Program-made: the position numbers and the translations under genes
Shown: piece after piece, positions 1-64,000 of the stretch
Layout: each line of letters begins with the position of its first letter
How positions within the stretch are numbered: position 1 is the stretch's first letter
Notes under the pieces: model-generated
Told to the model about the DNA's origin: nothing
Seen by the model: the letters and a program-made list of their open reading frames with translations, nothing else
Databases searched by the model: none
Source of the DNA: an uncultured Gammaproteobacteria bacterium
GTDB taxonomy: Bacteria > Patescibacteriota > Microgenomatia > Daviesbacterales > UBA10151
NCBI GenBank assembly: GCA_964394855.1
Contig: CAYMZD010000003.1
Span: forward strand, 22,607-86,606
Direction: 5' to 3'
DNA: 64,000 nucleotides

Positions 1-880
1 TTTTTTTTAATATTCTACTTAGATTAATAAGTATGTAAATGGGCGCTCTAAATGCTGCCATCGCTTGACCCTTAAAAGTTAAGTATCTTATGGTATTTAG
101 AATCACAAATAAGAATTTTAGCCAATTTAAATTAGTGAGAACTAATCTAGGAGGGTAGTTTTTTAAAACTGTCATCATTAAATTGCGAAAAGTCAGATAT
201 TCCATCAGTGGCAAATTTAAAGAAGAGGTGGCCATTCGCATATGATAAATTTTTGCTTTTGGTTCAAACCATCCCTTAAAACCTTGAAGTTGTGCCCGCA
301 AACAAAAATCAGCATCTTCCATATAGAAAAAAAAGTCCTCATCAAAAAACCCCACCCTTTTAAAAACCTCTCGCTTAAAAAGACTTCCCCCGCCACTGGT
401 TAAAAAAATATATCCTGGTTTATTAAATTTTATACTGTCTTTTTCCCCAACCCCCTTGGTAATCAAGTGGCCCACCACATCTATATCATCTCCAGCATTA
501 TCGATGATATTTCTTTTGTAAAAATTAAGCATCTTGGCAGAAACAAATCCTGTATCAAGATGGTTTTCGGCAGCTTCTACCAAATAATCAATACATCTTG
601 AATGAAGCTCTGTGTCATTATTCAATAAAAAAATATATTCTCCTTGGGCCTTTTTAATGCCTTTATTAACGGCCGTAGCAAACCCCAAATTTTGGGGAAG
701 TCTAATTACCTTAAAAAGAGGAAAGTTGTTTTCAATAAAATCTACTGAAGAGTCTGTTGACCCATTATCAACTATAATTACCTCAAAATTCTTAAGAGTT
801 TGTTTTACTAATGAGGGCAGACAAATTTTTAAAAGCTCTCTTCCATTCCAATTAGGAATAATGACCGATACTTTATTCAT
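1..880 (-). CDS. Family 2 glycosyltransferase (GT2), partial: C-terminus runs off the window start
   Basis: Minus-strand ATG at 880-878 overlaps the TGA of the upstream gene (ATGA). My own translation gives MNKVSVIIPNWNGRELL...VIIVDNGSTDSS...NLGFATAVNKG...LLNNDTEL...YMEDADFCLRA, a classic GT2 (rhamnosyltransferase-like) motif set. The frame stays open to position 1 and is absent from the ORF track only because it is incomplete. Confidence 0.7.
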   Translation of the reverse strand, partial: MNKVSVIIPNWNGRELLKICLPSLVKQTLKNFEVIIVDNGSTDSSVDFIENNFPLFKVIRLPQNLGFATAVNKGIKKAQGEYIFLLNNDTELHSRCIDYLVEAAENHLDTGFVSAKMLNFYKRNIIDNAGDDIDVVGHLITKGVGEKDSIKFNKPGYIFLTSGGGSLFKREVFKRVGFFDEDFFFYMEDADFCLRAQLQGFKGWFEPKAKIYHMRMATSSLNLPLMEYLTFRNLMMTVLKNYPPRLVLTNLNWLKFLFVILNTIRYLTFKGQAMAAFRAPIYILINLSRILKK

Positions 881-2730
881 TCCTTTAAAGTTACTTCTTC
901 GCTTTTTAAAGTTAGGTTGGGATTATAGTAAGGATCGTTTTGTAAAAGTTTCCCCCATTTTTGATGCATTAGTGCCACCTCCCTTAAAAATTCTTTTACC
1001 TTTCTTCCTCCTTCCCCTGGTTTACCAACTGATATTGATTCCCAATGTTTAAGGCAAGCTAGAGGTGTGTATAAATTATAAAGGCCTTTTTGAATGAGTT
1101 TGAGACAAAAATCAACATCATTAAAAGCTACTCTAAAAGAAGGGTCAAAGCCATTAACACTATCAAATTTTTGCCTGGAAACTAATAAACAAGCAGCAGT
1201 CACAGCAGATACATCCCTCATAGTATCAACCACTCTGGCATAACCGTTATTTACTTCTTTATTAAAGAAATTTTTAAATGGATGACCTGCTACCCCTTTT
1301 TTAACTAACCCTCCAGCAATCCCCAGAGTAACTCCCACATGTTGTATTCTCCCGTTGGGAAACAGCAGTTTACATCCAACAGCTCCAACTTCTGGGCGGA
1401 AGGCGTGTTCTAGCAAGCACTCTATCCAATCCGCAGTGAGAATTTCTGTATCATTATTTAAAAACAATAAATATTCCCCTTGGGCTGATTGAGCTCCAAA
1501 ATTACAAACAAGGGAGAAGTTAAACTGATCCTTCCAGTTGAAAACTTTTGTCCTTCTGTGTTGTTTTTTAATTTCATTATAAAGCTGCCACACTTTTTCG
1601 TCAGTTGATCCTGTATCTACAATTACCAGTTGAAAATTTTTATAGGTAGTTTTCTGTAAAATCGACCAAAGACACCTTTTGATAAAATGATATTGATTTT
1701 TGGTGGGAATAATAATTGAAACAAGAGGTAATTTTTTCAAGTTATATCTTAAATGCCAAAGACCAAGGTATTGGGATGGTAAAACTTTTCCTTTGTAGTT
1801 TCTCCTTTTCAAATCTTCTTCCAAAACTTTTTGTTGAACATTAAACGCATACATTTTATTCTTTTTAGCTCCTGTTTCTCCTGCTGATGATTGTTCGGAA
1901 ATTCTCCAGCTATACAAAACCTTCGGGATATGGGAAATCTTTTTAGTTAAAAAGATTATCCTTAAAAACAAATCCCAATCTTGGGCTCCTTCAAATCCTA
2001 TTCTAAAACCACCCACCTTTTTAATCAGACTGCGTCTTATCACTACCAAATGATTTAGATAATTAATGGAGCGAAGATAGTCGGGGCTCCAATCTGGCTT
2101 AAAAAAGGGGTCAAGATGCAACCTACTATCTGCTGTAACCTTATCTTCATCCGAATAAATCAAATCCGCTTGTCTTTGTTGATTAAGGAGTTTAACCACC
2201 TCATATAAAGCATTTGGCCACAAAATATCATCATGATCTAAAATGGCTACAAATTCACCGCTAGCCAACTTTAGTGCTGAATTAGAGGCTTGAGAGATGT
2301 GTCCATTTTGGGAGCGGAAAATAAACTTTATTCTGCTATCTTTTTTGGCATACTCTGCGATAATTTTTTTTATCTTGGGATTGCTTGAGCAATCATCTGA
2401 CAAACATAGCTCAAAATTGTCATACCATTGATTAATAACAGACTCAATACACTCACGTAGATATTTTTCCGGTGTATTAAAAGTGGGGGTAATAATGGAA
2501 ATTTTTGGTTGATATTTAATTTTTTTAAATTCTTTTTTTGAAGGATAGGTTTTTTTAAACCACTTTAAATACTGGGAATTCACAAAGGCGTTATAATCTT
2601 CCAAAATATCCTGCCTTTTTATTTTTAAAGCCACCACTTTTGGTCCTTGTGTCACCAAAGTAGTCAAAGCCTTAATAATTTTTTCCGGATGGGCCAGGGA
2701 AATTTTTGCTAATCTTGTAATTTCATCCAT
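877..2730 (-). CDS. Two-domain (tandem) GT2 glycosyltransferase, 617 aa
   Basis: Two separate GT2 cores are present. The first reads ISIITPTFNTPEKYL...LSDDCSS...ILDHDD, the second VSIIIPTKNQYHF...VIVDTGSTDE...LNNDTEI. The architecture resembles polymerising dual-GT2 enzymes. Confidence 0.75.
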   Translation of the reverse strand: MDEITRLAKISLAHPEKIIKALTTLVTQGPKVVALKIKRQDILEDYNAFVNSQYLKWFKKTYPSKKEFKKIKYQPKISIITPTFNTPEKYLRECIESVINQWYDNFELCLSDDCSSNPKIKKIIAEYAKKDSRIKFIFRSQNGHISQASNSALKLASGEFVAILDHDDILWPNALYEVVKLLNQQRQADLIYSDEDKVTADSRLHLDPFFKPDWSPDYLRSINYLNHLVVIRRSLIKKVGGFRIGFEGAQDWDLFLRIIFLTKKISHIPKVLYSWRISEQSSAGETGAKKNKMYAFNVQQKVLEEDLKRRNYKGKVLPSQYLGLWHLRYNLKKLPLVSIIIPTKNQYHFIKRCLWSILQKTTYKNFQLVIVDTGSTDEKVWQLYNEIKKQHRRTKVFNWKDQFNFSLVCNFGAQSAQGEYLLFLNNDTEILTADWIECLLEHAFRPEVGAVGCKLLFPNGRIQHVGVTLGIAGGLVKKGVAGHPFKNFFNKEVNNGYARVVDTMRDVSAVTAACLLVSRQKFDSVNGFDPSFRVAFNDVDFCLKLIQKGLYNLYTPLACLKHWESISVGKPGEGGRKVKEFLREVALMHQKWGKLLQNDPYYNPNLTLKSEEVTLKE

Positions 2731-3461
2731 TTTCGATATTTATCAATCACTTTTTCCGATTTTCCATCATCAATAATCTTACCCTTATCTAAAAGGATCA
2801 CTCTTTGACAAAACCTTTGAACCAACTCCATGGAATGGGAGATGATCACAATTGTAACTCCATTTTGGTGAAACTGCTCCATTTTTTTTAAACATTTCTC
2901 TTGAAAACCAATGTCTCCCACAGCCAGTATTTCATCAACCAATAAAATCTCCGGATTGATGTGAATAGCAATGGAAAAGCCAAGTCTCATATACATCCCG
3001 GAGGAATAATGCTTAACTGGTGTGTCAATAAAGTCTGCAATTTCCGAAAAATCTACAATATCTTTAAATCTTTCATCTATCTCTTTTTTAGATAAACCCA
3101 GTATAGTACCGTTTAGGTAAATATTATCTCGGCCGGAAAGTTCGGGATGAAAACCAGCCCCCAGCTCAATCAAAGGACTAATTCTACCATTAACTTCTAT
3201 CTTACCTTTGTTGGGTGTCAGTACACCGGCTATTAATTTTAAAATTGTGCTTTTACCTGAACCATTAACTCCAATAATCCCTATTGATTGACCTATCGGA
3301 ACCTTAAAACTAGCATCTTTAAGAGCCCAAAATTCTTCTTGGGCTTGTGGTTTAAAAAAATCCAACAAAGCTTGCTTTAAAAAAAGCTTTCTGCCTTTTT
3401 TGAATTTTTTACCCACCTTATTAAAGGAAATGGCTATGTTATTTTTCATATTAAATGACAT
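2709..3461 (-). CDS. Polysaccharide-export ABC transporter ATP-binding protein (Wzt/TagH/KpsT-like, NBD only)
   Basis: Walker A GVNGSGKST, signature YSSGMYMRLGFS, Walker B ILLVDEILAVGD. I trimmed the start to MSFNMKNN (the track start at 3518 would overlap wzm by 68 nt). Confidence 0.85.
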   Translation of the reverse strand: MSFNMKNNIAISFNKVGKKFKKGRKLFLKQALLDFFKPQAQEEFWALKDASFKVPIGQSIGIIGVNGSGKSTILKLIAGVLTPNKGKIEVNGRISPLIELGAGFHPELSGRDNIYLNGTILGLSKKEIDERFKDIVDFSEIADFIDTPVKHYSSGMYMRLGFSIAIHINPEILLVDEILAVGDIGFQEKCLKKMEQFHQNGVTIVIISHSMELVQRFCQRVILLDKGKIIDDGKSEKVIDKYRKWMKLQD

Positions 3462-4212
3462 CGCCAAAAAATTTGTCTCTGGTTTTAAAATAAATATACC
3501 CCAAAATAAGTACCACAAAAGCTAAAGTGCCAGAATAGGCAAAACTTGACCAATCCGGACCAGTACCAAATAGAATAGTGTTTCTATAGGCATCAATGAT
3601 ACCTGTCATGGGGTTAAGGTAAAATAGCATTTTTAAATCAGCTGGTATCAACTCCGGTGAATAAATAACAGGAGTTAGATACATCCAGATAGTTAAAAAA
3701 ACACCTAAAACATTTTCCACATCCCTAAAAAAAACATTGGTGGCAGATAATATTAAAGATATCCCCACCATTAAAATAAGTTGAATTATAAATACCAGGG
3801 GGACAAAAATTAAACTTGGGTGAAACCTAATTTGGTATAAAATTAAAAAAAATATTAGTATTAAACTTGTTAATAGAAGATCAATCATTTTGGCTGAAAT
3901 GGCTGAAAAAGGAATAATTTCTCTGGGGAGCTTAACTTTGGTAATTAGACTGGCATTAGACATGATACTCCCTGTGGCAGCGGAGATAGAATTTGTTAAA
4001 AAAATCCAAGGAACCAGGGCCACAAATAAATAAATTGGGTAGGGAATGCTTCCTGTTGGTACTTTAAATAGATGGGAAAAAACAATACTTAAAACCAGTA
4101 AGTTTAAAAGGGGAACTAAAATAGCCCAGGCATAACCCAGAACAGACTGGTTATACCTGGCTTTTATTTCTCTAAAAGTGAGCTGCCAAAATAAATCTTT
4201 GTACTGCCACAT
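3451..4212 (-). CDS. ABC-2 type polysaccharide-export permease (Wzm/TagG-like)
   Basis: Six-TM ABC-2 permease with the typical start MWQYKDLFWQLTFREIKARYNQSVLGYAWAIL. The track ORF extends to 4314 but that extension runs through a tRNA gene. The ATG at 4212-4210 is the plausible start. Confidence 0.8.
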   Translation of the reverse strand: MWQYKDLFWQLTFREIKARYNQSVLGYAWAILVPLLNLLVLSIVFSHLFKVPTGSIPYPIYLFVALVPWIFLTNSISAATGSIMSNASLITKVKLPREIIPFSAISAKMIDLLLTSLILIFFLILYQIRFHPSLIFVPLVFIIQLILMVGISLILSATNVFFRDVENVLGVFLTIWMYLTPVIYSPELIPADLKMLFYLNPMTGIIDAYRNTILFGTGPDWSSFAYSGTLAFVVLILGYIYFKTRDKFFGDVI

Positions 4213-4216
4213 ACTG

Positions 4217-4290
4217 TGCACGCGTCTGGATTCGAACCAGAGACCTCTTGCGTGTGATGCAAGCGCTCTAACCGACTGAGCTACGCATGC
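4217..4290 (-). tRNA. tRNA-Val (anticodon CAC), 74 nt, no encoded CCA
   Basis: Hand-folded cloverleaf on the minus strand. Acceptor GCATGCG/CGCGTGC with one G-U pair, D-arm GCTC-AGTCGGTTA-GAGC, anticodon stem CTTGC/GCAAG with loop ATCACAC, T-arm TCTGG-TTCGAAT-CCAGA, discriminator A. Confidence 0.85.
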
Positions 4291-4304
4291 TCTGATTAAA
4301 TAAC

Positions 4305-4333
4305 ATTCTAGCATTACTACTATTGCATCTCAA
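4305..4333 (-). promoter_or_regulatory. Candidate sigma70-like promoter for tRNA-Val: -35 TTGAGA, 17-nt spacer, -10 TAGAAT
   Basis: Read by eye on the minus strand. The -10 ends about 14 nt upstream of the mature tRNA 5' end. It lies in the 68-bp divergent intergenic region shared with lepB. Confidence 0.25.
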
Positions 4334-4358
4334 GTCAAAATAAATTAAGCTTTTCTTT

Positions 4359-4967
4359 ATGGATGATAACCTTTATGCACCTAATATGGACTTTCCTCAA
4401 GAGAACTACCCTAAAAAAAGTCCCAACGGCTTTTCATCTCATTTGGTTGATTTTATTCAAACACTGGTCATCTTTGGAGCCATTTTTGCAGTCATTTATC
4501 TTTTTATTGCTCAACCTCACAAAGTTTCTGGGAACTCCATGCTGCCAAATTTTCAAAATGGAGACTATATTCTGACTGATAAAATATCTTACCGATTTAC
4601 TAGTCCCCAAAGAGGAGAAGTGATAGTTTTAAAAAATCCCCGAAATGAGGCTCAAGATTTTATTAAACGAATTATAGCTTTGCCACAAGATACTATTAAG
4701 ATAGAAAACAATTTTGTTTATGTTAATAATCAGAAAGTCACTGAACCATATTTACCAAATAATATTTCCAGTTCTGTGGAAGGTTTTTTAATGAATGGAG
4801 AAGAAATAGTAATGGCCTCAAATCAATATTTTGTCATGGGTGATAACAGAATGCACTCATCTGACTCTAGACAGTGGGGACCAGTGACCAGAGAAGAAAT
4901 TATCGGCAGAGTTTTTTTTAGATACTGGCCTCCATCAAAATTTGGGCTAATTAAGAATTATCCTTAA
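4359..4967 (+). CDS. lepB: Signal peptidase I (S26 family)
   Basis: N-terminal TM helix, Ser box GNSMLPN, Lys box KRIIALPQD, and C-terminal GDNRMHSSDSRQWGPV. Confidence 0.85.
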   Translation: MDDNLYAPNMDFPQENYPKKSPNGFSSHLVDFIQTLVIFGAIFAVIYLFIAQPHKVSGNSMLPNFQNGDYILTDKISYRFTSPQRGEVIVLKNPRNEAQDFIKRIIALPQDTIKIENNFVYVNNQKVTEPYLPNNISSSVEGFLMNGEEIVMASNQYFVMGDNRMHSSDSRQWGPVTREEIIGRVFFRYWPPSKFGLIKNYP

Positions 4968-5805
4968 TATTAAAATACCCCACCACTGCCTTGTGTATCT
5001 CCTGTAAGGCTTCTGTTGTCTTTGGTGGAAAGCCCTCCACCGTGATCTCCAATCTAGCCTTTGTGCCTGTTTGGGTACATTTTACTCTGGATTTAATTGT
5101 TTGAGATAAAATATTAGTGAGGTCTTTTTCGATATTATCAACAGTTTCTGAAATTATATGCATTCCCGCCACCACAGCCGACTTTTTGGGACCCATACCA
5201 ACTTTAGCCCTCATTCGGCGAACCAATTCTTCTGTACCTCTCACAGATAAATTTCTCTTCAAGACTTCCTTATAAGCTTCTATTAGAAAATGAGGATCTT
5301 CCAACGCTGATAAGGCTCTGGCATGACCTTCGGTTGTTTGACCGGACATTAGAGCATCCTTGAGAGCATCTGGTAGAGTTAAAAGTCTAATGGTATTGGA
5401 GATATAGGAGGGGCTTTTGCTAACACGTTCCGAGATCTCGGAGTTACCCAGACCAAACTCATCCATTAATCTTTTATAAGCTTGAGCTCTTTCCAGCGGG
5501 TTTAAATCAACTCTTTGAACATTCTCCACAATAGCCATTTCTAACATACCCTGGGGAGTAGTTTCACGAATAACTACTGGTACTTTAACAAGACCTATTA
5601 GCTTAGCTGCTCTCCAGCGACGTTCCCCAGCCACAATCTGATACCCAGCTGGTGTTTTTGCTACTACCAGGGGCTCTAAAATACCATGTGCTCTGATCGA
5701 TTCAGCCAACTCTGATAGGGATTCAGGGGTAATCAGTCCCCGAGGCTGCAAAGGGTTTGGTTCAACCAAGTCAATATCCAATTCAAAAGTTTGTTCTTCC
5801 ATCAT
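4951..5805 (-). CDS. parB: ParB/Spo0J chromosome-partitioning protein
   Basis: ParB-box motif [12 protein letters not shown], a helix-turn-helix region and N-terminal [10 protein letters not shown]. The 3' end overlaps the lepB 3' end by 17 nt (convergent). Confidence 0.85.
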
Positions 5806-6047
5806 AAAACATTAACAAGTATCTTGTTTTGCCTTTTTAAGAACTTAACTTGACCAGGGGAGACAGCAAAAATTGTGTAGTCGTTTCCCTGTTTTGTGCC
5901 AACTCCCGGGAAAACTTTATTACCTTTCTGCCTGACAATAATGTTTCCTGGTTTAACATTCTCTCCATCGAAAAGCTTCACGCCTAAACGTTTAGATATT
6001 GAATCTCTATTTGTTTTGGTTGTTCCTCCGCCCTTTTTGTGTGCCAT
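5802..6047 (-). CDS. rpmA: 50S ribosomal protein L27
   Basis: [24 protein letters not shown] is the canonical L27 N-terminus. The stop overlaps the parB start (ATGA). Confidence 0.9.
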
Positions 6048-6057
6048 GTTTGAGTTT

Positions 6058-6345
6058 TCACACCTGCCAAATCACTTTGACAATTTTTGCTCTTGATCCC
6101 CGCACTTTTCGATAATTGGCCTTCGCGTGAAACTTAGCCACTCTGGTTTTCCTGCCCTTTTCCTTACTTGTAACCTCAATAGGTAATTTAATATCAAGGT
6201 AAGGTTTACCTACTTGAAGTTTCCCATCCTCGGCTAAAAGAAGTACTTTAGTCTCAAATTTTTCTGGAGATGTTAAGGCTATCTCTTGTCCTGGACTAAT
6301 TTTATATTGTTTACCAGCAATTTCACAAATAGCATATTGCAACAT
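6058..6345 (-). CDS. rplU: 50S ribosomal protein L21
   Basis: [20 protein letters not shown] is an L21-like start. Its size and its position immediately upstream of rpmA fit L21. Confidence 0.8.
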
Positions 6346-6367
6346 GCCCCCAATTTTAAACCGAAAA

Positions 6368-7444
6368 CTACCTCATGTCAATCCTAGCCCGGTGACTCTC
6401 TACAGAAGCAAGTAGCCCCAGGGAGATAAGAGTACTGATGAGCGAACTTCCGCCATAGGAAATTAAAGGTAGGGTAATCCCCGTGATTGGCAGAAGACCG
6501 ATATTCATACCAATATTAACCACAGTCTGAAACATTAACACAGCACTCACTCCAATTGCTATCAGATACCCCAAATAATTTTGAGCTTGCAGTGCCACTT
6601 TTAGGCTATAGAAAATTAGAAAAAGGTAAATAATTATTATGATAAGCGTGCCCAAAAAACCTAATTCTTCTGCCATAGAGGCAAAAATAAAATCAGTCCT
6701 ATATTCTGGTAAAAATTGTAATCTACTTTGGGTACCATAACCCAAACCTCGGCCTAAAAATTGTCCAGAACCAACTGCAATAATAGATTGAATAGCCGTA
6801 TAGCCGACCTGGAGAGGATCACTGCCTGGTGACAAAAAAGTATTTATTCTTTGCTTCTGATAATCGTGTAGCGAAAGCCATACCACAGGCAAGATAAAGA
6901 CAAATAGCAGTATTAGGGTGAGCATTTTTTTTAGTGATATGTTGGAAGCAAAAAGCATAAACGACCACAAAGCTACGATGGTAATAGTCGTGCCTAAATC
7001 TGGCTGTTTAAATATCAGAAAAACAATTGGTAAGGTAAGCAGGATGCTTTTTAAAATATTAATCCATGTAGGTCGATTAAACGCCCAAAAAAAACTTAAA
7101 ACAAGTATCAAAACTGGTTTGGCAAATTCTGAAGGTTGAATATTAAAAATTCCCAAAGGAATCCAGCGAATAGAGCCCCGAGATTCTATTCCCAAGATAA
7201 AAACCAGGATAAGTAATAAAATTATCACAAAATAGCTTGGTTTAATAAAATTAACCAGAGTTTGATAATCTATTTCGGAAATTAAAAAATACAAAAATAT
7301 ACCAACGATGGCAAAAATAAGTTGCTGCAAGCCTAAGTTAAAAGAGGTGGAAAAAATGACAGATACACTAAAGGTTAAAAGCAAAAATAAACTGATTGTA
7401 ATTGGCCAATTTATGAATTTAAGCACCATTTCAAATTTTAGCAA
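6368..7444 (-). CDS. rodA: SEDS-family peptidoglycan polymerase (RodA-like, outside the dcw cluster)
   Basis: About ten TM helices and a conserved C-terminal SEDS block GSGQFLGRGLGYGTQSRLQFLPEYRTDFIFASMAEELGFLG. The start may instead be MVLKF at 7429, which would avoid the 14-nt overlap with ileS. Confidence 0.7.
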   Translation of the reverse strand: MLKFEMVLKFINWPITISLFLLLTFSVSVIFSTSFNLGLQQLIFAIVGIFLYFLISEIDYQTLVNFIKPSYFVIILLLILVFILGIESRGSIRWIPLGIFNIQPSEFAKPVLILVLSFFWAFNRPTWINILKSILLTLPIVFLIFKQPDLGTTITIVALWSFMLFASNISLKKMLTLILLFVFILPVVWLSLHDYQKQRINTFLSPGSDPLQVGYTAIQSIIAVGSGQFLGRGLGYGTQSRLQFLPEYRTDFIFASMAEELGFLGTLIIIIIYLFLIFYSLKVALQAQNYLGYLIAIGVSAVLMFQTVVNIGMNIGLLPITGITLPLISYGGSSLISTLISLGLLASVESHRARIDMR

Positions 7445-10337
7445 CTTTTAGCTTTTTATTTTTTACAATAGAAACAGAGGTTGTAGATTTTAATATTTGT
7501 TGCTCAAACTCCTTTGGCCAAGCAGGAGCTGCAATTTTGGTCTTATCAATCAAGGTAAGATTTTGTTCTTTTCTAAGTTGCTGTATCTGTCGTATCAGCT
7601 CTCGTGTCTCTCCCTCATCTTTAAGGGATTGAGTAATCTTTATATCCAAGCTAATAACAGGTTCTTTTGATGGAGACTTTTGGTACTCAACTTTTTTAAC
7701 ATTTACTTCATCTGCCAGAATCTGCTCCAGCTTTGGATCTAGTTTTTCATTCCATTTATATGTCAATAATCCCAGTGGCTGTCTTAACTTTATTCCGACT
7801 TCCTTTCTTTTGGCATGGACTGCTTCTGTAATCTTCCTTACCAGAATCATATCTTTGACTAGTTCTTCATTAAGTAGTGATTTACCCCCTTGGGGATAAT
7901 CTTGTAGATGTACTGATTCATCTCCAGTGAGATTTTTATACACTTCTTCGGCAATAAATGGGGTTAATGGAGCCAAAAGCAAACTTGTGGTAACCAATAC
8001 TTCATACATCACCGATAAACAAGTATTTTTATCCTCTTCCTCGGCTTCCGGTCCAACCCTGTCCCTCGATCTTCTAATATACCAAGTTGAAAAATCATTG
8101 ACCACAAAATCTTCCATTGCTCGAGAAGCAGTTGCAGCGTCATATTTTTCCAAGCTTTCATTAACTAGAATAATCAGCGCATTCAATTTAGCCAAAATCC
8201 ATTCATCCAATACAGTCAAACCACTGCCACTTTTTTCACCTTCCCATTTTGCCAAATTAGCATAATCTACAAAAAACTTATAGCAGTTCCAGAAAATTAG
8301 AACAAATCTTTTTCTGACATCATCGATTAGGTTATAACCGAAACGCAAATCTACCCCCGGATTTGCAGAAAGGTAAATCCACCTCATGGCATCAGATCCT
8401 ACTCTATCAAAAGCTTCATCAAGTGAAACAGCATTACCTTTTGAACCATGCATTTCCTCCCCTTTTTCATCCACAACCTTGCCGTGCCCGAATATTCTTT
8501 TAACCGGAACTTCCTCCTCTAGAATTGAACTCATAGCAATCATGGCATAAAACCAAAGTCTTGTTTGTTCATACATCTCTACAGAAAAATCAGGAGGAAA
8601 CCACTCACTCCAATATTTCTTATCTCTATTATAGCTTGGTACTTCACCAGCTTTCGGAGTAATTGTTGAGTAAGGGACAATCCCGGCATCTAACCACGGA
8701 TTACCTACATCAGGTACTCTAATAGCTAAAGAGCCACACTTAGAACATTTTAATTTAATCTGATCAACCCACGGTCTGTGGGGAGAGTGGCCTTCAAATT
8801 CCTCCCAACCTTCTATGGCTTTTTCCTTTAATTCATCAAATCCTCCTACTACCTCAAAGTTGTCACACTTTTCACATTCCCAAATAGGTAAAGCTAATCC
8901 CCAATATCTTTTTTTGGATATCAGCCAGTCGTGTAGATTTTCTAACCAATCGAGTTCCCTCTTTTCTACAAACTTGGGCTGCCATTCCATTTTTCGGGCA
9001 ATCTTGATCATTTTCTGTCTGAAAGTCTCCTTATCTTTAGGATCTTCTTTATCTACAGCAATGTACCATTCATCCACCAATCTCCAAACAAGTTCTGTCT
9101 TGCACCTCCAACAGGCTGGGTATTTATGAGCAAATTTGACAATATCAAATAAAAATTTACCATCCTCGAATTTCCCCAAATAGTTAAAGATTAACTGCGG
9201 TTCATCTTTGGCGTTTTTACCGGAAAATTCTCCTAAATCACTCAAATACTTTGCTTCTTCATCTATCAGCTCTATAACCGGCAGATTTCTTTCCTTACCC
9301 AATGCAAAATCTTCTGTTCCTGCGCCTGGTGCAATATGAACTAATCCTGTTCCTTCCTCTTCAGAAATTGGCAAAATGACAGGATCGGTTGCCACTATTT
9401 GATGTTTAATATTCCCCATAGATTTTTGTACTCTAGGTAGATTATCAAAAGGTGTCTCGTACTCCAGGCCGACAAGTTCTCTACCCTTAATCACTTTTTC
9501 TATCTTAAGACTCAATTTTTTAGCAGAAACCCTACCTAAATAATACCTATTTCCCGCCACTTGACCAGTTACCAGAGCATATTCTAAATTGGGATCTAAG
9601 GCTACAGCTACATTTCCCGGCAAAGTCCATGGGGTAGTTGTCCAAACTAGGAGATATTCATTTTTTCTTCCAACAATTGGGTATTCAATATAAATAGACT
9701 CATGAATTAGTTCTTTGTAATCCTCAGCTGACATTTCATGTTGAGAAATGGCAGTTCCACAACGAGGACACCATGGTACACTGTCGTGGCCTTTATATAA
9801 CCAACCTCGCTGATTAGTATTTTTCAGAAAATTCCAGATCATATAATTATTCTGATCAGAACCTGTATGATAAGAATTATCCCAGTCCATAAATTGTCCC
9901 AACCTTTTTGATTGTTCGGTAATTACATCCCCATATTTTTGAACTCTTTCCTTGCAAAGATTAATGAACTTTTCTAGAGAAGCTAGCTTATCACCTGGAA
10001 CAATATTTTCTATATCCCTTTTATTTTTAAGTCCAAGGGTTTTTTCAACCTCTACTTCTACCCATAACCCTTGTTCGTCATAACCATTTTGAAATCTCTG
10101 TTTATAACCTTTCATGTTATAAAACCTTTGCCACATATCCTTGTAAGTTCTTCCCCAAGCATGGTGTACACCTAAAGGATTATTCGCGGTCTTGGGTCCG
10201 TCAAGAAAAGAAAACTTTTTGCTGGAAGAATTATTTCTATGAAGATATTTTTTTAATATTTTTTGTTTTTCCCAATAATCTAAGAGTTCTCTCTCCAGCC
10301 CTGGAAAATCAACTTTTGCTGAAACTGGTTTGAACAT
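7431..10337 (-). CDS. ileS: Isoleucyl-tRNA synthetase, type 2 (archaeal/eukaryote-like)
   Basis: 968 aa. The start MFKPVSAKVDFPGLERELLDYWEKQKIL is the type-2 IleS signature. HIGH region PKTANNPLGVHHAWGRT, KMSKS-like EMHGSKGN, CP1 editing domain and Zn-finger CxxC pairs are all visible. Confidence 0.9.
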   Translation of the reverse strand: MFKPVSAKVDFPGLERELLDYWEKQKILKKYLHRNNSSSKKFSFLDGPKTANNPLGVHHAWGRTYKDMWQRFYNMKGYKQRFQNGYDEQGLWVEVEVEKTLGLKNKRDIENIVPGDKLASLEKFINLCKERVQKYGDVITEQSKRLGQFMDWDNSYHTGSDQNNYMIWNFLKNTNQRGWLYKGHDSVPWCPRCGTAISQHEMSAEDYKELIHESIYIEYPIVGRKNEYLLVWTTTPWTLPGNVAVALDPNLEYALVTGQVAGNRYYLGRVSAKKLSLKIEKVIKGRELVGLEYETPFDNLPRVQKSMGNIKHQIVATDPVILPISEEEGTGLVHIAPGAGTEDFALGKERNLPVIELIDEEAKYLSDLGEFSGKNAKDEPQLIFNYLGKFEDGKFLFDIVKFAHKYPACWRCKTELVWRLVDEWYIAVDKEDPKDKETFRQKMIKIARKMEWQPKFVEKRELDWLENLHDWLISKKRYWGLALPIWECEKCDNFEVVGGFDELKEKAIEGWEEFEGHSPHRPWVDQIKLKCSKCGSLAIRVPDVGNPWLDAGIVPYSTITPKAGEVPSYNRDKKYWSEWFPPDFSVEMYEQTRLWFYAMIAMSSILEEEVPVKRIFGHGKVVDEKGEEMHGSKGNAVSLDEAFDRVGSDAMRWIYLSANPGVDLRFGYNLIDDVRKRFVLIFWNCYKFFVDYANLAKWEGEKSGSGLTVLDEWILAKLNALIILVNESLEKYDAATASRAMEDFVVNDFSTWYIRRSRDRVGPEAEEEDKNTCLSVMYEVLVTTSLLLAPLTPFIAEEVYKNLTGDESVHLQDYPQGGKSLLNEELVKDMILVRKITEAVHAKRKEVGIKLRQPLGLLTYKWNEKLDPKLEQILADEVNVKKVEYQKSPSKEPVISLDIKITQSLKDEGETRELIRQIQQLRKEQNLTLIDKTKIAAPAWPKEFEQQILKSTTSVSIVKNKKLKVAKI

Positions 10338-10372
10338 AATGAGAATATTTTAACAGAATATTTTTTCTCTAG

Positions 10373-11512
10373 CTAGCGGTCACGCAAAAAGGCGGGGATT
10401 TCCAATTTATCAGCCTCTGAAAGTTCTTCCTCTCCTTTTACCTCCAACTGTTCTGAAGGAGGTTCTTCTTCCTTTTTAGTATCGTCCCAATCTTGTGGCT
10501 GCTGTGTCAAAGATGCCGAACCCATGCCCGCTCCTACATATTCCCGCAACCTTCTTCTTGATTCATCAAAACCAGTGGCAATAACAGATATCTTGACCTG
10601 ATCCAACTGATCATCTTTGATAGTGGCCCCAAAGATAATGTTAGCATCAGGATCAGCAGCTTGAGCTATAATTTGAGCAGCATCATTAACTTCGTTCATA
10701 CCCAAATCTGGACCACCCACAATATTAAAAAGTACACCTTTTGCTCCCTCAATTGAAACCTCAAGGAGCGGAGAAGCAATTGCCATACGAGCGGCAGCGG
10801 CCGCTCTATTTTCTCCACCGGCCACTCCAATACCCATTAAAGCTGAACCGGCATTATTCATAATCGTTTTCACATCAGCAAAATCGACATTGATTAAACC
10901 GGGCATGGTTATCAGATCAGAAATGCCCTGTACCCCTTGACCCAAAACAGAGTCAGCCAATTTAAAAGCCTCCTGAAGCGTCATATTTTTATCAACTACT
11001 TCTAGCAGTCTTTGGTTGGGAATAACAATCAAGGCATCAACCTTGTCTTTTAATTTCTCTATTCCCTCTTCAGCCACTATTAATCTTCTGGTGCCCTCAA
11101 AAGAAAAAGGCTTGGTGACAACAGCTACTGTTAGAGCTCCTATACTTTGGGAGATTTGGGCCAAAGTAGGTGCTGCTCCAGTACCAGTTCCACCACCCAT
11201 GCCGGCTGTGATAAACACCATATCTGCATCCTGTAGAACATCTTGCAGTTTTTGCATTGATTCTGCAGCTGCTTCCTCACCAATACTAGGATCACCACCA
11301 GAACCAAGTCCTCTAGTTAAACTTTCACCAATTTGTACCTTAGTGGGACTTTGATTTGTTAGCAATGCTTGAGCGTCTGTATTAACTGCCACAAATTCCA
11401 CACTTTGCATTTGCTGAACGGAGATCATTGAAGAAAGAGTATTCCCACCGCCACCCCCTAACCCCACTACCTTTATCTTGGCAAATCTTTGAACATCAGG
11501 TTTTATAAGCAT
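10373..11512 (-). CDS. ftsZ: Cell division GTPase FtsZ
   Basis: Tubulin signature GGGTGTGAAP, N-terminal KVVGLGGGGGN, and a C-terminal acidic/conserved peptide. Confidence 0.95.
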   Translation of the reverse strand: MLIKPDVQRFAKIKVVGLGGGGGNTLSSMISVQQMQSVEFVAVNTDAQALLTNQSPTKVQIGESLTRGLGSGGDPSIGEEAAAESMQKLQDVLQDADMVFITAGMGGGTGTGAAPTLAQISQSIGALTVAVVTKPFSFEGTRRLIVAEEGIEKLKDKVDALIVIPNQRLLEVVDKNMTLQEAFKLADSVLGQGVQGISDLITMPGLINVDFADVKTIMNNAGSALMGIGVAGGENRAAAAARMAIASPLLEVSIEGAKGVLFNIVGGPDLGMNEVNDAAQIIAQAADPDANIIFGATIKDDQLDQVKISVIATGFDESRRRLREYVGAGMGSASLTQQPQDWDDTKKEEEPPSEQLEVKGEEELSEADKLEIPAFLRDR

Positions 11513-11524
11513 AAATTTTTCCTA
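11502..11524. repeat. Direct repeat copy A (23 nt, tttataagcataaatttttccta), containing the ftsZ RBS and start codon
   Basis: An identical 23-mer recurs at 11573-11595. On the minus strand it reads TAGGAAAAATTTATGCTTATAAA, where the ATG is the ftsZ start. Confidence 0.8.
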
Positions 11525-11526
11525 AA

Positions 11527-11553
11527 TTTAAGCTTGAAAACTCTGTTTTTCAA
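11527..11553 (-). promoter_or_regulatory. Hairpin (9-bp stem GCTTGAAAA/TTTTCAAGC, 6-nt loop) between ftsA and ftsZ
   Basis: A perfect inverted repeat read directly. It is AT-rich and therefore weak. It could be a partial terminator or attenuator after ftsA, or an element modulating ftsZ translation. Confidence 0.3.
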
Positions 11554-11572
11554 GCGGTGCTTTCAAACTTCG

Positions 11573-11595
11573 TTTATAAGCATAAATTTTTCCTA
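11573..11595. repeat. Direct repeat copy B, which on the minus strand creates a 6-codon mini-ORF (MLINEV-stop) with the same RBS as ftsZ
   Basis: Exact 23/23 match to copy A, 71 nt upstream of the ftsZ start codon. On the minus strand it reads ATG CTT ATA AAC GAA GTT TGA. Confidence 0.8.
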
Positions 11596-11659
11596 TCCCA
11601 TACTCTGGACGATTCTATCATACATTTACTGTTTACTCAAGACGCAATCTTTTCTTTAG

Positions 11660-12940
11660 TTAAGGAAGCAGTGACTTAACCCAATCAATACCTTTTTGTA
11701 TCACGGATTTTAAAGGCAGACTTCTTACTAACATTGGTATTTTTAACTCTTTCCCTGAAGCTCCGCTGCTACCATAAAGAATCAAACCTGCTGCTGTAGC
11801 AAAACTAGGGGAATCAATCTCATCAACCAATCCAGATAATCCTACTGCATTGCCTATTCTAGCAGGAAAACCAATCACATATTTTGCTTGATCTAACAAA
11901 CCGACAGTCAGAGCACCCCCTCCGCAAATTACCAACCCAGAAGGGATCTGTGCCCCAAATCCACTTTTTTTAATCTCCTTTAAAACAAACTTAAATATTT
12001 CTTGCAACCTTGGTCTAATAACACCTTCAACAGCAGCTTTGGTAGAAATTTTTTGAATATCTTCAATGATACCAAGAGCTTTGACTTCAATGATATTTTC
12101 TTCCTTTTTCTTTTGGGAATCAGACTCCTCACTTAAAACCGCACTTTTAATCTGTTTACTAAGGTGTACTTTTATTTTTTCTGCTGATTCCAAGGACACT
12201 CGGAGCCCTACTGCCAAATCAGAAGTGACATGCCTAGCTCCTATGGGTATCACCGCAGAGTAGGCCACTGAACCATCAACATATATCACCACATCTGTTG
12301 TTTCCCCACCAATATCTACTAACACCACCCCCAACTCTTTTTCCGTATCAGTCAAAACAGCCAGAGACGAAGCCACCCCAGCAGACACTAGTTCAGTTAC
12401 ATCTATACCAACTTCAGAAACCACTTTTACTAAATTCCTCATGGCAGTACTGGAACCAGTAATTATATGTGTATCTGTTTCCAGTCTCACGCCCGTCATA
12501 CCAATTGGATCTCGGATACCTTCTTGACCATCAACAGTAAAAGTGCGCGGGATAACATGTAATATTTCTCGAGAAGAAGGCAGCGGTAATGCTCTGGCAG
12601 CCTCATTCACCCTTAAAACATCACTTTCTTTTATCTCTCCCTCTGGTTCAGAAACCGCCACCACCGCATGTTGATTAATGCTTTCAATTTGCGGGCCTCC
12701 CAGTGACACAAAAGCGGAAGAGATCGAATACCCCGCCATTCTTTCAGCAGCTTCAACAGATTCTGTGATTGCTTCAACAACCTCTTCAATATCAACCACC
12801 TGGCCCTTCCTAACTCCCTTGGAGGAAGTGGCAGAAACACCAATAAGATTTATTTTGCCATCTTCTTCAATATTGGCTATGAGAGTGGCTATCTTAGATG
12901 AACCTACATCTATTCCACAAACTACTTTATCCCTGGCCAC
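11660..12940 (-). CDS. ftsA: Cell division protein FtsA (actin-like ATPase)
   Basis: N-terminal GIDVGSSKIATLIA (phosphate-1), the actin-fold motifs DIGGETTD and GGGA, and a C-terminal amphipathic tail. Confidence 0.9.
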   Translation of the reverse strand: MARDKVVCGIDVGSSKIATLIANIEEDGKINLIGVSATSSKGVRKGQVVDIEEVVEAITESVEAAERMAGYSISSAFVSLGGPQIESINQHAVVAVSEPEGEIKESDVLRVNEAARALPLPSSREILHVIPRTFTVDGQEGIRDPIGMTGVRLETDTHIITGSSTAMRNLVKVVSEVGIDVTELVSAGVASSLAVLTDTEKELGVVLVDIGGETTDVVIYVDGSVAYSAVIPIGARHVTSDLAVGLRVSLESAEKIKVHLSKQIKSAVLSEESDSQKKKEENIIEVKALGIIEDIQKISTKAAVEGVIRPRLQEIFKFVLKEIKKSGFGAQIPSGLVICGGGALTVGLLDQAKYVIGFPARIGNAVGLSGLVDEIDSPSFATAAGLILYGSSGASGKELKIPMLVRSLPLKSVIQKGIDWVKSLLP

Positions 12941-12968
12941 TTATCTTAAACCCTCCTTTTTTGTAAAT

Positions 12969-13718
12969 TTATTTAGCAACATATTTAATAATAGGTCTGC
13001 TGTAGCGCAGATCTATAAACTCCACTTCTTCTTTTATTTTAGCTTCTGTAAGGATCAGTTGTAAAGATGCCAGTTGAAAATCCGGGGACGCTTCGAGAGA
13101 AAAGTATATTTTGGGGTTTGCATCAATAAATAGCATCGTTTGTGAGTAAATTTTGGCTTCTTTAATTTCCATACCCATCCTTTTCAGCTTATTTAAAATA
13201 TTGATGGCGTTTTTCACAACCCCTTCATCTAATTTAGACCCTAAAGTTAAATCCTGTGCTGTCAAGTAAATTTTTGGCACACTGATATTTGGTAAATTTT
13301 TAGAAAAAATAATGCCATCCTCGTCAACCACCAAACCGGCTGCAGAAGAGCTCTCCTCTGATTTTGAGATGATTAGTAGAGCCTGGGGAGTGCGAGTATT
13401 TGCATCAATAATTAAACCATTGGGAGGTTTTCTAGAAAGTTTCACCTCCTTTAAACATAAAAACTTTTGCCTAAGATTACTTCTCATGGCTCCTATATCA
13501 ACAAAGAAAATGTTTTTACCTGCAGCCTCTGATATTTTTTTTATATCCTCCTCACTCGTACAATCTTTTTTATCCAAATTTACCTGAATATTTTTAATTT
13601 CAAAAAATTTTGAATCGAAGAATAAATAACCATCAATAATTAAAAATAAAATTACTAGAGAGAGGCTTAATCTCCATAAATTGGAAAGCAGCTGATTGCT
13701 TTTTCTTTTTTTCACCAT
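12969..13718 (-). CDS. ftsQ: FtsQ/DivIB-like cell division protein (single N-terminal TM plus POTRA-like domain)
   Basis: Supported by position between murG and ftsA, a single TM (LSLSLVILFLIIDGYLFF), and its size. Sequence similarity is weak, so the call rests mostly on synteny. Confidence 0.55.
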   Translation of the reverse strand: MVKKRKSNQLLSNLWRLSLSLVILFLIIDGYLFFDSKFFEIKNIQVNLDKKDCTSEEDIKKISEAAGKNIFFVDIGAMRSNLRQKFLCLKEVKLSRKPPNGLIIDANTRTPQALLIISKSEESSSAAGLVVDEDGIIFSKNLPNISVPKIYLTAQDLTLGSKLDEGVVKNAINILNKLKRMGMEIKEAKIYSQTMLFIDANPKIYFSLEASPDFQLASLQLILTEAKIKEEVEFIDLRYSRPIIKYVAK

Positions 13719-13745
13719 AGCTTAATTATATAATATGTCTTATGG

Positions 13746-14828
13746 CTAAAAGGTGTGGTCTTTTAAGATGATGGTCTCCAGGGCCAGTCTTTTGGCAGCA
13801 TCAGGGATAATCAACTTTTTGGCCGCTTTAGCAGCCGATTTATATTGATCTAAATTTTTAATCATGTCTTGGATATTTTTATAAAGTGTCTCCGGAGAAA
13901 GTTTGGATTGAGGCAAAACTTTGACCATACCAATCGCTTTAAAAAAAAGAGCATTTTTTTGTTGTTCATCTTGATAAAGATAAGGTACTGGTATTAAAAG
14001 TGCTGGTTTCTCCAGAAAGGCTAGTTCAGTCAGAGTGTTAATACCAGCTCTAGATACCACTAAATCAGATTGAACCATTACTTGACCCATCTCTTCAATA
14101 AATTTTTTTACTTCATACTTATCACAGGATCTGGCTTTTAATCTTTCAAAATCCTTAAATTTTGAATCTCCAGTTAGATGAATAATTGTGGCGATTTTGG
14201 TCAGCTTCTCCAGGCTTTCTTCAACTGCCAAATTAATCACATGGGAGCCCTGATTACCACCGGTAATTAAAATACGGGGCAACCCCCCTTTCTCTCGCAT
14301 CATGCTCGCAGCCTGTTTGATCTCACCTCGTATCGGATTACCAGTCAACACTACTTTCTCCTTGCCAAAAGATTTATTTTCACTAAATGCAATAGCTACC
14401 TTATCCGCAAAAAAACTACTTATTTTATTGGCCAACCCCGACACCAAAGTTTGATCGTGAATGATAATAGGGATGGAAAAAAACCAACTCACCACTACTA
14501 TTGGTACTGCCACATAGCCTCCGAAAGATAACACCACATCGGGTTTCTCCTGTAAAATTATCCACCAAGCTTGAACCAAACCAATGGGAATTTTAAGAAG
14601 TGCGGGGATAGTATAGATGGTGAACGTTCTCTGCAGTCTACCTGCTATAATGGGGATAAACTTTACCCCCAGTTTTGGTAAAACCTGTGATTCAACAGAT
14701 TGACTAGGGTCACCTTCACGGGTAGTTTTTCTCCCCACATAGATAATTTGTAGATTTTTATACTTCTTGAGCTCTTCAATAACTGCCAAAGCAGTAGTAA
14801 AATGAGCTCCTGTCATTAGTATTTTCAT
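13746..14828 (-). CDS. murG: Undecaprenyldiphospho-muramoylpentapeptide beta-N-acetylglucosaminyltransferase MurG
   Basis: Start MKILMTGAHFTTALAV (G-loop). C-terminal GGNQGSHVIN matches the MurG GGSQGA motif region. GT28 architecture. Start chosen at M13 of the track ORF. Confidence 0.85.
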   Translation of the reverse strand: MKILMTGAHFTTALAVIEELKKYKNLQIIYVGRKTTREGDPSQSVESQVLPKLGVKFIPIIAGRLQRTFTIYTIPALLKIPIGLVQAWWIILQEKPDVVLSFGGYVAVPIVVVSWFFSIPIIIHDQTLVSGLANKISSFFADKVAIAFSENKSFGKEKVVLTGNPIRGEIKQAASMMREKGGLPRILITGGNQGSHVINLAVEESLEKLTKIATIIHLTGDSKFKDFERLKARSCDKYEVKKFIEEMGQVMVQSDLVVSRAGINTLTELAFLEKPALLIPVPYLYQDEQQKNALFFKAIGMVKVLPQSKLSPETLYKNIQDMIKNLDQYKSAAKAAKKLIIPDAAKRLALETIILKDHTF

Positions 14829-14829
14829 C

Positions 14830-15921
14830 TTATGTTTGTTTCGAGATGTTAAATAATATCCCAATTGCAGCCAAATTTACCACCAGAGCAGAACCACCAT
14901 AGGAGATAAATGGTAGGGGAACACCTGTCAAGGGTAAGAGGGAGGAGATAGCCCCCAGATTAACTATGGCCTGTATCCCCAGCCACAGAGTTAATCCCGA
15001 AGCTAAAATTTTACCAAATTGATCAGTGGTCTTGTCTGCTATTTTAAAACCTCTAATGACAAGAGCAATAAAAAGAGCAATTAAGAGCATAGAACCTAAA
15101 AATCCCAGCTCTTCTCCAATTACAGCAAAAATCGAATCAGTTGTGACTTCGGGAAGATAATATTTTTGTCTAGACTGTCCCAATCCCAGTCCAAAAAGTC
15201 CACCTGTACCAAGGGCAATTAAAATCTGTGAAATATGGTAGGAAAATCCTTGTGGATCTGAAAAAGGGTCTAAAAAAGCCAAGACTCTTTTTCTGCGATA
15301 TTCTGAAAAAATTACCAGTAATAAAAAAGCTGCCACAGCTACTGGCAAGCTTAAAACTATCCTCCATAGTGATCCTCCTGCAATAATATATAAGCCCAAT
15401 GAAGTAGCCACAAAGACAGCAGTCGAACCCAAATCTTTTTGCAAAAAGCCCATGATAAATCCGACTATTAAAATCAGTCCCAACAAAGGTTTAAGCCTGG
15501 CTCCTTTATCAAAAATAGCCGAAAGCCAAAGCACAGCTGATAATTTAAAAACCTCTGCTGGTTGAATAGTCAAAAAATTAAGATTCAACCATCTGTGAGC
15601 TCCTCCCGCTGATGTACCTATTCCCGGTATAAAAACCGCCAGAAGAAGCAGTACTGAACCTGCTAATGCCAAAAAAGAAATACTTCTTAATTTATGGTAA
15701 TCAAAATTGGCAAAAAAAATTGCCACCAACACCCCCAAAACCATCCAAATGAGCTGCCATCTAATGTAGTAAAAACTATCACCAAAATCCCGATAAGCTT
15801 GTATAACAGAAGCATCATAAACAGATACCAAACCAAAAATGACCAACATGGAAACTACGAGGATAAGCGGGATATCAAAAGTTCTCTTTTGTGGATTTAG
15901 GTACGTTTTATTGAGCCTCAT
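14830..15921 (-). CDS. ftsW: SEDS-family lipid II flippase/polymerase FtsW
   Basis: Polytopic with C-terminal SEDS motifs. Located between mraY and murG. The ATG at 15921-15919 makes an ATGA overlap with the mraY stop. The track's GTG at 16008 would overlap mraY by 91 nt. Confidence 0.8.
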   Translation of the reverse strand: MRLNKTYLNPQKRTFDIPLILVVSMLVIFGLVSVYDASVIQAYRDFGDSFYYIRWQLIWMVLGVLVAIFFANFDYHKLRSISFLALAGSVLLLLAVFIPGIGTSAGGAHRWLNLNFLTIQPAEVFKLSAVLWLSAIFDKGARLKPLLGLILIVGFIMGFLQKDLGSTAVFVATSLGLYIIAGGSLWRIVLSLPVAVAAFLLLVIFSEYRRKRVLAFLDPFSDPQGFSYHISQILIALGTGGLFGLGLGQSRQKYYLPEVTTDSIFAVIGEELGFLGSMLLIALFIALVIRGFKIADKTTDQFGKILASGLTLWLGIQAIVNLGAISSLLPLTGVPLPFISYGGSALVVNLAAIGILFNISKQT

Positions 15922-16949
15922 CGCGAAAGTAAAGCTAACCAGAGCCCAAAAATAGCAAACATTGCTCCAGCCAACCAAAATCTGGTTACTATTTTTGGTT
16001 CTTCCCACCCGATATATTTAAAATACATATGTATTGGGGCTACAGGGAAAGCTTTTCTCCTCAAAAATCTTTTGGAAATCATCTGGATGGCAGAACTTAA
16101 GACAATTATGACATAAACTCCACCAATAATTGTCAATGCTAAAACTTTACCTGTTAAAAGTCCCACCACGGCCAGTGTAGCCCCAAAGGCTAAAGCACCA
16201 GCGTCTCCCAAATAGATTCTGGCTGGCCACACATTAAAATAAAGATAAGCAAATAAAGCTCCAATCCAGATACCAATAAAACTAGCCAGTGTTAAATTAA
16301 GTGAAGTTGTCGCCAGAGCAAGTAGAGCAAATAGACAAATAACTAAAAGCCCAGTTGATAATCCATCTAAACCATCAGAGATATTATAGGCATTGGAGAA
16401 GGAGACAATGATAAATGCTGCTATCGGAATATACCAAACCCCAATAATAAAATTTCCCAAACCAGATATATAAATATTATTAAGTCCAATCATTCTATAA
16501 AGCATAAATGCCACCAAAAAAGCAAAAATTATCTGCAAGATTAGGATAAACCTTCCTTTTATCCCCGCATATTTTCCACTAAAAGCTGTAAAGATTTTTC
16601 TGATATCATCCATCAGTCCTATGATAGCAAATGAAATAAAAGTGAATAAGATAATAAATAAATAGTCCGGACCGTCTAAACTATTATAACTATAAAAAGA
16701 AGTATTGATGATAGTTAAAATAGTAATAAGTATTATTAGTAGTATTCCTCCTCCCACTGGAGTATCCACGTCTTTCCCAGCTAGCAGCTTATTATGAATA
16801 GGGGTGGTGCTGTCATCATAGCCTTTGGGAATTGGTTTTTTATACTTCCTTCTTAAAATAAAAAGCAAATTAATAAAAGGAACCATAAAAAAACTGGTCA
16901 CCAAAAAAGAAAGCAGAACCAGTCCTAAAAGTTGACTTAATGGATTCAT
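15918..16949 (-). CDS. mraY: Phospho-N-acetylmuramoyl-pentapeptide transferase MraY
   Basis: NAYNISDGLDGL (MraY DGxDGL motif), ten TM helices, and an ATGA overlap with the upstream gene. Confidence 0.9.
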   Translation of the reverse strand: MNPLSQLLGLVLLSFLVTSFFMVPFINLLFILRRKYKKPIPKGYDDSTTPIHNKLLAGKDVDTPVGGGILLIILITILTIINTSFYSYNSLDGPDYLFIILFTFISFAIIGLMDDIRKIFTAFSGKYAGIKGRFILILQIIFAFLVAFMLYRMIGLNNIYISGLGNFIIGVWYIPIAAFIIVSFSNAYNISDGLDGLSTGLLVICLFALLALATTSLNLTLASFIGIWIGALFAYLYFNVWPARIYLGDAGALAFGATLAVVGLLTGKVLALTIIGGVYVIIVLSSAIQMISKRFLRRKAFPVAPIHMYFKYIGWEEPKIVTRFWLAGAMFAIFGLWLALLSR

Positions 16950-18022
16950 ATTTTTTTAATAATTCGTTTGACAACCTCGTCTAATCTAACTGACTTTGCT
17001 CCTTTAACCAAACAAACATCTCCTTTTACCAACACCTTTAAAAGTTTAGACACCATTTGCGGATTTTGCAAATTAGCTTCCATCTTTTCTGTTAAAAAAC
17101 CTAGTCTTTTTAACTCATCAGCTATAATATTGGCTGCTCCTACTCCCAAAAAAACTAGATCTACTTTTTCTCTATATATTTTTTGAGCTATTTTTCTGTG
17201 TAAGATCTCTGTATCTATATTGTCATCTTTCATCTCTCCAAAACATAAAATCCGTCTTCTGACAGATAACTGCTGCAGCGTATCAATCGCACCTTCAACA
17301 GATAAATAGGTGCCCTCACCCAGATCATCCAAAACCACAGCACCATTAAATCCTGGTAAAACTTGCAGTTCATTTTCCTGTTGGGGAATTTTCTCCAGGT
17401 AATTCTTAATAGCAATCAGTGAAATTCCTTCGTTTAAAGCCAAGGCACTGGCTGCTAAAATTGAGTAAATATGATGTTCACCTAAAATAGGAAGTTTTAT
17501 TTTTACCCTCTCTACTCCATAATTAATTTCAAACGAGGAATTAAAATCCTCAATTTTTAGATTACTAAGCCAAACCTGGCAATTTTCACTATCCTGACCA
17601 AAATAAATAACTCTGGCTTTTGAGTTATCAGCTAATTTTCTCACTGCCAAATCATCATAATTTAAAATTACCAACCCATCATTTGATAATGTACTCGAAA
17701 TTCTATTTATTTCACTGATTATCTTCTTACCAGCTAAAGTCAAACTACTCACAATAATAACATTGGGAGTAATGTTCTCCCATGAATTATCCATATGGTC
17801 TTTCTTTTGATTTAAATCCAAGATTATTCTTCCCTTTTTAGGTCTTATAGCCCACAATTTAATTCCTGGTTTGGTAGTAATGACTGAATATTTTTTAGAC
17901 AGAATGTGCTGCAGCGTCAGTATGATAGTTTTGCTAAAATTACCGACCACACCAATAAAAACTTCTTGGGGAATAATTTTGATATATTGTTTGCCAATAA
18001 AAGATAAAAATGGAATTTCCAA
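16946..18022 (-). CDS. Mur ligase family protein, MurF-like by position, with no N-terminal domain and a degenerate P-loop
   Basis: Central-domain end ILGEHHIYSILAASALAL and the C-terminal domain (GEGTYLSVEGAIDTL ... LGVGAANIIADEL) look Mur-ligase-like. The ATP P-loop reads GVVGNFSKT instead of the usual GxTGTNGKTT. Confidence 0.5.
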   Translation of the reverse strand: MEIPFLSFIGKQYIKIIPQEVFIGVVGNFSKTIILTLQHILSKKYSVITTKPGIKLWAIRPKKGRIILDLNQKKDHMDNSWENITPNVIIVSSLTLAGKKIISEINRISSTLSNDGLVILNYDDLAVRKLADNSKARVIYFGQDSENCQVWLSNLKIEDFNSSFEINYGVERVKIKLPILGEHHIYSILAASALALNEGISLIAIKNYLEKIPQQENELQVLPGFNGAVVLDDLGEGTYLSVEGAIDTLQQLSVRRRILCFGEMKDDNIDTEILHRKIAQKIYREKVDLVFLGVGAANIIADELKRLGFLTEKMEANLQNPQMVSKLLKVLVKGDVCLVKGAKSVRLDEVVKRIIKKI

Positions 18023-18023
18023 A

Positions 18024-19283
18024 TTAAGCCTCTCTTTTTATATTAACACCCAATTTAGTAAGTTTTTCGACAACGTTTTCATAACCTCTTTCTATTAACT
18101 CTGCTTTGTGAATAGTGCTTTTTCCGGATGCCACCGCTGCCGCCAATACTAAAGCCATACCAGCCCTTATATCAGGACTTTCTAAATCGCGTCCTTTAAG
18201 TTTAGATGGACCATACACTAAAACTCGGTGGGGATCGGCAATAGTAATATCTGCCCCCATGGCAATTAACTTATCAACAAAAAACATTCTACTTTCATAT
18301 ATCCAGTCATGGCATAAAGTGATGCCTTTACTTTGAGTAGCCAAAACAATGGTAGGACTCATCATATCAGTGGGAAAACCAGGCCAAAGACCTGTTACAA
18401 TTTTCTTCGGGGAAGTGAGTTTTTGCCCAGAGAAAATAAATTTACCATCCTTAAATTCAGCCTTAAGGCCAAATCTCTTAAGAGGTTCTATAACAGGATC
18501 AGCATCTATCCCACTTGCGCCACTTACCACAACTTTTCCAGAAGTCATGGCTGCGGCAATAGCATAGACGCCCATTTCCAGATGATCCCCAGATAAGCAA
18601 AATTTCGTTCCAGACAGTTTTTTAACCCCCTCTATCATCAAGTTTGTTGTTCCCACCCCCGAAATATTTGCACCCATAGATATTAAAAGTCGGCACAAAT
18701 CAACAACATGCGGATCAGCAGCGCAGTTTCTGATATGGACTTTACCAGGATATAAAACAGAGGCTAAAATTAAATTTTCCGTACCAGTCACAGAAGTTAT
18801 GTTTTGGAAAATATGGCAAATTCTCTTTGACATGGATTTTTGGGGATAGCCAACAGTAAAATACAAATCGTCTTGAGTGATCTTTGCTCCAAGAGTAGCA
18901 AAACCATCAAGATGAACTTCAAAACTTCTTCTGCCAATGATATCTCCTCCGGGATAATGGAACTTGACCCTTCCAAGTCTTGACAGTAACGGCCCGACCA
19001 AAACAATTGAACCCCTTAGCTTTACTACCAAATCATCAGGCAGGCTTGATTTTAAATTGGCTGATTTTAAACTAACTGCTCCGTTTCTCCTTAAAACTTT
19101 TACCCCAATTTTTTCTAGAATTTGTAGCAAAATATCCGTGTCTTTAATCTCGGGGATATTTTCTAAAATAACCTCATCTTCTGTTAAAAGTGCTGCCGCC
19201 ATACAGGGAAAAATGGAATTTTTATTACCAGATATTGTTACTTTCCCCAGTAGGGAATTGCCACCTTCAATAATATATTTCAT
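18024..19283 (-). CDS. murA: UDP-N-acetylglucosamine 1-carboxyvinyltransferase MurA
   Basis: MKYIIEGGNSLLGKVTISGNKNSIFPCMAAAL is the canonical MurA N-terminus. Two-domain EPT fold, 419 aa. Confidence 0.9.
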   Translation of the reverse strand: MKYIIEGGNSLLGKVTISGNKNSIFPCMAAALLTEDEVILENIPEIKDTDILLQILEKIGVKVLRRNGAVSLKSANLKSSLPDDLVVKLRGSIVLVGPLLSRLGRVKFHYPGGDIIGRRSFEVHLDGFATLGAKITQDDLYFTVGYPQKSMSKRICHIFQNITSVTGTENLILASVLYPGKVHIRNCAADPHVVDLCRLLISMGANISGVGTTNLMIEGVKKLSGTKFCLSGDHLEMGVYAIAAAMTSGKVVVSGASGIDADPVIEPLKRFGLKAEFKDGKFIFSGQKLTSPKKIVTGLWPGFPTDMMSPTIVLATQSKGITLCHDWIYESRMFFVDKLIAMGADITIADPHRVLVYGPSKLKGRDLESPDIRAGMALVLAAAVASGKSTIHKAELIERGYENVVEKLTKLGVNIKREA

Positions 19284-19284
19284 G

Positions 19285-19863
19285 TTAAATTCTCGCCTTA
19301 AATCGAAATACAGCAGATAAAATCAAGTGCTTACTTAACTTAAGATCCTCGGGGGCGATCTGTTCAATTTCTCCATTTTCTAAGACTTTGATAGTTTTTA
19401 CTTTTGACTGAAGTAATTTATTTAAAAATAAATTCCCTCCAACCGTACCCGGAAGTCCCTTAATTTCATCAGTTTGTAAACCTTGCTTATTTAAAAATTC
19501 CCATAGCCTGTTAATACTTACTCCTGAATCAACCTCTATCAAAGCTTCATCAACTCCTAAAGATTTTTGAGCCACCTTACCTTTAATACCCACTATATTC
19601 ATGTGTTGAGTTCTGTTTTTAACCACCAGTCCATCAAAACCTTGATCAGCAATAACAATCTTACTGCCAGAACCTATCACCAAATAAGGAACAGTCAGTT
19701 GTTCTGCCATTTGGACAATTTTAGCAAGTTCATGAGTAGTAAAAGCCACGAAAAAAATTTTAGATGGACCACCCAAAGCTACTGTTGTATGGTTGGCCAG
19801 GGGTTCGTCCATTTTGAAACGATCCCTGCCAAATGAACTAATAAGTAAGTTTAGTTTATCCAT
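19285..19863 (-). CDS. murB: UDP-N-acetylenolpyruvoylglucosamine reductase MurB, short form: FAD-binding domain only, 192 aa
   Basis: LANHTTVALGGPSKIFFVAFT, GSGSKIVIADQGFDGLVV and GLPGTVGGNLFLN match the MurB FAD-binding half. The ORF ends 1 nt before the murA start, so the roughly 100-aa C-terminal substrate-binding part is absent. Confidence 0.6.
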   Translation of the reverse strand: MDKLNLLISSFGRDRFKMDEPLANHTTVALGGPSKIFFVAFTTHELAKIVQMAEQLTVPYLVIGSGSKIVIADQGFDGLVVKNRTQHMNIVGIKGKVAQKSLGVDEALIEVDSGVSINRLWEFLNKQGLQTDEIKGLPGTVGGNLFLNKLLQSKVKTIKVLENGEIEQIAPEDLKLSKHLILSAVFRFKARI

Positions 19864-21070
19864 TCTTCAACGCATCCTCACAAGCTTTTCTATCAGACCA
19901 AGGCAACTCTTTCTTGCCATCTAAATTAATAGACTTTTCATGACCTTTACCAAAAATTCCCACCGTATCACCCTTTTTAGCTAAAATATTAATGGCAAAA
20001 TCAATGGCTTTTTTTCTATCATCAATTATATAAAAATTCACCCCCTCTTTGGCTCCGGCTTTTTTTGCCCCTTTTTTAATTTGCTGGTTGATAGCTTTAA
20101 GTTCTCCTCTTGGATCAACAGCGGTCAGAATTACCATATCAGAAAGTTGCTGGGCTATTTTTCCCATCATCCACCGCTTTTTAATATCCCTCTGGCCTTC
20201 TGCCCCGGTAATGGTAATCAGCTTCCCTGATGGAGTTTGTGTTCGCAGGGCCATAAGAGCTTTTTCTAAACCATTAGGTGTGTGAGCGAAATCAATGATA
20301 ATCCTTAAACCATTATTATTTTTTACCCCTTCCATTCTACCTGTTAACCCTTTAAATTGCAGCAGGGATTTGACTACCCGTCTTTGATCAACCCCCAAAT
20401 AAGTAGTGGTTGCCAAAGCAGCTAGGGCATTTTCAATATTGTAATCTCCTGGTACTTGTAACTTAATCCTTAAATCTTGTTGATTAACATCACCTCTTTC
20501 TAACCCAAAGGTAATTATCTTAGCCAATAACTTACCCGATCGTTTAACATATTGGTTAAGGTTGCAATTGATAATGGCTACCCTTACACCCTTCAATAGT
20601 TTTAATTTAGTTTTGATGTAACTGGTTTTGGTCCGATGATAATCTAGGTGTTCATGAGTAATATTGGTAATCACTCCCACCTTAAATTTCACCCCCCAAA
20701 ACCTGAATTGATCCAAGCCGTGAGAGGTTACTTCCAAAATTAAATATTCATCTCCATGATCTAATGCTTGCTTGGTCAATTTCTGTACCACAAAAGGATC
20801 AGGAGAGGTCACATGAAAGCCTGTATCGTAGGATTTTCCAGCAATTTCCGCATTGATAGTTGAAACTAGAGAAACCTTTTTACCAGCATCCTTTAAAATC
20901 TGGTAAATCATATTAACTGTAGTAGTTTTACCATCTGTACCGGTCACCCCGATTACTGCTAAATCTTTTGACGGGAAGCCATAAAAAATATTGGCCAAAA
21001 AGGCCTTGGGCAAATGCCAAAAATAATTTATCATCCATTGAGATAAAAACCGCCTTAATAATTTTTTCAT
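19856..21070 (-). CDS. murE: Mur ligase, MurE-like (UDP-MurNAc-L-Ala-D-Glu:diamino acid ligase), lacking the N-terminal domain
   Basis: P-loop GVTGTDGKTTT sits only 37 aa from the N-terminus. C-terminal TAVDPRGE (DNPR-like, DAP-type specificity motif) and GKGHE are present. Confidence 0.65.
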   Translation of the reverse strand: MKKLLRRFLSQWMINYFWHLPKAFLANIFYGFPSKDLAVIGVTGTDGKTTTVNMIYQILKDAGKKVSLVSTINAEIAGKSYDTGFHVTSPDPFVVQKLTKQALDHGDEYLILEVTSHGLDQFRFWGVKFKVGVITNITHEHLDYHRTKTSYIKTKLKLLKGVRVAIINCNLNQYVKRSGKLLAKIITFGLERGDVNQQDLRIKLQVPGDYNIENALAALATTTYLGVDQRRVVKSLLQFKGLTGRMEGVKNNNGLRIIIDFAHTPNGLEKALMALRTQTPSGKLITITGAEGQRDIKKRWMMGKIAQQLSDMVILTAVDPRGELKAINQQIKKGAKKAGAKEGVNFYIIDDRKKAIDFAINILAKKGDTVGIFGKGHEKSINLDGKKELPWSDRKACEDALKNG

Positions 21071-21084
21071 TGAAGCTAATTATA

Positions 21085-22788
21085 TCATTGTGCCTCTGTT
21101 GGAGCTATTCTGTAATAAGTAAAAAGCTCTTTGGCTATTTCAAAAAAGGTGGGAGCGGCTGTTTCTGAACCAAAGATTGAAACCGAGGGTTGGTTATAAA
21201 GCACTAAGATGACAAACTTGGGACTATCGGCCGGGGCAAATCCCACAAATGAGGCGATGGTTTTATTGGGATCATAATGACCAGCCACGGGAATTTGGGC
21301 AGTCCCAGTTTTACCAGCAATCTTAAAACCTTTTGGCTTGGCCCATTTAGCCTCACCCTCATCCACAGCCTTTACCATCATCTCTGTTAAAACTTTAGCA
21401 GCTTCTTCGCTGATAACTCTTCTGATAAATTTGGGCTTAATTTCAAATCTTTTATTGTCATCTTCTATGGCTTTTACTACTTGAGGTTGCATCAAATTCC
21501 CACCACTAGCTAGTGAAGCCACTGCAGCCACCATTTGAATGGGAGTAACTGCAATTCCTTGACCAAATGAGCTTGTAGCCAAATCTATCTCTCTCCAGCT
21601 TTCTTTAGATCGAAGATTTGGTGAAAACTCATCTTGTAAATCAATACCTGTTTCTTGACCAAATCCAAAATCTACCAGATAAGAATAAAGTTTATCCAAT
21701 CCTAACTTTCTTGATACAAAAACCATACCGGTATTATCAGAATGTATGATAGTTTCCTCCATGGTAGTTTCTGGATAATACTTATTATTCCAAGTTCTAA
21801 TAGTAAAACCACCAATTTGTACCGCTTCAGCGCAACTATCACATTTTGTATCTGGCTTGATAATATGTTCGTTTAAGGCAGCCGCCATCACCAAAACCTT
21901 AAAAATGGAACCAGGCTCAAAACTATCAGCCACAATGGAATTTTTATAATATTCCTTGGCAAACTGGCTGAAATTAGCTGGATCATAATTAGGATAGGTA
22001 GCCAAAGCCAACACAGCTCCTGTTTTAGGATCTAAAACCACAGCCGAAGCACCTTTAGCCTCATACTTTTCAAATCCTTTTCTTAAAGCCTTCTCTACAA
22101 TATATTGCACAGCTCTATCAATATTTAGTATTAAATTTTTACCATCTTTGCCAAAATTGCCAAATGATTGACCAATTAAAATAGGCAGCCCAGCTGCATC
22201 TTTTTCCTGTCTGATGTTACCTGCCATGCCCTTGAGTTCTCCGTTATAAAAACCTTCTAAACCAAAATATCCCGTATCTTCACCTTTGGAGTTACTGGCC
22301 ACAAATCCCAGCAAATGGGCCGCACTGGAGCCTTCTGGGTAAAAACGACTATTTTCTTTTTCAAAGCCTAATCCTTTTATTTTAAGGCTCTCTATTTTCT
22401 TTTTTATTTCCAGCTCAACATTTCTTTGAAGAACCACCCAATATAAATCCTCTGACAATTTATCTTTAAGCTCTCTGCTCAAGCTTAATTCTTCTTCTTC
22501 TTCTTCTGTCAAGATTTTAGCTAATTTTGTGGCCACATTAGATTTATCCTCCTCTTTAAATAATTTTGGTAAACCATAAAGAAGGTATGTCGGCTTTGAA
22601 GAAACTAAAATGAAATTATCTGAAAATAAAATATCGCCTCTTTTGGCTTGAGTTTTTAAATCTTGAAAATGTTGGTTTTCAGCTTTGGCAGACAGTTCAT
22701 CTGCCATAACTACCTGCCAGTAAAAAAGGCGCGCTAAAACAGTTAAAAAGAGTAGAATCAGGAAAATCCTAGTAAATTTAATACGCAT
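21085..22788 (-). CDS. ftsI: Penicillin-binding protein, class B transpeptidase (FtsI/PBP3-like)
   Basis: N-terminal TM, SxxK (SIFK), SxN (HSDN) and KTG (KTGTAQ). Confidence 0.85.
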   Translation of the reverse strand: MRIKFTRIFLILLFLTVLARLFYWQVVMADELSAKAENQHFQDLKTQAKRGDILFSDNFILVSSKPTYLLYGLPKLFKEEDKSNVATKLAKILTEEEEEELSLSRELKDKLSEDLYWVVLQRNVELEIKKKIESLKIKGLGFEKENSRFYPEGSSAAHLLGFVASNSKGEDTGYFGLEGFYNGELKGMAGNIRQEKDAAGLPILIGQSFGNFGKDGKNLILNIDRAVQYIVEKALRKGFEKYEAKGASAVVLDPKTGAVLALATYPNYDPANFSQFAKEYYKNSIVADSFEPGSIFKVLVMAAALNEHIIKPDTKCDSCAEAVQIGGFTIRTWNNKYYPETTMEETIIHSDNTGMVFVSRKLGLDKLYSYLVDFGFGQETGIDLQDEFSPNLRSKESWREIDLATSSFGQGIAVTPIQMVAAVASLASGGNLMQPQVVKAIEDDNKRFEIKPKFIRRVISEEAAKVLTEMMVKAVDEGEAKWAKPKGFKIAGKTGTAQIPVAGHYDPNKTIASFVGFAPADSPKFVILVLYNQPSVSIFGSETAAPTFFEIAKELFTYYRIAPTEAQ

Positions 22789-23051
22789 TAACGAATATAT
22801 TGTATGATTTTGGGAGCAGTAAATCCAATATCAGCAGATTGGCTAGCTATTCTGGTAATGGCAGCGGCAGAAGCTATCTCATTTTCTAACAGCTGATTCT
22901 CCAAATTTAAGTTTTGTCGGAGATTTTCTATATCATTCATCTGTTCTCCCAAACTCACTGTAGTGTGAGAAACCCAGATTTCTATTACCACCAGTACCAA
23001 TAAAAAAAAGCTGATAAAAATTATTATTTTTTTGCTTCCCCAAATGCTCAT
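22788..23051 (-). CDS. ftsL: FtsL/DivIC-like septal protein (single TM plus coiled coil)
   Basis: 87 aa, with TM IIIFISFFLLVLVVIEIWV followed by a leucine-rich heptad region. Position between rsmH and ftsI. ATGA overlap with rsmH. Confidence 0.5.
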   Translation of the reverse strand: MSIWGSKKIIIFISFFLLVLVVIEIWVSHTTVSLGEQMNDIENLRQNLNLENQLLENEIASAAAITRIASQSADIGFTAPKIIQYIR

Positions 23052-23917
23052 ATCTTGGCAAAAATTCTTAATTTGGCCGATCTTGACCCTTGATTGGCCA
23101 CCATCTCCTTTGTAGAAGGAGTGATCGGCTTTTTGGTTAAAATCTCTCCTAGCTTAAGATCTTGCCAAGATTTAAATTGCTTTTTAACTATTCTATCTTC
23201 CAGAGAATGAAAACTAATGACCACTAGCTTACCACTTGTTTTTAACAAATCAAGTGCTTGCGGCAGCGCTTCTTCCAGCGCATTTAGTTCATCATTAACA
23301 GCAATACGCAGAGCTTGAAACACTTTAGTAGCTGGATGGATTTTTCCATGCCTACCTTTAATCCTTTCTACGATACTGGCTAACTCTGTAGTTTTGTGTA
23401 TTGGTTTCACCGAACGGGCGAGAACCACAGCAGCAGAAATGGCTTTAGCAAATCCTTCTTCACCCAGTTTAGTAAATAGTTCATATAACTCTCCTTTATT
23501 TAAACCATTAACAAGATCCATTGCTTTGACTGGTAATTTCAAATCCATCCTCATATCTAATGGTCCATTTTTAGAAAAGGAAAAACCTCTTTTGGAACTG
23601 TCCAGTTGCCAAGTTGATACTCCCAAGTCAAATAAAATACCAGCAAATTTTTTGTTGACTAATTTTTTCAGGTTTCTAAAGTTCCCTGCTACTTGTTTAA
23701 ACCTCTGACCCCCAAGTCTTAACTTTCTAAATCTGGTGCTAGTTCTTGCTACCGCCTCCAGGTCTATATCTAAACCAATAACGTTTCCTTTACTCTTTAA
23801 GATTTCCAGTGAGTGGCCGCCATCTCCCAAAGTAGCATCCAAATACCACCTACCAGGTTTTATATCTAGAGCTTGCACGACCTCTTTCAGAAGAACGGGC
23901 TTATGATAATCTACCAT
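23048..23917 (-). CDS. rsmH: 16S rRNA (cytosine1402-N4)-methyltransferase RsmH (MraW)
   Basis: MVDYHKPVLLKEVVQAL ... DATLGDGGHS is the RsmH signature. Start chosen at M23 of the track ORF, which leaves a 17-nt overlap with mraZ. Confidence 0.85.
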   Translation of the reverse strand: MVDYHKPVLLKEVVQALDIKPGRWYLDATLGDGGHSLEILKSKGNVIGLDIDLEAVARTSTRFRKLRLGGQRFKQVAGNFRNLKKLVNKKFAGILFDLGVSTWQLDSSKRGFSFSKNGPLDMRMDLKLPVKAMDLVNGLNKGELYELFTKLGEEGFAKAISAAVVLARSVKPIHKTTELASIVERIKGRHGKIHPATKVFQALRIAVNDELNALEEALPQALDLLKTSGKLVVISFHSLEDRIVKKQFKSWQDLKLGEILTKKPITPSTKEMVANQGSRSAKLRIFAKI

Positions 23918-24311
23918 ACCTTTGTTTGATTTTAGCAAGTTCTCTACCCCATAATCTAGCGTCCCAGATTTCAAAATGATCACCAGCGCCTACTATGACC
24001 GCTTCTTTCTTCACCCGCGCGAAAGTCAGCAGGGCCGACGGAACCACAAACCTACCTTGAGTGTCTAACTCCACTGACTCGCTACCTGAAAACAAATATC
24101 TTCTTAAATTTCTGGCCCGTTCTTCTGTGGCAGAAACCTCTATTTGCTTTTTGGCTAATTCCTCAAAACCCTCTTTACTAAAACCCCAGATACAACCCTC
24201 AAAACCACGACTTAGGACAATCTCTTTACCAGCTAGCTCATCTCTTAACTTCCTGGGTAGAATTAACCTTCCCTTACCTGTAAAATTGGTGTAATATTCG
24301 CCCAAAAACAT
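23901..24311 (-). CDS. mraZ: Transcriptional regulator MraZ
   Basis: MFLGEYYTNFTGKGRLILPRKLRDEL shows the duplicated MraZ/SpoVT-AbrB fold. The start was moved to M4, where the RBS GGAAGG lies 9 nt upstream. The track ATG at 24320 directly abuts the RBS. Confidence 0.85.
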   Translation of the reverse strand: MFLGEYYTNFTGKGRLILPRKLRDELAGKEIVLSRGFEGCIWGFSKEGFEELAKKQIEVSATEERARNLRRYLFSGSESVELDTQGRFVVPSALLTFARVKKEAVIVGAGDHFEIWDARLWGRELAKIKQRYGRLS

Positions 24312-24340
24312 GAAGGACATCCTTCCTGATTGGGCAGATT

Positions 24341-24394
24341 CACCTTAAATCACCATCTATAACCATTTTGAACCATACTAAAGCTACTTGTCAA
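24341..24394 (-). promoter_or_regulatory. Putative mraZ/dcw promoter-operator: four 10-bp-phased direct repeats plus an adjacent TTGACA
   Basis: Plus strand 24341-24376 reads CACCTTaaat CACCATctat AACCATtttg AACCATacta. On the minus strand these are ATGGTT, ATGGTT, ATGGTG, AAGGTG at exact 10-bp spacing. A TTGACA lies at 24389-24394 (minus). This is the classic MraZ-box layout of a GTGG-type repeat at helical-turn periodicity. Confidence 0.4.
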
Positions 24395-24403
24395 GCCCCC
24401 ATT

Positions 24404-25279
24404 TTAAGGATTAGAAAGAGTTAACACTGCAAAAATTCCTGATCCATCAGTAGAACCGGAAAGTTTTCCTTCTTCCCCTTTTGATTCCATTTCCAGCCAT
24501 TTGTTATCTTTTTCCGAAAATCTGGCTAGTTTAGCATCAGCTGGGGGATTTTCAGCCAGTTCAATACTCACTTGTCCACCCTTTAACTCCTTAGCCAAAG
24601 GTACATTTAAACTATAAACTTTACCCAAAACCTCCCTACCTTCTGGTAGTTTAGGTAGACCTGTTAAATCATTAATAATGGTGTATCCAGTTAACGCCAA
24701 TTCCGATCTATCAGCTTTGACAAAGTATTTAAAGTGGCCATCGCCCGAACTTAAAACTCCCAAAGCTACATCTGGCCGCTGCAAATGCCATTGAGTGATC
24801 ATTTTCAAAGCCCTGGCACCTTTTTTAATATGTAAAGTTAATGTACCATTTTCCACATCCTTATCATATTTACACACATTTTTAGAGCAGGTCCCCAAAA
24901 GTATTTCTTGTTCATATTCTCCCTTTTTTACCTTAGTATCAATGCTTCCCACCACTCCACGATCAATTCCTTCTGCATTATAAGCCAGCTCATAGGAAAT
25001 GGTATCATAAGAAGAAGTACGCTTTAAGCTTAGAATCAAAGCATTGCCATCACGGCGAGGAATAAGTACCGCATAAGGTCCTTCTGCATCAAAAGAAATT
25101 TCATTTTCTTCTACAACTTGACTGGAAGAACCACTAAATTTTTGAAAAAAAGAAAATCCACCAAAGAAAATTAATAAAACTGCCAATAATAAGCTTAAAG
25201 TAATTTTGTTTTTAGCATAAATATTTAATAATCTGGGCAGAAAATTATTCACTTTGTGCTTTTGCCCATGGTGGGCCAA
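24404..25279 (-). CDS. Hypothetical membrane-anchored (signal-anchor) extracytoplasmic protein
   Basis: One N-terminal TM (ITLSLLLAVLLIFFGGFSFF), then a roughly 240-aa soluble domain rich in beta-type residues. No recognisable catalytic motifs. Confidence 0.45.
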   Translation of the reverse strand: MAHHGQKHKVNNFLPRLLNIYAKNKITLSLLLAVLLIFFGGFSFFQKFSGSSSQVVEENEISFDAEGPYAVLIPRRDGNALILSLKRTSSYDTISYELAYNAEGIDRGVVGSIDTKVKKGEYEQEILLGTCSKNVCKYDKDVENGTLTLHIKKGARALKMITQWHLQRPDVALGVLSSGDGHFKYFVKADRSELALTGYTIINDLTGLPKLPEGREVLGKVYSLNVPLAKELKGGQVSIELAENPPADAKLARFSEKDNKWLEMESKGEEGKLSGSTDGSGIFAVLTLSNP

Positions 25280-25497
25280 TGAATTTCAAAATCTTCTGCT
25301 TTACGAGGTATGGGCATAGTTGGCTCTTGCCCATCAATTGATACACGGGACACTGGTGCCTTAGAAAGTGCCACTCTTCTTGCTACAGCATTCCAGACTG
25401 CTCTTTCCAAATCTTCCCCTGGACCTGGGCGAACTCTTTCTGCATATTCAAACCCCCTCCCACTGATAAAAGCCTCCGACTGATCCTTTTCCGGCAC

Positions 25498-26799
25498 TTA
25501 AATTTTCTCCTTTAAATAGTTTATTAATTGGTTGATGGAAACTCTTTCTTGTTTAGTGCTGTCTCTTTCACGTACTGTCACAGTTTCATCTTCCAAAGAC
25601 TTAAAATCCACTGTCACACAAAAAGGGGTACCTATTTCATCCTGACTGGCATAGCGACCCCCAATATTACCCCTTTCATCCCAGGCTACCATGAATTCTT
25701 TTTTTAAGTCAAGACAGATTTTTCTAGCCAAATCCACTAAATCCGGTTTATTGGCTAAAAGTGGAAAAACAGCCACTTTGTAAGGAGCAAGTTTGGGGTG
25801 AAGCTTTAAAATAACCCTGCTATTTTCTTCGCAATAAGCATCAATCAGGAAAAATAAAGCTGCTCTATCCACACCTCCTGATGTTTCAATCACCCAGGGA
25901 AGATATTCTTCCCCTGTTTCCAAATCTTTATATTTCATATTTTGACCAGAATACTCCTGGTGTCTTAATAAATCCCAATCGCCGCGGTGATGTATCCCCT
26001 CAAACTCTTTCCATCCGAAGGGGGAATCGTACTCTATATCTGTAGCAGCACGAGCATAGTGAGCTCTTTCACCCTCCTCATGATCCCTAAAACGCATTTT
26101 ATCTTTATTTATACCTAAACTGATATACCAATCCAAACGGGCCTCCTTCCAATACTCAAACCACTTTTTCCCTTCAGACTCTTTTGGTTCAATATAGTAT
26201 TGCACTTCCATTTGCTCAAACTCCCTAGAACGGAAAGTAAAATTGCCCGGAGTGATTTCATTTCTAAAAGCTTTGCCCACTTGAGCTATTCCAAAGGGCA
26301 ATTTCACCCGAGATGAATCTATCACCTGCCTAAAATTAACATGTACCCCTTGAGTAATTTCACCCCGAAGATAAATTTCAGATTGTTTTCCCTCAACAAC
26401 ACCAAGGTATGTTTTAACAAGTAAATTAAACTTTTGAGTATCTGTCCAATCTGATTTTCCACCATGAGATACTTCATGTTCTTTAATCACATCCTCTTGA
26501 TCAGCTCGGACTCTCTCATGACAGATTTTGCACTCAATTAAAGGATCTGTGAAAGCTTCTACATGGCCGGAGGCTTCCCAAACTTTCGGATTCATCATAA
26601 TGGCAGCATCTATCCCCACCATGTCCTCACGGCGCTGCACCATATCTTTCCACCACTCCTGCTTAATATTTCTTTTTAACTCAACTCCAAGGGGACCATA
26701 ATCCCAAGTTCCTGCCAAACCTCCATAAATTTCCGAGCCGGGATAAATAAATCCCCGCCTTTTACAAAGCGCGACTACTTTATCCATTAGATCTGTCAT
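25498..26799 (-). CDS. glyQS: Glycyl-tRNA synthetase, alpha2 homodimeric type
   Basis: MTDLMDKVVALCKRRGFIYPGSEIYGGLAGTWDYGPLG is the canonical dimeric GlyRS N-terminus. Class II motifs and the C-terminal anticodon-binding domain are present. Confidence 0.9.
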   Translation of the reverse strand: MTDLMDKVVALCKRRGFIYPGSEIYGGLAGTWDYGPLGVELKRNIKQEWWKDMVQRREDMVGIDAAIMMNPKVWEASGHVEAFTDPLIECKICHERVRADQEDVIKEHEVSHGGKSDWTDTQKFNLLVKTYLGVVEGKQSEIYLRGEITQGVHVNFRQVIDSSRVKLPFGIAQVGKAFRNEITPGNFTFRSREFEQMEVQYYIEPKESEGKKWFEYWKEARLDWYISLGINKDKMRFRDHEEGERAHYARAATDIEYDSPFGWKEFEGIHHRGDWDLLRHQEYSGQNMKYKDLETGEEYLPWVIETSGGVDRAALFFLIDAYCEENSRVILKLHPKLAPYKVAVFPLLANKPDLVDLARKICLDLKKEFMVAWDERGNIGGRYASQDEIGTPFCVTVDFKSLEDETVTVRERDSTKQERVSINQLINYLKEKI

Positions 26800-27434
26800 A
26801 TCTTTTTCAAGAACAGTCTGCTTTTTAACTTGCCTTCAATCACTCTTTCTATAGTGTAACGTAATGTGTTTTCCAATTCCAGAGCCTGTTTTTCATTTAT
26901 CTTAATTTTCTCAATCTCATCCCAATTTAGTATTTCCAAATTAGCCAATAACCTAAACGATCGTTGATGATATTGGTTATTTTGTGGCTGGAAACTGATA
27001 AATCCCAAATAACTTAAAATTTTGGCCTCATATGCTCTGATTAAAATTTGGCGGGGGTTTCTGGATAATCTTTGCAGGACATTTATCAAATGTTCATACA
27101 AAATCTTGTTTTCCTGATTTTCCGCGGTTAATTTATCAGTTAGTTCTAAAATATGATATGCATAAGTGGAAAGAGTTAAGTCTTCTTTTAAGTTTTGGAA
27201 TGTATCCAAAGATTGAGCTTCTGTTAATATTAAAAAATTCTTGCCTGGATGAAGATACATCTGGACCCGATTTAGAAGTTCCACATTGCCGGAGCGCCGA
27301 GAGGTAATTCGCCGTACTCCTTTAGCCAAAACAGAAATTTTTCCCCGATGGAGTGAAAATATGGTAAGTATCCTATCTGCCTCCCCCAAATCCCTCCTCT
27401 TTAAAATTACCCCTTCTGTCTTAAACCCTAACAT
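26796..27434 (-). CDS. recO: DNA repair protein RecO
   Basis: The N-terminal OB-fold block EGVILKRRDLGEADRILTIFSLHRGKISVLAKGVRR matches the RecO consensus. 212 aa. Confidence 0.7.
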   Translation of the reverse strand: MLGFKTEGVILKRRDLGEADRILTIFSLHRGKISVLAKGVRRITSRRSGNVELLNRVQMYLHPGKNFLILTEAQSLDTFQNLKEDLTLSTYAYHILELTDKLTAENQENKILYEHLINVLQRLSRNPRQILIRAYEAKILSYLGFISFQPQNNQYHQRSFRLLANLEILNWDEIEKIKINEKQALELENTLRYTIERVIEGKLKSRLFLKKI

Positions 27435-27442
27435 GAGGCTTA

Positions 27443-29281
27443 TTATAGTTCAAATTTGAATTCTTTATCTTGATCCAATTTAAATTTGGCTTTTTGGGAG
27501 CCGTTAATTTTAATAGTGTATTCAAAATCTTTGGCTCCGGGCTGTTTTTGGACCAATAACTTATATTCACCCTTAGGATTATACGGCACAGTGTATTCTA
27601 TCTCTAACTTTCTTGAATTTTGTGGCCTGACAGTCACAAAGGCCTCAAAAACTCCTTTTCCAAGCTGTTCAATGGTATTGATACCATCTTCCGAGCCTTT
27701 GGAGGAAATTAGCTTACTCCCCTTAGGTACAAAAAAGCGGACATAATCCCTGTTGATACCATTTAACCATACCCCAAAGGGTTGGGAATTTTTATATTCA
27801 ATGATAACCTTCTTTCTCACTTCCGAACCTTTAACACTAATCTCCTGGGTGACTTTTTGCTCAACATAGAGATTAGACTTGCCCCCAGCAAAATTAGCAT
27901 CATTGATGTGAAGGTAATCACCATCAAAATCTTTTATTTCTCCTATCCAATTAAGCTTTGCTAAAGAGTTTTGAGTCCTCCTGTCGTGTATGTAAAACAT
28001 CACATGCTTGTGATTGGCCAACCTAATGATTGTCTCCAGGGCTTGAGGAACTTTCTCCGTATCAGCTCCCACCAGTTTGGCCAAAATTTGAGACATTAAA
28101 ACACCTAAAATGGCCTTTCTATCTTGCGTTCCTTTAGCAGCCACCTCTGCATATGATTCCAGTTCATAAATAACATTAGGACAATTGCATCTTGGGTCTA
28201 ACTTTGCAGAGTAGGGAGTGCCAAAAATATCAACTTCGCCAGTCACTTCAATTAACTCTTCTACCACTTGAGAATCAATATAAATGATGCCATCAAAAGG
28301 GGTGCCTTGTCCCAAAAGTAGATACATTCTCTCAAATTCTTGGGCAGCAGTGGGTAGATCTGGAGAAATATTGGAATCTCTCATACTCCAAGCAGAGCGG
28401 GGTTTACCAGATACTTCAGGCAGATATTTGACAATTGGTGGAGGCGGGGTTAAAGGACAGATTTTGGATTCACAAGTGGCTAATAAACGTTCATCCAAAC
28501 GATAGATATCATCAGAGGTAGTAGTTGTCACTTGACCTCTGTCAACTTTTAAGAAGGCATAGGCCGTGATAAAACCGCCTGTGGGTCTAATCTCTTTATC
28601 ATTTTGAAAAAGTAAGAGGTAGTTTTTAGGACTCTGTTGTCCCAGGGCAGTAGGTGTCACCTCTAGGGCATCTTTGGCGTCTGTGACAGCAGCGTGAGTT
28701 CCTACCATAAAGTTCTTGGCTGTTTGGACAACTTGTTTGACATTTATTCCTCTAAATTGCGACGGATATTTATCTACATCTATTTTTTCCACTTTTTCCC
28801 GGGCTTTTTTTAAGTTAGGCTCCACTTTAGTAAAAGAAGGTAGTGATTTTTCTAAAACCTTTAAGCTTTGCGAGATTCTATCCGGACCAGTAATAGGTTT
28901 TCCCAAAAACCCCAATTCTTCCTCATGTGGTTTTAAATCAGCTAGAATTTTTTCCACTGCCTCAAGATCGTCTATCCCTGCAGAGGTCAGTGATTTAATA
29001 TCCCCATAATATCCTCCCACCACCGGAATAATTTTCATCCATAAAAGAAGATTTAAGGATACATCAACTCGGGTGAGTGCATCATGTGTCTCTTTGACTT
29101 GAGCTTGAATTTGTCCAAAATTCTGCTGCTGGTAAGCAGAAGCTATGGCTTTAGCTTTGACTCCTAAATCCTTCATTCCATCCACAATAACTTTAAAAGG
29201 AATGCCAACAATGAGGACTAAAATTACAAAAAAAATAATTAATCGAGTTAAAGGCCGTTTTTTATTTAAATTTTTCAGCAT
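27443..29281 (-). CDS. DUF4012-like membrane-anchored extracytoplasmic protein, 612 aa
   Basis: N-terminal TM followed by a large external domain. The block YLLLFQNDKEIRPTGGFITAYAFLKVDRG matches my recollection of the DUF4012 hallmark (LLL.QNNAE.R.TGG.IG). The gene sits immediately upstream of the priming glycosyltransferase. Confidence 0.5.
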   Translation of the reverse strand: MLKNLNKKRPLTRLIIFFVILVLIVGIPFKVIVDGMKDLGVKAKAIASAYQQQNFGQIQAQVKETHDALTRVDVSLNLLLWMKIIPVVGGYYGDIKSLTSAGIDDLEAVEKILADLKPHEEELGFLGKPITGPDRISQSLKVLEKSLPSFTKVEPNLKKAREKVEKIDVDKYPSQFRGINVKQVVQTAKNFMVGTHAAVTDAKDALEVTPTALGQQSPKNYLLLFQNDKEIRPTGGFITAYAFLKVDRGQVTTTTSDDIYRLDERLLATCESKICPLTPPPPIVKYLPEVSGKPRSAWSMRDSNISPDLPTAAQEFERMYLLLGQGTPFDGIIYIDSQVVEELIEVTGEVDIFGTPYSAKLDPRCNCPNVIYELESYAEVAAKGTQDRKAILGVLMSQILAKLVGADTEKVPQALETIIRLANHKHVMFYIHDRRTQNSLAKLNWIGEIKDFDGDYLHINDANFAGGKSNLYVEQKVTQEISVKGSEVRKKVIIEYKNSQPFGVWLNGINRDYVRFFVPKGSKLISSKGSEDGINTIEQLGKGVFEAFVTVRPQNSRKLEIEYTVPYNPKGEYKLLVQKQPGAKDFEYTIKINGSQKAKFKLDQDKEFKFEL

Positions 29282-29916
29282 TAAATTGCTCCTTTTCCCG
29301 AAAGAACCGCCGGGATAGTTTTAAGGATGATCCACAAATCAAAAATAATTGAGCGTTTTTGTATATATTTAGCATCCATCTGAACTCTTTTATCAAAATT
29401 TATTTCTGAACGACCGGATACTTGCCAAAGCCCAGTTAATCCTGGTTTACCAGATAAGATAATCTTAACATACTCGCGGGAGTTAGGATGTTTAATTTGT
29501 TGCTCTTCCAACTCAAAAGGATAATATGCTCTGGGGCCAACTATACTCATCTCGCCCCTTAGGATATTAATCAGTTGGGGGAGCTCATCCAAAGAGGTTT
29601 TGCGGATAAATTTCCCCACTCTGGTAATTCTGGGATCCTCATCAATAGGCAATTTATAACTATTTTGTTTATATTTTTTAAGTAAGTCTGGATTATTGTT
29701 AAGTATCTCCTGGGCACCAATAATCATTGATCTAAATTTATACATTTTGAAAAGTTTCCCGCTTTTTCCCACTCTCATGGGTGTATCAGCTAAAATTGGA
29801 CCCTTTGAATCTAGCTTTATAGCCAAGGTCACAAATAGTAAAAAAGGGGATAAAATAATGAGCCCTAAACTTGAGCCCATAAAATCTATTAACCTTTTAG
29901 CAAAATTGTAGACCAT
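29281..29916 (-). CDS. Polyprenyl-phosphate phosphoglycosyltransferase, small monotopic PglC/WecP-type 'bacterial sugar transferase'
   Basis: KRLIDFMGSSLGLIILSPFLLF (re-entrant helix), PRITRVGKFIRKTSLDELPQLINILRGEMSIVGPR (PF02397 hallmark). Start chosen at MVYNFAKRLIDF. The track start would overlap the upstream GT4 by about 90 nt. Confidence 0.85.
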   Translation of the reverse strand: MVYNFAKRLIDFMGSSLGLIILSPFLLFVTLAIKLDSKGPILADTPMRVGKSGKLFKMYKFRSMIIGAQEILNNNPDLLKKYKQNSYKLPIDEDPRITRVGKFIRKTSLDELPQLINILRGEMSIVGPRAYYPFELEEQQIKHPNSREYVKIILSGKPGLTGLWQVSGRSEINFDKRVQMDAKYIQKRSIIFDLWIILKTIPAVLSGKGAI

Positions 29917-29923
29917 AAGTCTT

Positions 29924-30937
29924 TTAAGTGTACAACAAAGAGTCAATGGTTTGTCTAAAATTTTTAATAAATTTATTCTTACTAAAATTTGTGGCATTTT
30001 CCAGACAATCATTGGGGTTTATTTTAATAGCATGCAACCCCAAAAGAGCCTTTTCCAAACCTTCAACAGTCTGTTCATCAAAAAATGTGCCTGTTTTAAG
30101 CTCAACTACTGTTTCCAATGCACCTCCTTTTTTATAAGCTACCACAGGTTTACCCAGAGCTTGAGCTTCCAAACTGGTTAATCCAAAATCCTCTATCCCT
30201 GGCATGATGAGGGCTCTGCACCCAGCTAAAATATTAACTACCATCTCATCACTCAATCCTCCTGCAATCATTTTAAAGGGAACTCCCATTTTTTTTAAGG
30301 CTTGAGTTGCCAAATCAAATCTTTTATATTTATTTGGCCTGCCTATCATGACAAAATAACCACCATCAAATGTTTCCACACCTTTAAATCTTTCCAGATC
30401 TATAAACGGATAAACCACTTTTGATTCCGTTCCGTAGACCCGCTTGATGCGCCTTCTCGCATTATCTGAACCAGCAATAAAAAAATCTACCCTTTTTGCG
30501 CAAACTTGATCATACAGTCTTAAGTTAGTCATCAAAGCTTCTCCTAAACCATAATTTCCATATCCTGAAAAATGCCACAAAAATCTGGGAGGGGTATGAC
30601 AATAACAAATATGAATTGTCCCGGGTTTGGTAATAATACACTTGGTAAATCTGGTGGTGTGGGAAATTACTAAATCAAACATACTAAAATCAAACTGTTC
30701 AAAAGCAATTGGATAAAAGGGTAACATCATTTTATATAAAGCCTTCCATCCTGGAATTTTTTGTAGAAAAGATGTTATTATTTTTTTCTTGCCAAATCTT
30801 TTTTTAAGCTCCGTATGGTTTTCATCATAAACAGAAGTATAAATCGGCGCATCAGGATAAATCTCACAAAGTCCCTCAAGGACTCTTTCTGCTCCTCCCC
30901 ATTGCACCAAATCATCATGAACAATGGCTACCCGCAT
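29924..30937 (-). CDS. GT4-family glycosyltransferase
   Basis: Start MRVAIVHDDLVQWGGAERVLEGL and a C-terminal GT-B block DFGLTSLEAQALGKPVV (E-x7-E variant). Confidence 0.75.
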   Translation of the reverse strand: MRVAIVHDDLVQWGGAERVLEGLCEIYPDAPIYTSVYDENHTELKKRFGKKKIITSFLQKIPGWKALYKMMLPFYPIAFEQFDFSMFDLVISHTTRFTKCIITKPGTIHICYCHTPPRFLWHFSGYGNYGLGEALMTNLRLYDQVCAKRVDFFIAGSDNARRRIKRVYGTESKVVYPFIDLERFKGVETFDGGYFVMIGRPNKYKRFDLATQALKKMGVPFKMIAGGLSDEMVVNILAGCRALIMPGIEDFGLTSLEAQALGKPVVAYKKGGALETVVELKTGTFFDEQTVEGLEKALLGLHAIKINPNDCLENATNFSKNKFIKNFRQTIDSLLYT

Positions 30938-32025
30938 TTATGGTATACCTCCAGTGTTTGCTTTGCTAATTTTTGCCAACTAAAATCTTTATATCTTTTT
31001 AATCCCTTCTTTACTAGCTCTAATCTTCTCTCCTCACTATTTAAGACTTGAAAAAATTTTTCCACCATATCATTTATGTCATGAGGATTAAAATAAATGC
31101 ATGCGTCCCCTCCCACTTCCGGTAAACTACCTGCATTTGAGGAAACAACAGGACAACCAAGCGCCATAGCCTCTAAAATTGGAATACCAAAACCCTCCTC
31201 AAAACTGGGCATCACAAACATAAGCGCATTTTTGTAGAGAGAAACTAATTCTTCATCTGTTACATATCCTTTATAAATAATGTCCGGATTTTGATATTCT
31301 TTTCTAATTCTTTGCCAGAAATAATGATCATGACCAGCTAAAACCAATTTTAAATTTGGATAATCTTTCTTGATCCTTAAAAATGCTTTGATTAACCCTT
31401 CCACATTTTTATGAGGATGAGCATTTCCCACATAAAAAATATAAGGGTTTCCTACCAAATTTCCATGTTTCATTTTTGACACGGCCGTGACAATATTGTT
31501 ATCAACTGCTTCATAAGTTACAATTATTTTTTGACTATTAACTCTCCACTCATCCATTAACTGTTTTTTGACAAACTGTGAGGGAGCTATAATCTTTTCT
31601 GAATTTTTGACAGCCCGCTCAAAAACTTTTTTGTAACTAAATTGTTTTAGTTTATGAATAACATGACTATGGGTAGTGGCCCGCTGCATGGAAAAATGTT
31701 GATGAATAAGATCATGAATTGTCACCATAAATTTACCCCCATAAAAAATGGGTACATTAAAATGGGGAAAATGTACTATATCTGGTTTAATCCGATTTAA
31801 TATCCGCGGTAATCTAATCTGTTCCTTAACCCCATACCAGCGAAAATCAGCCAAAATCTTTTGGAAATTATTATTTAACACCAGTCTATCATAATCAATT
31901 TTTAAAAGAAGGATAAAATATTCGTTTTGTTTATCTAATTTCTGCAAACTATCAATCAAGTTCCTGATATATCTTCCCAACCCTGCTTCATGATACATTC
32001 TGCCGTCTATGACAATTTTCATCAT
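30928..32025 (-). CDS. GT4-family glycosyltransferase
   Basis: MKIVIDGRMYHEAGLGRYIRNL and EGFGIPILEAMALGCPVV (E-x7-E). Start trimmed to MMKIV. Confidence 0.8.
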   Translation of the reverse strand: MMKIVIDGRMYHEAGLGRYIRNLIDSLQKLDKQNEYFILLLKIDYDRLVLNNNFQKILADFRWYGVKEQIRLPRILNRIKPDIVHFPHFNVPIFYGGKFMVTIHDLIHQHFSMQRATTHSHVIHKLKQFSYKKVFERAVKNSEKIIAPSQFVKKQLMDEWRVNSQKIIVTYEAVDNNIVTAVSKMKHGNLVGNPYIFYVGNAHPHKNVEGLIKAFLRIKKDYPNLKLVLAGHDHYFWQRIRKEYQNPDIIYKGYVTDEELVSLYKNALMFVMPSFEEGFGIPILEAMALGCPVVSSNAGSLPEVGGDACIYFNPHDINDMVEKFFQVLNSEERRLELVKKGLKRYKDFSWQKLAKQTLEVYHKCG

Positions 32026-32027
32026 GA

Positions 32028-32915
32028 TTAAACAGTGTTGCTCCTCCTCGCTAGCCACCATTTTAAGTTAATTCCCCAATATACCAACCAATTAATCAAA
32101 AACGGATATTTCTCCTCCAGATGTTTTTTATAAAAAATTTTCATAGTTTGATAAAAAGAATTTAAAGCCTGTTTTTGTGAGATTTCAGAAGCAGTGGCAA
32201 TTTTTTGAGAATGTTTTTTAATACCAGATGTCACTCCTTTGTAATGAATAATTTTGACATCTGGCACGTACATTATTTTATAACCTGCAGTTTTAATGCG
32301 AAAACACAAGTCCAGGTCTTCGCCGTAAAGAAAATAATCTTCATCAAATAAACCAACTTTACGAAGGACATCTTTTCTGGTCATAAAAAAAGCTCCAGAT
32401 ATAGCATCTACCTCATGAGGTTTTGTCATATCTCTATCTTTTAAATGATATAAACTGTCAATCTTCAAAACAAAGTATAAAAATGAGGCCCAAGGAGTGG
32501 GAAAACCTCTATGGGAAGCAAGGTCCATTAAACCATCAGCTTTTTCCACCCTACAAGACGCGCCGCCCACATCTGGATTTTGTTCCAGATATGAAACCAT
32601 GTACGGTAAGGTTCCTGGTAAAACTTTGCTGTCCGGATTAAGCAGTAAAATATATTTTGTGGTAACTTTCTTTAAGACTAAATTATTAGCCCTACCAAAT
32701 CCCAAATTTTCTTTATTTTTTAAATAGTTTATTTTGGGAAATTTAATTTTTGCTTTTTGTAAACTGCCGTCCACTGATGCATTATCTATAACCCAGGTAT
32801 CAAAATTTAGCTCATCTTCAACATTTTCCAGGGACTGAAGACATTGTAATAAATAGTCCCCCCCGTTAAAATTAACAATAATAATAGATAAGTTATTTTT
32901 TGCCAAGTTGCTCAT
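32028..32915 (-). CDS. GT2-family glycosyltransferase (rhamnosyltransferase-like)
   Basis: LSIIIVNFNGGDYLLQCLQSL, VIDNASVDGS, ENLGFGRANN, LLNPDSKV, GEDLDLCFR. Confidence 0.8.
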   Translation of the reverse strand: MSNLAKNNLSIIIVNFNGGDYLLQCLQSLENVEDELNFDTWVIDNASVDGSLQKAKIKFPKINYLKNKENLGFGRANNLVLKKVTTKYILLLNPDSKVLPGTLPYMVSYLEQNPDVGGASCRVEKADGLMDLASHRGFPTPWASFLYFVLKIDSLYHLKDRDMTKPHEVDAISGAFFMTRKDVLRKVGLFDEDYFLYGEDLDLCFRIKTAGYKIMYVPDVKIIHYKGVTSGIKKHSQKIATASEISQKQALNSFYQTMKIFYKKHLEEKYPFLINWLVYWGINLKWWLARRSNTV

Positions 32916-34083
32916 AGATGGTGCTTAATTTGGCCGCTATCATCTCATAACTATATTTTTTCTCCACTAATTTTCTGGCATTTTTGGCAATTTGTTCATA
33001 AAACTCTCTTTGTTGTAAAATCCTCACTGTTAAATTTGCTAAATCCAAAGGACTATCTCCCACCAAAACCGATTTTCCATTTACTGCATCTATTCCCTCA
33101 ATCCCAATAGAAGTTGTCACCACTGGTAAGCTCGATGCCATGGCTCCTAAGATTTTTAAACGAGTCCCTCCTGGTCCATATAAGGGAGCAATCAGTATTC
33201 CTGCATGATGATAGGCTTTTTGTACTCCTTCAACATCATCAATTTTTAAATTATGTAAGGTAATACCTTCTCCAGCCAGGGAGGAAATTTTTTCCGTATT
33301 TTGACCGGCAATTACCAATTGTACTTGAGGTAGTTGTCGGACAATTAGGGGATAAATTTCTCTGGCTAAAATTCTGGCTGCTTCAATATTTTGTAACCAG
33401 GCATAATTACCCATAAAAAGGATGATATGATTAAAGTGTATCGCTACATTCTCCATTAAATCTTCACCCACACCATTTGGTACCACCTCAACTTTTAAGT
33501 TTTTAACTAACTTTTCCATTACCATGGCATCCCTTGGTGAAACTGCCACTACCATCTTGGCCTTGCGCCAAAAGTATGTTTCCCAAAATTTAATTTTTAA
33601 AACATCAATGTATAGAATGGGACGAAGTAGGGCTGGGCGGAAATTCTTTACATAATGTTGGTACACCTCATATTCTATGGTCTGATCTACTAAAACTACC
33701 GCAATGTTAGTTTGGGGAAGATGAGGGCTAACATAAAAAGTTTCGGCATGAATAATGTCAAAATCTTCCTCTGATAAAATTTTCTTAACTACTTCTTTTT
33801 CTTCTTGGGAAAAATTTCTAATCACCAAAAAGGGGTAAAGTGAAAAAGCAGTTTTAAATATATTTTTAATAGTCCATGGTTTTTCTGCTCTTTTAAAAAC
33901 GAAAACTTTTTGACAATATTTTTTTAGATTGTTGACATATTTTTTTTCCTCATCATGTTTTATGAGAGAACAAAGCGTAATTTGATGTTTTTTTGATAAC
34001 TGCTTGATCAAATTATAAGATCTTATTTGACCACCAGAAGATGGTGGGTAAGGAAGATACGGTGTCAGCATCAAAATTTTCAT
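32893..34083 (-). CDS. GT4-family glycosyltransferase
   Basis: MKILMLTPYLPYPPSSGGQIRSYNLIKQL is a GT4 N-terminal motif. GT-B C-terminal half. Confidence 0.8.
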   Translation of the reverse strand: MKILMLTPYLPYPPSSGGQIRSYNLIKQLSKKHQITLCSLIKHDEEKKYVNNLKKYCQKVFVFKRAEKPWTIKNIFKTAFSLYPFLVIRNFSQEEKEVVKKILSEEDFDIIHAETFYVSPHLPQTNIAVVLVDQTIEYEVYQHYVKNFRPALLRPILYIDVLKIKFWETYFWRKAKMVVAVSPRDAMVMEKLVKNLKVEVVPNGVGEDLMENVAIHFNHIILFMGNYAWLQNIEAARILAREIYPLIVRQLPQVQLVIAGQNTEKISSLAGEGITLHNLKIDDVEGVQKAYHHAGILIAPLYGPGGTRLKILGAMASSLPVVTTSIGIEGIDAVNGKSVLVGDSPLDLANLTVRILQQREFYEQIAKNARKLVEKKYSYEMIAAKLSTIYEQLGKK

Positions 34084-34086
34084 AAT

Positions 34087-35532
34087 TTATGGCTCTGGAT
34101 CATCTTTACTAAATTCTTTTTTTATTTTTGTTAAATCAACAATTACATAATTTGGAGTTTCCTCTAAAACTGTAAAATGTCTCATGGCCCATTTGGTTTG
34201 ACCATCTTTGGCCACTGACACCAGATGAGTAACACCGAAGTTCGCTACCATCTCGGCGAAGGGGAAAGCAACCACTGGCCAACCCGGTCTATCGATTTGG
34301 TAAAGAAAAGCCGTGTCACCACTGTACGGAGCCACCACCACTGCATTTTGAGGAAGGAGTTGATCCGCCTTTTTCCCTGCCTCAATAATGGGGGGATTAT
34401 TAATTTTGTAAAGTTCCTTAACTTGGGTCCAACTAAAATAAAACATCAGAGAAAAAAATAACACTGCCGAAAAAAAAGACCAAAATCTTGATACAAAATT
34501 AGCACTGCCCTTAATTAGGTAGACAAAACCAATACTGGCAAAGACAGAGGCCACTGGAACAAATATAATCTGATAATAATCATGTCTGACATTGCCTGTG
34601 GCAAAAACCACAAAATATAAAAACATAGCCAAGGCCCAAAGATGAAGAAAAAAATTCCCATCTTTAGGTCTTATTAAAAGACCTAAAAAGAAAAGAAATG
34701 CTCCTGTGACTCCCAATATTTCTCTACCAATCCTCTCGGATATTATCCACCACCAAAAGGCTGGTCTAAAACGGATACCATCTCCATTAAGGAGCCAATT
34801 CGATGCTGGGATGCCCTCTGGAGACTGTAATATCCACAGCCTCCATAAAATAAAGGGTAGTAGTGACAGAAACAAAAAAAGCAAAAGTTTTTTAGAAATT
34901 AATTTACCATTTTTTTTGTAATATACAGCCCCTAGAGGAAGCAGGTAAAAAATAGCCCAAGGCTTTATTAAAAAAGATAAAGCAGTAAAAAATCCTGCCC
35001 ACCACAAAAACTTCCTTCCCTCCCAGATCCAACGATCCACAAAAAAGATCATGCCCAAAGCAAAGAAAACAAATGTTGGCTCTGGCAAAGTGGTTCTGGA
35101 GAAAAAGATGTTGAATGGTAAGAAAGCAAAGACCAAAGCTGCCAAATAGGCCACAGCCACTGACGCATATTTTCTGACTATCAAATATAAAAAAACTAAA
35201 CTACCCACAGAGAAAATAACAGAAACAAGACGATGAAGCCATTCTTGAACACCAAAAACAAGATATAAAGGATAAACTGCTATATTGTAAACTGGAAACT
35301 CCACAAAGCGGTATCTGGCCAGATTGGGGTAGGGAGCTTCTGCCACACCTGATGTGTCATCATATTTGGGCAAAAAAGGATTAAAACCCTCCTTAATAAA
35401 ATTTCTGGTGACGGCTGCCGTATCTGCTTGCCTCCAAGAGTGCCAATCAGCAATTGGGGAATCTATTTTATAAAGCCTGACTAAAAAGGCTAAGATGACA
35501 ATAAGTATTAACCAGGCTTTATTTATTTTCAT
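34087..35532 (-). CDS. Polytopic membrane protein, putative GT-C-type (PMT/ArnT-like) glycosyltransferase
   Basis: About 11-12 TM helices. First loop reads RLYKIDSPIADWHSWRQADTAAVTRNF, a pattern I associate with GT39/ArnT-like annotations. There is a C-terminal soluble domain of about 100 aa. No database confirmation. Confidence 0.45.
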   Translation of the reverse strand: MKINKAWLILIVILAFLVRLYKIDSPIADWHSWRQADTAAVTRNFIKEGFNPFLPKYDDTSGVAEAPYPNLARYRFVEFPVYNIAVYPLYLVFGVQEWLHRLVSVIFSVGSLVFLYLIVRKYASVAVAYLAALVFAFLPFNIFFSRTTLPEPTFVFFALGMIFFVDRWIWEGRKFLWWAGFFTALSFLIKPWAIFYLLPLGAVYYKKNGKLISKKLLLFLFLSLLPFILWRLWILQSPEGIPASNWLLNGDGIRFRPAFWWWIISERIGREILGVTGAFLFFLGLLIRPKDGNFFLHLWALAMFLYFVVFATGNVRHDYYQIIFVPVASVFASIGFVYLIKGSANFVSRFWSFFSAVLFFSLMFYFSWTQVKELYKINNPPIIEAGKKADQLLPQNAVVVAPYSGDTAFLYQIDRPGWPVVAFPFAEMVANFGVTHLVSVAKDGQTKWAMRHFTVLEETPNYVIVDLTKIKKEFSKDDPEP

Positions 35533-36928
35533 TTTTTACCTCTACCATTTTAACTGTTGCCAGAGCGACCCCCAAAGAAAGCCAAAGAAGTTGGGCTATT
35601 TTAGACGATTCTAAAATATCTATTACTAAGGCTGTGACAAGAAGTGATAAAACTCCACTAAAAAGTCCTATGATCACAGTAGCTGGTAAATTTTTGGCGC
35701 TCTTTTTAATAAATCCCCACATTTTTTTCAGTATTAGCCAAAAAACAAGCACTAAAGAGGCTGTCCCCAACAGTCCTGTTTCTCCCAACGAGCGCAAATA
35801 GTCATTGTCTGTGGATATGGTAATTGAAGAGTAACCCGTTCCCAGCAGTGGATTTTTTAACCAAGCTCTGATGGCTCTTGGCCACTCCTCATCTAATCTA
35901 ATACCAAAAGAGCGATAAACTCCCAATTCGGTGGTATTGAGGGGTTCACCCGGAGCCACATCAACCGGTACACCTGCAGGGGTGGCTACTCCGTCGGCAG
36001 CATTCTCAATGGAGAAGGCTTTGGTGGAATTTGGCTTCTGGGGAGGAGGGGTATATTTTGGCCCTCCACCACCTAATAAATTAACCGTTAAGGTAGCCAC
36101 ACTCCTGTGTCTTAGATCAGGAGAAATCACCAGTGCTAAAAGGGATGCCCCCAATAAAATTAAAATTAGTTTTTTTTGTCCCAGCAAGAAAAAGGCCAAG
36201 GATATGCCCAAAATGGCTGCTACAAACGAAGCTCTGGCTGCAGTTAGAGCTAACAACAAAAAACTTAAAGCTCCAGTTAAGCCGATCAAGGCCTTTTTGA
36301 TAATATTTCGCACATACAAAAACATTCCTGCCAATAAAATTAAAACTACTGCCAGATATCCGGCCAAGTCATAATGACCAGCAAAGGTGGAGTTAACTCT
36401 TGCCTCTGGGCTTAAAAATAAAATTAAGCCTTTGGAGAACTCCCTATTGGTAGTGGAAATAACCGGGAAAGATAGCCACTGTTGTCCAAAACCGTAAATT
36501 ACCACCATCAAAGTGGTAAAAAACATTACTTTTAACCAATCTTTTACTTGCGCTAAGGAGGTAAATGCACTGTAAGCTACAAATAAAAGAATCATTGATT
36601 CCACTCGCCTAAGATAGTGTAATAATCCCAGATGGGGGGAAACTGTTTGGGTCAGAAATATGGCCGAAAAAAGACTCAAGCCACCAATTACCCAAAATAA
36701 AGCTACTACCTGGAATAAATTGCTAGATAAAAAGCTTTTTAAATTTGGTAAAATTGCCAAAAACCACCATAAAACCACCACAGCAATTAAAAAATCTTCT
36801 AACCGAATAGCCACATATGTTCCCGGAACATTAAATAAGGGGAATTTTGGGTAAAGTGGTATAAAGATAGAAAGACCCAAAACTGCCCAAAAAAGATATT
36901 TTTTACAAATTAAAGATAACTTCAACAT
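35519..36928 (-). CDS. O-antigen ligase/polymerase-like (Wzy_C/WaaL-like) membrane protein
   Basis: About 10-12 TM helices. It has a large Pro-rich external loop (GGGGPKYTPPPQKPNSTKAFSIENAADGVATPAGVPVDVAPGEP) followed by LTAARASFVAAILGISLAFFLLGQKK, which is typical of the Wzy_C region. Confidence 0.5.
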   Translation of the reverse strand: MLKLSLICKKYLFWAVLGLSIFIPLYPKFPLFNVPGTYVAIRLEDFLIAVVVLWWFLAILPNLKSFLSSNLFQVVALFWVIGGLSLFSAIFLTQTVSPHLGLLHYLRRVESMILLFVAYSAFTSLAQVKDWLKVMFFTTLMVVIYGFGQQWLSFPVISTTNREFSKGLILFLSPEARVNSTFAGHYDLAGYLAVVLILLAGMFLYVRNIIKKALIGLTGALSFLLLALTAARASFVAAILGISLAFFLLGQKKLILILLGASLLALVISPDLRHRSVATLTVNLLGGGGPKYTPPPQKPNSTKAFSIENAADGVATPAGVPVDVAPGEPLNTTELGVYRSFGIRLDEEWPRAIRAWLKNPLLGTGYSSITISTDNDYLRSLGETGLLGTASLVLVFWLILKKMWGFIKKSAKNLPATVIIGLFSGVLSLLVTALVIDILESSKIAQLLWLSLGVALATVKMVEVKNENK

Positions 36929-37784
36929 AAGTTTTGGAAAAATTTAATTTGCCAAAAATGGCAAAGAAAAAAATACGCAAAATTGTAGAGATATAAATTA
37001 ATATTCTCACCATCAATGCTACTTGGTTACCAAACTGTTTTTTATAAAAATAAATTAGTCCTTTATATTCGCCGCTCCACTGTCTTAATTTTGGCTTATC
37101 CAAACTTCCTCCCGACAGGTGTTTGATAGAAACTGTGGGATTTAACATCACTTTAAAACCTCCCTTTTTAGCCCTGTAACAAAACTGTGCATCTTCAAAG
37201 TACATAAAATACCCCTCATCAAAAAACCCCACCTTGGAAAAAACCTTATTTTTAATAAACATAAAATTGCCTGATACCCAGCCAACCTCATGCACTTTGT
37301 CATAGTAGTGGGCATCATTTCTGTGGAAAGATGTACCAATACCTAAACTTTCTAAATTAAAAAGCCAGCTAAAAAGTGCCAGACCAAAAGGTAAATCTCC
37401 ACCGTTGGGTTGCAGCTTTCCATCAAATCCCCAAACTTTACAACTGGAAATACCACAACTGGGATTTTGCTTCATAAATTCCACCATTTCATCAATGACC
37501 CCATCTGAAAGTAGTGTATCAGAGTTGAGAATCAAACAAAAATCACTTTCACTTTGTCTTAATACCAAATTATGTCCGGCAGCAAAACCAATATTTTTTT
37601 TATTCTCTATTAATTTAACCTGGGGAAATTCTTTTTTTATTAGTCTCGCAGAACCATCCATCGAGCCATTATCCACCACCCAAACTACTATCTCATTTTG
37701 CCATTTTTTGTTCAAAATACTCCTCAAGCAATTCTTAGTTAAATCTTTAGTATTATAGTTAACTACTGATACAGTGACACTCAT
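36903..37784 (-). CDS. GT2-family glycosyltransferase
   Basis: VSVVNYNTKDL, VVDNGSMDGS, NIGFAAGHN, ILNSDT and FEDAQFCYR form the canonical GT2 motif set. Confidence 0.8.
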   Translation of the reverse strand: MSVTVSVVNYNTKDLTKNCLRSILNKKWQNEIVVWVVDNGSMDGSARLIKKEFPQVKLIENKKNIGFAAGHNLVLRQSESDFCLILNSDTLLSDGVIDEMVEFMKQNPSCGISSCKVWGFDGKLQPNGGDLPFGLALFSWLFNLESLGIGTSFHRNDAHYYDKVHEVGWVSGNFMFIKNKVFSKVGFFDEGYFMYFEDAQFCYRAKKGGFKVMLNPTVSIKHLSGGSLDKPKLRQWSGEYKGLIYFYKKQFGNQVALMVRILIYISTILRIFFFAIFGKLNFSKTYVEVIFNL

Positions 37785-38353
37785 TTCGCTCTTTCTTGCA
37801 AAATATTCTTAAAAATCAAATACAGGGCAGCCAGAGCTAACCAAATGCCTAAATAAACAATCAAAGCAGCAAAGATACTGGCTGGATATAAACGTAAAAT
37901 AGTTTTGGAAACAAAATACTGCCCATTAATATGTATGTGGTCACCGATAAAAGTATGGTTTCTTTTCAAAATCTCATTATCAATATACGGCTCATAGCCA
38001 GCCACGAAAATGGAACCCTTTAAGGGATAGACATATTCTTCCAAAAAGGTCACATAAAGTTGGTCTCGCAGGTATGTATAAGCATATTTAGGAGGATAAT
38101 TTAAAGTCGCTGGTGGAAATAGAAAACCCCAAAAAAATTTTTCTTGCATTTTTTGACGATAAAATTCACCAATACCTTTTCTATCAAATTGGGAAAAGTA
38201 AGCCGCAATATTGGGGACTTGATAGGTATCTCCTGGCTCGTTTGATTTTAACGAGTTGGGTAGGGGTGGAAAATCATTAACTGATGAAGGAGTAGGTGCC
38301 AGAATATACAAAAGTCCTATTATAAAAATTATGATAAGAGTGATTTTAATCAT
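37781..38353 (-). CDS. Hypothetical bitopic membrane protein (N- and C-terminal TM)
   Basis: TM helices at both ends and an aromatic-rich roughly 130-aa middle domain. No recognisable motifs. It overlaps its neighbours by 1-4 nt, which fits co-translation. Confidence 0.4.
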   Translation of the reverse strand: MIKITLIIIFIIGLLYILAPTPSSVNDFPPLPNSLKSNEPGDTYQVPNIAAYFSQFDRKGIGEFYRQKMQEKFFWGFLFPPATLNYPPKYAYTYLRDQLYVTFLEEYVYPLKGSIFVAGYEPYIDNEILKRNHTFIGDHIHINGQYFVSKTILRLYPASIFAALIVYLGIWLALAALYLIFKNILQERAK

Positions 38354-38955
38354 TACTGAAATAGTCTGGCTCTACCTATTTTGTAGTGAGGATCTTTAAG
38401 TCTTCTTTCCCCAATTATTTGAGCTGGCACACCCCCCACAATGGCAAATTCAGGCACATCTTTGGTGACAACTGCTCCGGCAGCTATGACAGCTCCTTTG
38501 CCAATTTTAACACCCGGTAAAATTATCACTCTTGGTCCGAGAAAGACATAATCTCCAATCTCCACCGGCTCTAAAATGGGGTGAAAATCTTCGGCAGTTA
38601 TATCATGCTCACTATTGTAAATTAAAACTTGCGAGGCAATATCTACATGTGAACCAATCAAAAGTTTATCTCTCCCATCAAAAAAACAGTCATTGCCAAT
38701 GACGCAGTCTTCGCCAATGCGGACATTTTTCAGAGAATAAAACCGCAAACCAACATGGATACTTGAACCCTTGCCAATCTTAGCCCTGGCCAATCTATAA
38801 ATTAAACGTCTAACATGATGAGAAGGAATAAGTGAACCTACATAGGCTAGATAAAGACCAAAATCAGCCAAATAATTATAAAGTCTATTAAAAACTTTGG
38901 CCAAAACCTGATCATAAGTCAAAGATTTTCCCATTCGGTCACGAAAAATGCTCAT
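38353..38955 (-). CDS. Hexapeptide-repeat (left-handed beta-helix) sugar O-acetyltransferase
   Basis: Repeated [LIV]G-x-x-x-x blocks: [70 protein letters not shown]. The family is NodL/LacA/WbbJ-like. Confidence 0.8.
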
Positions 38956-40114
38956 TGGTTACCTCCTCTAGAAGAGTCAAGGTTTTCCTGGTACACTCCT
39001 CCCAGGAAAAGTCTTTGACCCTATTTAATCCTAATTGTACCCTTTTTTGACGCAAGTTTTCATCTTTTAGTAAAGATTCCACACCCTTTTTAATACTCTC
39101 CACTGAATATGGATCCACTAAAATCCCTGCTTCTCCTGCTACTTCTGGAAGTGAGGAAACATTAGAAACAACCACACTTGTTCCGCAAGCCATAGCTTCC
39201 AAAACTGGGATGCCAAAACCTTCCCAAAGTGATGGTAAAACAAACATTGCCGAAGCAGATAAAAGTATGGGGAGTTCTTCTGTTGGCACAAAACCGGTAA
39301 AGATCACTTTATTTTCTATCCCCAAACTTTTGGGGGTTTCCAGAATATCCTGATACATCCAGCCTTGTTTACCAGGACCTGTAGTTTTTCCCACAATTAC
39401 TAGCTGCAATCTATCCTGATCTTCTGACTTAACAAGTTTAGCAAATGCTTCCATCAACCTGATAAGATTTTTTCTTGGCTGGATAGTACCAATAAAAATA
39501 ATGTAAGGGGATTTAATATGGTATTTATGTAACACCTTTTGTATCTTATTTTTATCTTTAACAGGTTTAAAAATATCCTTGTCATATCCTAGGGGAGTTA
39601 CTGCTATTTTGTCAGGATTCACTTGATAATTTTGGACAATATCTTGTTTAGTAAACTCGGAAATAGCCAATATTTTGTTACTATTTTTTATTGAATACTG
39701 TGTCCAAAGTTTAAGTTGCCAAAGATCTCTTGATTTAAACATTTCCGGAAAATGTAGGTAAGATAAATCAAAAATAGTACAAACTTTTCTCACCGGAGAA
39801 AATCTGGGTATATAGTGGGTCGGTGAGAAAAAAACCTCCGGTTTTTCCTTAGCTAAATGTAAAGCTAGGGGAATTGCCAACCAAGTTTTCAATTTATTAG
39901 GTTTTAAAATTCTATATCTCCAACCAAGTCTTGTCTTAGGCAAATCAGGAAGGGGTTGGTGGGGGAGTAATATGGTATATTCATTTTTTTGATCTATCCT
40001 TTCCAGATTTCTTAAAATTTCAAAAGCATACTGTCCTGAACCAACTCGATTAGCTACATTTGCCTCATATCCATCAATCCAAATTTTCTTTAAGCCGTTT
40101 CTACCATTTTTCAT
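38939..40114 (-). CDS. GT4-family glycosyltransferase
   Basis: [18 protein letters not shown] (E-x7-E) and a GT-B fold N-terminal half. Confidence 0.8.
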
Positions 40115-40127
40115 ATTTCACCACCTC

Positions 40128-41153
40128 CTATTGTTTACTATCATATAATTGTTTATAAATTTTAAATGTCTCTTCTGCACATTTTTTCCAGGAAAATTTT
40201 TTGGCTTGTACAAATCCCCTCTTAATCATTCTTTTTCTTTTTTGCTCATCTTCCATCACCTGCCTTAATTTATTTTCAATATCCAAAACAGACTCCGGAT
40301 TAACATATTCTGCCGCATCTCCACCCACCTCCGGCATAGAAGAAACACTTGAGCTAATAACCGGCACTCCACAGGCCATAGCCTCTAAAATTGGCAAACC
40401 AAATCCTTCATAAAATGAAGGGTAAAGTAAAACTTTGGCCCCGCCATATAAAAGGGGTAGCTCCTCTGATGAAATCCAGGGAGTAGTCTCTCCGGTAATT
40501 ACTAAATTATAATTTTTAGCTGCCTCTTTCACCCTTTTTAAATTCCTTCTCTCCCCTACCCCACCAATAGCTAAAATATAATCATCTGGAAGTTGATACT
40601 TTCTTTTAAATTCCTCCACTTTATCGGCAGATTGAGGTTTAAAATTATCGGACACTCCCTCATAAATTACTGTAATTTTTTCTCTGGGAATCTGCGAAAT
40701 CTCCAGTAAATCTTTTTTGGTACTTTGGGAAACCGCAATTACTATGTCCACCTCCCTCTCCACCAGCGCCAGACGCCTTTTGTGAACTTCCACAATTTTA
40801 TGATGTGACCACTTCGGAAATTTTAAAGGGATCACATCATGATAAGTTGTTATTTTTTTAGCTTTCGAGGGAGGCTGGGTCCAATCAGAGGAGTGAAAAA
40901 CATCCACCTCTCCAATAAAATTATCTATCCCAAACATTCTCCATCTATTAAATAAAATTTCCAGCAAAGTTGGAGGGATGGGGAATGATTTTACCTTTGG
41001 TAAGTTTCCATGATATGATTTTCGCAAAGATGAATAAAAAAAGATTACTTCTAAATCTTTAATTTTTAAAAGCTCTTCTGCTAAATTTAAAGTATAATTG
41101 GCCACTCCCCCAGGATGAGCAATTTGGGAAATATCAAGGCATGCTTTGATCAT
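40128..41153 (-). CDS. GT4-family glycosyltransferase
   Basis: [18 protein letters not shown] (E-x7-E). Start trimmed to MIKACLD, because the track start overlaps the upstream gene. Confidence 0.75.
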
Positions 41154-41172
41154 AAATAAATTGTAGCAGGTT

Positions 41173-42558
41173 CTATAACTTACTGTATTGGTGGACAAAA
41201 CCTACTCCATGAAAATTAAAAGTTTCAATTTTTCGATAACCTAAATTATCTAATTTTTTCTTAAGTAACCTATCTGGATCTGTTATATCTACCAGATATT
41301 CAAACAGAAAAACTTCCTTTGCAGCAATACTATTTATATCATTTAAGGTTTTGGCTGGAATTTTTTTAAGCCCTGGTTGGACATTTAGTGCTTTTTGCGA
41401 ATAGTATAGATATGGAGAAAAAACTCCATTACTTTCTAAAAGAATTACTGACTGCTCATCCGCCATCTCTTCCACCCGATTCACAGCTCCTTTCCAATCC
41501 TCTCTTTGAAATTTAGGATTTATAAAGTAGGCAGCAAGACTTATTAGACTTATTAGACAAATTAAACTGATGATCGGAAAAATTATCTTCCCAGGTAGCG
41601 AAAAAACTCCTTTAGCCAACAACAGATAAAGGGGGGGTAAAATAAAAATCATTCTAAAATAAGCTAAAACAGGAATATAAAAAGAAATTAAAAATGCCAA
41701 CCCTAGTGGCAAAATTAACCACAAAAGTAGTAATTTTATAGCGTTTTCTAATTTTCTTATGCCTATCCAGAGGGCCAATCCATAAATAATTCCCACCAGG
41801 AAAATTAACCCAGCATAAATCATCTTGTTATCAATGCTCACCCTGCCAAAGAAAGTCTTTATGGGAATTAAAAGTAGCTGTTTTAAATTTGCTCCTCCTA
41901 CCACAGAAGCCCATCCTGGAAGTGAAGTTGCCGCCCCAGTACCTGATATAAGCTGTCTAGGAAAAACAAAAAGCCAGGGAATGAAAAATGTGAAACTTGT
42001 AGCCAATAAAAAACCGACTTTTGTAAAAAGTTTGTCTTTAGTCCAAATTATAAAAACAAGTTGTGCCGGAAAAATTAAATATGGTAAATAATCAGAATAT
42101 AAAACTAAAACATTAGCCAAAATATATCCCGGCCAAATTCTTTTGAATAAAAAATAAAAAGATAAGGTAGCAGCAAAAGTGGCTAAAGAATACATTCTGG
42201 CCTCTTGTGAATAATAAATATGAAGAGGCGCCAGGGCCATAAAAAGTGACGCCAAAGTAGCAATCTTTTTATTAAATAATTCTTTGCCCAAAAGATATAC
42301 CAACCAAACAGTAGCCACTCCTAAAACTAGCGAAGGAATCCTCACCCATACTTCCCCCACTCCACCCAATTTTATCCATATCCAAAGTAAGGCAAAATAT
42401 GCCGGTGGATGAAAATCTCCAATCGGGTATTTAGTCACAAAATCCCAAAATGTTAAATTTTTGGCAGAAACTATATTAATGGCCTCATCTAACCACAAAG
42501 ACTGATCCAGTTTAATCAGTCTTAGTATTACAGATAAAAATAAAATTCCATGGATCAT
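41173..42558 (-). CDS. GT-C-type membrane glycosyltransferase, PMT_2/ArnT-like (GT39/GT83-like)
   Basis: The first periplasmic loop carries LWLDEA (DE motif), followed by LAPLHIYYSQEARMY, which resembles the PMT/ArnT family. About 12 TM helices. Confidence 0.7.
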   Translation of the reverse strand: MIHGILFLSVILRLIKLDQSLWLDEAINIVSAKNLTFWDFVTKYPIGDFHPPAYFALLWIWIKLGGVGEVWVRIPSLVLGVATVWLVYLLGKELFNKKIATLASLFMALAPLHIYYSQEARMYSLATFAATLSFYFLFKRIWPGYILANVLVLYSDYLPYLIFPAQLVFIIWTKDKLFTKVGFLLATSFTFFIPWLFVFPRQLISGTGAATSLPGWASVVGGANLKQLLLIPIKTFFGRVSIDNKMIYAGLIFLVGIIYGLALWIGIRKLENAIKLLLLWLILPLGLAFLISFYIPVLAYFRMIFILPPLYLLLAKGVFSLPGKIIFPIISLICLISLISLAAYFINPKFQREDWKGAVNRVEEMADEQSVILLESNGVFSPYLYYSQKALNVQPGLKKIPAKTLNDINSIAAKEVFLFEYLVDITDPDRLLKKKLDNLGYRKIETFNFHGVGFVHQYSKL

Positions 42559-42561
42559 AAT

Positions 42562-43395
42562 CTACTTATAGGGTTGCTCCCCCAAAAATGAACCAATTAG
42601 AGAAATTTCAACTGCCAGATCATAAACTATCTTAAAAATTAAAAATTGCGGGAGCTTGTACTTGATTGCTTTGATACTTCCATGTATTAGAGAAAAAGGC
42701 AGGGAATACCTTATTAAGGCTATCCACCTCATGATCCATTCCCGTCTTATTTTCCTTCTTTTAAATTCTGACTTTCCCACCCATCTGGCCTGCTTAAAAA
42801 TTTCCCATAAATTTTCCGGATTTCTATGGTAAAATTTGGCACCCAGAGCAACAGTTGCTAAACTGTCCAGCTTTTCCGATAAAGTATAGTCATCAACATA
42901 ACCAATGGGAGAAAATCCTCCCACTTTATCAAATTCCCTTTTTAAAATGGCCCGAAAAACTGGTTGTTTATCCGGATAATTTTTTCCATGCATTCTATCC
43001 CAAGGTAAACCTTTATTAATATTCCAACACTTGCTCCAAACATTATCTTTGTTTAAAACATACTCTTCTTTGGAAAAAGTACCAATGGTTTTGCCTTCAC
43101 GAATTGGTTGAGTTAATTTTTCGATGAAATGGGAATCAAAAGTCATATCCGCATCTACAAAAACCACAATTTCACCGCTAGCCTGTTTTACTCCCAAGTT
43201 CCTTGCCACTCCAGGACCTTTATGAGTTTGTTTAAGTAGTTGAAGACCCTTAACTTTTTCGATAGTTTTATCAGTAGAACCATCATCAACAACAATTACT
43301 TCTATATCTTTGTAGCTTTGGTTTTCCAAAGACTCAAGACACTGCCCAATTACTTTTTCCTCATTATACGCAGGAATAATTATGGAAACTTTCAT
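42562..43395 (-). CDS. GT2 polyprenol-phosphate sugar synthase-like (DPM1/GtrB-like) with a C-terminal membrane anchor
   Basis: MKVSIIIPAYNEEKVIGQCL, VIVVDDGSTDKT, VFVDADM (DxD), and a C-terminal hydrophobic/amphipathic segment. It sits directly downstream of the PMT/ArnT-like GT-C. Confidence 0.65.
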   Translation of the reverse strand: MKVSIIIPAYNEEKVIGQCLESLENQSYKDIEVIVVDDGSTDKTIEKVKGLQLLKQTHKGPGVARNLGVKQASGEIVVFVDADMTFDSHFIEKLTQPIREGKTIGTFSKEEYVLNKDNVWSKCWNINKGLPWDRMHGKNYPDKQPVFRAILKREFDKVGGFSPIGYVDDYTLSEKLDSLATVALGAKFYHRNPENLWEIFKQARWVGKSEFKRRKIRREWIMRWIALIRYSLPFSLIHGSIKAIKYKLPQFLIFKIVYDLAVEISLIGSFLGEQPYK

Positions 43396-44345
43396 TTAAA
43401 TATTTCCTCGAATAATTTTTGATATTTTTCTGCCACTTTATCCCAGGAGAAATTTTCCGCTTGTTTTCTTGGTAAATCATCCCAGTTTTTGGACAGCGTT
43501 TCCTTAATGGCCATGGCATATTTTTCTGAATTAGCAACATCAGTTAAGATTCCACTGTTGCCTACTATTTCTCTTCTGGGAGGATCATCCGGCGCTACAA
43601 CAGGCAATCCTGATGCCATGGCTTCCACATAAACTATGCCAAATGACTCCCTGTCCCAGCTAGGTAAAACGAACAAATCAGCGCTTCTGTAAATTTGTGG
43701 TAAGTCATTATACCCGGCAGATATTATTTGTAATCTGTTAGGAATTTTTTTCTCTCCCAGTTGAAGCAGTTTCTCTTTTTCTTCTCCTTCACCTACTATA
43801 ACCAATGAACCACTTACAAACTCCATGGCGTTAATTGTCCGCTCATGATACTTGTACCAGACCAGCGCCCCTACACTTAAGATAATTGGTCTGGGTAAGC
43901 GTAAATCCATTTTCTTCCCTTCTGGTTTAAATTTTTCCAAATCAACTCCATTGGGAATTTTTACTATTTTTGTTTTCCAAGCCCATTTTTTAGCCCACTC
44001 GGCCTCAAAATCTGTCAAGGCCACATAAACTTGAGGGGTAGTAATAGCTATATTCCAGATATCATCTTTGCCTGGACCAGCTTGTCCAGAAATTAAAGTT
44101 TTATATCCTTTAAATACTCTCCCCAGACTTACCTTTAGAGCTTGTAAGCGCCCATTGGTAGGAATTATTAAATCATATTCTCCATTAAGCATTCGGGAAA
44201 AAGAATCTGCCTGATTACCAACAATAATATCAACATCATGGGTTTTGCCTAATCTCTTGGAGAGCTCCTCTACATAAGTTTCAACTCCTCTGCTGACACT
44301 TTTTTGTAATCTTGATAAAAAAGCAATTTTCAATTTTTTTGCCAT
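43392..44345 (-). CDS. GT4-family glycosyltransferase
   Basis: ESFGIVYVEAMASGLPVV (E-x7-E). Confidence 0.7.
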   Translation of the reverse strand: MAKKLKIAFLSRLQKSVSRGVETYVEELSKRLGKTHDVDIIVGNQADSFSRMLNGEYDLIIPTNGRLQALKVSLGRVFKGYKTLISGQAGPGKDDIWNIAITTPQVYVALTDFEAEWAKKWAWKTKIVKIPNGVDLEKFKPEGKKMDLRLPRPIILSVGALVWYKYHERTINAMEFVSGSLVIVGEGEEKEKLLQLGEKKIPNRLQIISAGYNDLPQIYRSADLFVLPSWDRESFGIVYVEAMASGLPVVAPDDPPRREIVGNSGILTDVANSEKYAMAIKETLSKNWDDLPRKQAENFSWDKVAEKYQKLFEEIFK

Positions 44346-45682
44346 ACCTGAATTCCCCCTCTAATACTACCTACAATATGATAATTTTGTTTTATATAAT
44401 CAGTCACCTGTTGAGGTTGGTAAGTTCCTAATTCAAACCATTGACCTTTTTGCGGGGGTAACACAAAAATATACATTATTTCTTTTTCTTTTAAACCATT
44501 TATCAACTTTTCCTGCATTCCTTCAATTTCCATATACCAGACATAATTATCTATCCATGGTTTGGGCGGCAAAGTGGCAGTTAAAACATACTGTGTGGAG
44601 GAGATTCCCAAAAGATAAGTATAATCTTGAGGTCTTAAATATTTTTTTAAGTCACTGGTAAGCGCTAAATCACTTAATCCATAAAATCGAGGAGAAAGAT
44701 TTACAGTTGGCATTGCCCAAGTTAGCGAAAAAAGGAGAAAAATTATTATTGGTGTAAAAAGAATAAACTTAATCTTAGTCTGCTTTAAAAGAATTACCAG
44801 TAAAACAAAATAAACTGCCATAGCTGGCTGCAACCTAAAAAAAGCAAATCTGGGAAAGGCTGTAATAAAAAGCGCGATAAATGTTAAAAAAGTTAACCTC
44901 TCACCAAGATCCAATTTATTAAAATACTTCAAAGCCAACAATACACCGGGTGTAAATAAAAAGAATGTGGCTAATGCTTCCTTCATTGTTGGCAAACTGG
45001 AATATCCAGGAAATCGAGGATACCAAACAGCAGGAACTGTCACTGTCCAAAACAAAAAGTCATCCCAAATATTTTGGGAAAAAATATATGCTAAAACCCC
45101 CAAGGCAGGTATTGATGTCCCCAGCATTAGTAAAAAAATATTTTTCCATTCTTTAGTCATTAATAAATAAGCAGTTACGGGCAGAAAAGCTACTGCCACT
45201 TGTTGTTTTACTAAAGAAGCCATCATTAAAAAAAATCCAATTAAGAAAAATTTTTTCCAACCATTAAAATAAATCAATGCTACCAGGACTATCAAAATAA
45301 AAGGAGTGGTGGCCAAATCAAACCAGAGCATATTGCCTTCTGAAACCGATTGTACTAATACATAAAAAACAACAGGTAAGCAAGCTAGTAGTTTTTTACC
45401 TAAAATCTTTAAGGAAATTAAAAATATCAAAAAATCACAAAATAAAATTATTGTCCAAGTAAAAATCTGCAGAGTTTGCAAGCTATATCCAAACAAATTA
45501 TAAATGGATGATAGTATCAATACTAAAATGGGAACATAAGGCAAGGCTATATCTTTATAAATATCAAAACCATTATTTAGTAGGTAAGGGTAAGAGGTCA
45601 TTTCCGGCCAAGCCGTAAATTGAAGATTGACTAAAATTATTAAATGGATTATTAAAGTTCCAACAAATAAAATTATGAGCAC
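44330..45682 (-). CDS. Polytopic membrane protein of unknown function, possibly a polymerase or GT-C-like
   Basis: About 12 TM helices and an aromatic-rich C-terminal region. No diagnostic motif recognised. Confidence 0.35.
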   Translation of the reverse strand: MLIILFVGTLIIHLIILVNLQFTAWPEMTSYPYLLNNGFDIYKDIALPYVPILVLILSSIYNLFGYSLQTLQIFTWTIILFCDFLIFLISLKILGKKLLACLPVVFYVLVQSVSEGNMLWFDLATTPFILIVLVALIYFNGWKKFFLIGFFLMMASLVKQQVAVAFLPVTAYLLMTKEWKNIFLLMLGTSIPALGVLAYIFSQNIWDDFLFWTVTVPAVWYPRFPGYSSLPTMKEALATFFLFTPGVLLALKYFNKLDLGERLTFLTFIALFITAFPRFAFFRLQPAMAVYFVLLVILLKQTKIKFILFTPIIIFLLFSLTWAMPTVNLSPRFYGLSDLALTSDLKKYLRPQDYTYLLGISSTQYVLTATLPPKPWIDNYVWYMEIEGMQEKLINGLKEKEIMYIFVLPPQKGQWFELGTYQPQQVTDYIKQNYHIVGSIRGGIQVWQKN

Positions 45683-45694
45683 AGAATTATTTTA

Positions 45695-46486
45695 TCAAAC
45701 AGAACTAAAATAACCTAATTCTTGCCCTGCAATCTCTAAAGGCTCTGGATAATCTTCTAGATAATGATGCCTGGTATACCTAGTGAAGATTTTACGATAG
45801 GCTTCCAATAATCTATATAGATGTAATCTTGGGTAATAATCATCAGGCTCTTCTTTAAAACTTCTGGTCCATCCCCAATGAACATCTGCGAGATATTTCT
45901 CACCGTGTGGCATTACTGAAAAATATGCCAAATCATCAACGGGATCACCAAATAAAAACTGATTAAAATCTGCAAGCCCAGAAAATTTTCCTTTATCCAC
46001 ATAAATACTGCCCAAATGGATATTTCCATTCAAAAATTTTGCCGGAGCGGAATCGAATAAACTTCGGTTTTGCTGCATAATTCTTAAAACTCTTGATCTA
46101 GCATCAAGTAATTGCTCCAGCAATTCTCTGTTGTGTGGAGAAAGTGGTGTTTGACTAACTCCAGTCTTCTTCTCCTGGATTAAGGTCAGATGCATTTCAT
46201 CAGATAATGAATTAAAAAATTCCAGCCAAAAATCGTAGAAACTTCTATGTTGGCCCTTTAATATTCCAGTTGAATTAAACAATACTCCGTTTGCCCAACC
46301 ATAACCTTCACGCGGAATGGAGTGGAGTCTACCTAAAAATTTACCTAAGTCTTCCATGATTCCTCGGGTAGTGATTTCATCTAAAGACAACTCTTCCAGC
46401 GGTTTACCACTTGGGGGGAATGGACGGGCTATAAAACGAGCAATCTCTCCTCGAAGTTTCATCTCATCAAACTGGGGTTTTTCCAT
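45695..46486 (-). CDS. APH/choline-kinase-like phosphotransferase fold protein with a degenerate catalytic loop
   Basis: FLNGNIHLGSIYVD aligns with the HGDxxxxN catalytic loop but reads NGN. LADFNQFLFGDPVDDLAYF aligns with the DFE...GDPxxDLA region. N-lobe motifs are not obvious. Confidence 0.45.
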   Translation of the reverse strand: MEKPQFDEMKLRGEIARFIARPFPPSGKPLEELSLDEITTRGIMEDLGKFLGRLHSIPREGYGWANGVLFNSTGILKGQHRSFYDFWLEFFNSLSDEMHLTLIQEKKTGVSQTPLSPHNRELLEQLLDARSRVLRIMQQNRSLFDSAPAKFLNGNIHLGSIYVDKGKFSGLADFNQFLFGDPVDDLAYFSVMPHGEKYLADVHWGWTRSFKEEPDDYYPRLHLYRLLEAYRKIFTRYTRHHYLEDYPEPLEIAGQELGYFSSV

Positions 46487-46496
46487 CAGGTGTATT

Positions 46497-47252
46497 TTAC
46501 ATCTTTTTAGCTATAATCATCAAATCAGAACCTAACCCCAGTTTGGTTAATATCCATGAAGGTAAGGCAGTGGCGACTTCCATAAAAAATCTTTTTTTAA
46601 AAGTTAAAAGTGACAAAATTATTCCCCCTATGGGATTTTCATAATCCCACACTCCAGAAGCTTTTTCGCTAAATTTTATTTTAAATCCTAATTTCTTTAA
46701 CAGAATTTCCAAAGATTTTTCTGTAAAATGCCAGAGATGTTCTTGAGGTAACAAAAGCGGCCAGTTTTTGCCCATTAATTTTGCCGAGAAGCCTCCAAAA
46801 TTGGGCACATCAATATAAAGTAATCCGCCGGGGTAGAGTAAACTTTTTACTTTTTTTATAACTTCCATAGGATTTTCCAAATGTTCCAAAGTATGATTTA
46901 AAATCACTAAATCAAATTTTCCGTCGATTTTAACCTGCATAAAATCCCTAACTAAAACTTGAATTCCTCTTTTTTTTGCAATTTCTGCTGCTTTAGTAGA
47001 AATTTCTATGCCTTCAACTTGCCATCCTCTTTTTTTAAGAAGGGCTAATATGACCCCGGTTGAACACCCTATTTCCAAAACCTTCCCGGGTTTAGTAAGT
47101 TTTGAGATAATATTCACTCTTTTTAAAAAAATATTTTGGAATAGATTTTCTGCTTTAATGTATGCTTCATCACGATAATATCCCCCTTTTTGACTACCTA
47201 AATCTTTGGTCATCCCCAAACCGCAATGTGGGCATTGATAAATATCCATCAT
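46497..47252 (-). CDS. Class I SAM-dependent methyltransferase with an N-terminal Cys-x2-Cys zinc-ribbon
   Basis: CPHCG, VLEIGCSTGVILALLKKRGWQVEGIEIS (motif I), and a DVPNF-type motif later. Start trimmed to MMDIYQ, because the track start overlaps the upstream gene by 85 nt. Confidence 0.75.
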   Translation of the reverse strand: MMDIYQCPHCGLGMTKDLGSQKGGYYRDEAYIKAENLFQNIFLKRVNIISKLTKPGKVLEIGCSTGVILALLKKRGWQVEGIEISTKAAEIAKKRGIQVLVRDFMQVKIDGKFDLVILNHTLEHLENPMEVIKKVKSLLYPGGLLYIDVPNFGGFSAKLMGKNWPLLLPQEHLWHFTEKSLEILLKKLGFKIKFSEKASGVWDYENPIGGIILSLLTFKKRFFMEVATALPSWILTKLGLGSDLMIIAKKM

Positions 47253-48070
47253 TTTATTAATCTCCTTTTGATTTTCTTTAGTGGGGTTTCCATAGCAGCT
47301 CGCGTTTTGTATAAAAAATCCGCTTTTTGCCAAGGTGAGGGAACAATTTTCGGCCTCTTAAGATAAAGTACTGATGGATATTTAAAATCTTTGGGGAAAG
47401 GTATTCCTAGCTCGTATTTGAACCTCATAATACGCTCCACCACTTGAGCATCTTTACTTGAGCGCCGAAGATGAGATGCATGTAAATATGGGGCATCTAC
47501 CACAGCTACCTCGTGAGGATCTCTTTCGTAAATTAATTTACCTTGCTTGTCAAAAAATCCTTCTCTTAAAAAACCTTGAGGATTAGGATGCACTTCTACA
47601 TGAAGTCCGGGGATATTTCTTTTAAAAACCCGCAAATTATAATGACCCACCCTTCCAGCTATGTGGTAGTCCCCTGCTATTTCTTCTTGATAGTGGTAAA
47701 CATCACCTAAAAGCATCAGAACGGGAACCACTATACATTCGGCTTTAGTTTTTTGAAGCTTCTGCCTTATTTTTTTTATTGAGCTATCCAACCAGATCTC
47801 ATCCCCATCCAAAAGCAACACCCAGTCAGATCTTGTTTCTTTAAGCATTTGCTGCCTTAGGTTGGCATGAGTAACCATTTCCGTATTGGCTGGAAACTGT
47901 CGCAAAACTATTTTGGGAGATTTAATAGTCTTAATAATCTCAACCGTCTGATCGGTTGATCCCAAATCATAAATTAAAATTTTATCCACAAAGTCTATTA
48001 CACTCATCAAAACAAACCAGATAAAATTCTCTTCGTTTCTCACAACCGTATTAGCCCAGACTGTTTTCAT
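47249..48070 (-). CDS. GT2-like glycosyltransferase (DxD = DGDE)
   Basis: TVVRNEENFIWFVLMSVIDFVDKILIYDLGSTDQT and LLLDGDEIW. Confidence 0.55.
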   Translation of the reverse strand: MKTVWANTVVRNEENFIWFVLMSVIDFVDKILIYDLGSTDQTVEIIKTIKSPKIVLRQFPANTEMVTHANLRQQMLKETRSDWVLLLDGDEIWLDSSIKKIRQKLQKTKAECIVVPVLMLLGDVYHYQEEIAGDYHIAGRVGHYNLRVFKRNIPGLHVEVHPNPQGFLREGFFDKQGKLIYERDPHEVAVVDAPYLHASHLRRSSKDAQVVERIMRFKYELGIPFPKDFKYPSVLYLKRPKIVPSPWQKADFLYKTRAAMETPLKKIKRRLIK

Positions 48071-49299
48071 GCTTTTTTGAATTTATAAATCATCCAAATT
48101 ACAGAAGATACTAAGCTAAAAATTTGCGATACCAAAACCGCTAAAGCTACCCCCATCATACCTAATCGTAAAATTAAGAAATATCCCAAAAAGGCTAAAA
48201 TTAAAAGTTGTCCCAGCGAGATAAAGACAAAAACTTTTGGTTTGGCAAAATAATAAAAAATGGCCTGATGTGCGGGAGTGGCCATGAGAAAAATGAGCTG
48301 GCTTAAGAAAAGTATGGCAAATATATTAATACTTTCCCCAAAAGCCTGACCATAAAAAAACGGGATGGCAAAATGGGCAAGAGGTATTCCCAGAAGTCCC
48401 AACAGAGCCAGTCCTACACTCAAAAGCTGCAGTCGTTTTAAATAATTTAAGATTTCCTGTTTATCTTTAGCTGCAGATAGTTTAGGAGCTATTACCGTGG
48501 CCAAAGCAGCCACTAGTTGTGGGACTACCATAGTTAGCTGGTTAGCAGCAGAATAAATTCCTAAGGAAGAGGCGGAAACTAGACGAGCCAACAAAAAGGT
48601 ATCCAGACGAGAACTAACTGCCGATATAAGCGAAGTCGAAGCAACCCATTTGTTGTAGTGGAAAAAGTCTACCGCCACACTATTTTCGTCTTTGACTACC
48701 ATGAAGCGAGGTAAGAATAAAAGCCCCAGAAAAAAACCCAAAAAGGGGATGATAATATAAGCCAAAAGTACGCTCTCCACAGTAAATACAGCAAGAATTA
48801 AAACTAAAATTAACCGCAATCCATTTAAACCAATGTTTAAAAGACTCCAAATTACATAATGCTGCATGGCTTGTAAACTGTGGGAAACAAAAGAAAAAAG
48901 TAATGCTCCGCCTACACCAATGAGGGATAACCTTAAAGGTAACTCTAACTCAACTTTTCCAAACACAAAAGAAGAAATAAAGGGCATTAATAACCATCCT
49001 ACACCCAAGATAATTACCCAAACGGCTAATTTTATTTTGAGACCCAATTTCATAAATCTTAAAGCTTTATCTTGATCTGCATTGATATATCTACCAACGA
49101 AGCGAATTAAACCTGTATCTGTCCCCAAATCAGCGATATCGGCAATTAGAGTAAGTGTCGTAATGGCCAAGGTTAATATACCGAAACTAGCCGGACCTAA
49201 AAACCTGGCAACCAGAATATAAAATAAAAGCCCTAATAGACCATTTAAAAAAGTCCCCAAAAATGTAATGCCTGTTTGGCCTAAAGTTTTTGCAAACAT
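48067..49299 (-). CDS. Wzx-type (MOP superfamily) polysaccharide flippase
   Basis: About 12 TM helices. N-terminus MFAKTLGQTGITFLGTFLNGLLGLLFYILVARFLGPASFGILTLAITTL is typical of PF01943 flippases. Confidence 0.75.
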   Translation of the reverse strand: MFAKTLGQTGITFLGTFLNGLLGLLFYILVARFLGPASFGILTLAITTLTLIADIADLGTDTGLIRFVGRYINADQDKALRFMKLGLKIKLAVWVIILGVGWLLMPFISSFVFGKVELELPLRLSLIGVGGALLFSFVSHSLQAMQHYVIWSLLNIGLNGLRLILVLILAVFTVESVLLAYIIIPFLGFFLGLLFLPRFMVVKDENSVAVDFFHYNKWVASTSLISAVSSRLDTFLLARLVSASSLGIYSAANQLTMVVPQLVAALATVIAPKLSAAKDKQEILNYLKRLQLLSVGLALLGLLGIPLAHFAIPFFYGQAFGESINIFAILFLSQLIFLMATPAHQAIFYYFAKPKVFVFISLGQLLILAFLGYFLILRLGMMGVALAVLVSQIFSLVSSVIWMIYKFKKA

Positions 49300-49314
49300 C
49301 TAATCTTTAAAGTA

Positions 49315-51894
49315 TCACTTTCTACTTTTAAAAGAAAGCTGACTTAAACAATAAAGAAAAAGCCCAACAACTGTTATGGTAGATATCACCATGCCCACCT
49401 GGACGCGGTCTTGCGGTTTATAATAAAGTTTAAGGTTTCTTTTGCTTATATCACCCACCCCAAAACCGTTAATCATGGAGTACACTGGTAGAGATTTTAT
49501 GGGGGCGTTAGTTAATTTCCATCCTTTGCTAAAACGATCAGAGAAAATAATCCATTTAGCGCTACGGGGTAAATTAATTAAATATTCCGTAGGATTTTTC
49601 TCTTGATAATCTATTTTTAAAAGAGTTAGTTTGCTAAACTCCTCGACAAGTTTTTTCTCATCATCAGGTAGAGAAAATGTGGGGAATTTCTGAATAAGTT
49701 TATCCGCAAAACTCAAGGCTCTATCAAAGTCTGCTTGAGGGAAAAAGGCCACTGCATTAATAGCTTGAAATCCTCCTAAATTTTTAAAAGTTACTGTGTA
49801 GCGACCAGGAGAAAGCTGGATAGGGCCTGAAAAATCCCAGTTAAATCGAGAGCCTGTATTTTTAACAATCTTTTCTTTGCTGGCAAAATTAATCTTAAGT
49901 CCGGCTGAGTCAGTGGAGGATAATGAGCGGGTAGCCAGATAGTAATTATCTATTTTTTTAACATCGACCTGATACATCATTTCCTCGTCTTTAATTGAAG
50001 AAAAATCCAAACCATTTTTAAATCCCAGATCATCTGTGCTGATTCCGTTCTTTAGGAGTTCATATTTCCACCGCAGATATTGATCAGGGCTATATCTTCC
50101 CCAATGACCACTAATAAAATCACTTTTCTTTAAGAAAAAATCTTGTAAAAAGGAAAGTTCTAAATCCTTTTTACTGGCATTTTGAAAAACCAACAGAGCA
50201 GAATCTTCAGGCAAAGATAATAAGTCATTTGGATTAAGTAAACCGTCCTCCACAAATAAAGCTCCTATTTTAATAAAATCCCGCCCACCATAAAAACTTC
50301 CATCACCCACTACAATCGCAACTTTTTCCTGGCCATAAATTTTATCTCGAGGAGTTGATACCTGGTAAACTGGAAAGTGGAGTCCCCAATCCAGTTTTTT
50401 AAACCCCAGGCTATCTATAAATTCTAAGAAAAGTTTTCTATTTTCTATATCCTTTTCTGAAAAATCTTTCTGACGGGGAGATTCGGGGAAAAAAGCATAT
50501 TTGATACCCAAGACTTCAAACCAAGAGGTTAAGTTATCATCATGTAAAAAATTAAACAGATCATAAGTACCGGAAATATTTAGGGCAAATGGTATTTCTT
50601 TATAAAGTTCACTGGCTGATAAGCCTTCTTTAGCTAAACCACTAAAGCCAAAAGGCGACCGTTCGGGAAACCATACTGACCTAAAAAAAGATTCATCTTT
50701 TTGTAAATTTTGATAAATTTTTTGGTAATCTCTATCAAACTGCCTTCCAGATAAACTGCCTGATAAATTACCCAAAAGAGCCGGCCAAATAAGTACCAAA
50801 AGATATAAATAAACCAAGATGGCGAGAAGACGAGAATGGAAACCCGTCATTGTTTTAGCCAATAAAATACCTGCGATGAGGGTAGCAGGTATAAAAAATT
50901 TAGTGGAGTCCCTAAAAGCATAAGCCAGCGGAAAATAGTTTATCAAAAACTCAAAGACTCTACCCATGGGTCCAAAAGGAGCACTAATTAAAAGAACAAA
51001 ACTTAAGAATAAAATATAGAATAATAAATTTTCTTTTCTCTTTTTAAATAGAAGACTGCCAAATAAAAGAAATGGTAAAAAGATAAAATACCAAGGAATA
51101 GCATTAATTTTACCAAATTCATTTTGAGGAAAATGAGGGTTAAAAATGGTTAGACCATGAAGGATTGTGATAAAACTCGCTGGCAAATCATTCTCCAGCT
51201 GGGCAACTGTCCCTCCATTAAAACCATTAAAAATAAATGGTATTATCCAAAAGGCATCAAGTAAAATAGTTAAAAGCAAGACATAAATAATATTTTTTGA
51301 TAAGTTATTAAATTCCAGCAAAAAATAAGTTAACAAAGCTAACATAGCCACTCTTAAGTCCGAGTTGGTTAAAAAGAAAAAGGTGAGTACTGATAAAAGA
51401 ATTTTTCCTTTATTGAAAAAATAAAGAGTCAGGGGAAACAACCCATATGAGAGGGCCAGACCAATTTGACCTCCATCAATTAAAAGCAAAAAATAAGTGT
51501 TAAAAGTATATAAAAGACTACCAAGCGTAGCTGCTAAACGATTTTCTACAAATTTTTTAATGAAAAGCCAGGAGCCTACAGCGGCAAGGATGGTAGCGGG
51601 AAAATAAAAAATCAACCTGATGGCTATATCAGCAGTAACTCCCAGCTTTCCCAAAACAGCCATTAAAAAGGTTGGTAAATAAAGCCAAAGCACTTGGAAC
51701 TGTGGACCACCAAAATTGTCATTTCGAAAATCCCAGGCTAACGGTTTTTGTAAAAGGCTGGATAAATTTTCCGGGAAAAAATAAGGAGCATCACCAAAAG
51801 TAAGAGGACCGGGAAGGAAAAAAGCTTTAAATACCAAAAGGTATGGAATTATAATAATAAAAAGGGGCCAAAAATTAATCTTATTTTTTATCAC
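49315..51894 (-). CDS. Large polytopic membrane protein, 859 aa, with YfhO-like topology (putative GT-C glycosyltransferase)
   Basis: N-terminal multi-TM region of about 400 aa, a soluble domain of about 400 aa, and one C-terminal TM. This is the size and layout of Bacillus YfhO-type enzymes. Inference only. Confidence 0.4.
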   Translation of the reverse strand: MIKNKINFWPLFIIIIPYLLVFKAFFLPGPLTFGDAPYFFPENLSSLLQKPLAWDFRNDNFGGPQFQVLWLYLPTFLMAVLGKLGVTADIAIRLIFYFPATILAAVGSWLFIKKFVENRLAATLGSLLYTFNTYFLLLIDGGQIGLALSYGLFPLTLYFFNKGKILLSVLTFFFLTNSDLRVAMLALLTYFLLEFNNLSKNIIYVLLLTILLDAFWIIPFIFNGFNGGTVAQLENDLPASFITILHGLTIFNPHFPQNEFGKINAIPWYFIFLPFLLFGSLLFKKRKENLLFYILFLSFVLLISAPFGPMGRVFEFLINYFPLAYAFRDSTKFFIPATLIAGILLAKTMTGFHSRLLAILVYLYLLVLIWPALLGNLSGSLSGRQFDRDYQKIYQNLQKDESFFRSVWFPERSPFGFSGLAKEGLSASELYKEIPFALNISGTYDLFNFLHDDNLTSWFEVLGIKYAFFPESPRQKDFSEKDIENRKLFLEFIDSLGFKKLDWGLHFPVYQVSTPRDKIYGQEKVAIVVGDGSFYGGRDFIKIGALFVEDGLLNPNDLLSLPEDSALLVFQNASKKDLELSFLQDFFLKKSDFISGHWGRYSPDQYLRWKYELLKNGISTDDLGFKNGLDFSSIKDEEMMYQVDVKKIDNYYLATRSLSSTDSAGLKINFASKEKIVKNTGSRFNWDFSGPIQLSPGRYTVTFKNLGGFQAINAVAFFPQADFDRALSFADKLIQKFPTFSLPDDEKKLVEEFSKLTLLKIDYQEKNPTEYLINLPRSAKWIIFSDRFSKGWKLTNAPIKSLPVYSMINGFGVGDISKRNLKLYYKPQDRVQVGMVISTITVVGLFLYCLSQLSFKSRK

Positions 51895-51916
51895 AGGCTA
51901 AATTGTAGCTAATTAT

Positions 51917-53308
51917 ATGCTAAACAACAACTTGAATGTAATCCTCTTAACTGTCTTTGCATTTATCCTCCGCCTGAAATTTATGTCTCCTTGGCTTGAG
52001 GACTGGGATTCAGTTCAGTTTGCCATTGCCATGGATTCTTACTCTTTATCCGAAGGGATACCGCATGCTCCAGGATACCCCCTATATATTTTGTTGGGTA
52101 AATTTTTATTTTTATTTTTTCATGATCATAATTTGTCTTTGTCTTTTTTAAGTAGCCTTTTAGGATCTTTATCTGTTGTGCCGCTTTACTTATTAGCCAA
52201 TAAGATGTTTAATCAAAAAGTAGCACTACTTTCAAGTCTAATATTTATTTTTTCTCCTGTTCACTGGACCCTGTCGGAAATTGCTCTTACCAATATGCCC
52301 GGTCAGTTTTTTCTCCTACTTTGGATCTATTTATTATACAAATTTATGAATAATTTTAAGGCAAAGGTAATGCTCTCGGGTTTGGCCGGTATCATTTTGG
52401 GGGTGCGGTTTACAGAATTTCCCATCATTATCTCTTTACTTATACTAATATCATTAAAAAAATTTAATATCAGAAAAGCTCTTTTTACTATCTGCTCGTT
52501 TTTTCTAGGATTAGCCTCATGGATGGTTCCTCTAATGTTAATAAGCGGGATTAATCAATTCCTTGAAAGTTATGGTTTTATTGCTAATTATATTTTTAAA
52601 CATGATGCTCTTTTAGACCAGGGAAGATACGGTCTTCAAACAATCAACATCAGATTTGAAAATTTTCTACTCCTACTTAAGTGGTCATATACAGTACCAT
52701 TTACGATACTCGGAACAATAACAGTTATTTTCGTAATAAAAAATCATTTATTTAGGGAGTTTAAATATTTATTCTTAAGTCTTTGGGCTGCTTCTTATCT
52801 ACTACCCCTCCTGTTTTTTTATAATCTAGAAGTTACTCGATATACTCTACCCCTTTTACCACCTCTGGCTATATTAACTACCACACAACTTTATAAATTA
52901 ACAAAAAATAAGATCGCTCTCGCTGGGGTAATAGGTATCATTTTGGGGTTTCTTATTTATCAGTCACAAGATCAGGTTAGGAGATTTAAAAATAGCGTTC
53001 CACCCACAGTTGCATCAGTAGATTATGTCAGGAAAAATTTTGCTCCACACAATACAACTATTATCCCCACAAATACTTTACGTCATTTCCAATATTATGG
53101 ATCAGAGTTTCCATTAATAGATTTAAAAAATGCCAATTACAATCAAGATTTCAAAAATAAAACTATCATCATAGATTTTCCCGGAACAAAAGATAAATTT
53201 AAGGAGTTATCAAACTATGATATAACTAAAAGGGTAGATTTTTTCGGAGATAAAGATATTTATAATAGAATAAATAAAGTTTCAATATATATTTTGAAAC
53301 CAAAATAA
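51917..53308 (+). CDS. DUF2723/TMEM260-like polytopic membrane protein (putative GT-C)
   Basis: The first loop EDWDSVQFAIAMDSYSLSEGIPHAPGYPLYILLGK matches my recollection of the DUF2723 hallmark (WDSGEF ... HPPGYP). About 11 TM helices and a C-terminal soluble tail. Confidence 0.5.
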   Translation: MLNNNLNVILLTVFAFILRLKFMSPWLEDWDSVQFAIAMDSYSLSEGIPHAPGYPLYILLGKFLFLFFHDHNLSLSFLSSLLGSLSVVPLYLLANKMFNQKVALLSSLIFIFSPVHWTLSEIALTNMPGQFFLLLWIYLLYKFMNNFKAKVMLSGLAGIILGVRFTEFPIIISLLILISLKKFNIRKALFTICSFFLGLASWMVPLMLISGINQFLESYGFIANYIFKHDALLDQGRYGLQTINIRFENFLLLLKWSYTVPFTILGTITVIFVIKNHLFREFKYLFLSLWAASYLLPLLFFYNLEVTRYTLPLLPPLAILTTTQLYKLTKNKIALAGVIGIILGFLIYQSQDQVRRFKNSVPPTVASVDYVRKNFAPHNTTIIPTNTLRHFQYYGSEFPLIDLKNANYNQDFKNKTIIIDFPGTKDKFKELSNYDITKRVDFFGDKDIYNRINKVSIYILKPK

Positions 53309-53319
53309 GAAAATATTTT

Positions 53320-53955
53320 ATGAATAATAAACAGTTAAAAAAAATTTGGAACCAGGTTCCTCCTGATTACTATGAAGTGGGTATCAAGAGAAATTTTTTT
53401 CAATGGCTTTGGTTTTATTGGAAAGCCCAAAACTTAATTAATTTTATTAAAAATAAGGATTTTCACACCATACTTGATATAGGGTGTGCTGCGGGAACAT
53501 TAACTAATAAAGTTTCCCAAATATTACCTAATTCTAAAATCACTGGAGTAGATGTTTATTCTAGCGCACTAGCTTTCGGTAAAAAAAGATACCCTCATAT
53601 TAATTTTGTATTATCAGATGCTCATAAATTACCTTTTAAGAAAAACTCATTTGATTTAATTATTTGCATTGAAACAATTGAACACGTTTCTGATCCAGAA
53701 AAAGTCTTTATGGAAGTGAAACGTGTTCTTGGGCAAAACGGAACTTTTATTTTAATCATGGATTCTGGATCTTGGCTTTTTAGAATTGTCTGGGAAATAT
53801 GGGAAAAATCTAGGGGTAAAGTCTGGCAAGGAGCACATCTTCATCCTTTCCATCATAATGAATTGGAGAAATTGATTAAAAAATCAGGATTTAAAATTAT
53901 TAGAAAAAAATTTTCCAATCTGGGAATGGAAGTTTCTTTTGTATTGAAAAAATAA
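53320..53955 (+). CDS. Class I SAM-dependent methyltransferase (Methyltransf_11-like)
   Basis: ILDIGCAAGTLTNKV (motif I), TGVDVYSSAL, SFDLIICIETIEHVSDPEKVFMEVKRVL. Confidence 0.8.
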   Translation: MNNKQLKKIWNQVPPDYYEVGIKRNFFQWLWFYWKAQNLINFIKNKDFHTILDIGCAAGTLTNKVSQILPNSKITGVDVYSSALAFGKKRYPHINFVLSDAHKLPFKKNSFDLIICIETIEHVSDPEKVFMEVKRVLGQNGTFILIMDSGSWLFRIVWEIWEKSRGKVWQGAHLHPFHHNELEKLIKKSGFKIIRKKFSNLGMEVSFVLKK

Positions 53956-53956
53956 C

Positions 53957-55405
53957 TTAATAGGGAAACCTAGCAAGCACTGGTAGGGCTTTATCATTAA
54001 AATCATTGGGTAATGGATTGATATCTTCAAAGTACACTTTAACACTCTTATCGTTAAATAGAAGTTGCAGGGCATTAGCTCCAGATAAAATATAAAAAGC
54101 CTGTTTAGATGAGCTACCCCACTCATCAGCTATAAAAGGATAATGAGGGTCATTTTTAAAATAGAAGATAGTTGACTTTACTGGATGAGGATATGTGTTT
54201 TTTACATCGGTCAGTAAAGCCTTGGCAGCCGTGGCTCTCTTGGCGGCCCAATAAGTAATCTTATTTAATTTACTAGTCTGATAAGAAATTATAAACAAGC
54301 CCAAGATAAAAAAAATCGCCCAAAATCTTAAAAATTTCTTTTGATAAAGTGGTGCTAAAAAGGTGGCCAATAGAAGAGAAAACCATACTAGCGGTAGTTC
54401 AAGATAATAAATAAACTTTTTTTGAGGAAATAATAAAAATGGGGAAATAGATACCAAAAATAAGCATATCAACAAGGTAGTCTTGCCCAAAGAGATCGCA
54501 AATTTCTTATATCTAACTAATAAAGTGATAATAGACGCAAAAAGGAAAAAAAGTGCGGGAACAACAATCTGGACATACCAAGGATACCACTTAATAAAAT
54601 TGGCATTGACGGTAAATTTCGGACCGACAAAATCTACTACCACCTCGGATATGCCAAAACTCCACAAAATATACCAACCCAAACTATTAATAAAAGTTTT
54701 TAAATTAAAAATTGGCTGGTAAACCGACTGGGGGGGCAAACTGGTAAACAAAGATGTAGAAATTAAATAAATAAAGGAGATTAAAAAATACCAAATGAGA
54801 TGAAGGGAAACTTTTTTATAAAGAAATATTTCTAAAATTAAAAGGATTATTGGCAAAGTAATGGCTATTTCATGGCTAAAAATAGCCAAGGAAAAAGAAA
54901 TTATCGACAAAATATAAAATTTTTGTTTTTGACTGGCTTTAAAAATTAAATAAAAAAGGGTGCAGAGTAAAATAAAAAAAGTCGCCAAAAGTGTTTGTAC
55001 TGATGCCAAATAATAGATCTCCACATTATGAACACTACTTAGTAAATAAATTAATACCGCTATACTTGCTGTGATTTGATTTTTGAAAATTTTATGGGCC
55101 AGCTGAAATAGCAACACACCAATAGCCACGATTAAAAAAAGATTAACCAGATGATAAGGAAACGGATTTAAATTAAATAATTTATACATTATCAAATTGA
55201 AAGTTTCTCTTGATAAAGGACGATAAAAAGCATATTCTGCCTGTTTTAAGATAAAGAAACCAGTAATGTCAGTTAACTCTTTATCTGCCACTGTGTTTAA
55301 ATGAAAAAAATCATCTTGGGAAAAATATGAAAAAAGAGCATTAAAATTTATAAATAAGATAAATAAAATACCCACTAAAAACATATAAATTAATTTAATG
55401 TTCAT
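53957..55405 (-). CDS. Polytopic membrane protein, possible GT-C (DD motif in first loop)
   Basis: FSYFSQDDFFHL in the first extracytoplasmic loop, about 12 TM helices, and a C-terminal soluble domain of about 100 aa. Confidence 0.4.
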   Translation of the reverse strand: MNIKLIYMFLVGILFILFINFNALFSYFSQDDFFHLNTVADKELTDITGFFILKQAEYAFYRPLSRETFNLIMYKLFNLNPFPYHLVNLFLIVAIGVLLFQLAHKIFKNQITASIAVLIYLLSSVHNVEIYYLASVQTLLATFFILLCTLFYLIFKASQKQKFYILSIISFSLAIFSHEIAITLPIILLILEIFLYKKVSLHLIWYFLISFIYLISTSLFTSLPPQSVYQPIFNLKTFINSLGWYILWSFGISEVVVDFVGPKFTVNANFIKWYPWYVQIVVPALFFLFASIITLLVRYKKFAISLGKTTLLICLFLVSISPFLLFPQKKFIYYLELPLVWFSLLLATFLAPLYQKKFLRFWAIFFILGLFIISYQTSKLNKITYWAAKRATAAKALLTDVKNTYPHPVKSTIFYFKNDPHYPFIADEWGSSSKQAFYILSGANALQLLFNDKSVKVYFEDINPLPNDFNDKALPVLARFPY

Positions 55406-55414
55406 TTTAATATT

Positions 55415-58006
55415 TTAATCTTTATCTATTGACTGATTTAAAATTATTTTGTCCATAATTACTTCCATAGGAATATTGGGGAATCGAACCACCAGTCCTT
55501 TTAGTATAGTTCCGCCCACAGGCAATTTAAAGTTATAGGTATGAAAATTACCGTCCATCATAATCGGAGTTTGTATTTTTATATCTTCTTGTCTGGATAA
55601 ATATTTATCAGACAAAGGATAAATCGATAAATTTAAATAATTTTGAACTCCATTTTGTAATTCTGCTGCCTCATGTTCATTTTTTATCTCTGCAAATGGA
55701 TGCTCTATAATAAAATCCGCCAAATCAGAATCTATTTGACTAGAGTTTTTAAGAATTTCCAATTCTTGAATACCCGGAAAATCATCTTTTGGGGTCTCTA
55801 AAATAACTATTTTAAAAAATCTGGCATTTACTGGAGGAAAAACATCCTTGATTTGGCCATTGATGACACTATCCCTTTTTGCTTTATAAATTGTTCTCCA
55901 CTCATCAGTCTCATCCTTTTTAATTTGATACTCATATATACTAGGTATACGCGGTTCATATGAGAAAAGTCGTACTTCTGAAAAAGTATAATCCTCCCCA
56001 AAATTAACTACAATAAAGGGCTTTTTACCCTTTACCCATTCAACTTTATTTGCCTCCCACCTAGTATTGGGATTACCATCAACAATATACTTAGCCACAT
56101 TTTTTGCTTCATTGTCGCTGGAAAATACTTGAGCAACCTGTCTAAAATAACTTCTTTCCCCAAGATAAGTGACCAAAGCCTCCCGATAGTTAGGATCATG
56201 AATTATGCTAAAATCTATTTTTTGAGGCCTTTTTGTAATAGAACTGTCAACATAAGGATACTTTTTAATTTGATTTACCAGACTACTGGCTTTCATGACA
56301 ATTTGTAAATTCACAGGTTGATATGATGGAAAATAAGTATCAAATTTAACTAATCCATTAATACTTCTGCTACCCTTGTCATTACTGACTATCATAGATC
56401 TATACACAACTTGGTTATTATTTATTTCTATCCCAGGACCATCAATATAATTTTCAAACAGTTTAGCGCTCTTTAAGTCTATCTTTTCACCCTGCGGACG
56501 GATTTGAGAATTTAATTTATCAATATTAATTAATTGATGCTTGCTGTTATAGAAAAAGTGATAAGCTTTTGTAAAATCATTACTCTTTTTATCTTTAATT
56601 AACTCCTCGTAAGTATCGACAATTTTGATATTATCGATTTTGACTTTATAAAAACTGGCCAGTGAGCTTTCAGTGGAATATACACCGGTTCTTAATATAT
56701 CCCAAAATAAATTTTGCACAACTGGATCAGCAACCGTATCAAAAAGAAATAAAGTTTTACCCTCAAGTGAAGGCACTTCTTTTTTAAGATCGGCAAAGAA
56801 AATCTTTGTAGCTACACTTCTTTTTATCAGTTCTCCTTTAATCTGTGAACCAGCCATGAGATGGATGTAGATGAGTGCTACTGCCAATATAAACCCCATT
56901 ACTTTTAAAAGAATTCTTTTGTTGGAAAAAAATAGGATTTTTAAATAAATTGCTAAAATTACAGCAAAAAAGGGAAGCCCGAAGAGAAGATATCTTTGGG
57001 TTGATGGATGAATGGTAGATGGATTAACTAAATAATAATTAATATACCCTGCAATCCAGAGCAGAACAAAAAAAACTATAACCTTTTTTAAACTAGGAGA
57101 AATTTTGATGAATAGAAAAAATGAAATGATTACTAAAATAAAAGCAGTAGCCAAGATAGCTGGATCAGTACTAGAAGAAAGGTCAGAGGGAATTAAAAAG
57201 TTACTCAAATTTATCACCAATGTACCCAGTGATGAAAAATTCAAATATGGAAGGTAATCTTTGATTTGGCTTGTGCCTAGGTTGCTTCTTTCAATGCCAA
57301 AAAAATCAAGAATATGCAAGATATAAATCAAGAAAGTTATCAAAAAATATGGGGAAAGTCGCAAAAACGAATTTCTAAAAATTTTAAGATTTAGACTAAA
57401 TTTGCTGGAAAAATATAAATCTGAAAAAAATAGTAGAGGGAAAAGGCTGTGAGCTCTTTGGGTAAAAAGAAGGGTTAGCGCACCATAAAAAATAATTATG
57501 GAAAAAAATAAAAAAAATGATTTCTTTTGTAGGTAAGTCTGATAAAGTAACAGGAGTAAAATTACACCAATCATATAGATGAGGCTGGAGACTGAAACAG
57601 AAGACATAAACATTATTTCTGCTCCAACATATCCCGAGGCCAGTATCAAACCCGAAAGATAAGCTATTAAATAATCTTTCGTAACTCTGAAAACAAAAAA
57701 GTAAACTACCAAGCAAAGCAGAATATACAAAATTATTGATGCTCCAAAGTAGACAGTAGGATTTTCCTTAAAAAATAAATATATTGGATAATAGCTTAAA
57801 GACCAACCCTGATAAGGAAAATGGAAAAGACCTCCTTGTTGTAAACGATAAAGCAGTACATAATCATCTCTCCAAAAATATAGATTCCCAACGAAACCAT
57901 ATGTCAAAAAAACTATTACTGAATACGATAATACTATCAAAAAAAGAAAAGATTTTTTCCACATATCATCTGCCCATAATATAATCGATATGATATACTC
58001 ATTCAA
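55415..58006 (-). CDS. Large polytopic membrane protein (863 aa, YfhO-like layout) with a C-terminal discoidin (F5/8 type C)-like carbohydrate-binding domain
   Basis: N-terminal multi-TM region with FWRDDYVLLYRL in the first loop. The C-terminal KYIVDGNPNTRWEANKVEWVKGKKPFIVVNFGEDYTFSEVRLFS matches the discoidin DG-x-x-x-T-x-W ... vDLG core. Confidence 0.5.
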   Translation of the reverse strand: MNEYIISIILWADDMWKKSFLFLIVLSYSVIVFLTYGFVGNLYFWRDDYVLLYRLQQGGLFHFPYQGWSLSYYPIYLFFKENPTVYFGASIILYILLCLVVYFFVFRVTKDYLIAYLSGLILASGYVGAEIMFMSSVSVSSLIYMIGVILLLLLYQTYLQKKSFFLFFSIIIFYGALTLLFTQRAHSLFPLLFFSDLYFSSKFSLNLKIFRNSFLRLSPYFLITFLIYILHILDFFGIERSNLGTSQIKDYLPYLNFSSLGTLVINLSNFLIPSDLSSSTDPAILATAFILVIISFFLFIKISPSLKKVIVFFVLLWIAGYINYYLVNPSTIHPSTQRYLLFGLPFFAVILAIYLKILFFSNKRILLKVMGFILAVALIYIHLMAGSQIKGELIKRSVATKIFFADLKKEVPSLEGKTLFLFDTVADPVVQNLFWDILRTGVYSTESSLASFYKVKIDNIKIVDTYEELIKDKKSNDFTKAYHFFYNSKHQLINIDKLNSQIRPQGEKIDLKSAKLFENYIDGPGIEINNNQVVYRSMIVSNDKGSRSINGLVKFDTYFPSYQPVNLQIVMKASSLVNQIKKYPYVDSSITKRPQKIDFSIIHDPNYREALVTYLGERSYFRQVAQVFSSDNEAKNVAKYIVDGNPNTRWEANKVEWVKGKKPFIVVNFGEDYTFSEVRLFSYEPRIPSIYEYQIKKDETDEWRTIYKAKRDSVINGQIKDVFPPVNARFFKIVILETPKDDFPGIQELEILKNSSQIDSDLADFIIEHPFAEIKNEHEAAELQNGVQNYLNLSIYPLSDKYLSRQEDIKIQTPIMMDGNFHTYNFKLPVGGTILKGLVVRFPNIPMEVIMDKIILNQSIDKD

Positions 58007-58008
58007 GA

Positions 58009-60033
58009 GTGAAGAACTTTTTTATTAATCCGCCAATAATTACTATAACTCTAGTTTATATTCTTTTAATTCTCCTGATGTTGCCGCTTCGGAATGTAGC
58101 ATATTTGGATGATTTCGCCTATATCAAAAATGTCGAAGAGTTTATTGAAACCGGTAATTTAAGGATAACTGATTGGGCTTCCACCAGCTTAGTTTTCCCT
58201 ATTTTATGGGGCGCTTTATTTGCCAAACTTTTTGGCTTTTCCATCAAGATATTGCATGTATCCAATTTGGTCTTATTCTATTTTGGCCTGATGGCATTTT
58301 ATGGTATATTAAGGCAGTTTAATCTTGATAAATTTAAATCTGTCGTCTTTACCCTATTTCTTTTAAGCTACCCTTGGGTTTTCCAATATCTTTTTTCATT
58401 TAACTCTGATACTTTTTATGTCTCTTTAATAAACTTCACGATTTATTTTTATCTTAAGGGTTTGAGTACCAATAAATTGTTTTATTATTTTTTGGGATCT
58501 TTATTCGCAGGATTTTCTTTTTTAACCAGGCAATTGGCTATTACATTTCCCATTGCCATCGGTATAACTTTATTTTTAAAATTTAAAATTGATAAAAAGG
58601 TTGACTGGTCGGCCTTAGCGGTATCCTTATTGCCCATAGTTTTAATTATCATCGGTTATTATAAATGGATCTCCATAGCGGGAGCTTCTGCAGCCGGTTA
58701 TATTTTTTTTAATGAATACACCAAAAGGGCAATAATAGATAGACTGATTCCTCCAAATTTGCAAAGATTTGGTGACACCAGCAGACTTTATTGGGATTTA
58801 TTTTTGCAAAGGCCGTCTATATATTTCGTGTCCATTAATAACCACATACTCCCATTTTTCCTTTTATTTGCGCTTCAAATAACTAAATTTAGAAAATTTA
58901 TAGTATCAAATTTTAAGTCCTTAGCAACAACATCTTTAATTTTTTCTTTTTATGTTTTTTTAGTGTGGACTGTCTGGCAAGATAAAATTCTCTACCGGAT
59001 CCCCCAAACAATTTTTAGTATGGATAAAATGATTGATAACTGGCAATTTATTTGGCCTAGACTTTTCTTTTTAGGTATTCCTTTTTGGATTGGTATTTTT
59101 TTATTAACCTTTAATAAAATTAGGAAATTATTTTTTATTTTAAAACGGCCGTTAATTTCAGGAAGAGTATTTTTTTCTATATTTGCCCTTTTTTCTTTTT
59201 TTCTTTTTTATAAAGCCTTTGAAGATATTTTTTCCACTAATTTAAGACCTCAATTATATACTGATTCATTGCTTCGCTCCAGTGCTTTTTTGAGAACTAT
59301 TTATGTATTATTAAACCCTACCATTATCATCGAGACGTTTAAAGAAATTTGGATAATTTTACTAATTCTGTTTTTGATTTTCATATTTTTTTATGTAACC
59401 ATTATTAAAAATAAGCTAAGAATAAAGAATCTAAATTTACCCATTTTATTGATAACCTTGTTATTTTTAGGACACTTTTCCATCACCAATTTTTTAGCCC
59501 ATTCCCATTGGGAAGAATATACCATTGCTTTTGTACCATTTATAATTTTAATATTGGCACTGATATTAAAAAATATTCCCCTATCTAAAATTAGGGCTGT
59601 TATTTTAATTTTTCTCTTACTGTTTTTTTCTTTACAAATTACCAGAAATCGCTATCAGGAAAATGGCGCTACTTGGGAACTGGGAACTCAAATGGTGAGA
59701 TCTGGGATAGATCCAAAACGGGTGGTAGTTTTTAATATGTCATGGCGTCGCTACTGGCTCTGGCAAGATGCTTTTAATAAGATGGTTAACCAAAAATACA
59801 GCGGGGATAAATATAAAGTCAGGCCGGCAGAGTTTAACCCAGTTGATGAAAAATTACTGGAAGGAGTTTTTTACCAAACAAGGACTATTAATACCAGTGA
59901 AGATATCTCTCGTGGCTATGATGATAAATCTGTTATTCTTCAATCAGAACCTACTTGGCTTTTTGCAGGTAAAAGTTTTATTGTCTGGAAAAAATTTATT
60001 GTCACCAAGGAGTTTCACAAAGCAGGGACTTAA
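58009..60033 (+). CDS. Polytopic membrane protein, 674 aa, possible GT-C
   Basis: YLDDFAYIKNVEEF in the first loop and about 14 TM helices. The C-terminal roughly 120 aa are soluble. Confidence 0.4.
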   Translation: MKNFFINPPIITITLVYILLILLMLPLRNVAYLDDFAYIKNVEEFIETGNLRITDWASTSLVFPILWGALFAKLFGFSIKILHVSNLVLFYFGLMAFYGILRQFNLDKFKSVVFTLFLLSYPWVFQYLFSFNSDTFYVSLINFTIYFYLKGLSTNKLFYYFLGSLFAGFSFLTRQLAITFPIAIGITLFLKFKIDKKVDWSALAVSLLPIVLIIIGYYKWISIAGASAAGYIFFNEYTKRAIIDRLIPPNLQRFGDTSRLYWDLFLQRPSIYFVSINNHILPFFLLFALQITKFRKFIVSNFKSLATTSLIFSFYVFLVWTVWQDKILYRIPQTIFSMDKMIDNWQFIWPRLFFLGIPFWIGIFLLTFNKIRKLFFILKRPLISGRVFFSIFALFSFFLFYKAFEDIFSTNLRPQLYTDSLLRSSAFLRTIYVLLNPTIIIETFKEIWIILLILFLIFIFFYVTIIKNKLRIKNLNLPILLITLLFLGHFSITNFLAHSHWEEYTIAFVPFIILILALILKNIPLSKIRAVILIFLLLFFSLQITRNRYQENGATWELGTQMVRSGIDPKRVVVFNMSWRRYWLWQDAFNKMVNQKYSGDKYKVRPAEFNPVDEKLLEGVFYQTRTINTSEDISRGYDDKSVILQSEPTWLFAGKSFIVWKKFIVTKEFHKAGT

Positions 60034-60039
60034 ATAGAA

Positions 60040-60675
60040 ATGAAAACCATACTTTTAACAGGAGCAACTGGTTTTATCGGTTCATATCTTTTGCCAGAGC
60101 TGGTCAAAGATTTTAAAGTTAAATGCTTGATAAGGCAGGATTTAAAATTTACACATCCTAATGTAATTTTAATTAAAGGAAACCTTCGTTCAGAAAAAGC
60201 CATCAGAGACTCCACCAGGGGAGTATCAGCTATTATTCATCTGGCAGCCCAAAAATATAATATTAAAGACGCCGCCAAGATAAGAAAAGTTAATGTCGGA
60301 GGAACTATTAACTTGTTAAAAAATGTAAGTGGCGCTCATTTTATATATGGCAGTACCTGGCTTGCGGCATATCCACAAAAAACAGGACTTTATGGTCTAA
60401 CTAAAAAAAGGGCCGAGGAGGCTATTAAAAAAAGCGGTGCAGATTATACTATTTTACGATTACCGCACATTTTTAGCCATAAAAAATCTCATCAGATTTT
60501 TATCAGATACATATTACCTGTTTATTTAAGATTAAGGTACGGCGTTAAACCTATCTATCAGCCGATTGAAATAACCAAGGTGTGTAAAGCTATCAAAAGA
60601 ATCATTAACAATAAAAAATTTTATAGAAAATCTTTTTATGTAGTTGATGAAAAAACCCTACAACCTGTCATTTAG
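60040..60675 (+). CDS. Short NAD(P)-binding Rossmann protein (atypical SDR/epimerase family), 211 aa
   Basis: MKTILLTGATGFIGSYLLPEL has the GxxGxxG motif, and YGLTKKRAEE is a YxxxK motif. It is shorter than classical extended SDRs. Confidence 0.6.
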   Translation: MKTILLTGATGFIGSYLLPELVKDFKVKCLIRQDLKFTHPNVILIKGNLRSEKAIRDSTRGVSAIIHLAAQKYNIKDAAKIRKVNVGGTINLLKNVSGAHFIYGSTWLAAYPQKTGLYGLTKKRAEEAIKKSGADYTILRLPHIFSHKKSHQIFIRYILPVYLRLRYGVKPIYQPIEITKVCKAIKRIINNKKFYRKSFYVVDEKTLQPVI

Positions 60676-61456
60676 TACATTTGTAGGCCATCATATAGCC
60701 TAACCCGGATATAAATTTAGAACTTGTTTCTACTTTATAAAAAAGATTAAGCAAAATTTTAACTAATTTCGTACCCATCTTAATTTTTTTAAGGTGGCAA
60801 AGATAATCCAGCGCCCTTAGGGGACTGGGGAAAATCAAATAACCCTCTTTGTCTTCAATTTTAAAACCTGCTTTCTCCAACAAATTTTTAAACTCCCCTC
60901 TTTTATATTGAATTTCATAGCCATAATTATAAATGCCCAATTTTTGCAAAAAACCAATAAATAGAAATCTCCCCCATAAGTCATACTTAACTGGTATTGA
61001 AATCATGGCTACTCCATCGGGTTTTAAAATTCTCCTCATCTCCCGCAAAGCTTTACTGGTATCGGGAAAGTGTTCTACCGTACCAATGGAAACAATAAAA
61101 TCAAAACTACTATTGGGAAAGGGGATCTTTCTCACATCTCCATATTTTGCCCTGACATATTTTGCCTCCTTCTTAACAGCTTTTAATACTTTTAATGAAA
61201 TATCTATACCAAAACATTTGGCCCCCTTTTTATGAGCCCATAATAACAATTTTGTATTTTTAACTTCATCCCAAAGGTCTGATTTAAAAAGCAATTTGCC
61301 CTTAAAGTCACCGAACCAATTGGAAATAATTTGTTTTTCTCTTTTGGAGAAATAAATGGTAGTCGGTATTTGGGCCATTTCTTTTGTTTCATCAAAGACT
61401 TGATCCCAAAATTTTTGTAAGTTGTTAGTCGACCATTGGTCCGGTGAAAGTCTCAT
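60668..61456 (-). CDS. Class I SAM-dependent methyltransferase
   Basis: KCFGIDIS, SFDFIVSIGTVEHFPDTSKALREMRRILKPDG (Methyltransf_11 motifs II/III). Confidence 0.75.
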   Translation of the reverse strand: MRLSPDQWSTNNLQKFWDQVFDETKEMAQIPTTIYFSKREKQIISNWFGDFKGKLLFKSDLWDEVKNTKLLLWAHKKGAKCFGIDISLKVLKAVKKEAKYVRAKYGDVRKIPFPNSSFDFIVSIGTVEHFPDTSKALREMRRILKPDGVAMISIPVKYDLWGRFLFIGFLQKLGIYNYGYEIQYKRGEFKNLLEKAGFKIEDKEGYLIFPSPLRALDYLCHLKKIKMGTKLVKILLNLFYKVETSSKFISGLGYMMAYKCTK

Positions 61457-62690
61457 AACTGTCAGGCCTCCTTATTAACTGCAGCTTTCCCTTCTCTATC
61501 ATATATATTGGCGGTCGCATAGTGGTAAATTGGCTGGAGCGGGACATAGTGTATGCACCACAATCTTTAATAACTATCAAGTCCCCCTCTATCACTTTAG
61601 GTAATGTTTTGGATCTGGCAAAAAAATCAGGGGTTAATAAACTACTACCTGCTATATGATATTTTTTAATTTTTCCCGTCTTACCAACAACAAATAAATC
61701 TCTTTCGGTAAAGAAAACGTTTTCCGGAATAAAAGTAATGCTGGCATCAACAAAAACCCAGTTACCCTTGACGGCAATCACTTTACAAATCACCACTCCA
61801 GCATTACTAACAATAGAGCGTCCCGGTTCAAAAATTATTCTTAAACCTTTTAAATTATATTTATCAATTCCCTCCTTTACACTCCGGGAAATCCTCTCGC
61901 CAAAATGTTCAATCTCTGCAACTTTTGGTTTAAATTCCAGTCCTGCGAAATTTTTTAAAATGGCCTGGATGGGGGAATATCTAAGAAGCGAGGGTGAAGG
62001 GATGCCTCCTCCTAAATCAATATATTCAATGTTAATATTTTCTTTCTTTAAATTAAAAGCCAATTTCATCAAAGCATCAACGGTTTTTAAGAAAGGCTGA
62101 GCCGATAAAACTTGGGATCCAATATGAGCATGTAAACCAATAAAGTTAATGTGCTGCAATTTTGATAGCTTTTTTATTTCCTCTAAAGAATCTTCCAATG
62201 GTATACCGAATTTTGATAAATAAAATTCCACTGTTTTGGCCAAATTGCCGCTGACATTAGGATTAATTCTCAAACCTACATTAATTTTCCTTTTCAAGTT
62301 TTTACCAATTTCATTGGCTCTTTGAAGATCTGCCGGCGAATCTCCATTATATGAATAAATACCTTGCCCGAAGGCTTGAGATAGATCATCCATGCTTTTT
62401 CCTGGTCCATCCATAATAAGCCAACTCTGTTTAAAACCTGCTTTTTGACAAAGATAGAGCTCCATACCTGATGAGATTTGGGCGCTTGAACCCAGAGCTT
62501 GTAATATTTTTAAGACTTGCAGTTCATTATTGGTTTTAACGGAAAAGAAAATTTCAACGGGATAATATTTAGAAAAAGCTTTTTTAAATCTTTGGTAATT
62601 TGATTTTATTAGATTAGCATCAAAAACAAAAACCGGGGTACCTGTTTTTTTAGCTATGTTTCTTATTGGTATCCTCGCAAAATTTTTCAT
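61425..62690 (-). CDS. PLP-dependent fold-type III enzyme of the Orn/DAP/Arg decarboxylase family (LysA/NspC-like)
   Basis: GTPVFVFD ... FFSVKTNNELQVLKIL (PLP Lys), GLHAHIGSQ, LGGGIPS, FEPGRSIV, GDLIVIKDCGAYTMSRSSQF. The usual CESGD Cys appears absent in a hand alignment. Confidence 0.7.
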   Translation of the reverse strand: MKNFARIPIRNIAKKTGTPVFVFDANLIKSNYQRFKKAFSKYYPVEIFFSVKTNNELQVLKILQALGSSAQISSGMELYLCQKAGFKQSWLIMDGPGKSMDDLSQAFGQGIYSYNGDSPADLQRANEIGKNLKRKINVGLRINPNVSGNLAKTVEFYLSKFGIPLEDSLEEIKKLSKLQHINFIGLHAHIGSQVLSAQPFLKTVDALMKLAFNLKKENINIEYIDLGGGIPSPSLLRYSPIQAILKNFAGLEFKPKVAEIEHFGERISRSVKEGIDKYNLKGLRIIFEPGRSIVSNAGVVICKVIAVKGNWVFVDASITFIPENVFFTERDLFVVGKTGKIKKYHIAGSSLLTPDFFARSKTLPKVIEGDLIVIKDCGAYTMSRSSQFTTMRPPIYMIEKGKLQLIRRPDSYETFTGPMVD

Positions 62691-62727
62691 TCTTACAAAG
62701 TTATCAACTATTTTTCAAAATGTCAAA

Positions 62728-63720
62728 CTATCGAGTTCGCCAGTTTTTAGGAAGTAAGGAACTGTCAATTTCCACTTTAGTAAACTTTGGCCTCTGATAA
62801 CCTAACTTTTTAGCATAGCCCCAAGTTTTCTTTATCCCATTAAGTAGTGTGGTTTTATCTTTATAACCCAAAATATTTTTCGCCAATGTGTGATCAGGAA
62901 TGGCATTTTGGACTTCTTGGGGTCTTTCATCCAAATAAATTGGCGGAATTTTTATTCCACTAACATCCTGTATGATCTCTGATAACTTATTAAGGGTATA
63001 ATCTTTATCTGCTCCAATATTAAATGTCATTCCGGAAACCTGCAAAAAACCACACTTGTGTAAAGCAGCAACCACATCATCGATATAAGAAAAGCATCGA
63101 CGCTGATTTCCATCTCCATAAATGTAATATGGTTTTTTCTCAAGGAGTGCATTCATGAAAATAGTGACTACGTTTCTGTAGGGATCTTGCATATTTTGTC
63201 TTGGACCATAAACATTATGAGGACGAGCGATGACATATTCAAAATGGTGGATTTTAGCTAGAATTGGCAGACTTTTTTCCATCATTAATTTACTAACACC
63301 ATATAAATCTTCCGGCTCTGGATCATCGATTTCTTTAAAAGGAGTTTGTATTGCCCCGTAAACAGCAATACTTGAGGTTACTACTATTTTCTTTAAACTA
63401 CATCTTAGCGCAGGCACTAAGGTATTAATGAAGGTATTCCAATTTCTGGAAGTAATATCAATGGGTGAAAATTGGGCTTTATTTTCAGCAGCACAAGCAG
63501 CCAGATGATAAATCAGCTCTGGCTTAATCTTCTCAATTAGCTTAGCGGTTTGCTGACTATTTCTTAAGTCACATTTGAAAAATTTAGCTTTTTTATTGAC
63601 ATGGGAAAGCTTGCCGCCGGAAAGGTCATCCAAACAAAAAACCTTATTCTTTTCTTGAATAAGTCTATCAACTAAATGAGAACCAATAAAACCAGCGCCA
63701 CCAGTTACTAAAACTTTCAT
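62728..63720 (-). CDS. NAD-dependent epimerase/dehydratase (extended SDR: UDP-sugar 4-epimerase, 4,6-dehydratase or UXS-like)
   Basis: MKVLVTGGAGFIGSHLVDRL, a YGVSKLMMEK (YxxxK) motif, and a length of 330 aa. Confidence 0.85.
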   Translation of the reverse strand: MKVLVTGGAGFIGSHLVDRLIQEKNKVFCLDDLSGGKLSHVNKKAKFFKCDLRNSQQTAKLIEKIKPELIYHLAACAAENKAQFSPIDITSRNWNTFINTLVPALRCSLKKIVVTSSIAVYGAIQTPFKEIDDPEPEDLYGVSKLMMEKSLPILAKIHHFEYVIARPHNVYGPRQNMQDPYRNVVTIFMNALLEKKPYYIYGDGNQRRCFSYIDDVVAALHKCGFLQVSGMTFNIGADKDYTLNKLSEIIQDVSGIKIPPIYLDERPQEVQNAIPDHTLAKNILGYKDKTTLLNGIKKTWGYAKKLGYQRPKFTKVEIDSSLLPKNWRTR

Positions 63721-64000
63721 TTAATGAACCTCTTTTTACTAAACAAGCTGGCTAATCGATAATAAAGAATTACCGATACCATTTTCCTGGCTGTTTTAAT
63801 ACCTCCGATTAAAGGTCCTGAAATTTTTGATTTGCCGGTCCTAGCTCCATATCTAACCGGCACTTCTTTGATGGTAAAACCGTGAAGGAGCGCCAAAATG
63901 CTCAGTTCTGGTTGAAAATGGACTCCACCCACTGTAAAAAGTGATTTTATTTTTTCATAAGCATGGCGGTTTATTAATCTAAATGTTGCTCCTGGATCTG
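63717..64000 (-). CDS. GT2 polyprenol-phosphate glycosyltransferase-like, C-terminal fragment (N-terminus beyond the window end)
   Basis: The frame is open to the window edge. It reads ...GATFRLINRHAYEKIKSLFTVGGVHFQPELSILALLHGFTIKEVPVRYGARTGKSKISG, which is a DPM1/ArnC-like C-terminal block. Confidence 0.6.
   Translation of the reverse strand, partial: DPGATFRLINRHAYEKIKSLFTVGGVHFQPELSILALLHGFTIKEVPVRYGARTGKSKISGPLIGGIKTARKMVSVILYYRLASLFSKKRFIK

Follow-up and report, generated by a model that had tools for sequence, protein, structure and literature searches.

A putative PLP-dependent, decarboxylase-like enzyme family without the active-site cysteine, encoded in a conserved envelope-glycan cassette

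Which reaction may a decarboxylase homologue catalyse that is encoded in a glycan locus and has no active-site cysteine? This question is raised by a gene at 61425..62690 (minus strand) of the window, the whole stretch of 64,000 nucleotides analysed here, which originates from a relative of Candidatus Daviesbacteria (CPR). The open reading frame encodes a protein of 421 aa, designated DEC, a PLP enzyme with alanine-racemase fold (fold-III). The initial annotation had regarded it as a fold-III homologue of Orn/DAP/Arg decarboxylases, which was borne out by Pfam, PDB and structure prediction. Both PF02784 (Orn_Arg_deC_N; 135.1 bits, 3.6e-39) and PF00278 (Orn_DAP_Arg_deC; 37.4 bits) scored above the gathering cutoff and correspond to a beta/alpha-barrel at the N-terminus and a C-terminal beta-sheet domain, respectively. 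The best sequence match in the PDB is Aquifex LysA (3e-54), and the top structural matches of the AlphaFold2 model (pLDDT 90.2) are DAPDC structures with a TM score of 0.85. DEC is a member of the alanine-racemase-fold Orn/DAP/Arg decarboxylase superfamily.

All motifs named in the initial annotation (FSVKTNN, HxHIGSQ, GGG, EPGR and GDL..D.GAY) were found in the translation. FSVKTNN comprises residues 49-55 (62526..62546, minus strand) and carries the Schiff-base lysine K52; HAHIGSQ follows at residues 187-193, GGG at 227-229, EPGR at 288-291 and EGDLIVIKDCGAY at 368-380. Thus the full PLP-binding set K52, H189, G227-229, E288, R291 and Y380 is present. An HMM alignment revealed K52 in 144 of 149 members of the DEC family and conservation of GGG, E288, R291 and Y380 across the family; H189 is replaced by Tyr in many members from Acidobacteriota. 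Based on the conserved cofactor residues and the confident DAPDC-like model, DEC is predicted to be an active PLP enzyme.

The active-site loop GSSLLTPD (residues 348-355; 61626..61649, minus strand), located by HMMER alignment to solved LysA structures and by a residue table, differs from the LysA loop GP(I/V)CE(S/T)GD. HMMER placed IAGSSLLTPDFF of DEC opposite IVGPICETGDFL and IAGGLCESSDVF of LysA. The alignment is ungapped between the anchors G348 and D355, so that CE of LysA lies opposite LL of DEC, with Cys replaced by Leu351 and Glu by Leu352. According to this, the earlier hand alignment of the loop (A-G-S-S-L-L-T-P-D) was right, and a conserved Cys, looked for in the expected loop by alignment, is absent. 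The residue table, an HMM alignment of 329 sequences, compares the DEC family with LysA-like proteins. Cys occupies position 351 in 176 sequences, all of them LysA-like and 147 of them with E352, and Leu is found there in 140 of the 149 non-Cys sequences, which constitute the DEC family. At position 352 the family has Asn or Leu in place of the LysA Glu. A search across the family for a universally conserved compensating Cys found none; at position 50 DEC of the window has Ser, whereas 66% of the members have Cys there. According to the literature, every AR-fold decarboxylase conserves the active-site Cys, which is said to act as catalytic base in ODC (PMC7857480). This invariance of the literature is broken by a whole natural family with a conserved Leu instead.

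A second set of changes affects the specificity helix, which is represented in DEC by the segment DASITFIPENVF (residues 315-326; 61713..61748, minus strand; translation and alignments). In DAPDC the Arg of this helix binds the substrate carboxylate (PMC7857480). The carboxylate-binding Arg and Tyr of LysA (DAGMNDLxRPxxY) are replaced in DEC, where PENVF lies opposite RPxxY. Relative to LysA the DEC family gains E56, E323, R330 and R384. E56 is present in 91% of the members at a position where LysA has N, and E323, which is located on the specificity helix, is specific to the family.

Do these changes merely mark a divergent housekeeping LysA? LysA tops the NCBIfam, PDB and fold-search matches of DEC, and relatives are named 'diaminopimelate decarboxylase' in public sources. 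Nevertheless, DEC reached only 257 bits with the LysA equivalog TIGR01048 and stays below the cutoff of 297.9, it has neither the Cys and Glu nor the DAP-binding Arg and Tyr, its family is found in glycan cassettes with dap genes never seen beside it, and true LysA-DapF fusions rank lower in the family search (about 250 bits). The CPR host also argues against this identity: CPR bacteria generally are without amino-acid biosynthesis. Furthermore, DEC does not group with housekeeping LysA. In a neighbour-joining tree of the family and Cys-bearing sequences, for which distances were capped and splits tested for purity, the core DEC family formed one split free of Cys-bearing sequences with moderate support (63/100 bootstraps). 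This version supersedes an earlier run whose distances were saturated (NaN values) and which gave no clean split. Cutoff, active-site residues, gene context and tree led us to drop the LysA identity, which appears hardly credible; from the replaced DAP-binding Arg/Tyr and Cys-Glu pair next to retained PLP residues, DEC is judged not to be a diaminopimelate decarboxylase.

Sampling gave at least 126-149 sequences of the DEC family, which originate from CPR bacteria, Acidobacteriota/Thermoanaerobaculia, Gammaproteobacteria, Anaerolineales and Myxococcota; the 64 genome matches are all MAGs. Present annotations call the genes of the family 'diaminopimelate decarboxylase', 'alanine racemase' or 'type III PLP-dependent enzyme', and such names could pass as lysine biosynthetic capacity in CPR and Acidobacteriota genomes. 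Judged by its residues, the family represents an undescribed, widespread branch of vitamin-B6 (PLP) decarboxylase-like enzymes without the active-site cysteine.

The link to a glycan locus, already noticed in the initial annotation, was upheld and is stronger than it first appeared, since DEC, PAR, SDR and GT-C are kept together across phyla and gene fusions occur. All-versus-all clustering of the open reading frames of the loci was unusable because of spurious long ORFs in high-GC genomes and was replaced by targeted HMM and BLAST counts in 60 informative loci. An orthologue of the methyltransferase-fold partner PAR adjoins DEC in 58 and an SDR in 56 of these loci, while a GT-C glycosyltransferase gene lies at most 6 kb from DEC in 43 loci and directly after PAR in Acidobacteriota. 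SDR-DEC fusions (P0129, P0131, P0135) as well as PAR-DEC and DEC-PAR fusions (P0218 and P0143) were found. Genes for Wzx, GT2, GT4 and AsnB-like proteins also occur in DEC loci, and CPR loci of the cassette additionally hold a polyprenyl-phosphate GT2. DEC, PAR, SDR and usually GT-C make up a conserved envelope-glycan cassette, of which DEC is the PLP subunit. The literature yielded no relevant description of a decarboxylase-methyltransferase glycan cassette or of aminopropylated glycans.

In the window, the two SDR epimerase/dehydratase genes and the methyltransferase gene reported as neighbours are indeed present. Directly upstream of DEC and in the same operon lies the gene for SDR330 (62728..63720, minus strand; 330 aa; Pfam Epimerase 7.5e-48), an extended, GalE/epimerase-dehydratase-like SDR that scored 128 bits with NCBIfam galE, below the cutoff, and is only weakly orthologous to SDRs from the cassettes of other phyla. 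The second gene encodes a short SDR of 211 aa (60040..60675, plus strand; Pfam NAD_binding_10 and Epimerase), is convergent with PAR and, as orthologues in loci L003 and L006 show, conserved among the closest CPR loci. Instead of a single orthologous group, the cassette SDRs comprise at least two subtypes. The SDRs of the window are only weakly similar to either subtype, and in two loci a radical-SAM/SPASM gene takes the place of the SDR; thus the 'SDR step' is not tightly defined. A GT2 gene resembling polyprenyl-phosphate hexose transferases (63717..64000, minus strand; Pfam Glycos_transf_2) is represented by the 3′ end of a 244-aa gene cut by the window end, and its stop codon overlaps the SDR330 start codon. 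The complete gene is present in locus L001 at 8240-8974. Its NCBIfam matches (AglJ, dolichyl-P-hexose transferase, PpgS, ArnC) are all below cutoff, and no family was above cutoff in the NCBIfam search of the cassette SDRs, GT2 and GT-C. The gene at 58009..60033 (plus strand) encodes a PMT_2/ArnT-like GT-C membrane glycosyltransferase of about 650-674 aa (Pfam PMT_2 1.2e-08), which is likely the final transferase of the cassette. A promoter/terminator scan of the window from 59.8 to 64 kb yielded nothing above chance.

The neighbouring 'methyltransferase' is not of the ordinary type that the initial annotation implied. PAR (60668..61456, minus strand; 262 aa) has a class-I methyltransferase fold, and its gene overlaps DEC by 32 nt, the 3′ end of DEC containing an AGGAGG Shine-Dalgarno sequence; it is predicted to be translationally coupled to DEC. 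Pfam Methyltransf_11 matched with 70.8 bits, only from profile position 11 on. Comparison with a canonical methyltransferase encoded elsewhere in the window showed that the glycine-rich SAM-binding motif I (GxGxG; E/DxGxGxG) is absent, and KSDLWDEVKNT (61253..61285, minus strand) stands at its site. The corresponding family motif is KLDLWNExxNT, i.e. K-[LS]-D-L-W-[ND]-E-[AV]-x-N-T, in which all 63 orthologues have K58, D60, L61, W62, E64 and T68, and 62 of them have N67. Among the acidic residues for ribose (end of beta-2) and adenine, D85 (GIDIS) is present in all 63 and D107 in 61 of 63 orthologues. The AlphaFold2 model of PAR is mediocre (pLDDT 66) because just 10 homologues served as input. 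Its top Foldseek matches are class-I methyltransferases, including phosphoethanolamine N-methyltransferases; such generic matches give no functional resolution for PAR.

The gained residues E56/E323 and R330/R384 suggest that the substrate of DEC is larger and carries cationic as well as anionic (phosphate or carboxylate) groups. Since Leu is conserved at the usual Cys position, DEC probably treats the quinonoid differently from classical decarboxylases. In DOKDC, a related D-Orn/Lys decarboxylase, the C387A variant retains about 1% activity (PMC13294871), and the crystal of the C387S variant holds PMP and 4-guanidinobutanal (PDB 9cpz entry title). In view of the reportedly universal Cys of AR-fold decarboxylases, of the activity of about 1% without it and of PMP plus aldehyde in C387S, a non-amine outcome is at least as likely. 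The lost Cys and both DOKDC variants leave the amine product appended to the glycan, as put forward in the initial annotation, not established.

We tentatively propose that DEC decarboxylates an amino-acid moiety other than DAP, that the carbanion takes a non-classical course, either to PMP and an aldehyde or by amination of a keto-sugar, and that this step is coupled to the SDR. DEC would form an external aldimine with a non-DAP alpha-amino-acid moiety and expel CO2, and the quinonoid would be protonated at C4′ to yield PMP and an aldehyde, i.e. a decarboxylation-dependent transamination. The adjacent or fused SDR would then either reduce the carbonyl made by DEC or provide a keto-sugar to which PMP returns the amino group, resulting in an Arn-like amino sugar driven by loss of CO2. 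PAR would alkylate the product with a non-canonically bound adenosyl cofactor, and the product, carried on polyprenyl phosphate, would be moved to the envelope by the GT-C. The SDR-DEC fusions would fit a carbonyl intermediate that is handed between both enzymes. It counts against the PMP route that a PMP-forming enzyme requires a carbonyl acceptor in every turnover. Furthermore, direct reading of SDR330 gives SSIAVYG and not the dehydratase TDE motif; release of a keto-sugar is not usual for GalE-like enzymes, and the GalE-like appearance of SDR330 would speak against keto-sugar supply. The proposal also leaves the loss of the glycine loop in PAR unexplained.

Extending this proposal to a complete three-enzyme route, in which the Cys-less fold-III enzyme acts as decarboxylation-driven aminotransferase or aldehyde synthase and gives rise to a new envelope decoration, is more speculative and seems rather unlikely. 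In one version DEC would irreversibly aminate an SDR-made keto-sugar as a fold-III substitute for ArnB/DegT-type sugar aminotransferases. In the other, a SAM-derived 3-amino-3-carboxypropyl group installed by PAR would be converted to a 3-oxopropyl or 3-hydroxypropyl substituent. If such a route were true, CPR bacteria, Acidobacteriota and other uncultured lineages would carry a new envelope decoration delivered by GT-C.

A close rival of the PMP/aldehyde proposal, possible though somewhat doubtful, is essentially the interpretation of the initial annotation: DEC would be an ordinary decarboxylase that forms an amine from a new substrate. The carboxynorspermidine-type or sugar-linked amino-acid substrate considered in that annotation may apply. 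DEC would convert a free or tethered amino acid (e.g. Orn, Lys, DAB, a carboxy-aminopropyl group or a sugar-linked amino acid) to the amine with a proton from Lys52 or water, and PAR would N-methylate the amine before attachment to the glycan. DAPDC-type enzymes invert configuration; therefore the Cys may not be the proton donor, and a Cys-less DEC could release an amine via Lys52 or water. The PLP and carboxylate-labilising residues of DEC are intact, phosphoethanolamine N-methyltransferases are among the nearest structural matches of PAR, all characterised proteins of the two-domain architecture are decarboxylases (PMC7857480), and E323 lies where ODC, ADC and CASDC have the Asp that binds the substrate amine (PMC7857480; alignment). 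Nevertheless, the Cys is reported to be universal, DOKDC without it loses about 99% of the activity, and a hydrophobic Leu is strictly conserved at its site (140/149). PAR has no canonical SAM loop, and amine formation offers no role for the near-obligatory SDR or the SDR-DEC fusions.

The maturation of microcin C, in which transfer of a 3-amino-3-carboxypropyl (acp) group is followed by decarboxylation to aminopropyl by MccD/MccE (PMC10491745, PMC7857480), suggests a further, quite unlikely reading. PAR would be an acp transferase acting on a sugar, phosphate or amine, and DEC would decarboxylate the tethered acp group to aminopropyl. The mcc operon of plasmid NC_010257.1 was used for direct comparison. 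Apart from mccD and mccE, which overlap in locus L073, no overlapping genes for a methyltransferase-fold protein and an AR-fold decarboxylase are documented, a tethered acp group would retain the free alpha-amine and carboxylate that PLP chemistry requires, and the rebuilt SAM-methionine loop of PAR would suit a reoriented SAM. MccE also has the family prolines P96, P231 and P322 and was placed on the family side of the neighbour-joining split. Nevertheless, its score with the LysA profile (181 bits) exceeds that with the DEC family profile (138 bits), and it retains the Cys (AGFNCFECD) and has none of E56, E323, R330 and R384. MccD reached 27.5 bits with the PAR HMM, which is in the range of generic methyltransferases, whereas true orthologues exceed 200; it reads LDLACSTG compared to KLDLWNE in PAR orthologues, and its pairwise similarity to PAR is confined to the generic methyltransferase core. 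5FCD was neither among the phmmer matches of PAR at E<=1 nor in the Foldseek top 50. Aminopropylation would also leave the SDR unexplained. With PAR not being MccD-like and MccE keeping the Cys, homology to MccD/MccE was dropped, and an analogy remains.

We assign a slim chance to other chemistry on this scaffold. DEC could join an SDR-made aldehyde or ketone to its substrate by decarboxylative C-C bond formation, could racemise or epimerise a tethered amino acid, or could be a regulatory pseudoenzyme similar to antizyme inhibitor. A missing proton donor would be expected if the carbanion had to survive to attack an electrophile, but we know of no enzyme with the two-domain DAPDC architecture that forms C-C bonds or racemises its substrate. 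One family member is named 'alanine racemase' at NCBI, a name that merely mirrors the Pfam PF01168 overlap. Antizyme inhibitor, found among the PDB matches of DEC, shows that catalysis can be lost in this fold; the strict conservation of the PLP lysine and the cofactor contacts of DEC speaks against such a loss.

Whichever reaction applies, the DEC family is a natural experiment on how the fold sets reaction specificity (amine versus aldehyde/PMP). With 3-5 genes the cassette is compact and small enough for heterologous expression. Its product is probably an envelope substituent not yet described, in lineages about whose surface chemistry hardly anything is known.

Among known enzymes, LysA (TIGR01048; PDB 1TWI, 2P3E, 2QGH) shares with DEC the two-domain fold (TM 0.85), the PLP motifs (K52, HxHIGSQ, GGG, EPGR, GAY) and 27-29% identity. 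DEC differs from LysA by the exchanges Cys351 to Leu and Glu352 to Leu/Asn, the lost helix Arg/Tyr, the gained E56/E323/R330/R384, an insertion of about 20 aa after GGG, and a glycan cassette context in place of lysine biosynthesis. Second best by HMM and by structure is the D-ornithine/D-lysine decarboxylase DokD/DOKDC (NF052544; PDB 6N2H, 8D2Y, 9CPZ), an enzyme of the DAPDC clade that no longer acts on DAP. DEC scored far below the DokD cutoff (183.6 vs 700 bits), and DOKDC retains Cys387 where DEC naturally has Leu.

FslC/FigC, SbnH and BtrK (TM 0.81-0.83 to DEC) are likewise derived from DAPDC, with Cys loop and specificity helix remodelled for large anionic tethered substrates. FigC keeps C354 and has R387 deep in the pocket (PMC7857480); R384 of the DEC family, four residues past the GAY tyrosine, may be its equivalent. 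For the cysteine of BtrK and SbnH the literature search found nothing beyond PMC7857480. DEC scored 131.5 bits with NCBIfam FslC (cutoff 500), and these enzymes belong to siderophore or antibiotic clusters, whereas DEC is found in glycan loci. A LysA-like fold-III protein of exopolysaccharide loci is the exosortase-A-associated PLP decarboxylase (TIGR03099, hypothetical equivalog; model description; plasmid example H24), with which DEC scored 127.2 bits in two partial stretches, below the cutoff of 478.45; the cassette loci inspected showed neither exosortase nor PEP-CTERM genes.

Two pathways resemble the cassette as a whole. The microcin C operon also combines overlapping genes for a methyltransferase-fold protein and an AR-fold decarboxylase that acts on a tethered amino-acid group, but the gene order is reversed and neither SDR nor GT-C is present. 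In the Arn pathway (ArnA/ArnB/ArnC/ArnT), no Arn model was matched at cutoff by the cassette components, the ArnA formyltransferase is unrelated to PAR, and ArnB is a fold-I aminotransferase, whereas DEC is a fold-III decarboxylase homologue. As an analogy only, the Arn inventory nevertheless parallels that of the cassette: an SDR, a PLP enzyme, an N-modifying enzyme, a polyprenyl-P GT2 and a GT-C of the PMT_2 type.

The ORF at 61425-62690 on the minus strand encodes a protein of 421 aa, named DEC here, which belongs to the Orn/DAP/Arg decarboxylase family according to its Pfam matches (Orn_Arg_deC_N, 3.6e-39, and the C-terminal sheet domain). The hallmark motifs read by the initial annotation are all in place in the checked translation: FSVKTNN with the PLP lysine K52, HAHIGSQ, GGG, EPGR and EGDLIVIKDCGAY. 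A confident AlphaFold2 model (pLDDT 90.2, pTM 0.90) showed diaminopimelate decarboxylases (DAPDC) as closest structural matches (TM 0.85), followed by the decarboxylase of D-ornithine and D-lysine (DOKDC), FslC and BtrK. It had also been claimed that A-G-S-S-L-L-T-P-D occupies the site of the C-E-S-G-D loop of LysA. HMMER alignments to solved LysA structures confirmed this, IAGSSLLTPDFF of DEC aligning with IVGPICETGDFL of Aquifex LysA and IAGGLCESSDVF of M. jannaschii LysA. As the alignment is ungapped between the anchors G348 and D355, Cys is replaced by Leu351 and Glu by Leu352. The same alignments revealed a second change: the specificity helix DAGMNDLxRPxxY of LysA reads DASITFIPENVF in DEC, so that its Arg and Tyr are gone. 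In DAPDC the Arg of this helix binds the distal carboxylate of DAP (FigC paper, PMC7857480).

A word-indexed search returned only eight close relatives of DEC (41-100% identity), the next proteins being generic LysA at about 32%, but when 1.84 billion representatives were searched in full with a profile, many further family members emerged, with the first true LysA-DapF fusions at about 250 bits. By a genome scan 64 family loci were found in GTDB species genomes, mostly of Thermoanaerobaculia or other Acidobacteriota, the remaining ones belonging to uncultured Gammaproteobacteria (40% identity), Anaerolineales, Myxococcota, Methylomirabilota, Syntrophaceae and one Bathyarchaeum. All 64 (L007-L070) stem from MAGs, and no isolate genome among the GTDB species representatives carries the family. 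Two copies (L022, L029) are present in a single MAG, SMAG_U13441. Public names for the members are 'diaminopimelate decarboxylase' or 'alanine racemase', and we found no curated Pfam or NCBIfam model, solved structure or paper describing the subfamily or its cassette. Fold and cofactor of DEC are known; its active-site configuration and its pathway context are new.

Alignment of 329 sequences to the family HMM gave a clean split into 176 LysA-like sequences with Cys351 and 149 without Cys. Position 351 is Cys in 176/176 sequences of the former group and Leu in 140/149 of the latter, while position 352 is Glu in 147/176 and Asn in 106/149, respectively, with Leu in the subclade of the window. 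Position 355 is occupied by Asp (111) or Cys (65) in the Cys group and by Asp in all 149 Cys-less sequences. The PLP residues are kept in the Cys group, and so are K52, GGG, E288, R291 and Y380 in the Cys-less group. Residues conserved specifically in the family, as defined by a core set of 126 Cys-less sequences, are E56, P231/S232, W311, S317, E323, R330, L351, N352 and R384. A universal compensating Cys was not found in this core set; 66% of its members have Cys at position 50, where DEC has Ser. A neighbour-joining (NJ) tree, for which Kimura distances were capped, sets the core family apart in a split with no Cys-bearing sequence inside (bootstrap 63/100, or 77/100 if one or fewer is allowed), and the mean capped distance is 1.29 inside the family versus 2.23 between family and Cys group. 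The Cys-less family runs counter to a stated invariant of its enzyme family.

As a LysA, DEC scored 257 bits on the equivalog model, below the cutoff of 297.9, and was rejected. The host is a relative of Candidatus Daviesbacteria, its IleRS being 59-66% identical to named Daviesbacteria proteins, and so belongs to a CPR lineage; such lineages generally lack most amino-acid biosynthesis. The initial annotation had named a loop Cys and a place with LysA as the outcomes contrary to its view; DEC has no Cys in the loop and is set apart from LysA by score, alignment and tree, so that neither was observed. That DEC is a LysA is extremely improbable.

Another Cys-less subtype, whose loop is VGPLLY(P/S/V)xD, comprises P0009, P0010, P0013, P0017, P0063, P0218 and the Bathyarchaeum protein (L056 7911-9281). 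In at least three of these (P0009, P0010 and L056) the entire HIGSQ block is missing as well. P0218 is fused to a domain like PAR, the methyltransferase-fold partner of DEC, and no partner gene lies near the Bathyarchaeum locus. In the family member P0146 an FHA (phosphothreonine-binding) domain precedes the decarboxylase-like domain, which hints at control by Ser/Thr phosphorylation in some lineages.

DEC is a Cys-less, non-LysA, PLP-competent DAPDC-like member of a conserved envelope-glycan cassette that comprises DEC, PAR and an SDR, usually with a GT-C membrane glycosyltransferase and, in some loci, a GT2. The minus-strand operon of the window has the order GT2 (truncated at the window boundary, with its 3′ end at 63717-64000), SDR330 (a 330-aa SDR, 62728-63720), DEC and PAR (60668-61456). 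GT2 and SDR330 overlap at their stop and start codons, respectively, and PAR and DEC by 32 nt, with AGGAGG 9 nt upstream of the PAR ATG. A 211-aa SDR and a GT-C/PMT_2 membrane protein converge on the operon from the opposite side. This arrangement was seen again in related contigs; in more distant CPR-like contigs DEC-PAR is kept and followed by a radical-SAM/SPASM gene. The order is DEC-SDR-PAR-GT-C in Acidobacteriota, Anaerolineales and Myxococcota, and SDR-DEC-PAR in a Gammaproteobacteria MAG (L008) and a Logan metagenome contig (L071). Among the 60 loci whose downstream sequence extends for 2.5 kb or more, in which the window and L001 are one locus counted twice, DEC is accompanied by the specific PAR orthologue in 58, by an adjacent SDR in 56, by a GT-C within 6 kb in 43 and by all three in 43. 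The PAR count used a threshold of 100 bits on the PAR HMM, orthologues scoring above 200 in nearly all loci and generic methyltransferases below 60. Functional coupling is confirmed by SDR-DEC (P0129, P0131, P0135), PAR-DEC (P0218) and DEC-PAR (P0143) fusion proteins. Genes of the kind usual in polysaccharide loci surround the cassette (Wzx, GT2, GT4, AsnB-like, Wzm/Wzt, carbamoyltransferases). GT2, which lies close to the cassette in just some 12 loci, resembles polyprenyl-phosphate hexose transferases, with AglJ, dolichyl-P-hexose transferase, PpgS and ArnC all matched below cutoff. The cassette SDRs fall into more than one orthologous group, with an HpnA/SdmB/OleD-like and a thioester-reductase/PRK07201-like subtype. 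A compact, testable cassette is thus defined in poorly known lineages, and its function is one that we infer.

The 211-aa SDR (60040-60675, plus strand) has been kept in the nearest CPR loci (L003, L006); being about 100 residues below the normal length of extended SDRs, it has no C-terminal substrate domain. Its stop region and the stop of the convergent PAR gene overlap (60668-60675). GT-C/PMT_2 membrane proteins are unusually dense across 34087-60033 (34087-35532, 41173-42558, 51917-53308, 53957-55405, 58009-60033); the window holds at least six PMT_2 proteins plus a Wzy_C protein (35519-36928). The region also encodes a membrane protein of 863 aa that carries an F5/8 type C (discoidin) domain (55415-58006) and a canonical methyltransferase (53320-53955). 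In two distant loci (L004 7516-8568, L005 11598-12644) the gene next to PAR encodes a radical-SAM/SPASM protein of about 350 aa and stands in place of the SDR. Another radical-SAM gene, of 423 aa, is located some genes upstream of the window's own cassette, just past the window end (L001 6898-8169). Contig L071 has a 576-aa LIC_10190-family membrane protein (DUF8201, 590-2320) directly upstream of SDR-DEC-PAR, at the position of GT-C in other loci; this protein may serve as another membrane transferase. Across the 64-kb window Rfam gave one match at gathering threshold, a single tRNA gene (4217-4290, minus strand).

PAR represents a distinct, unnamed methyltransferase-fold subfamily. It matches the Pfam model Methyltransf_11 only from profile position 11 on, and KSDLWDEVKNT (61253-61285, minus strand) stands in place of the glycine-rich SAM motif I, which is LDIGCAAG in a normal methyltransferase of the same window. 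The consensus at this site is K-[LS]-D-L-W-[ND]-E-[AV]-x-N-T; K58, D60, L61, W62, E64 and T68 are present in 63/63 orthologues and N67 in 62/63, across phyla and with both fusions included. The acidic residues for ribose and adenine binding (D85, D107) and motif IV are kept, so that PAR probably still binds an adenosyl ligand, and the methionine-side pocket appears to be rebuilt, as judged from sequence. The AlphaFold2 model is of moderate quality (pLDDT 66), and Foldseek matched it to class-I methyltransferases of a generic kind (phosphoethanolamine N-methyltransferases, RebM/AtmM, the SpnF cyclase).

The nearest characterised non-LysA paralogue of DEC is DOKDC. Its C387A variant has about 1% activity left (PMC13294871), and the title of PDB 9cpz reads 'C387S variant ... 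complexed with PMP and 4-guanidinobutanal'; these two compounds are the signature of decarboxylation-dependent transamination, a term defined in PMC7497351. A hydrophobic Leu fixed at the Cys site makes routine amine release by the DEC family unlikely, unless another proton donor took over. Such a replacement is possible because DAPDC-type enzymes invert configuration. An ordinary amine-forming decarboxylase acting on a new substrate (the view of the initial annotation), followed by N-methylation, is possible but doubtful. Slightly ahead of it we tentatively place a different course, in which DEC would decarboxylate its substrate with protonation at C4′ to give PMP and an aldehyde, the SDR would reduce the aldehyde or supply a keto-sugar for amination by PMP, PAR would alkylate the resulting product, and this would be delivered through polyprenyl phosphate and GT-C. 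A carbonyl intermediate handed between both enzymes would be in keeping with the near-obligatory SDR and the SDR-DEC fusions. The gained residues E56/E323 and R330/R384 point to a larger substrate bearing cationic as well as anionic groups; R384 may correspond to R387 of FigC, which serves the citryl tail in the deep pocket (PMC7857480). Some other role for DEC, be it carbanion capture, racemase or pseudoenzyme, is quite unlikely. The chemistry of the preferred course and of its rivals is inferred.

Transfer of a 3-amino-3-carboxypropyl (acp) group followed by decarboxylation has a precedent in microcin C, where, according to reviews, MccD is a methyltransferase-fold acp transferase and the N-terminal domain of MccE an AR-fold decarboxylase that converts acp to aminopropyl (PMC10491745, PMC7857480). 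The operon of plasmid NC_010257.1, in which mccD and mccE overlap, was used for comparison. RefSeq calls MccE only 'GNAT family N-acetyltransferase' and MccD 'class I SAM-dependent methyltransferase' (L073 4147-6704, E. coli plasmid MccC7-H22). MccD, whose motif I is LDLACSTG, reached 27.5 bits on the PAR HMM, and 5FCD was neither among the phmmer matches of PAR at E<=1 nor among its 50 best Foldseek matches. MccE shares P96, P231 and P322 with the Cys-less family, but keeps its Cys (AGFNCFECD), lacks E56, E323, R330 and R384, and scores 181 bits on the LysA profile versus 138 on the family profile; it lies on the family side of the NJ split, possibly by long-branch attraction. PAR was rejected as a specific homologue of MccD on the MccD score and the 5FCD result; for DEC, the retained Cys of MccE and its preference for the LysA profile stand against the NJ position and the shared prolines. 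An MccD/MccE-like acp transfer with subsequent decarboxylation is unlikely for the cassette. Its likeness to microcin C maturation is thus one of logic rather than of membership.
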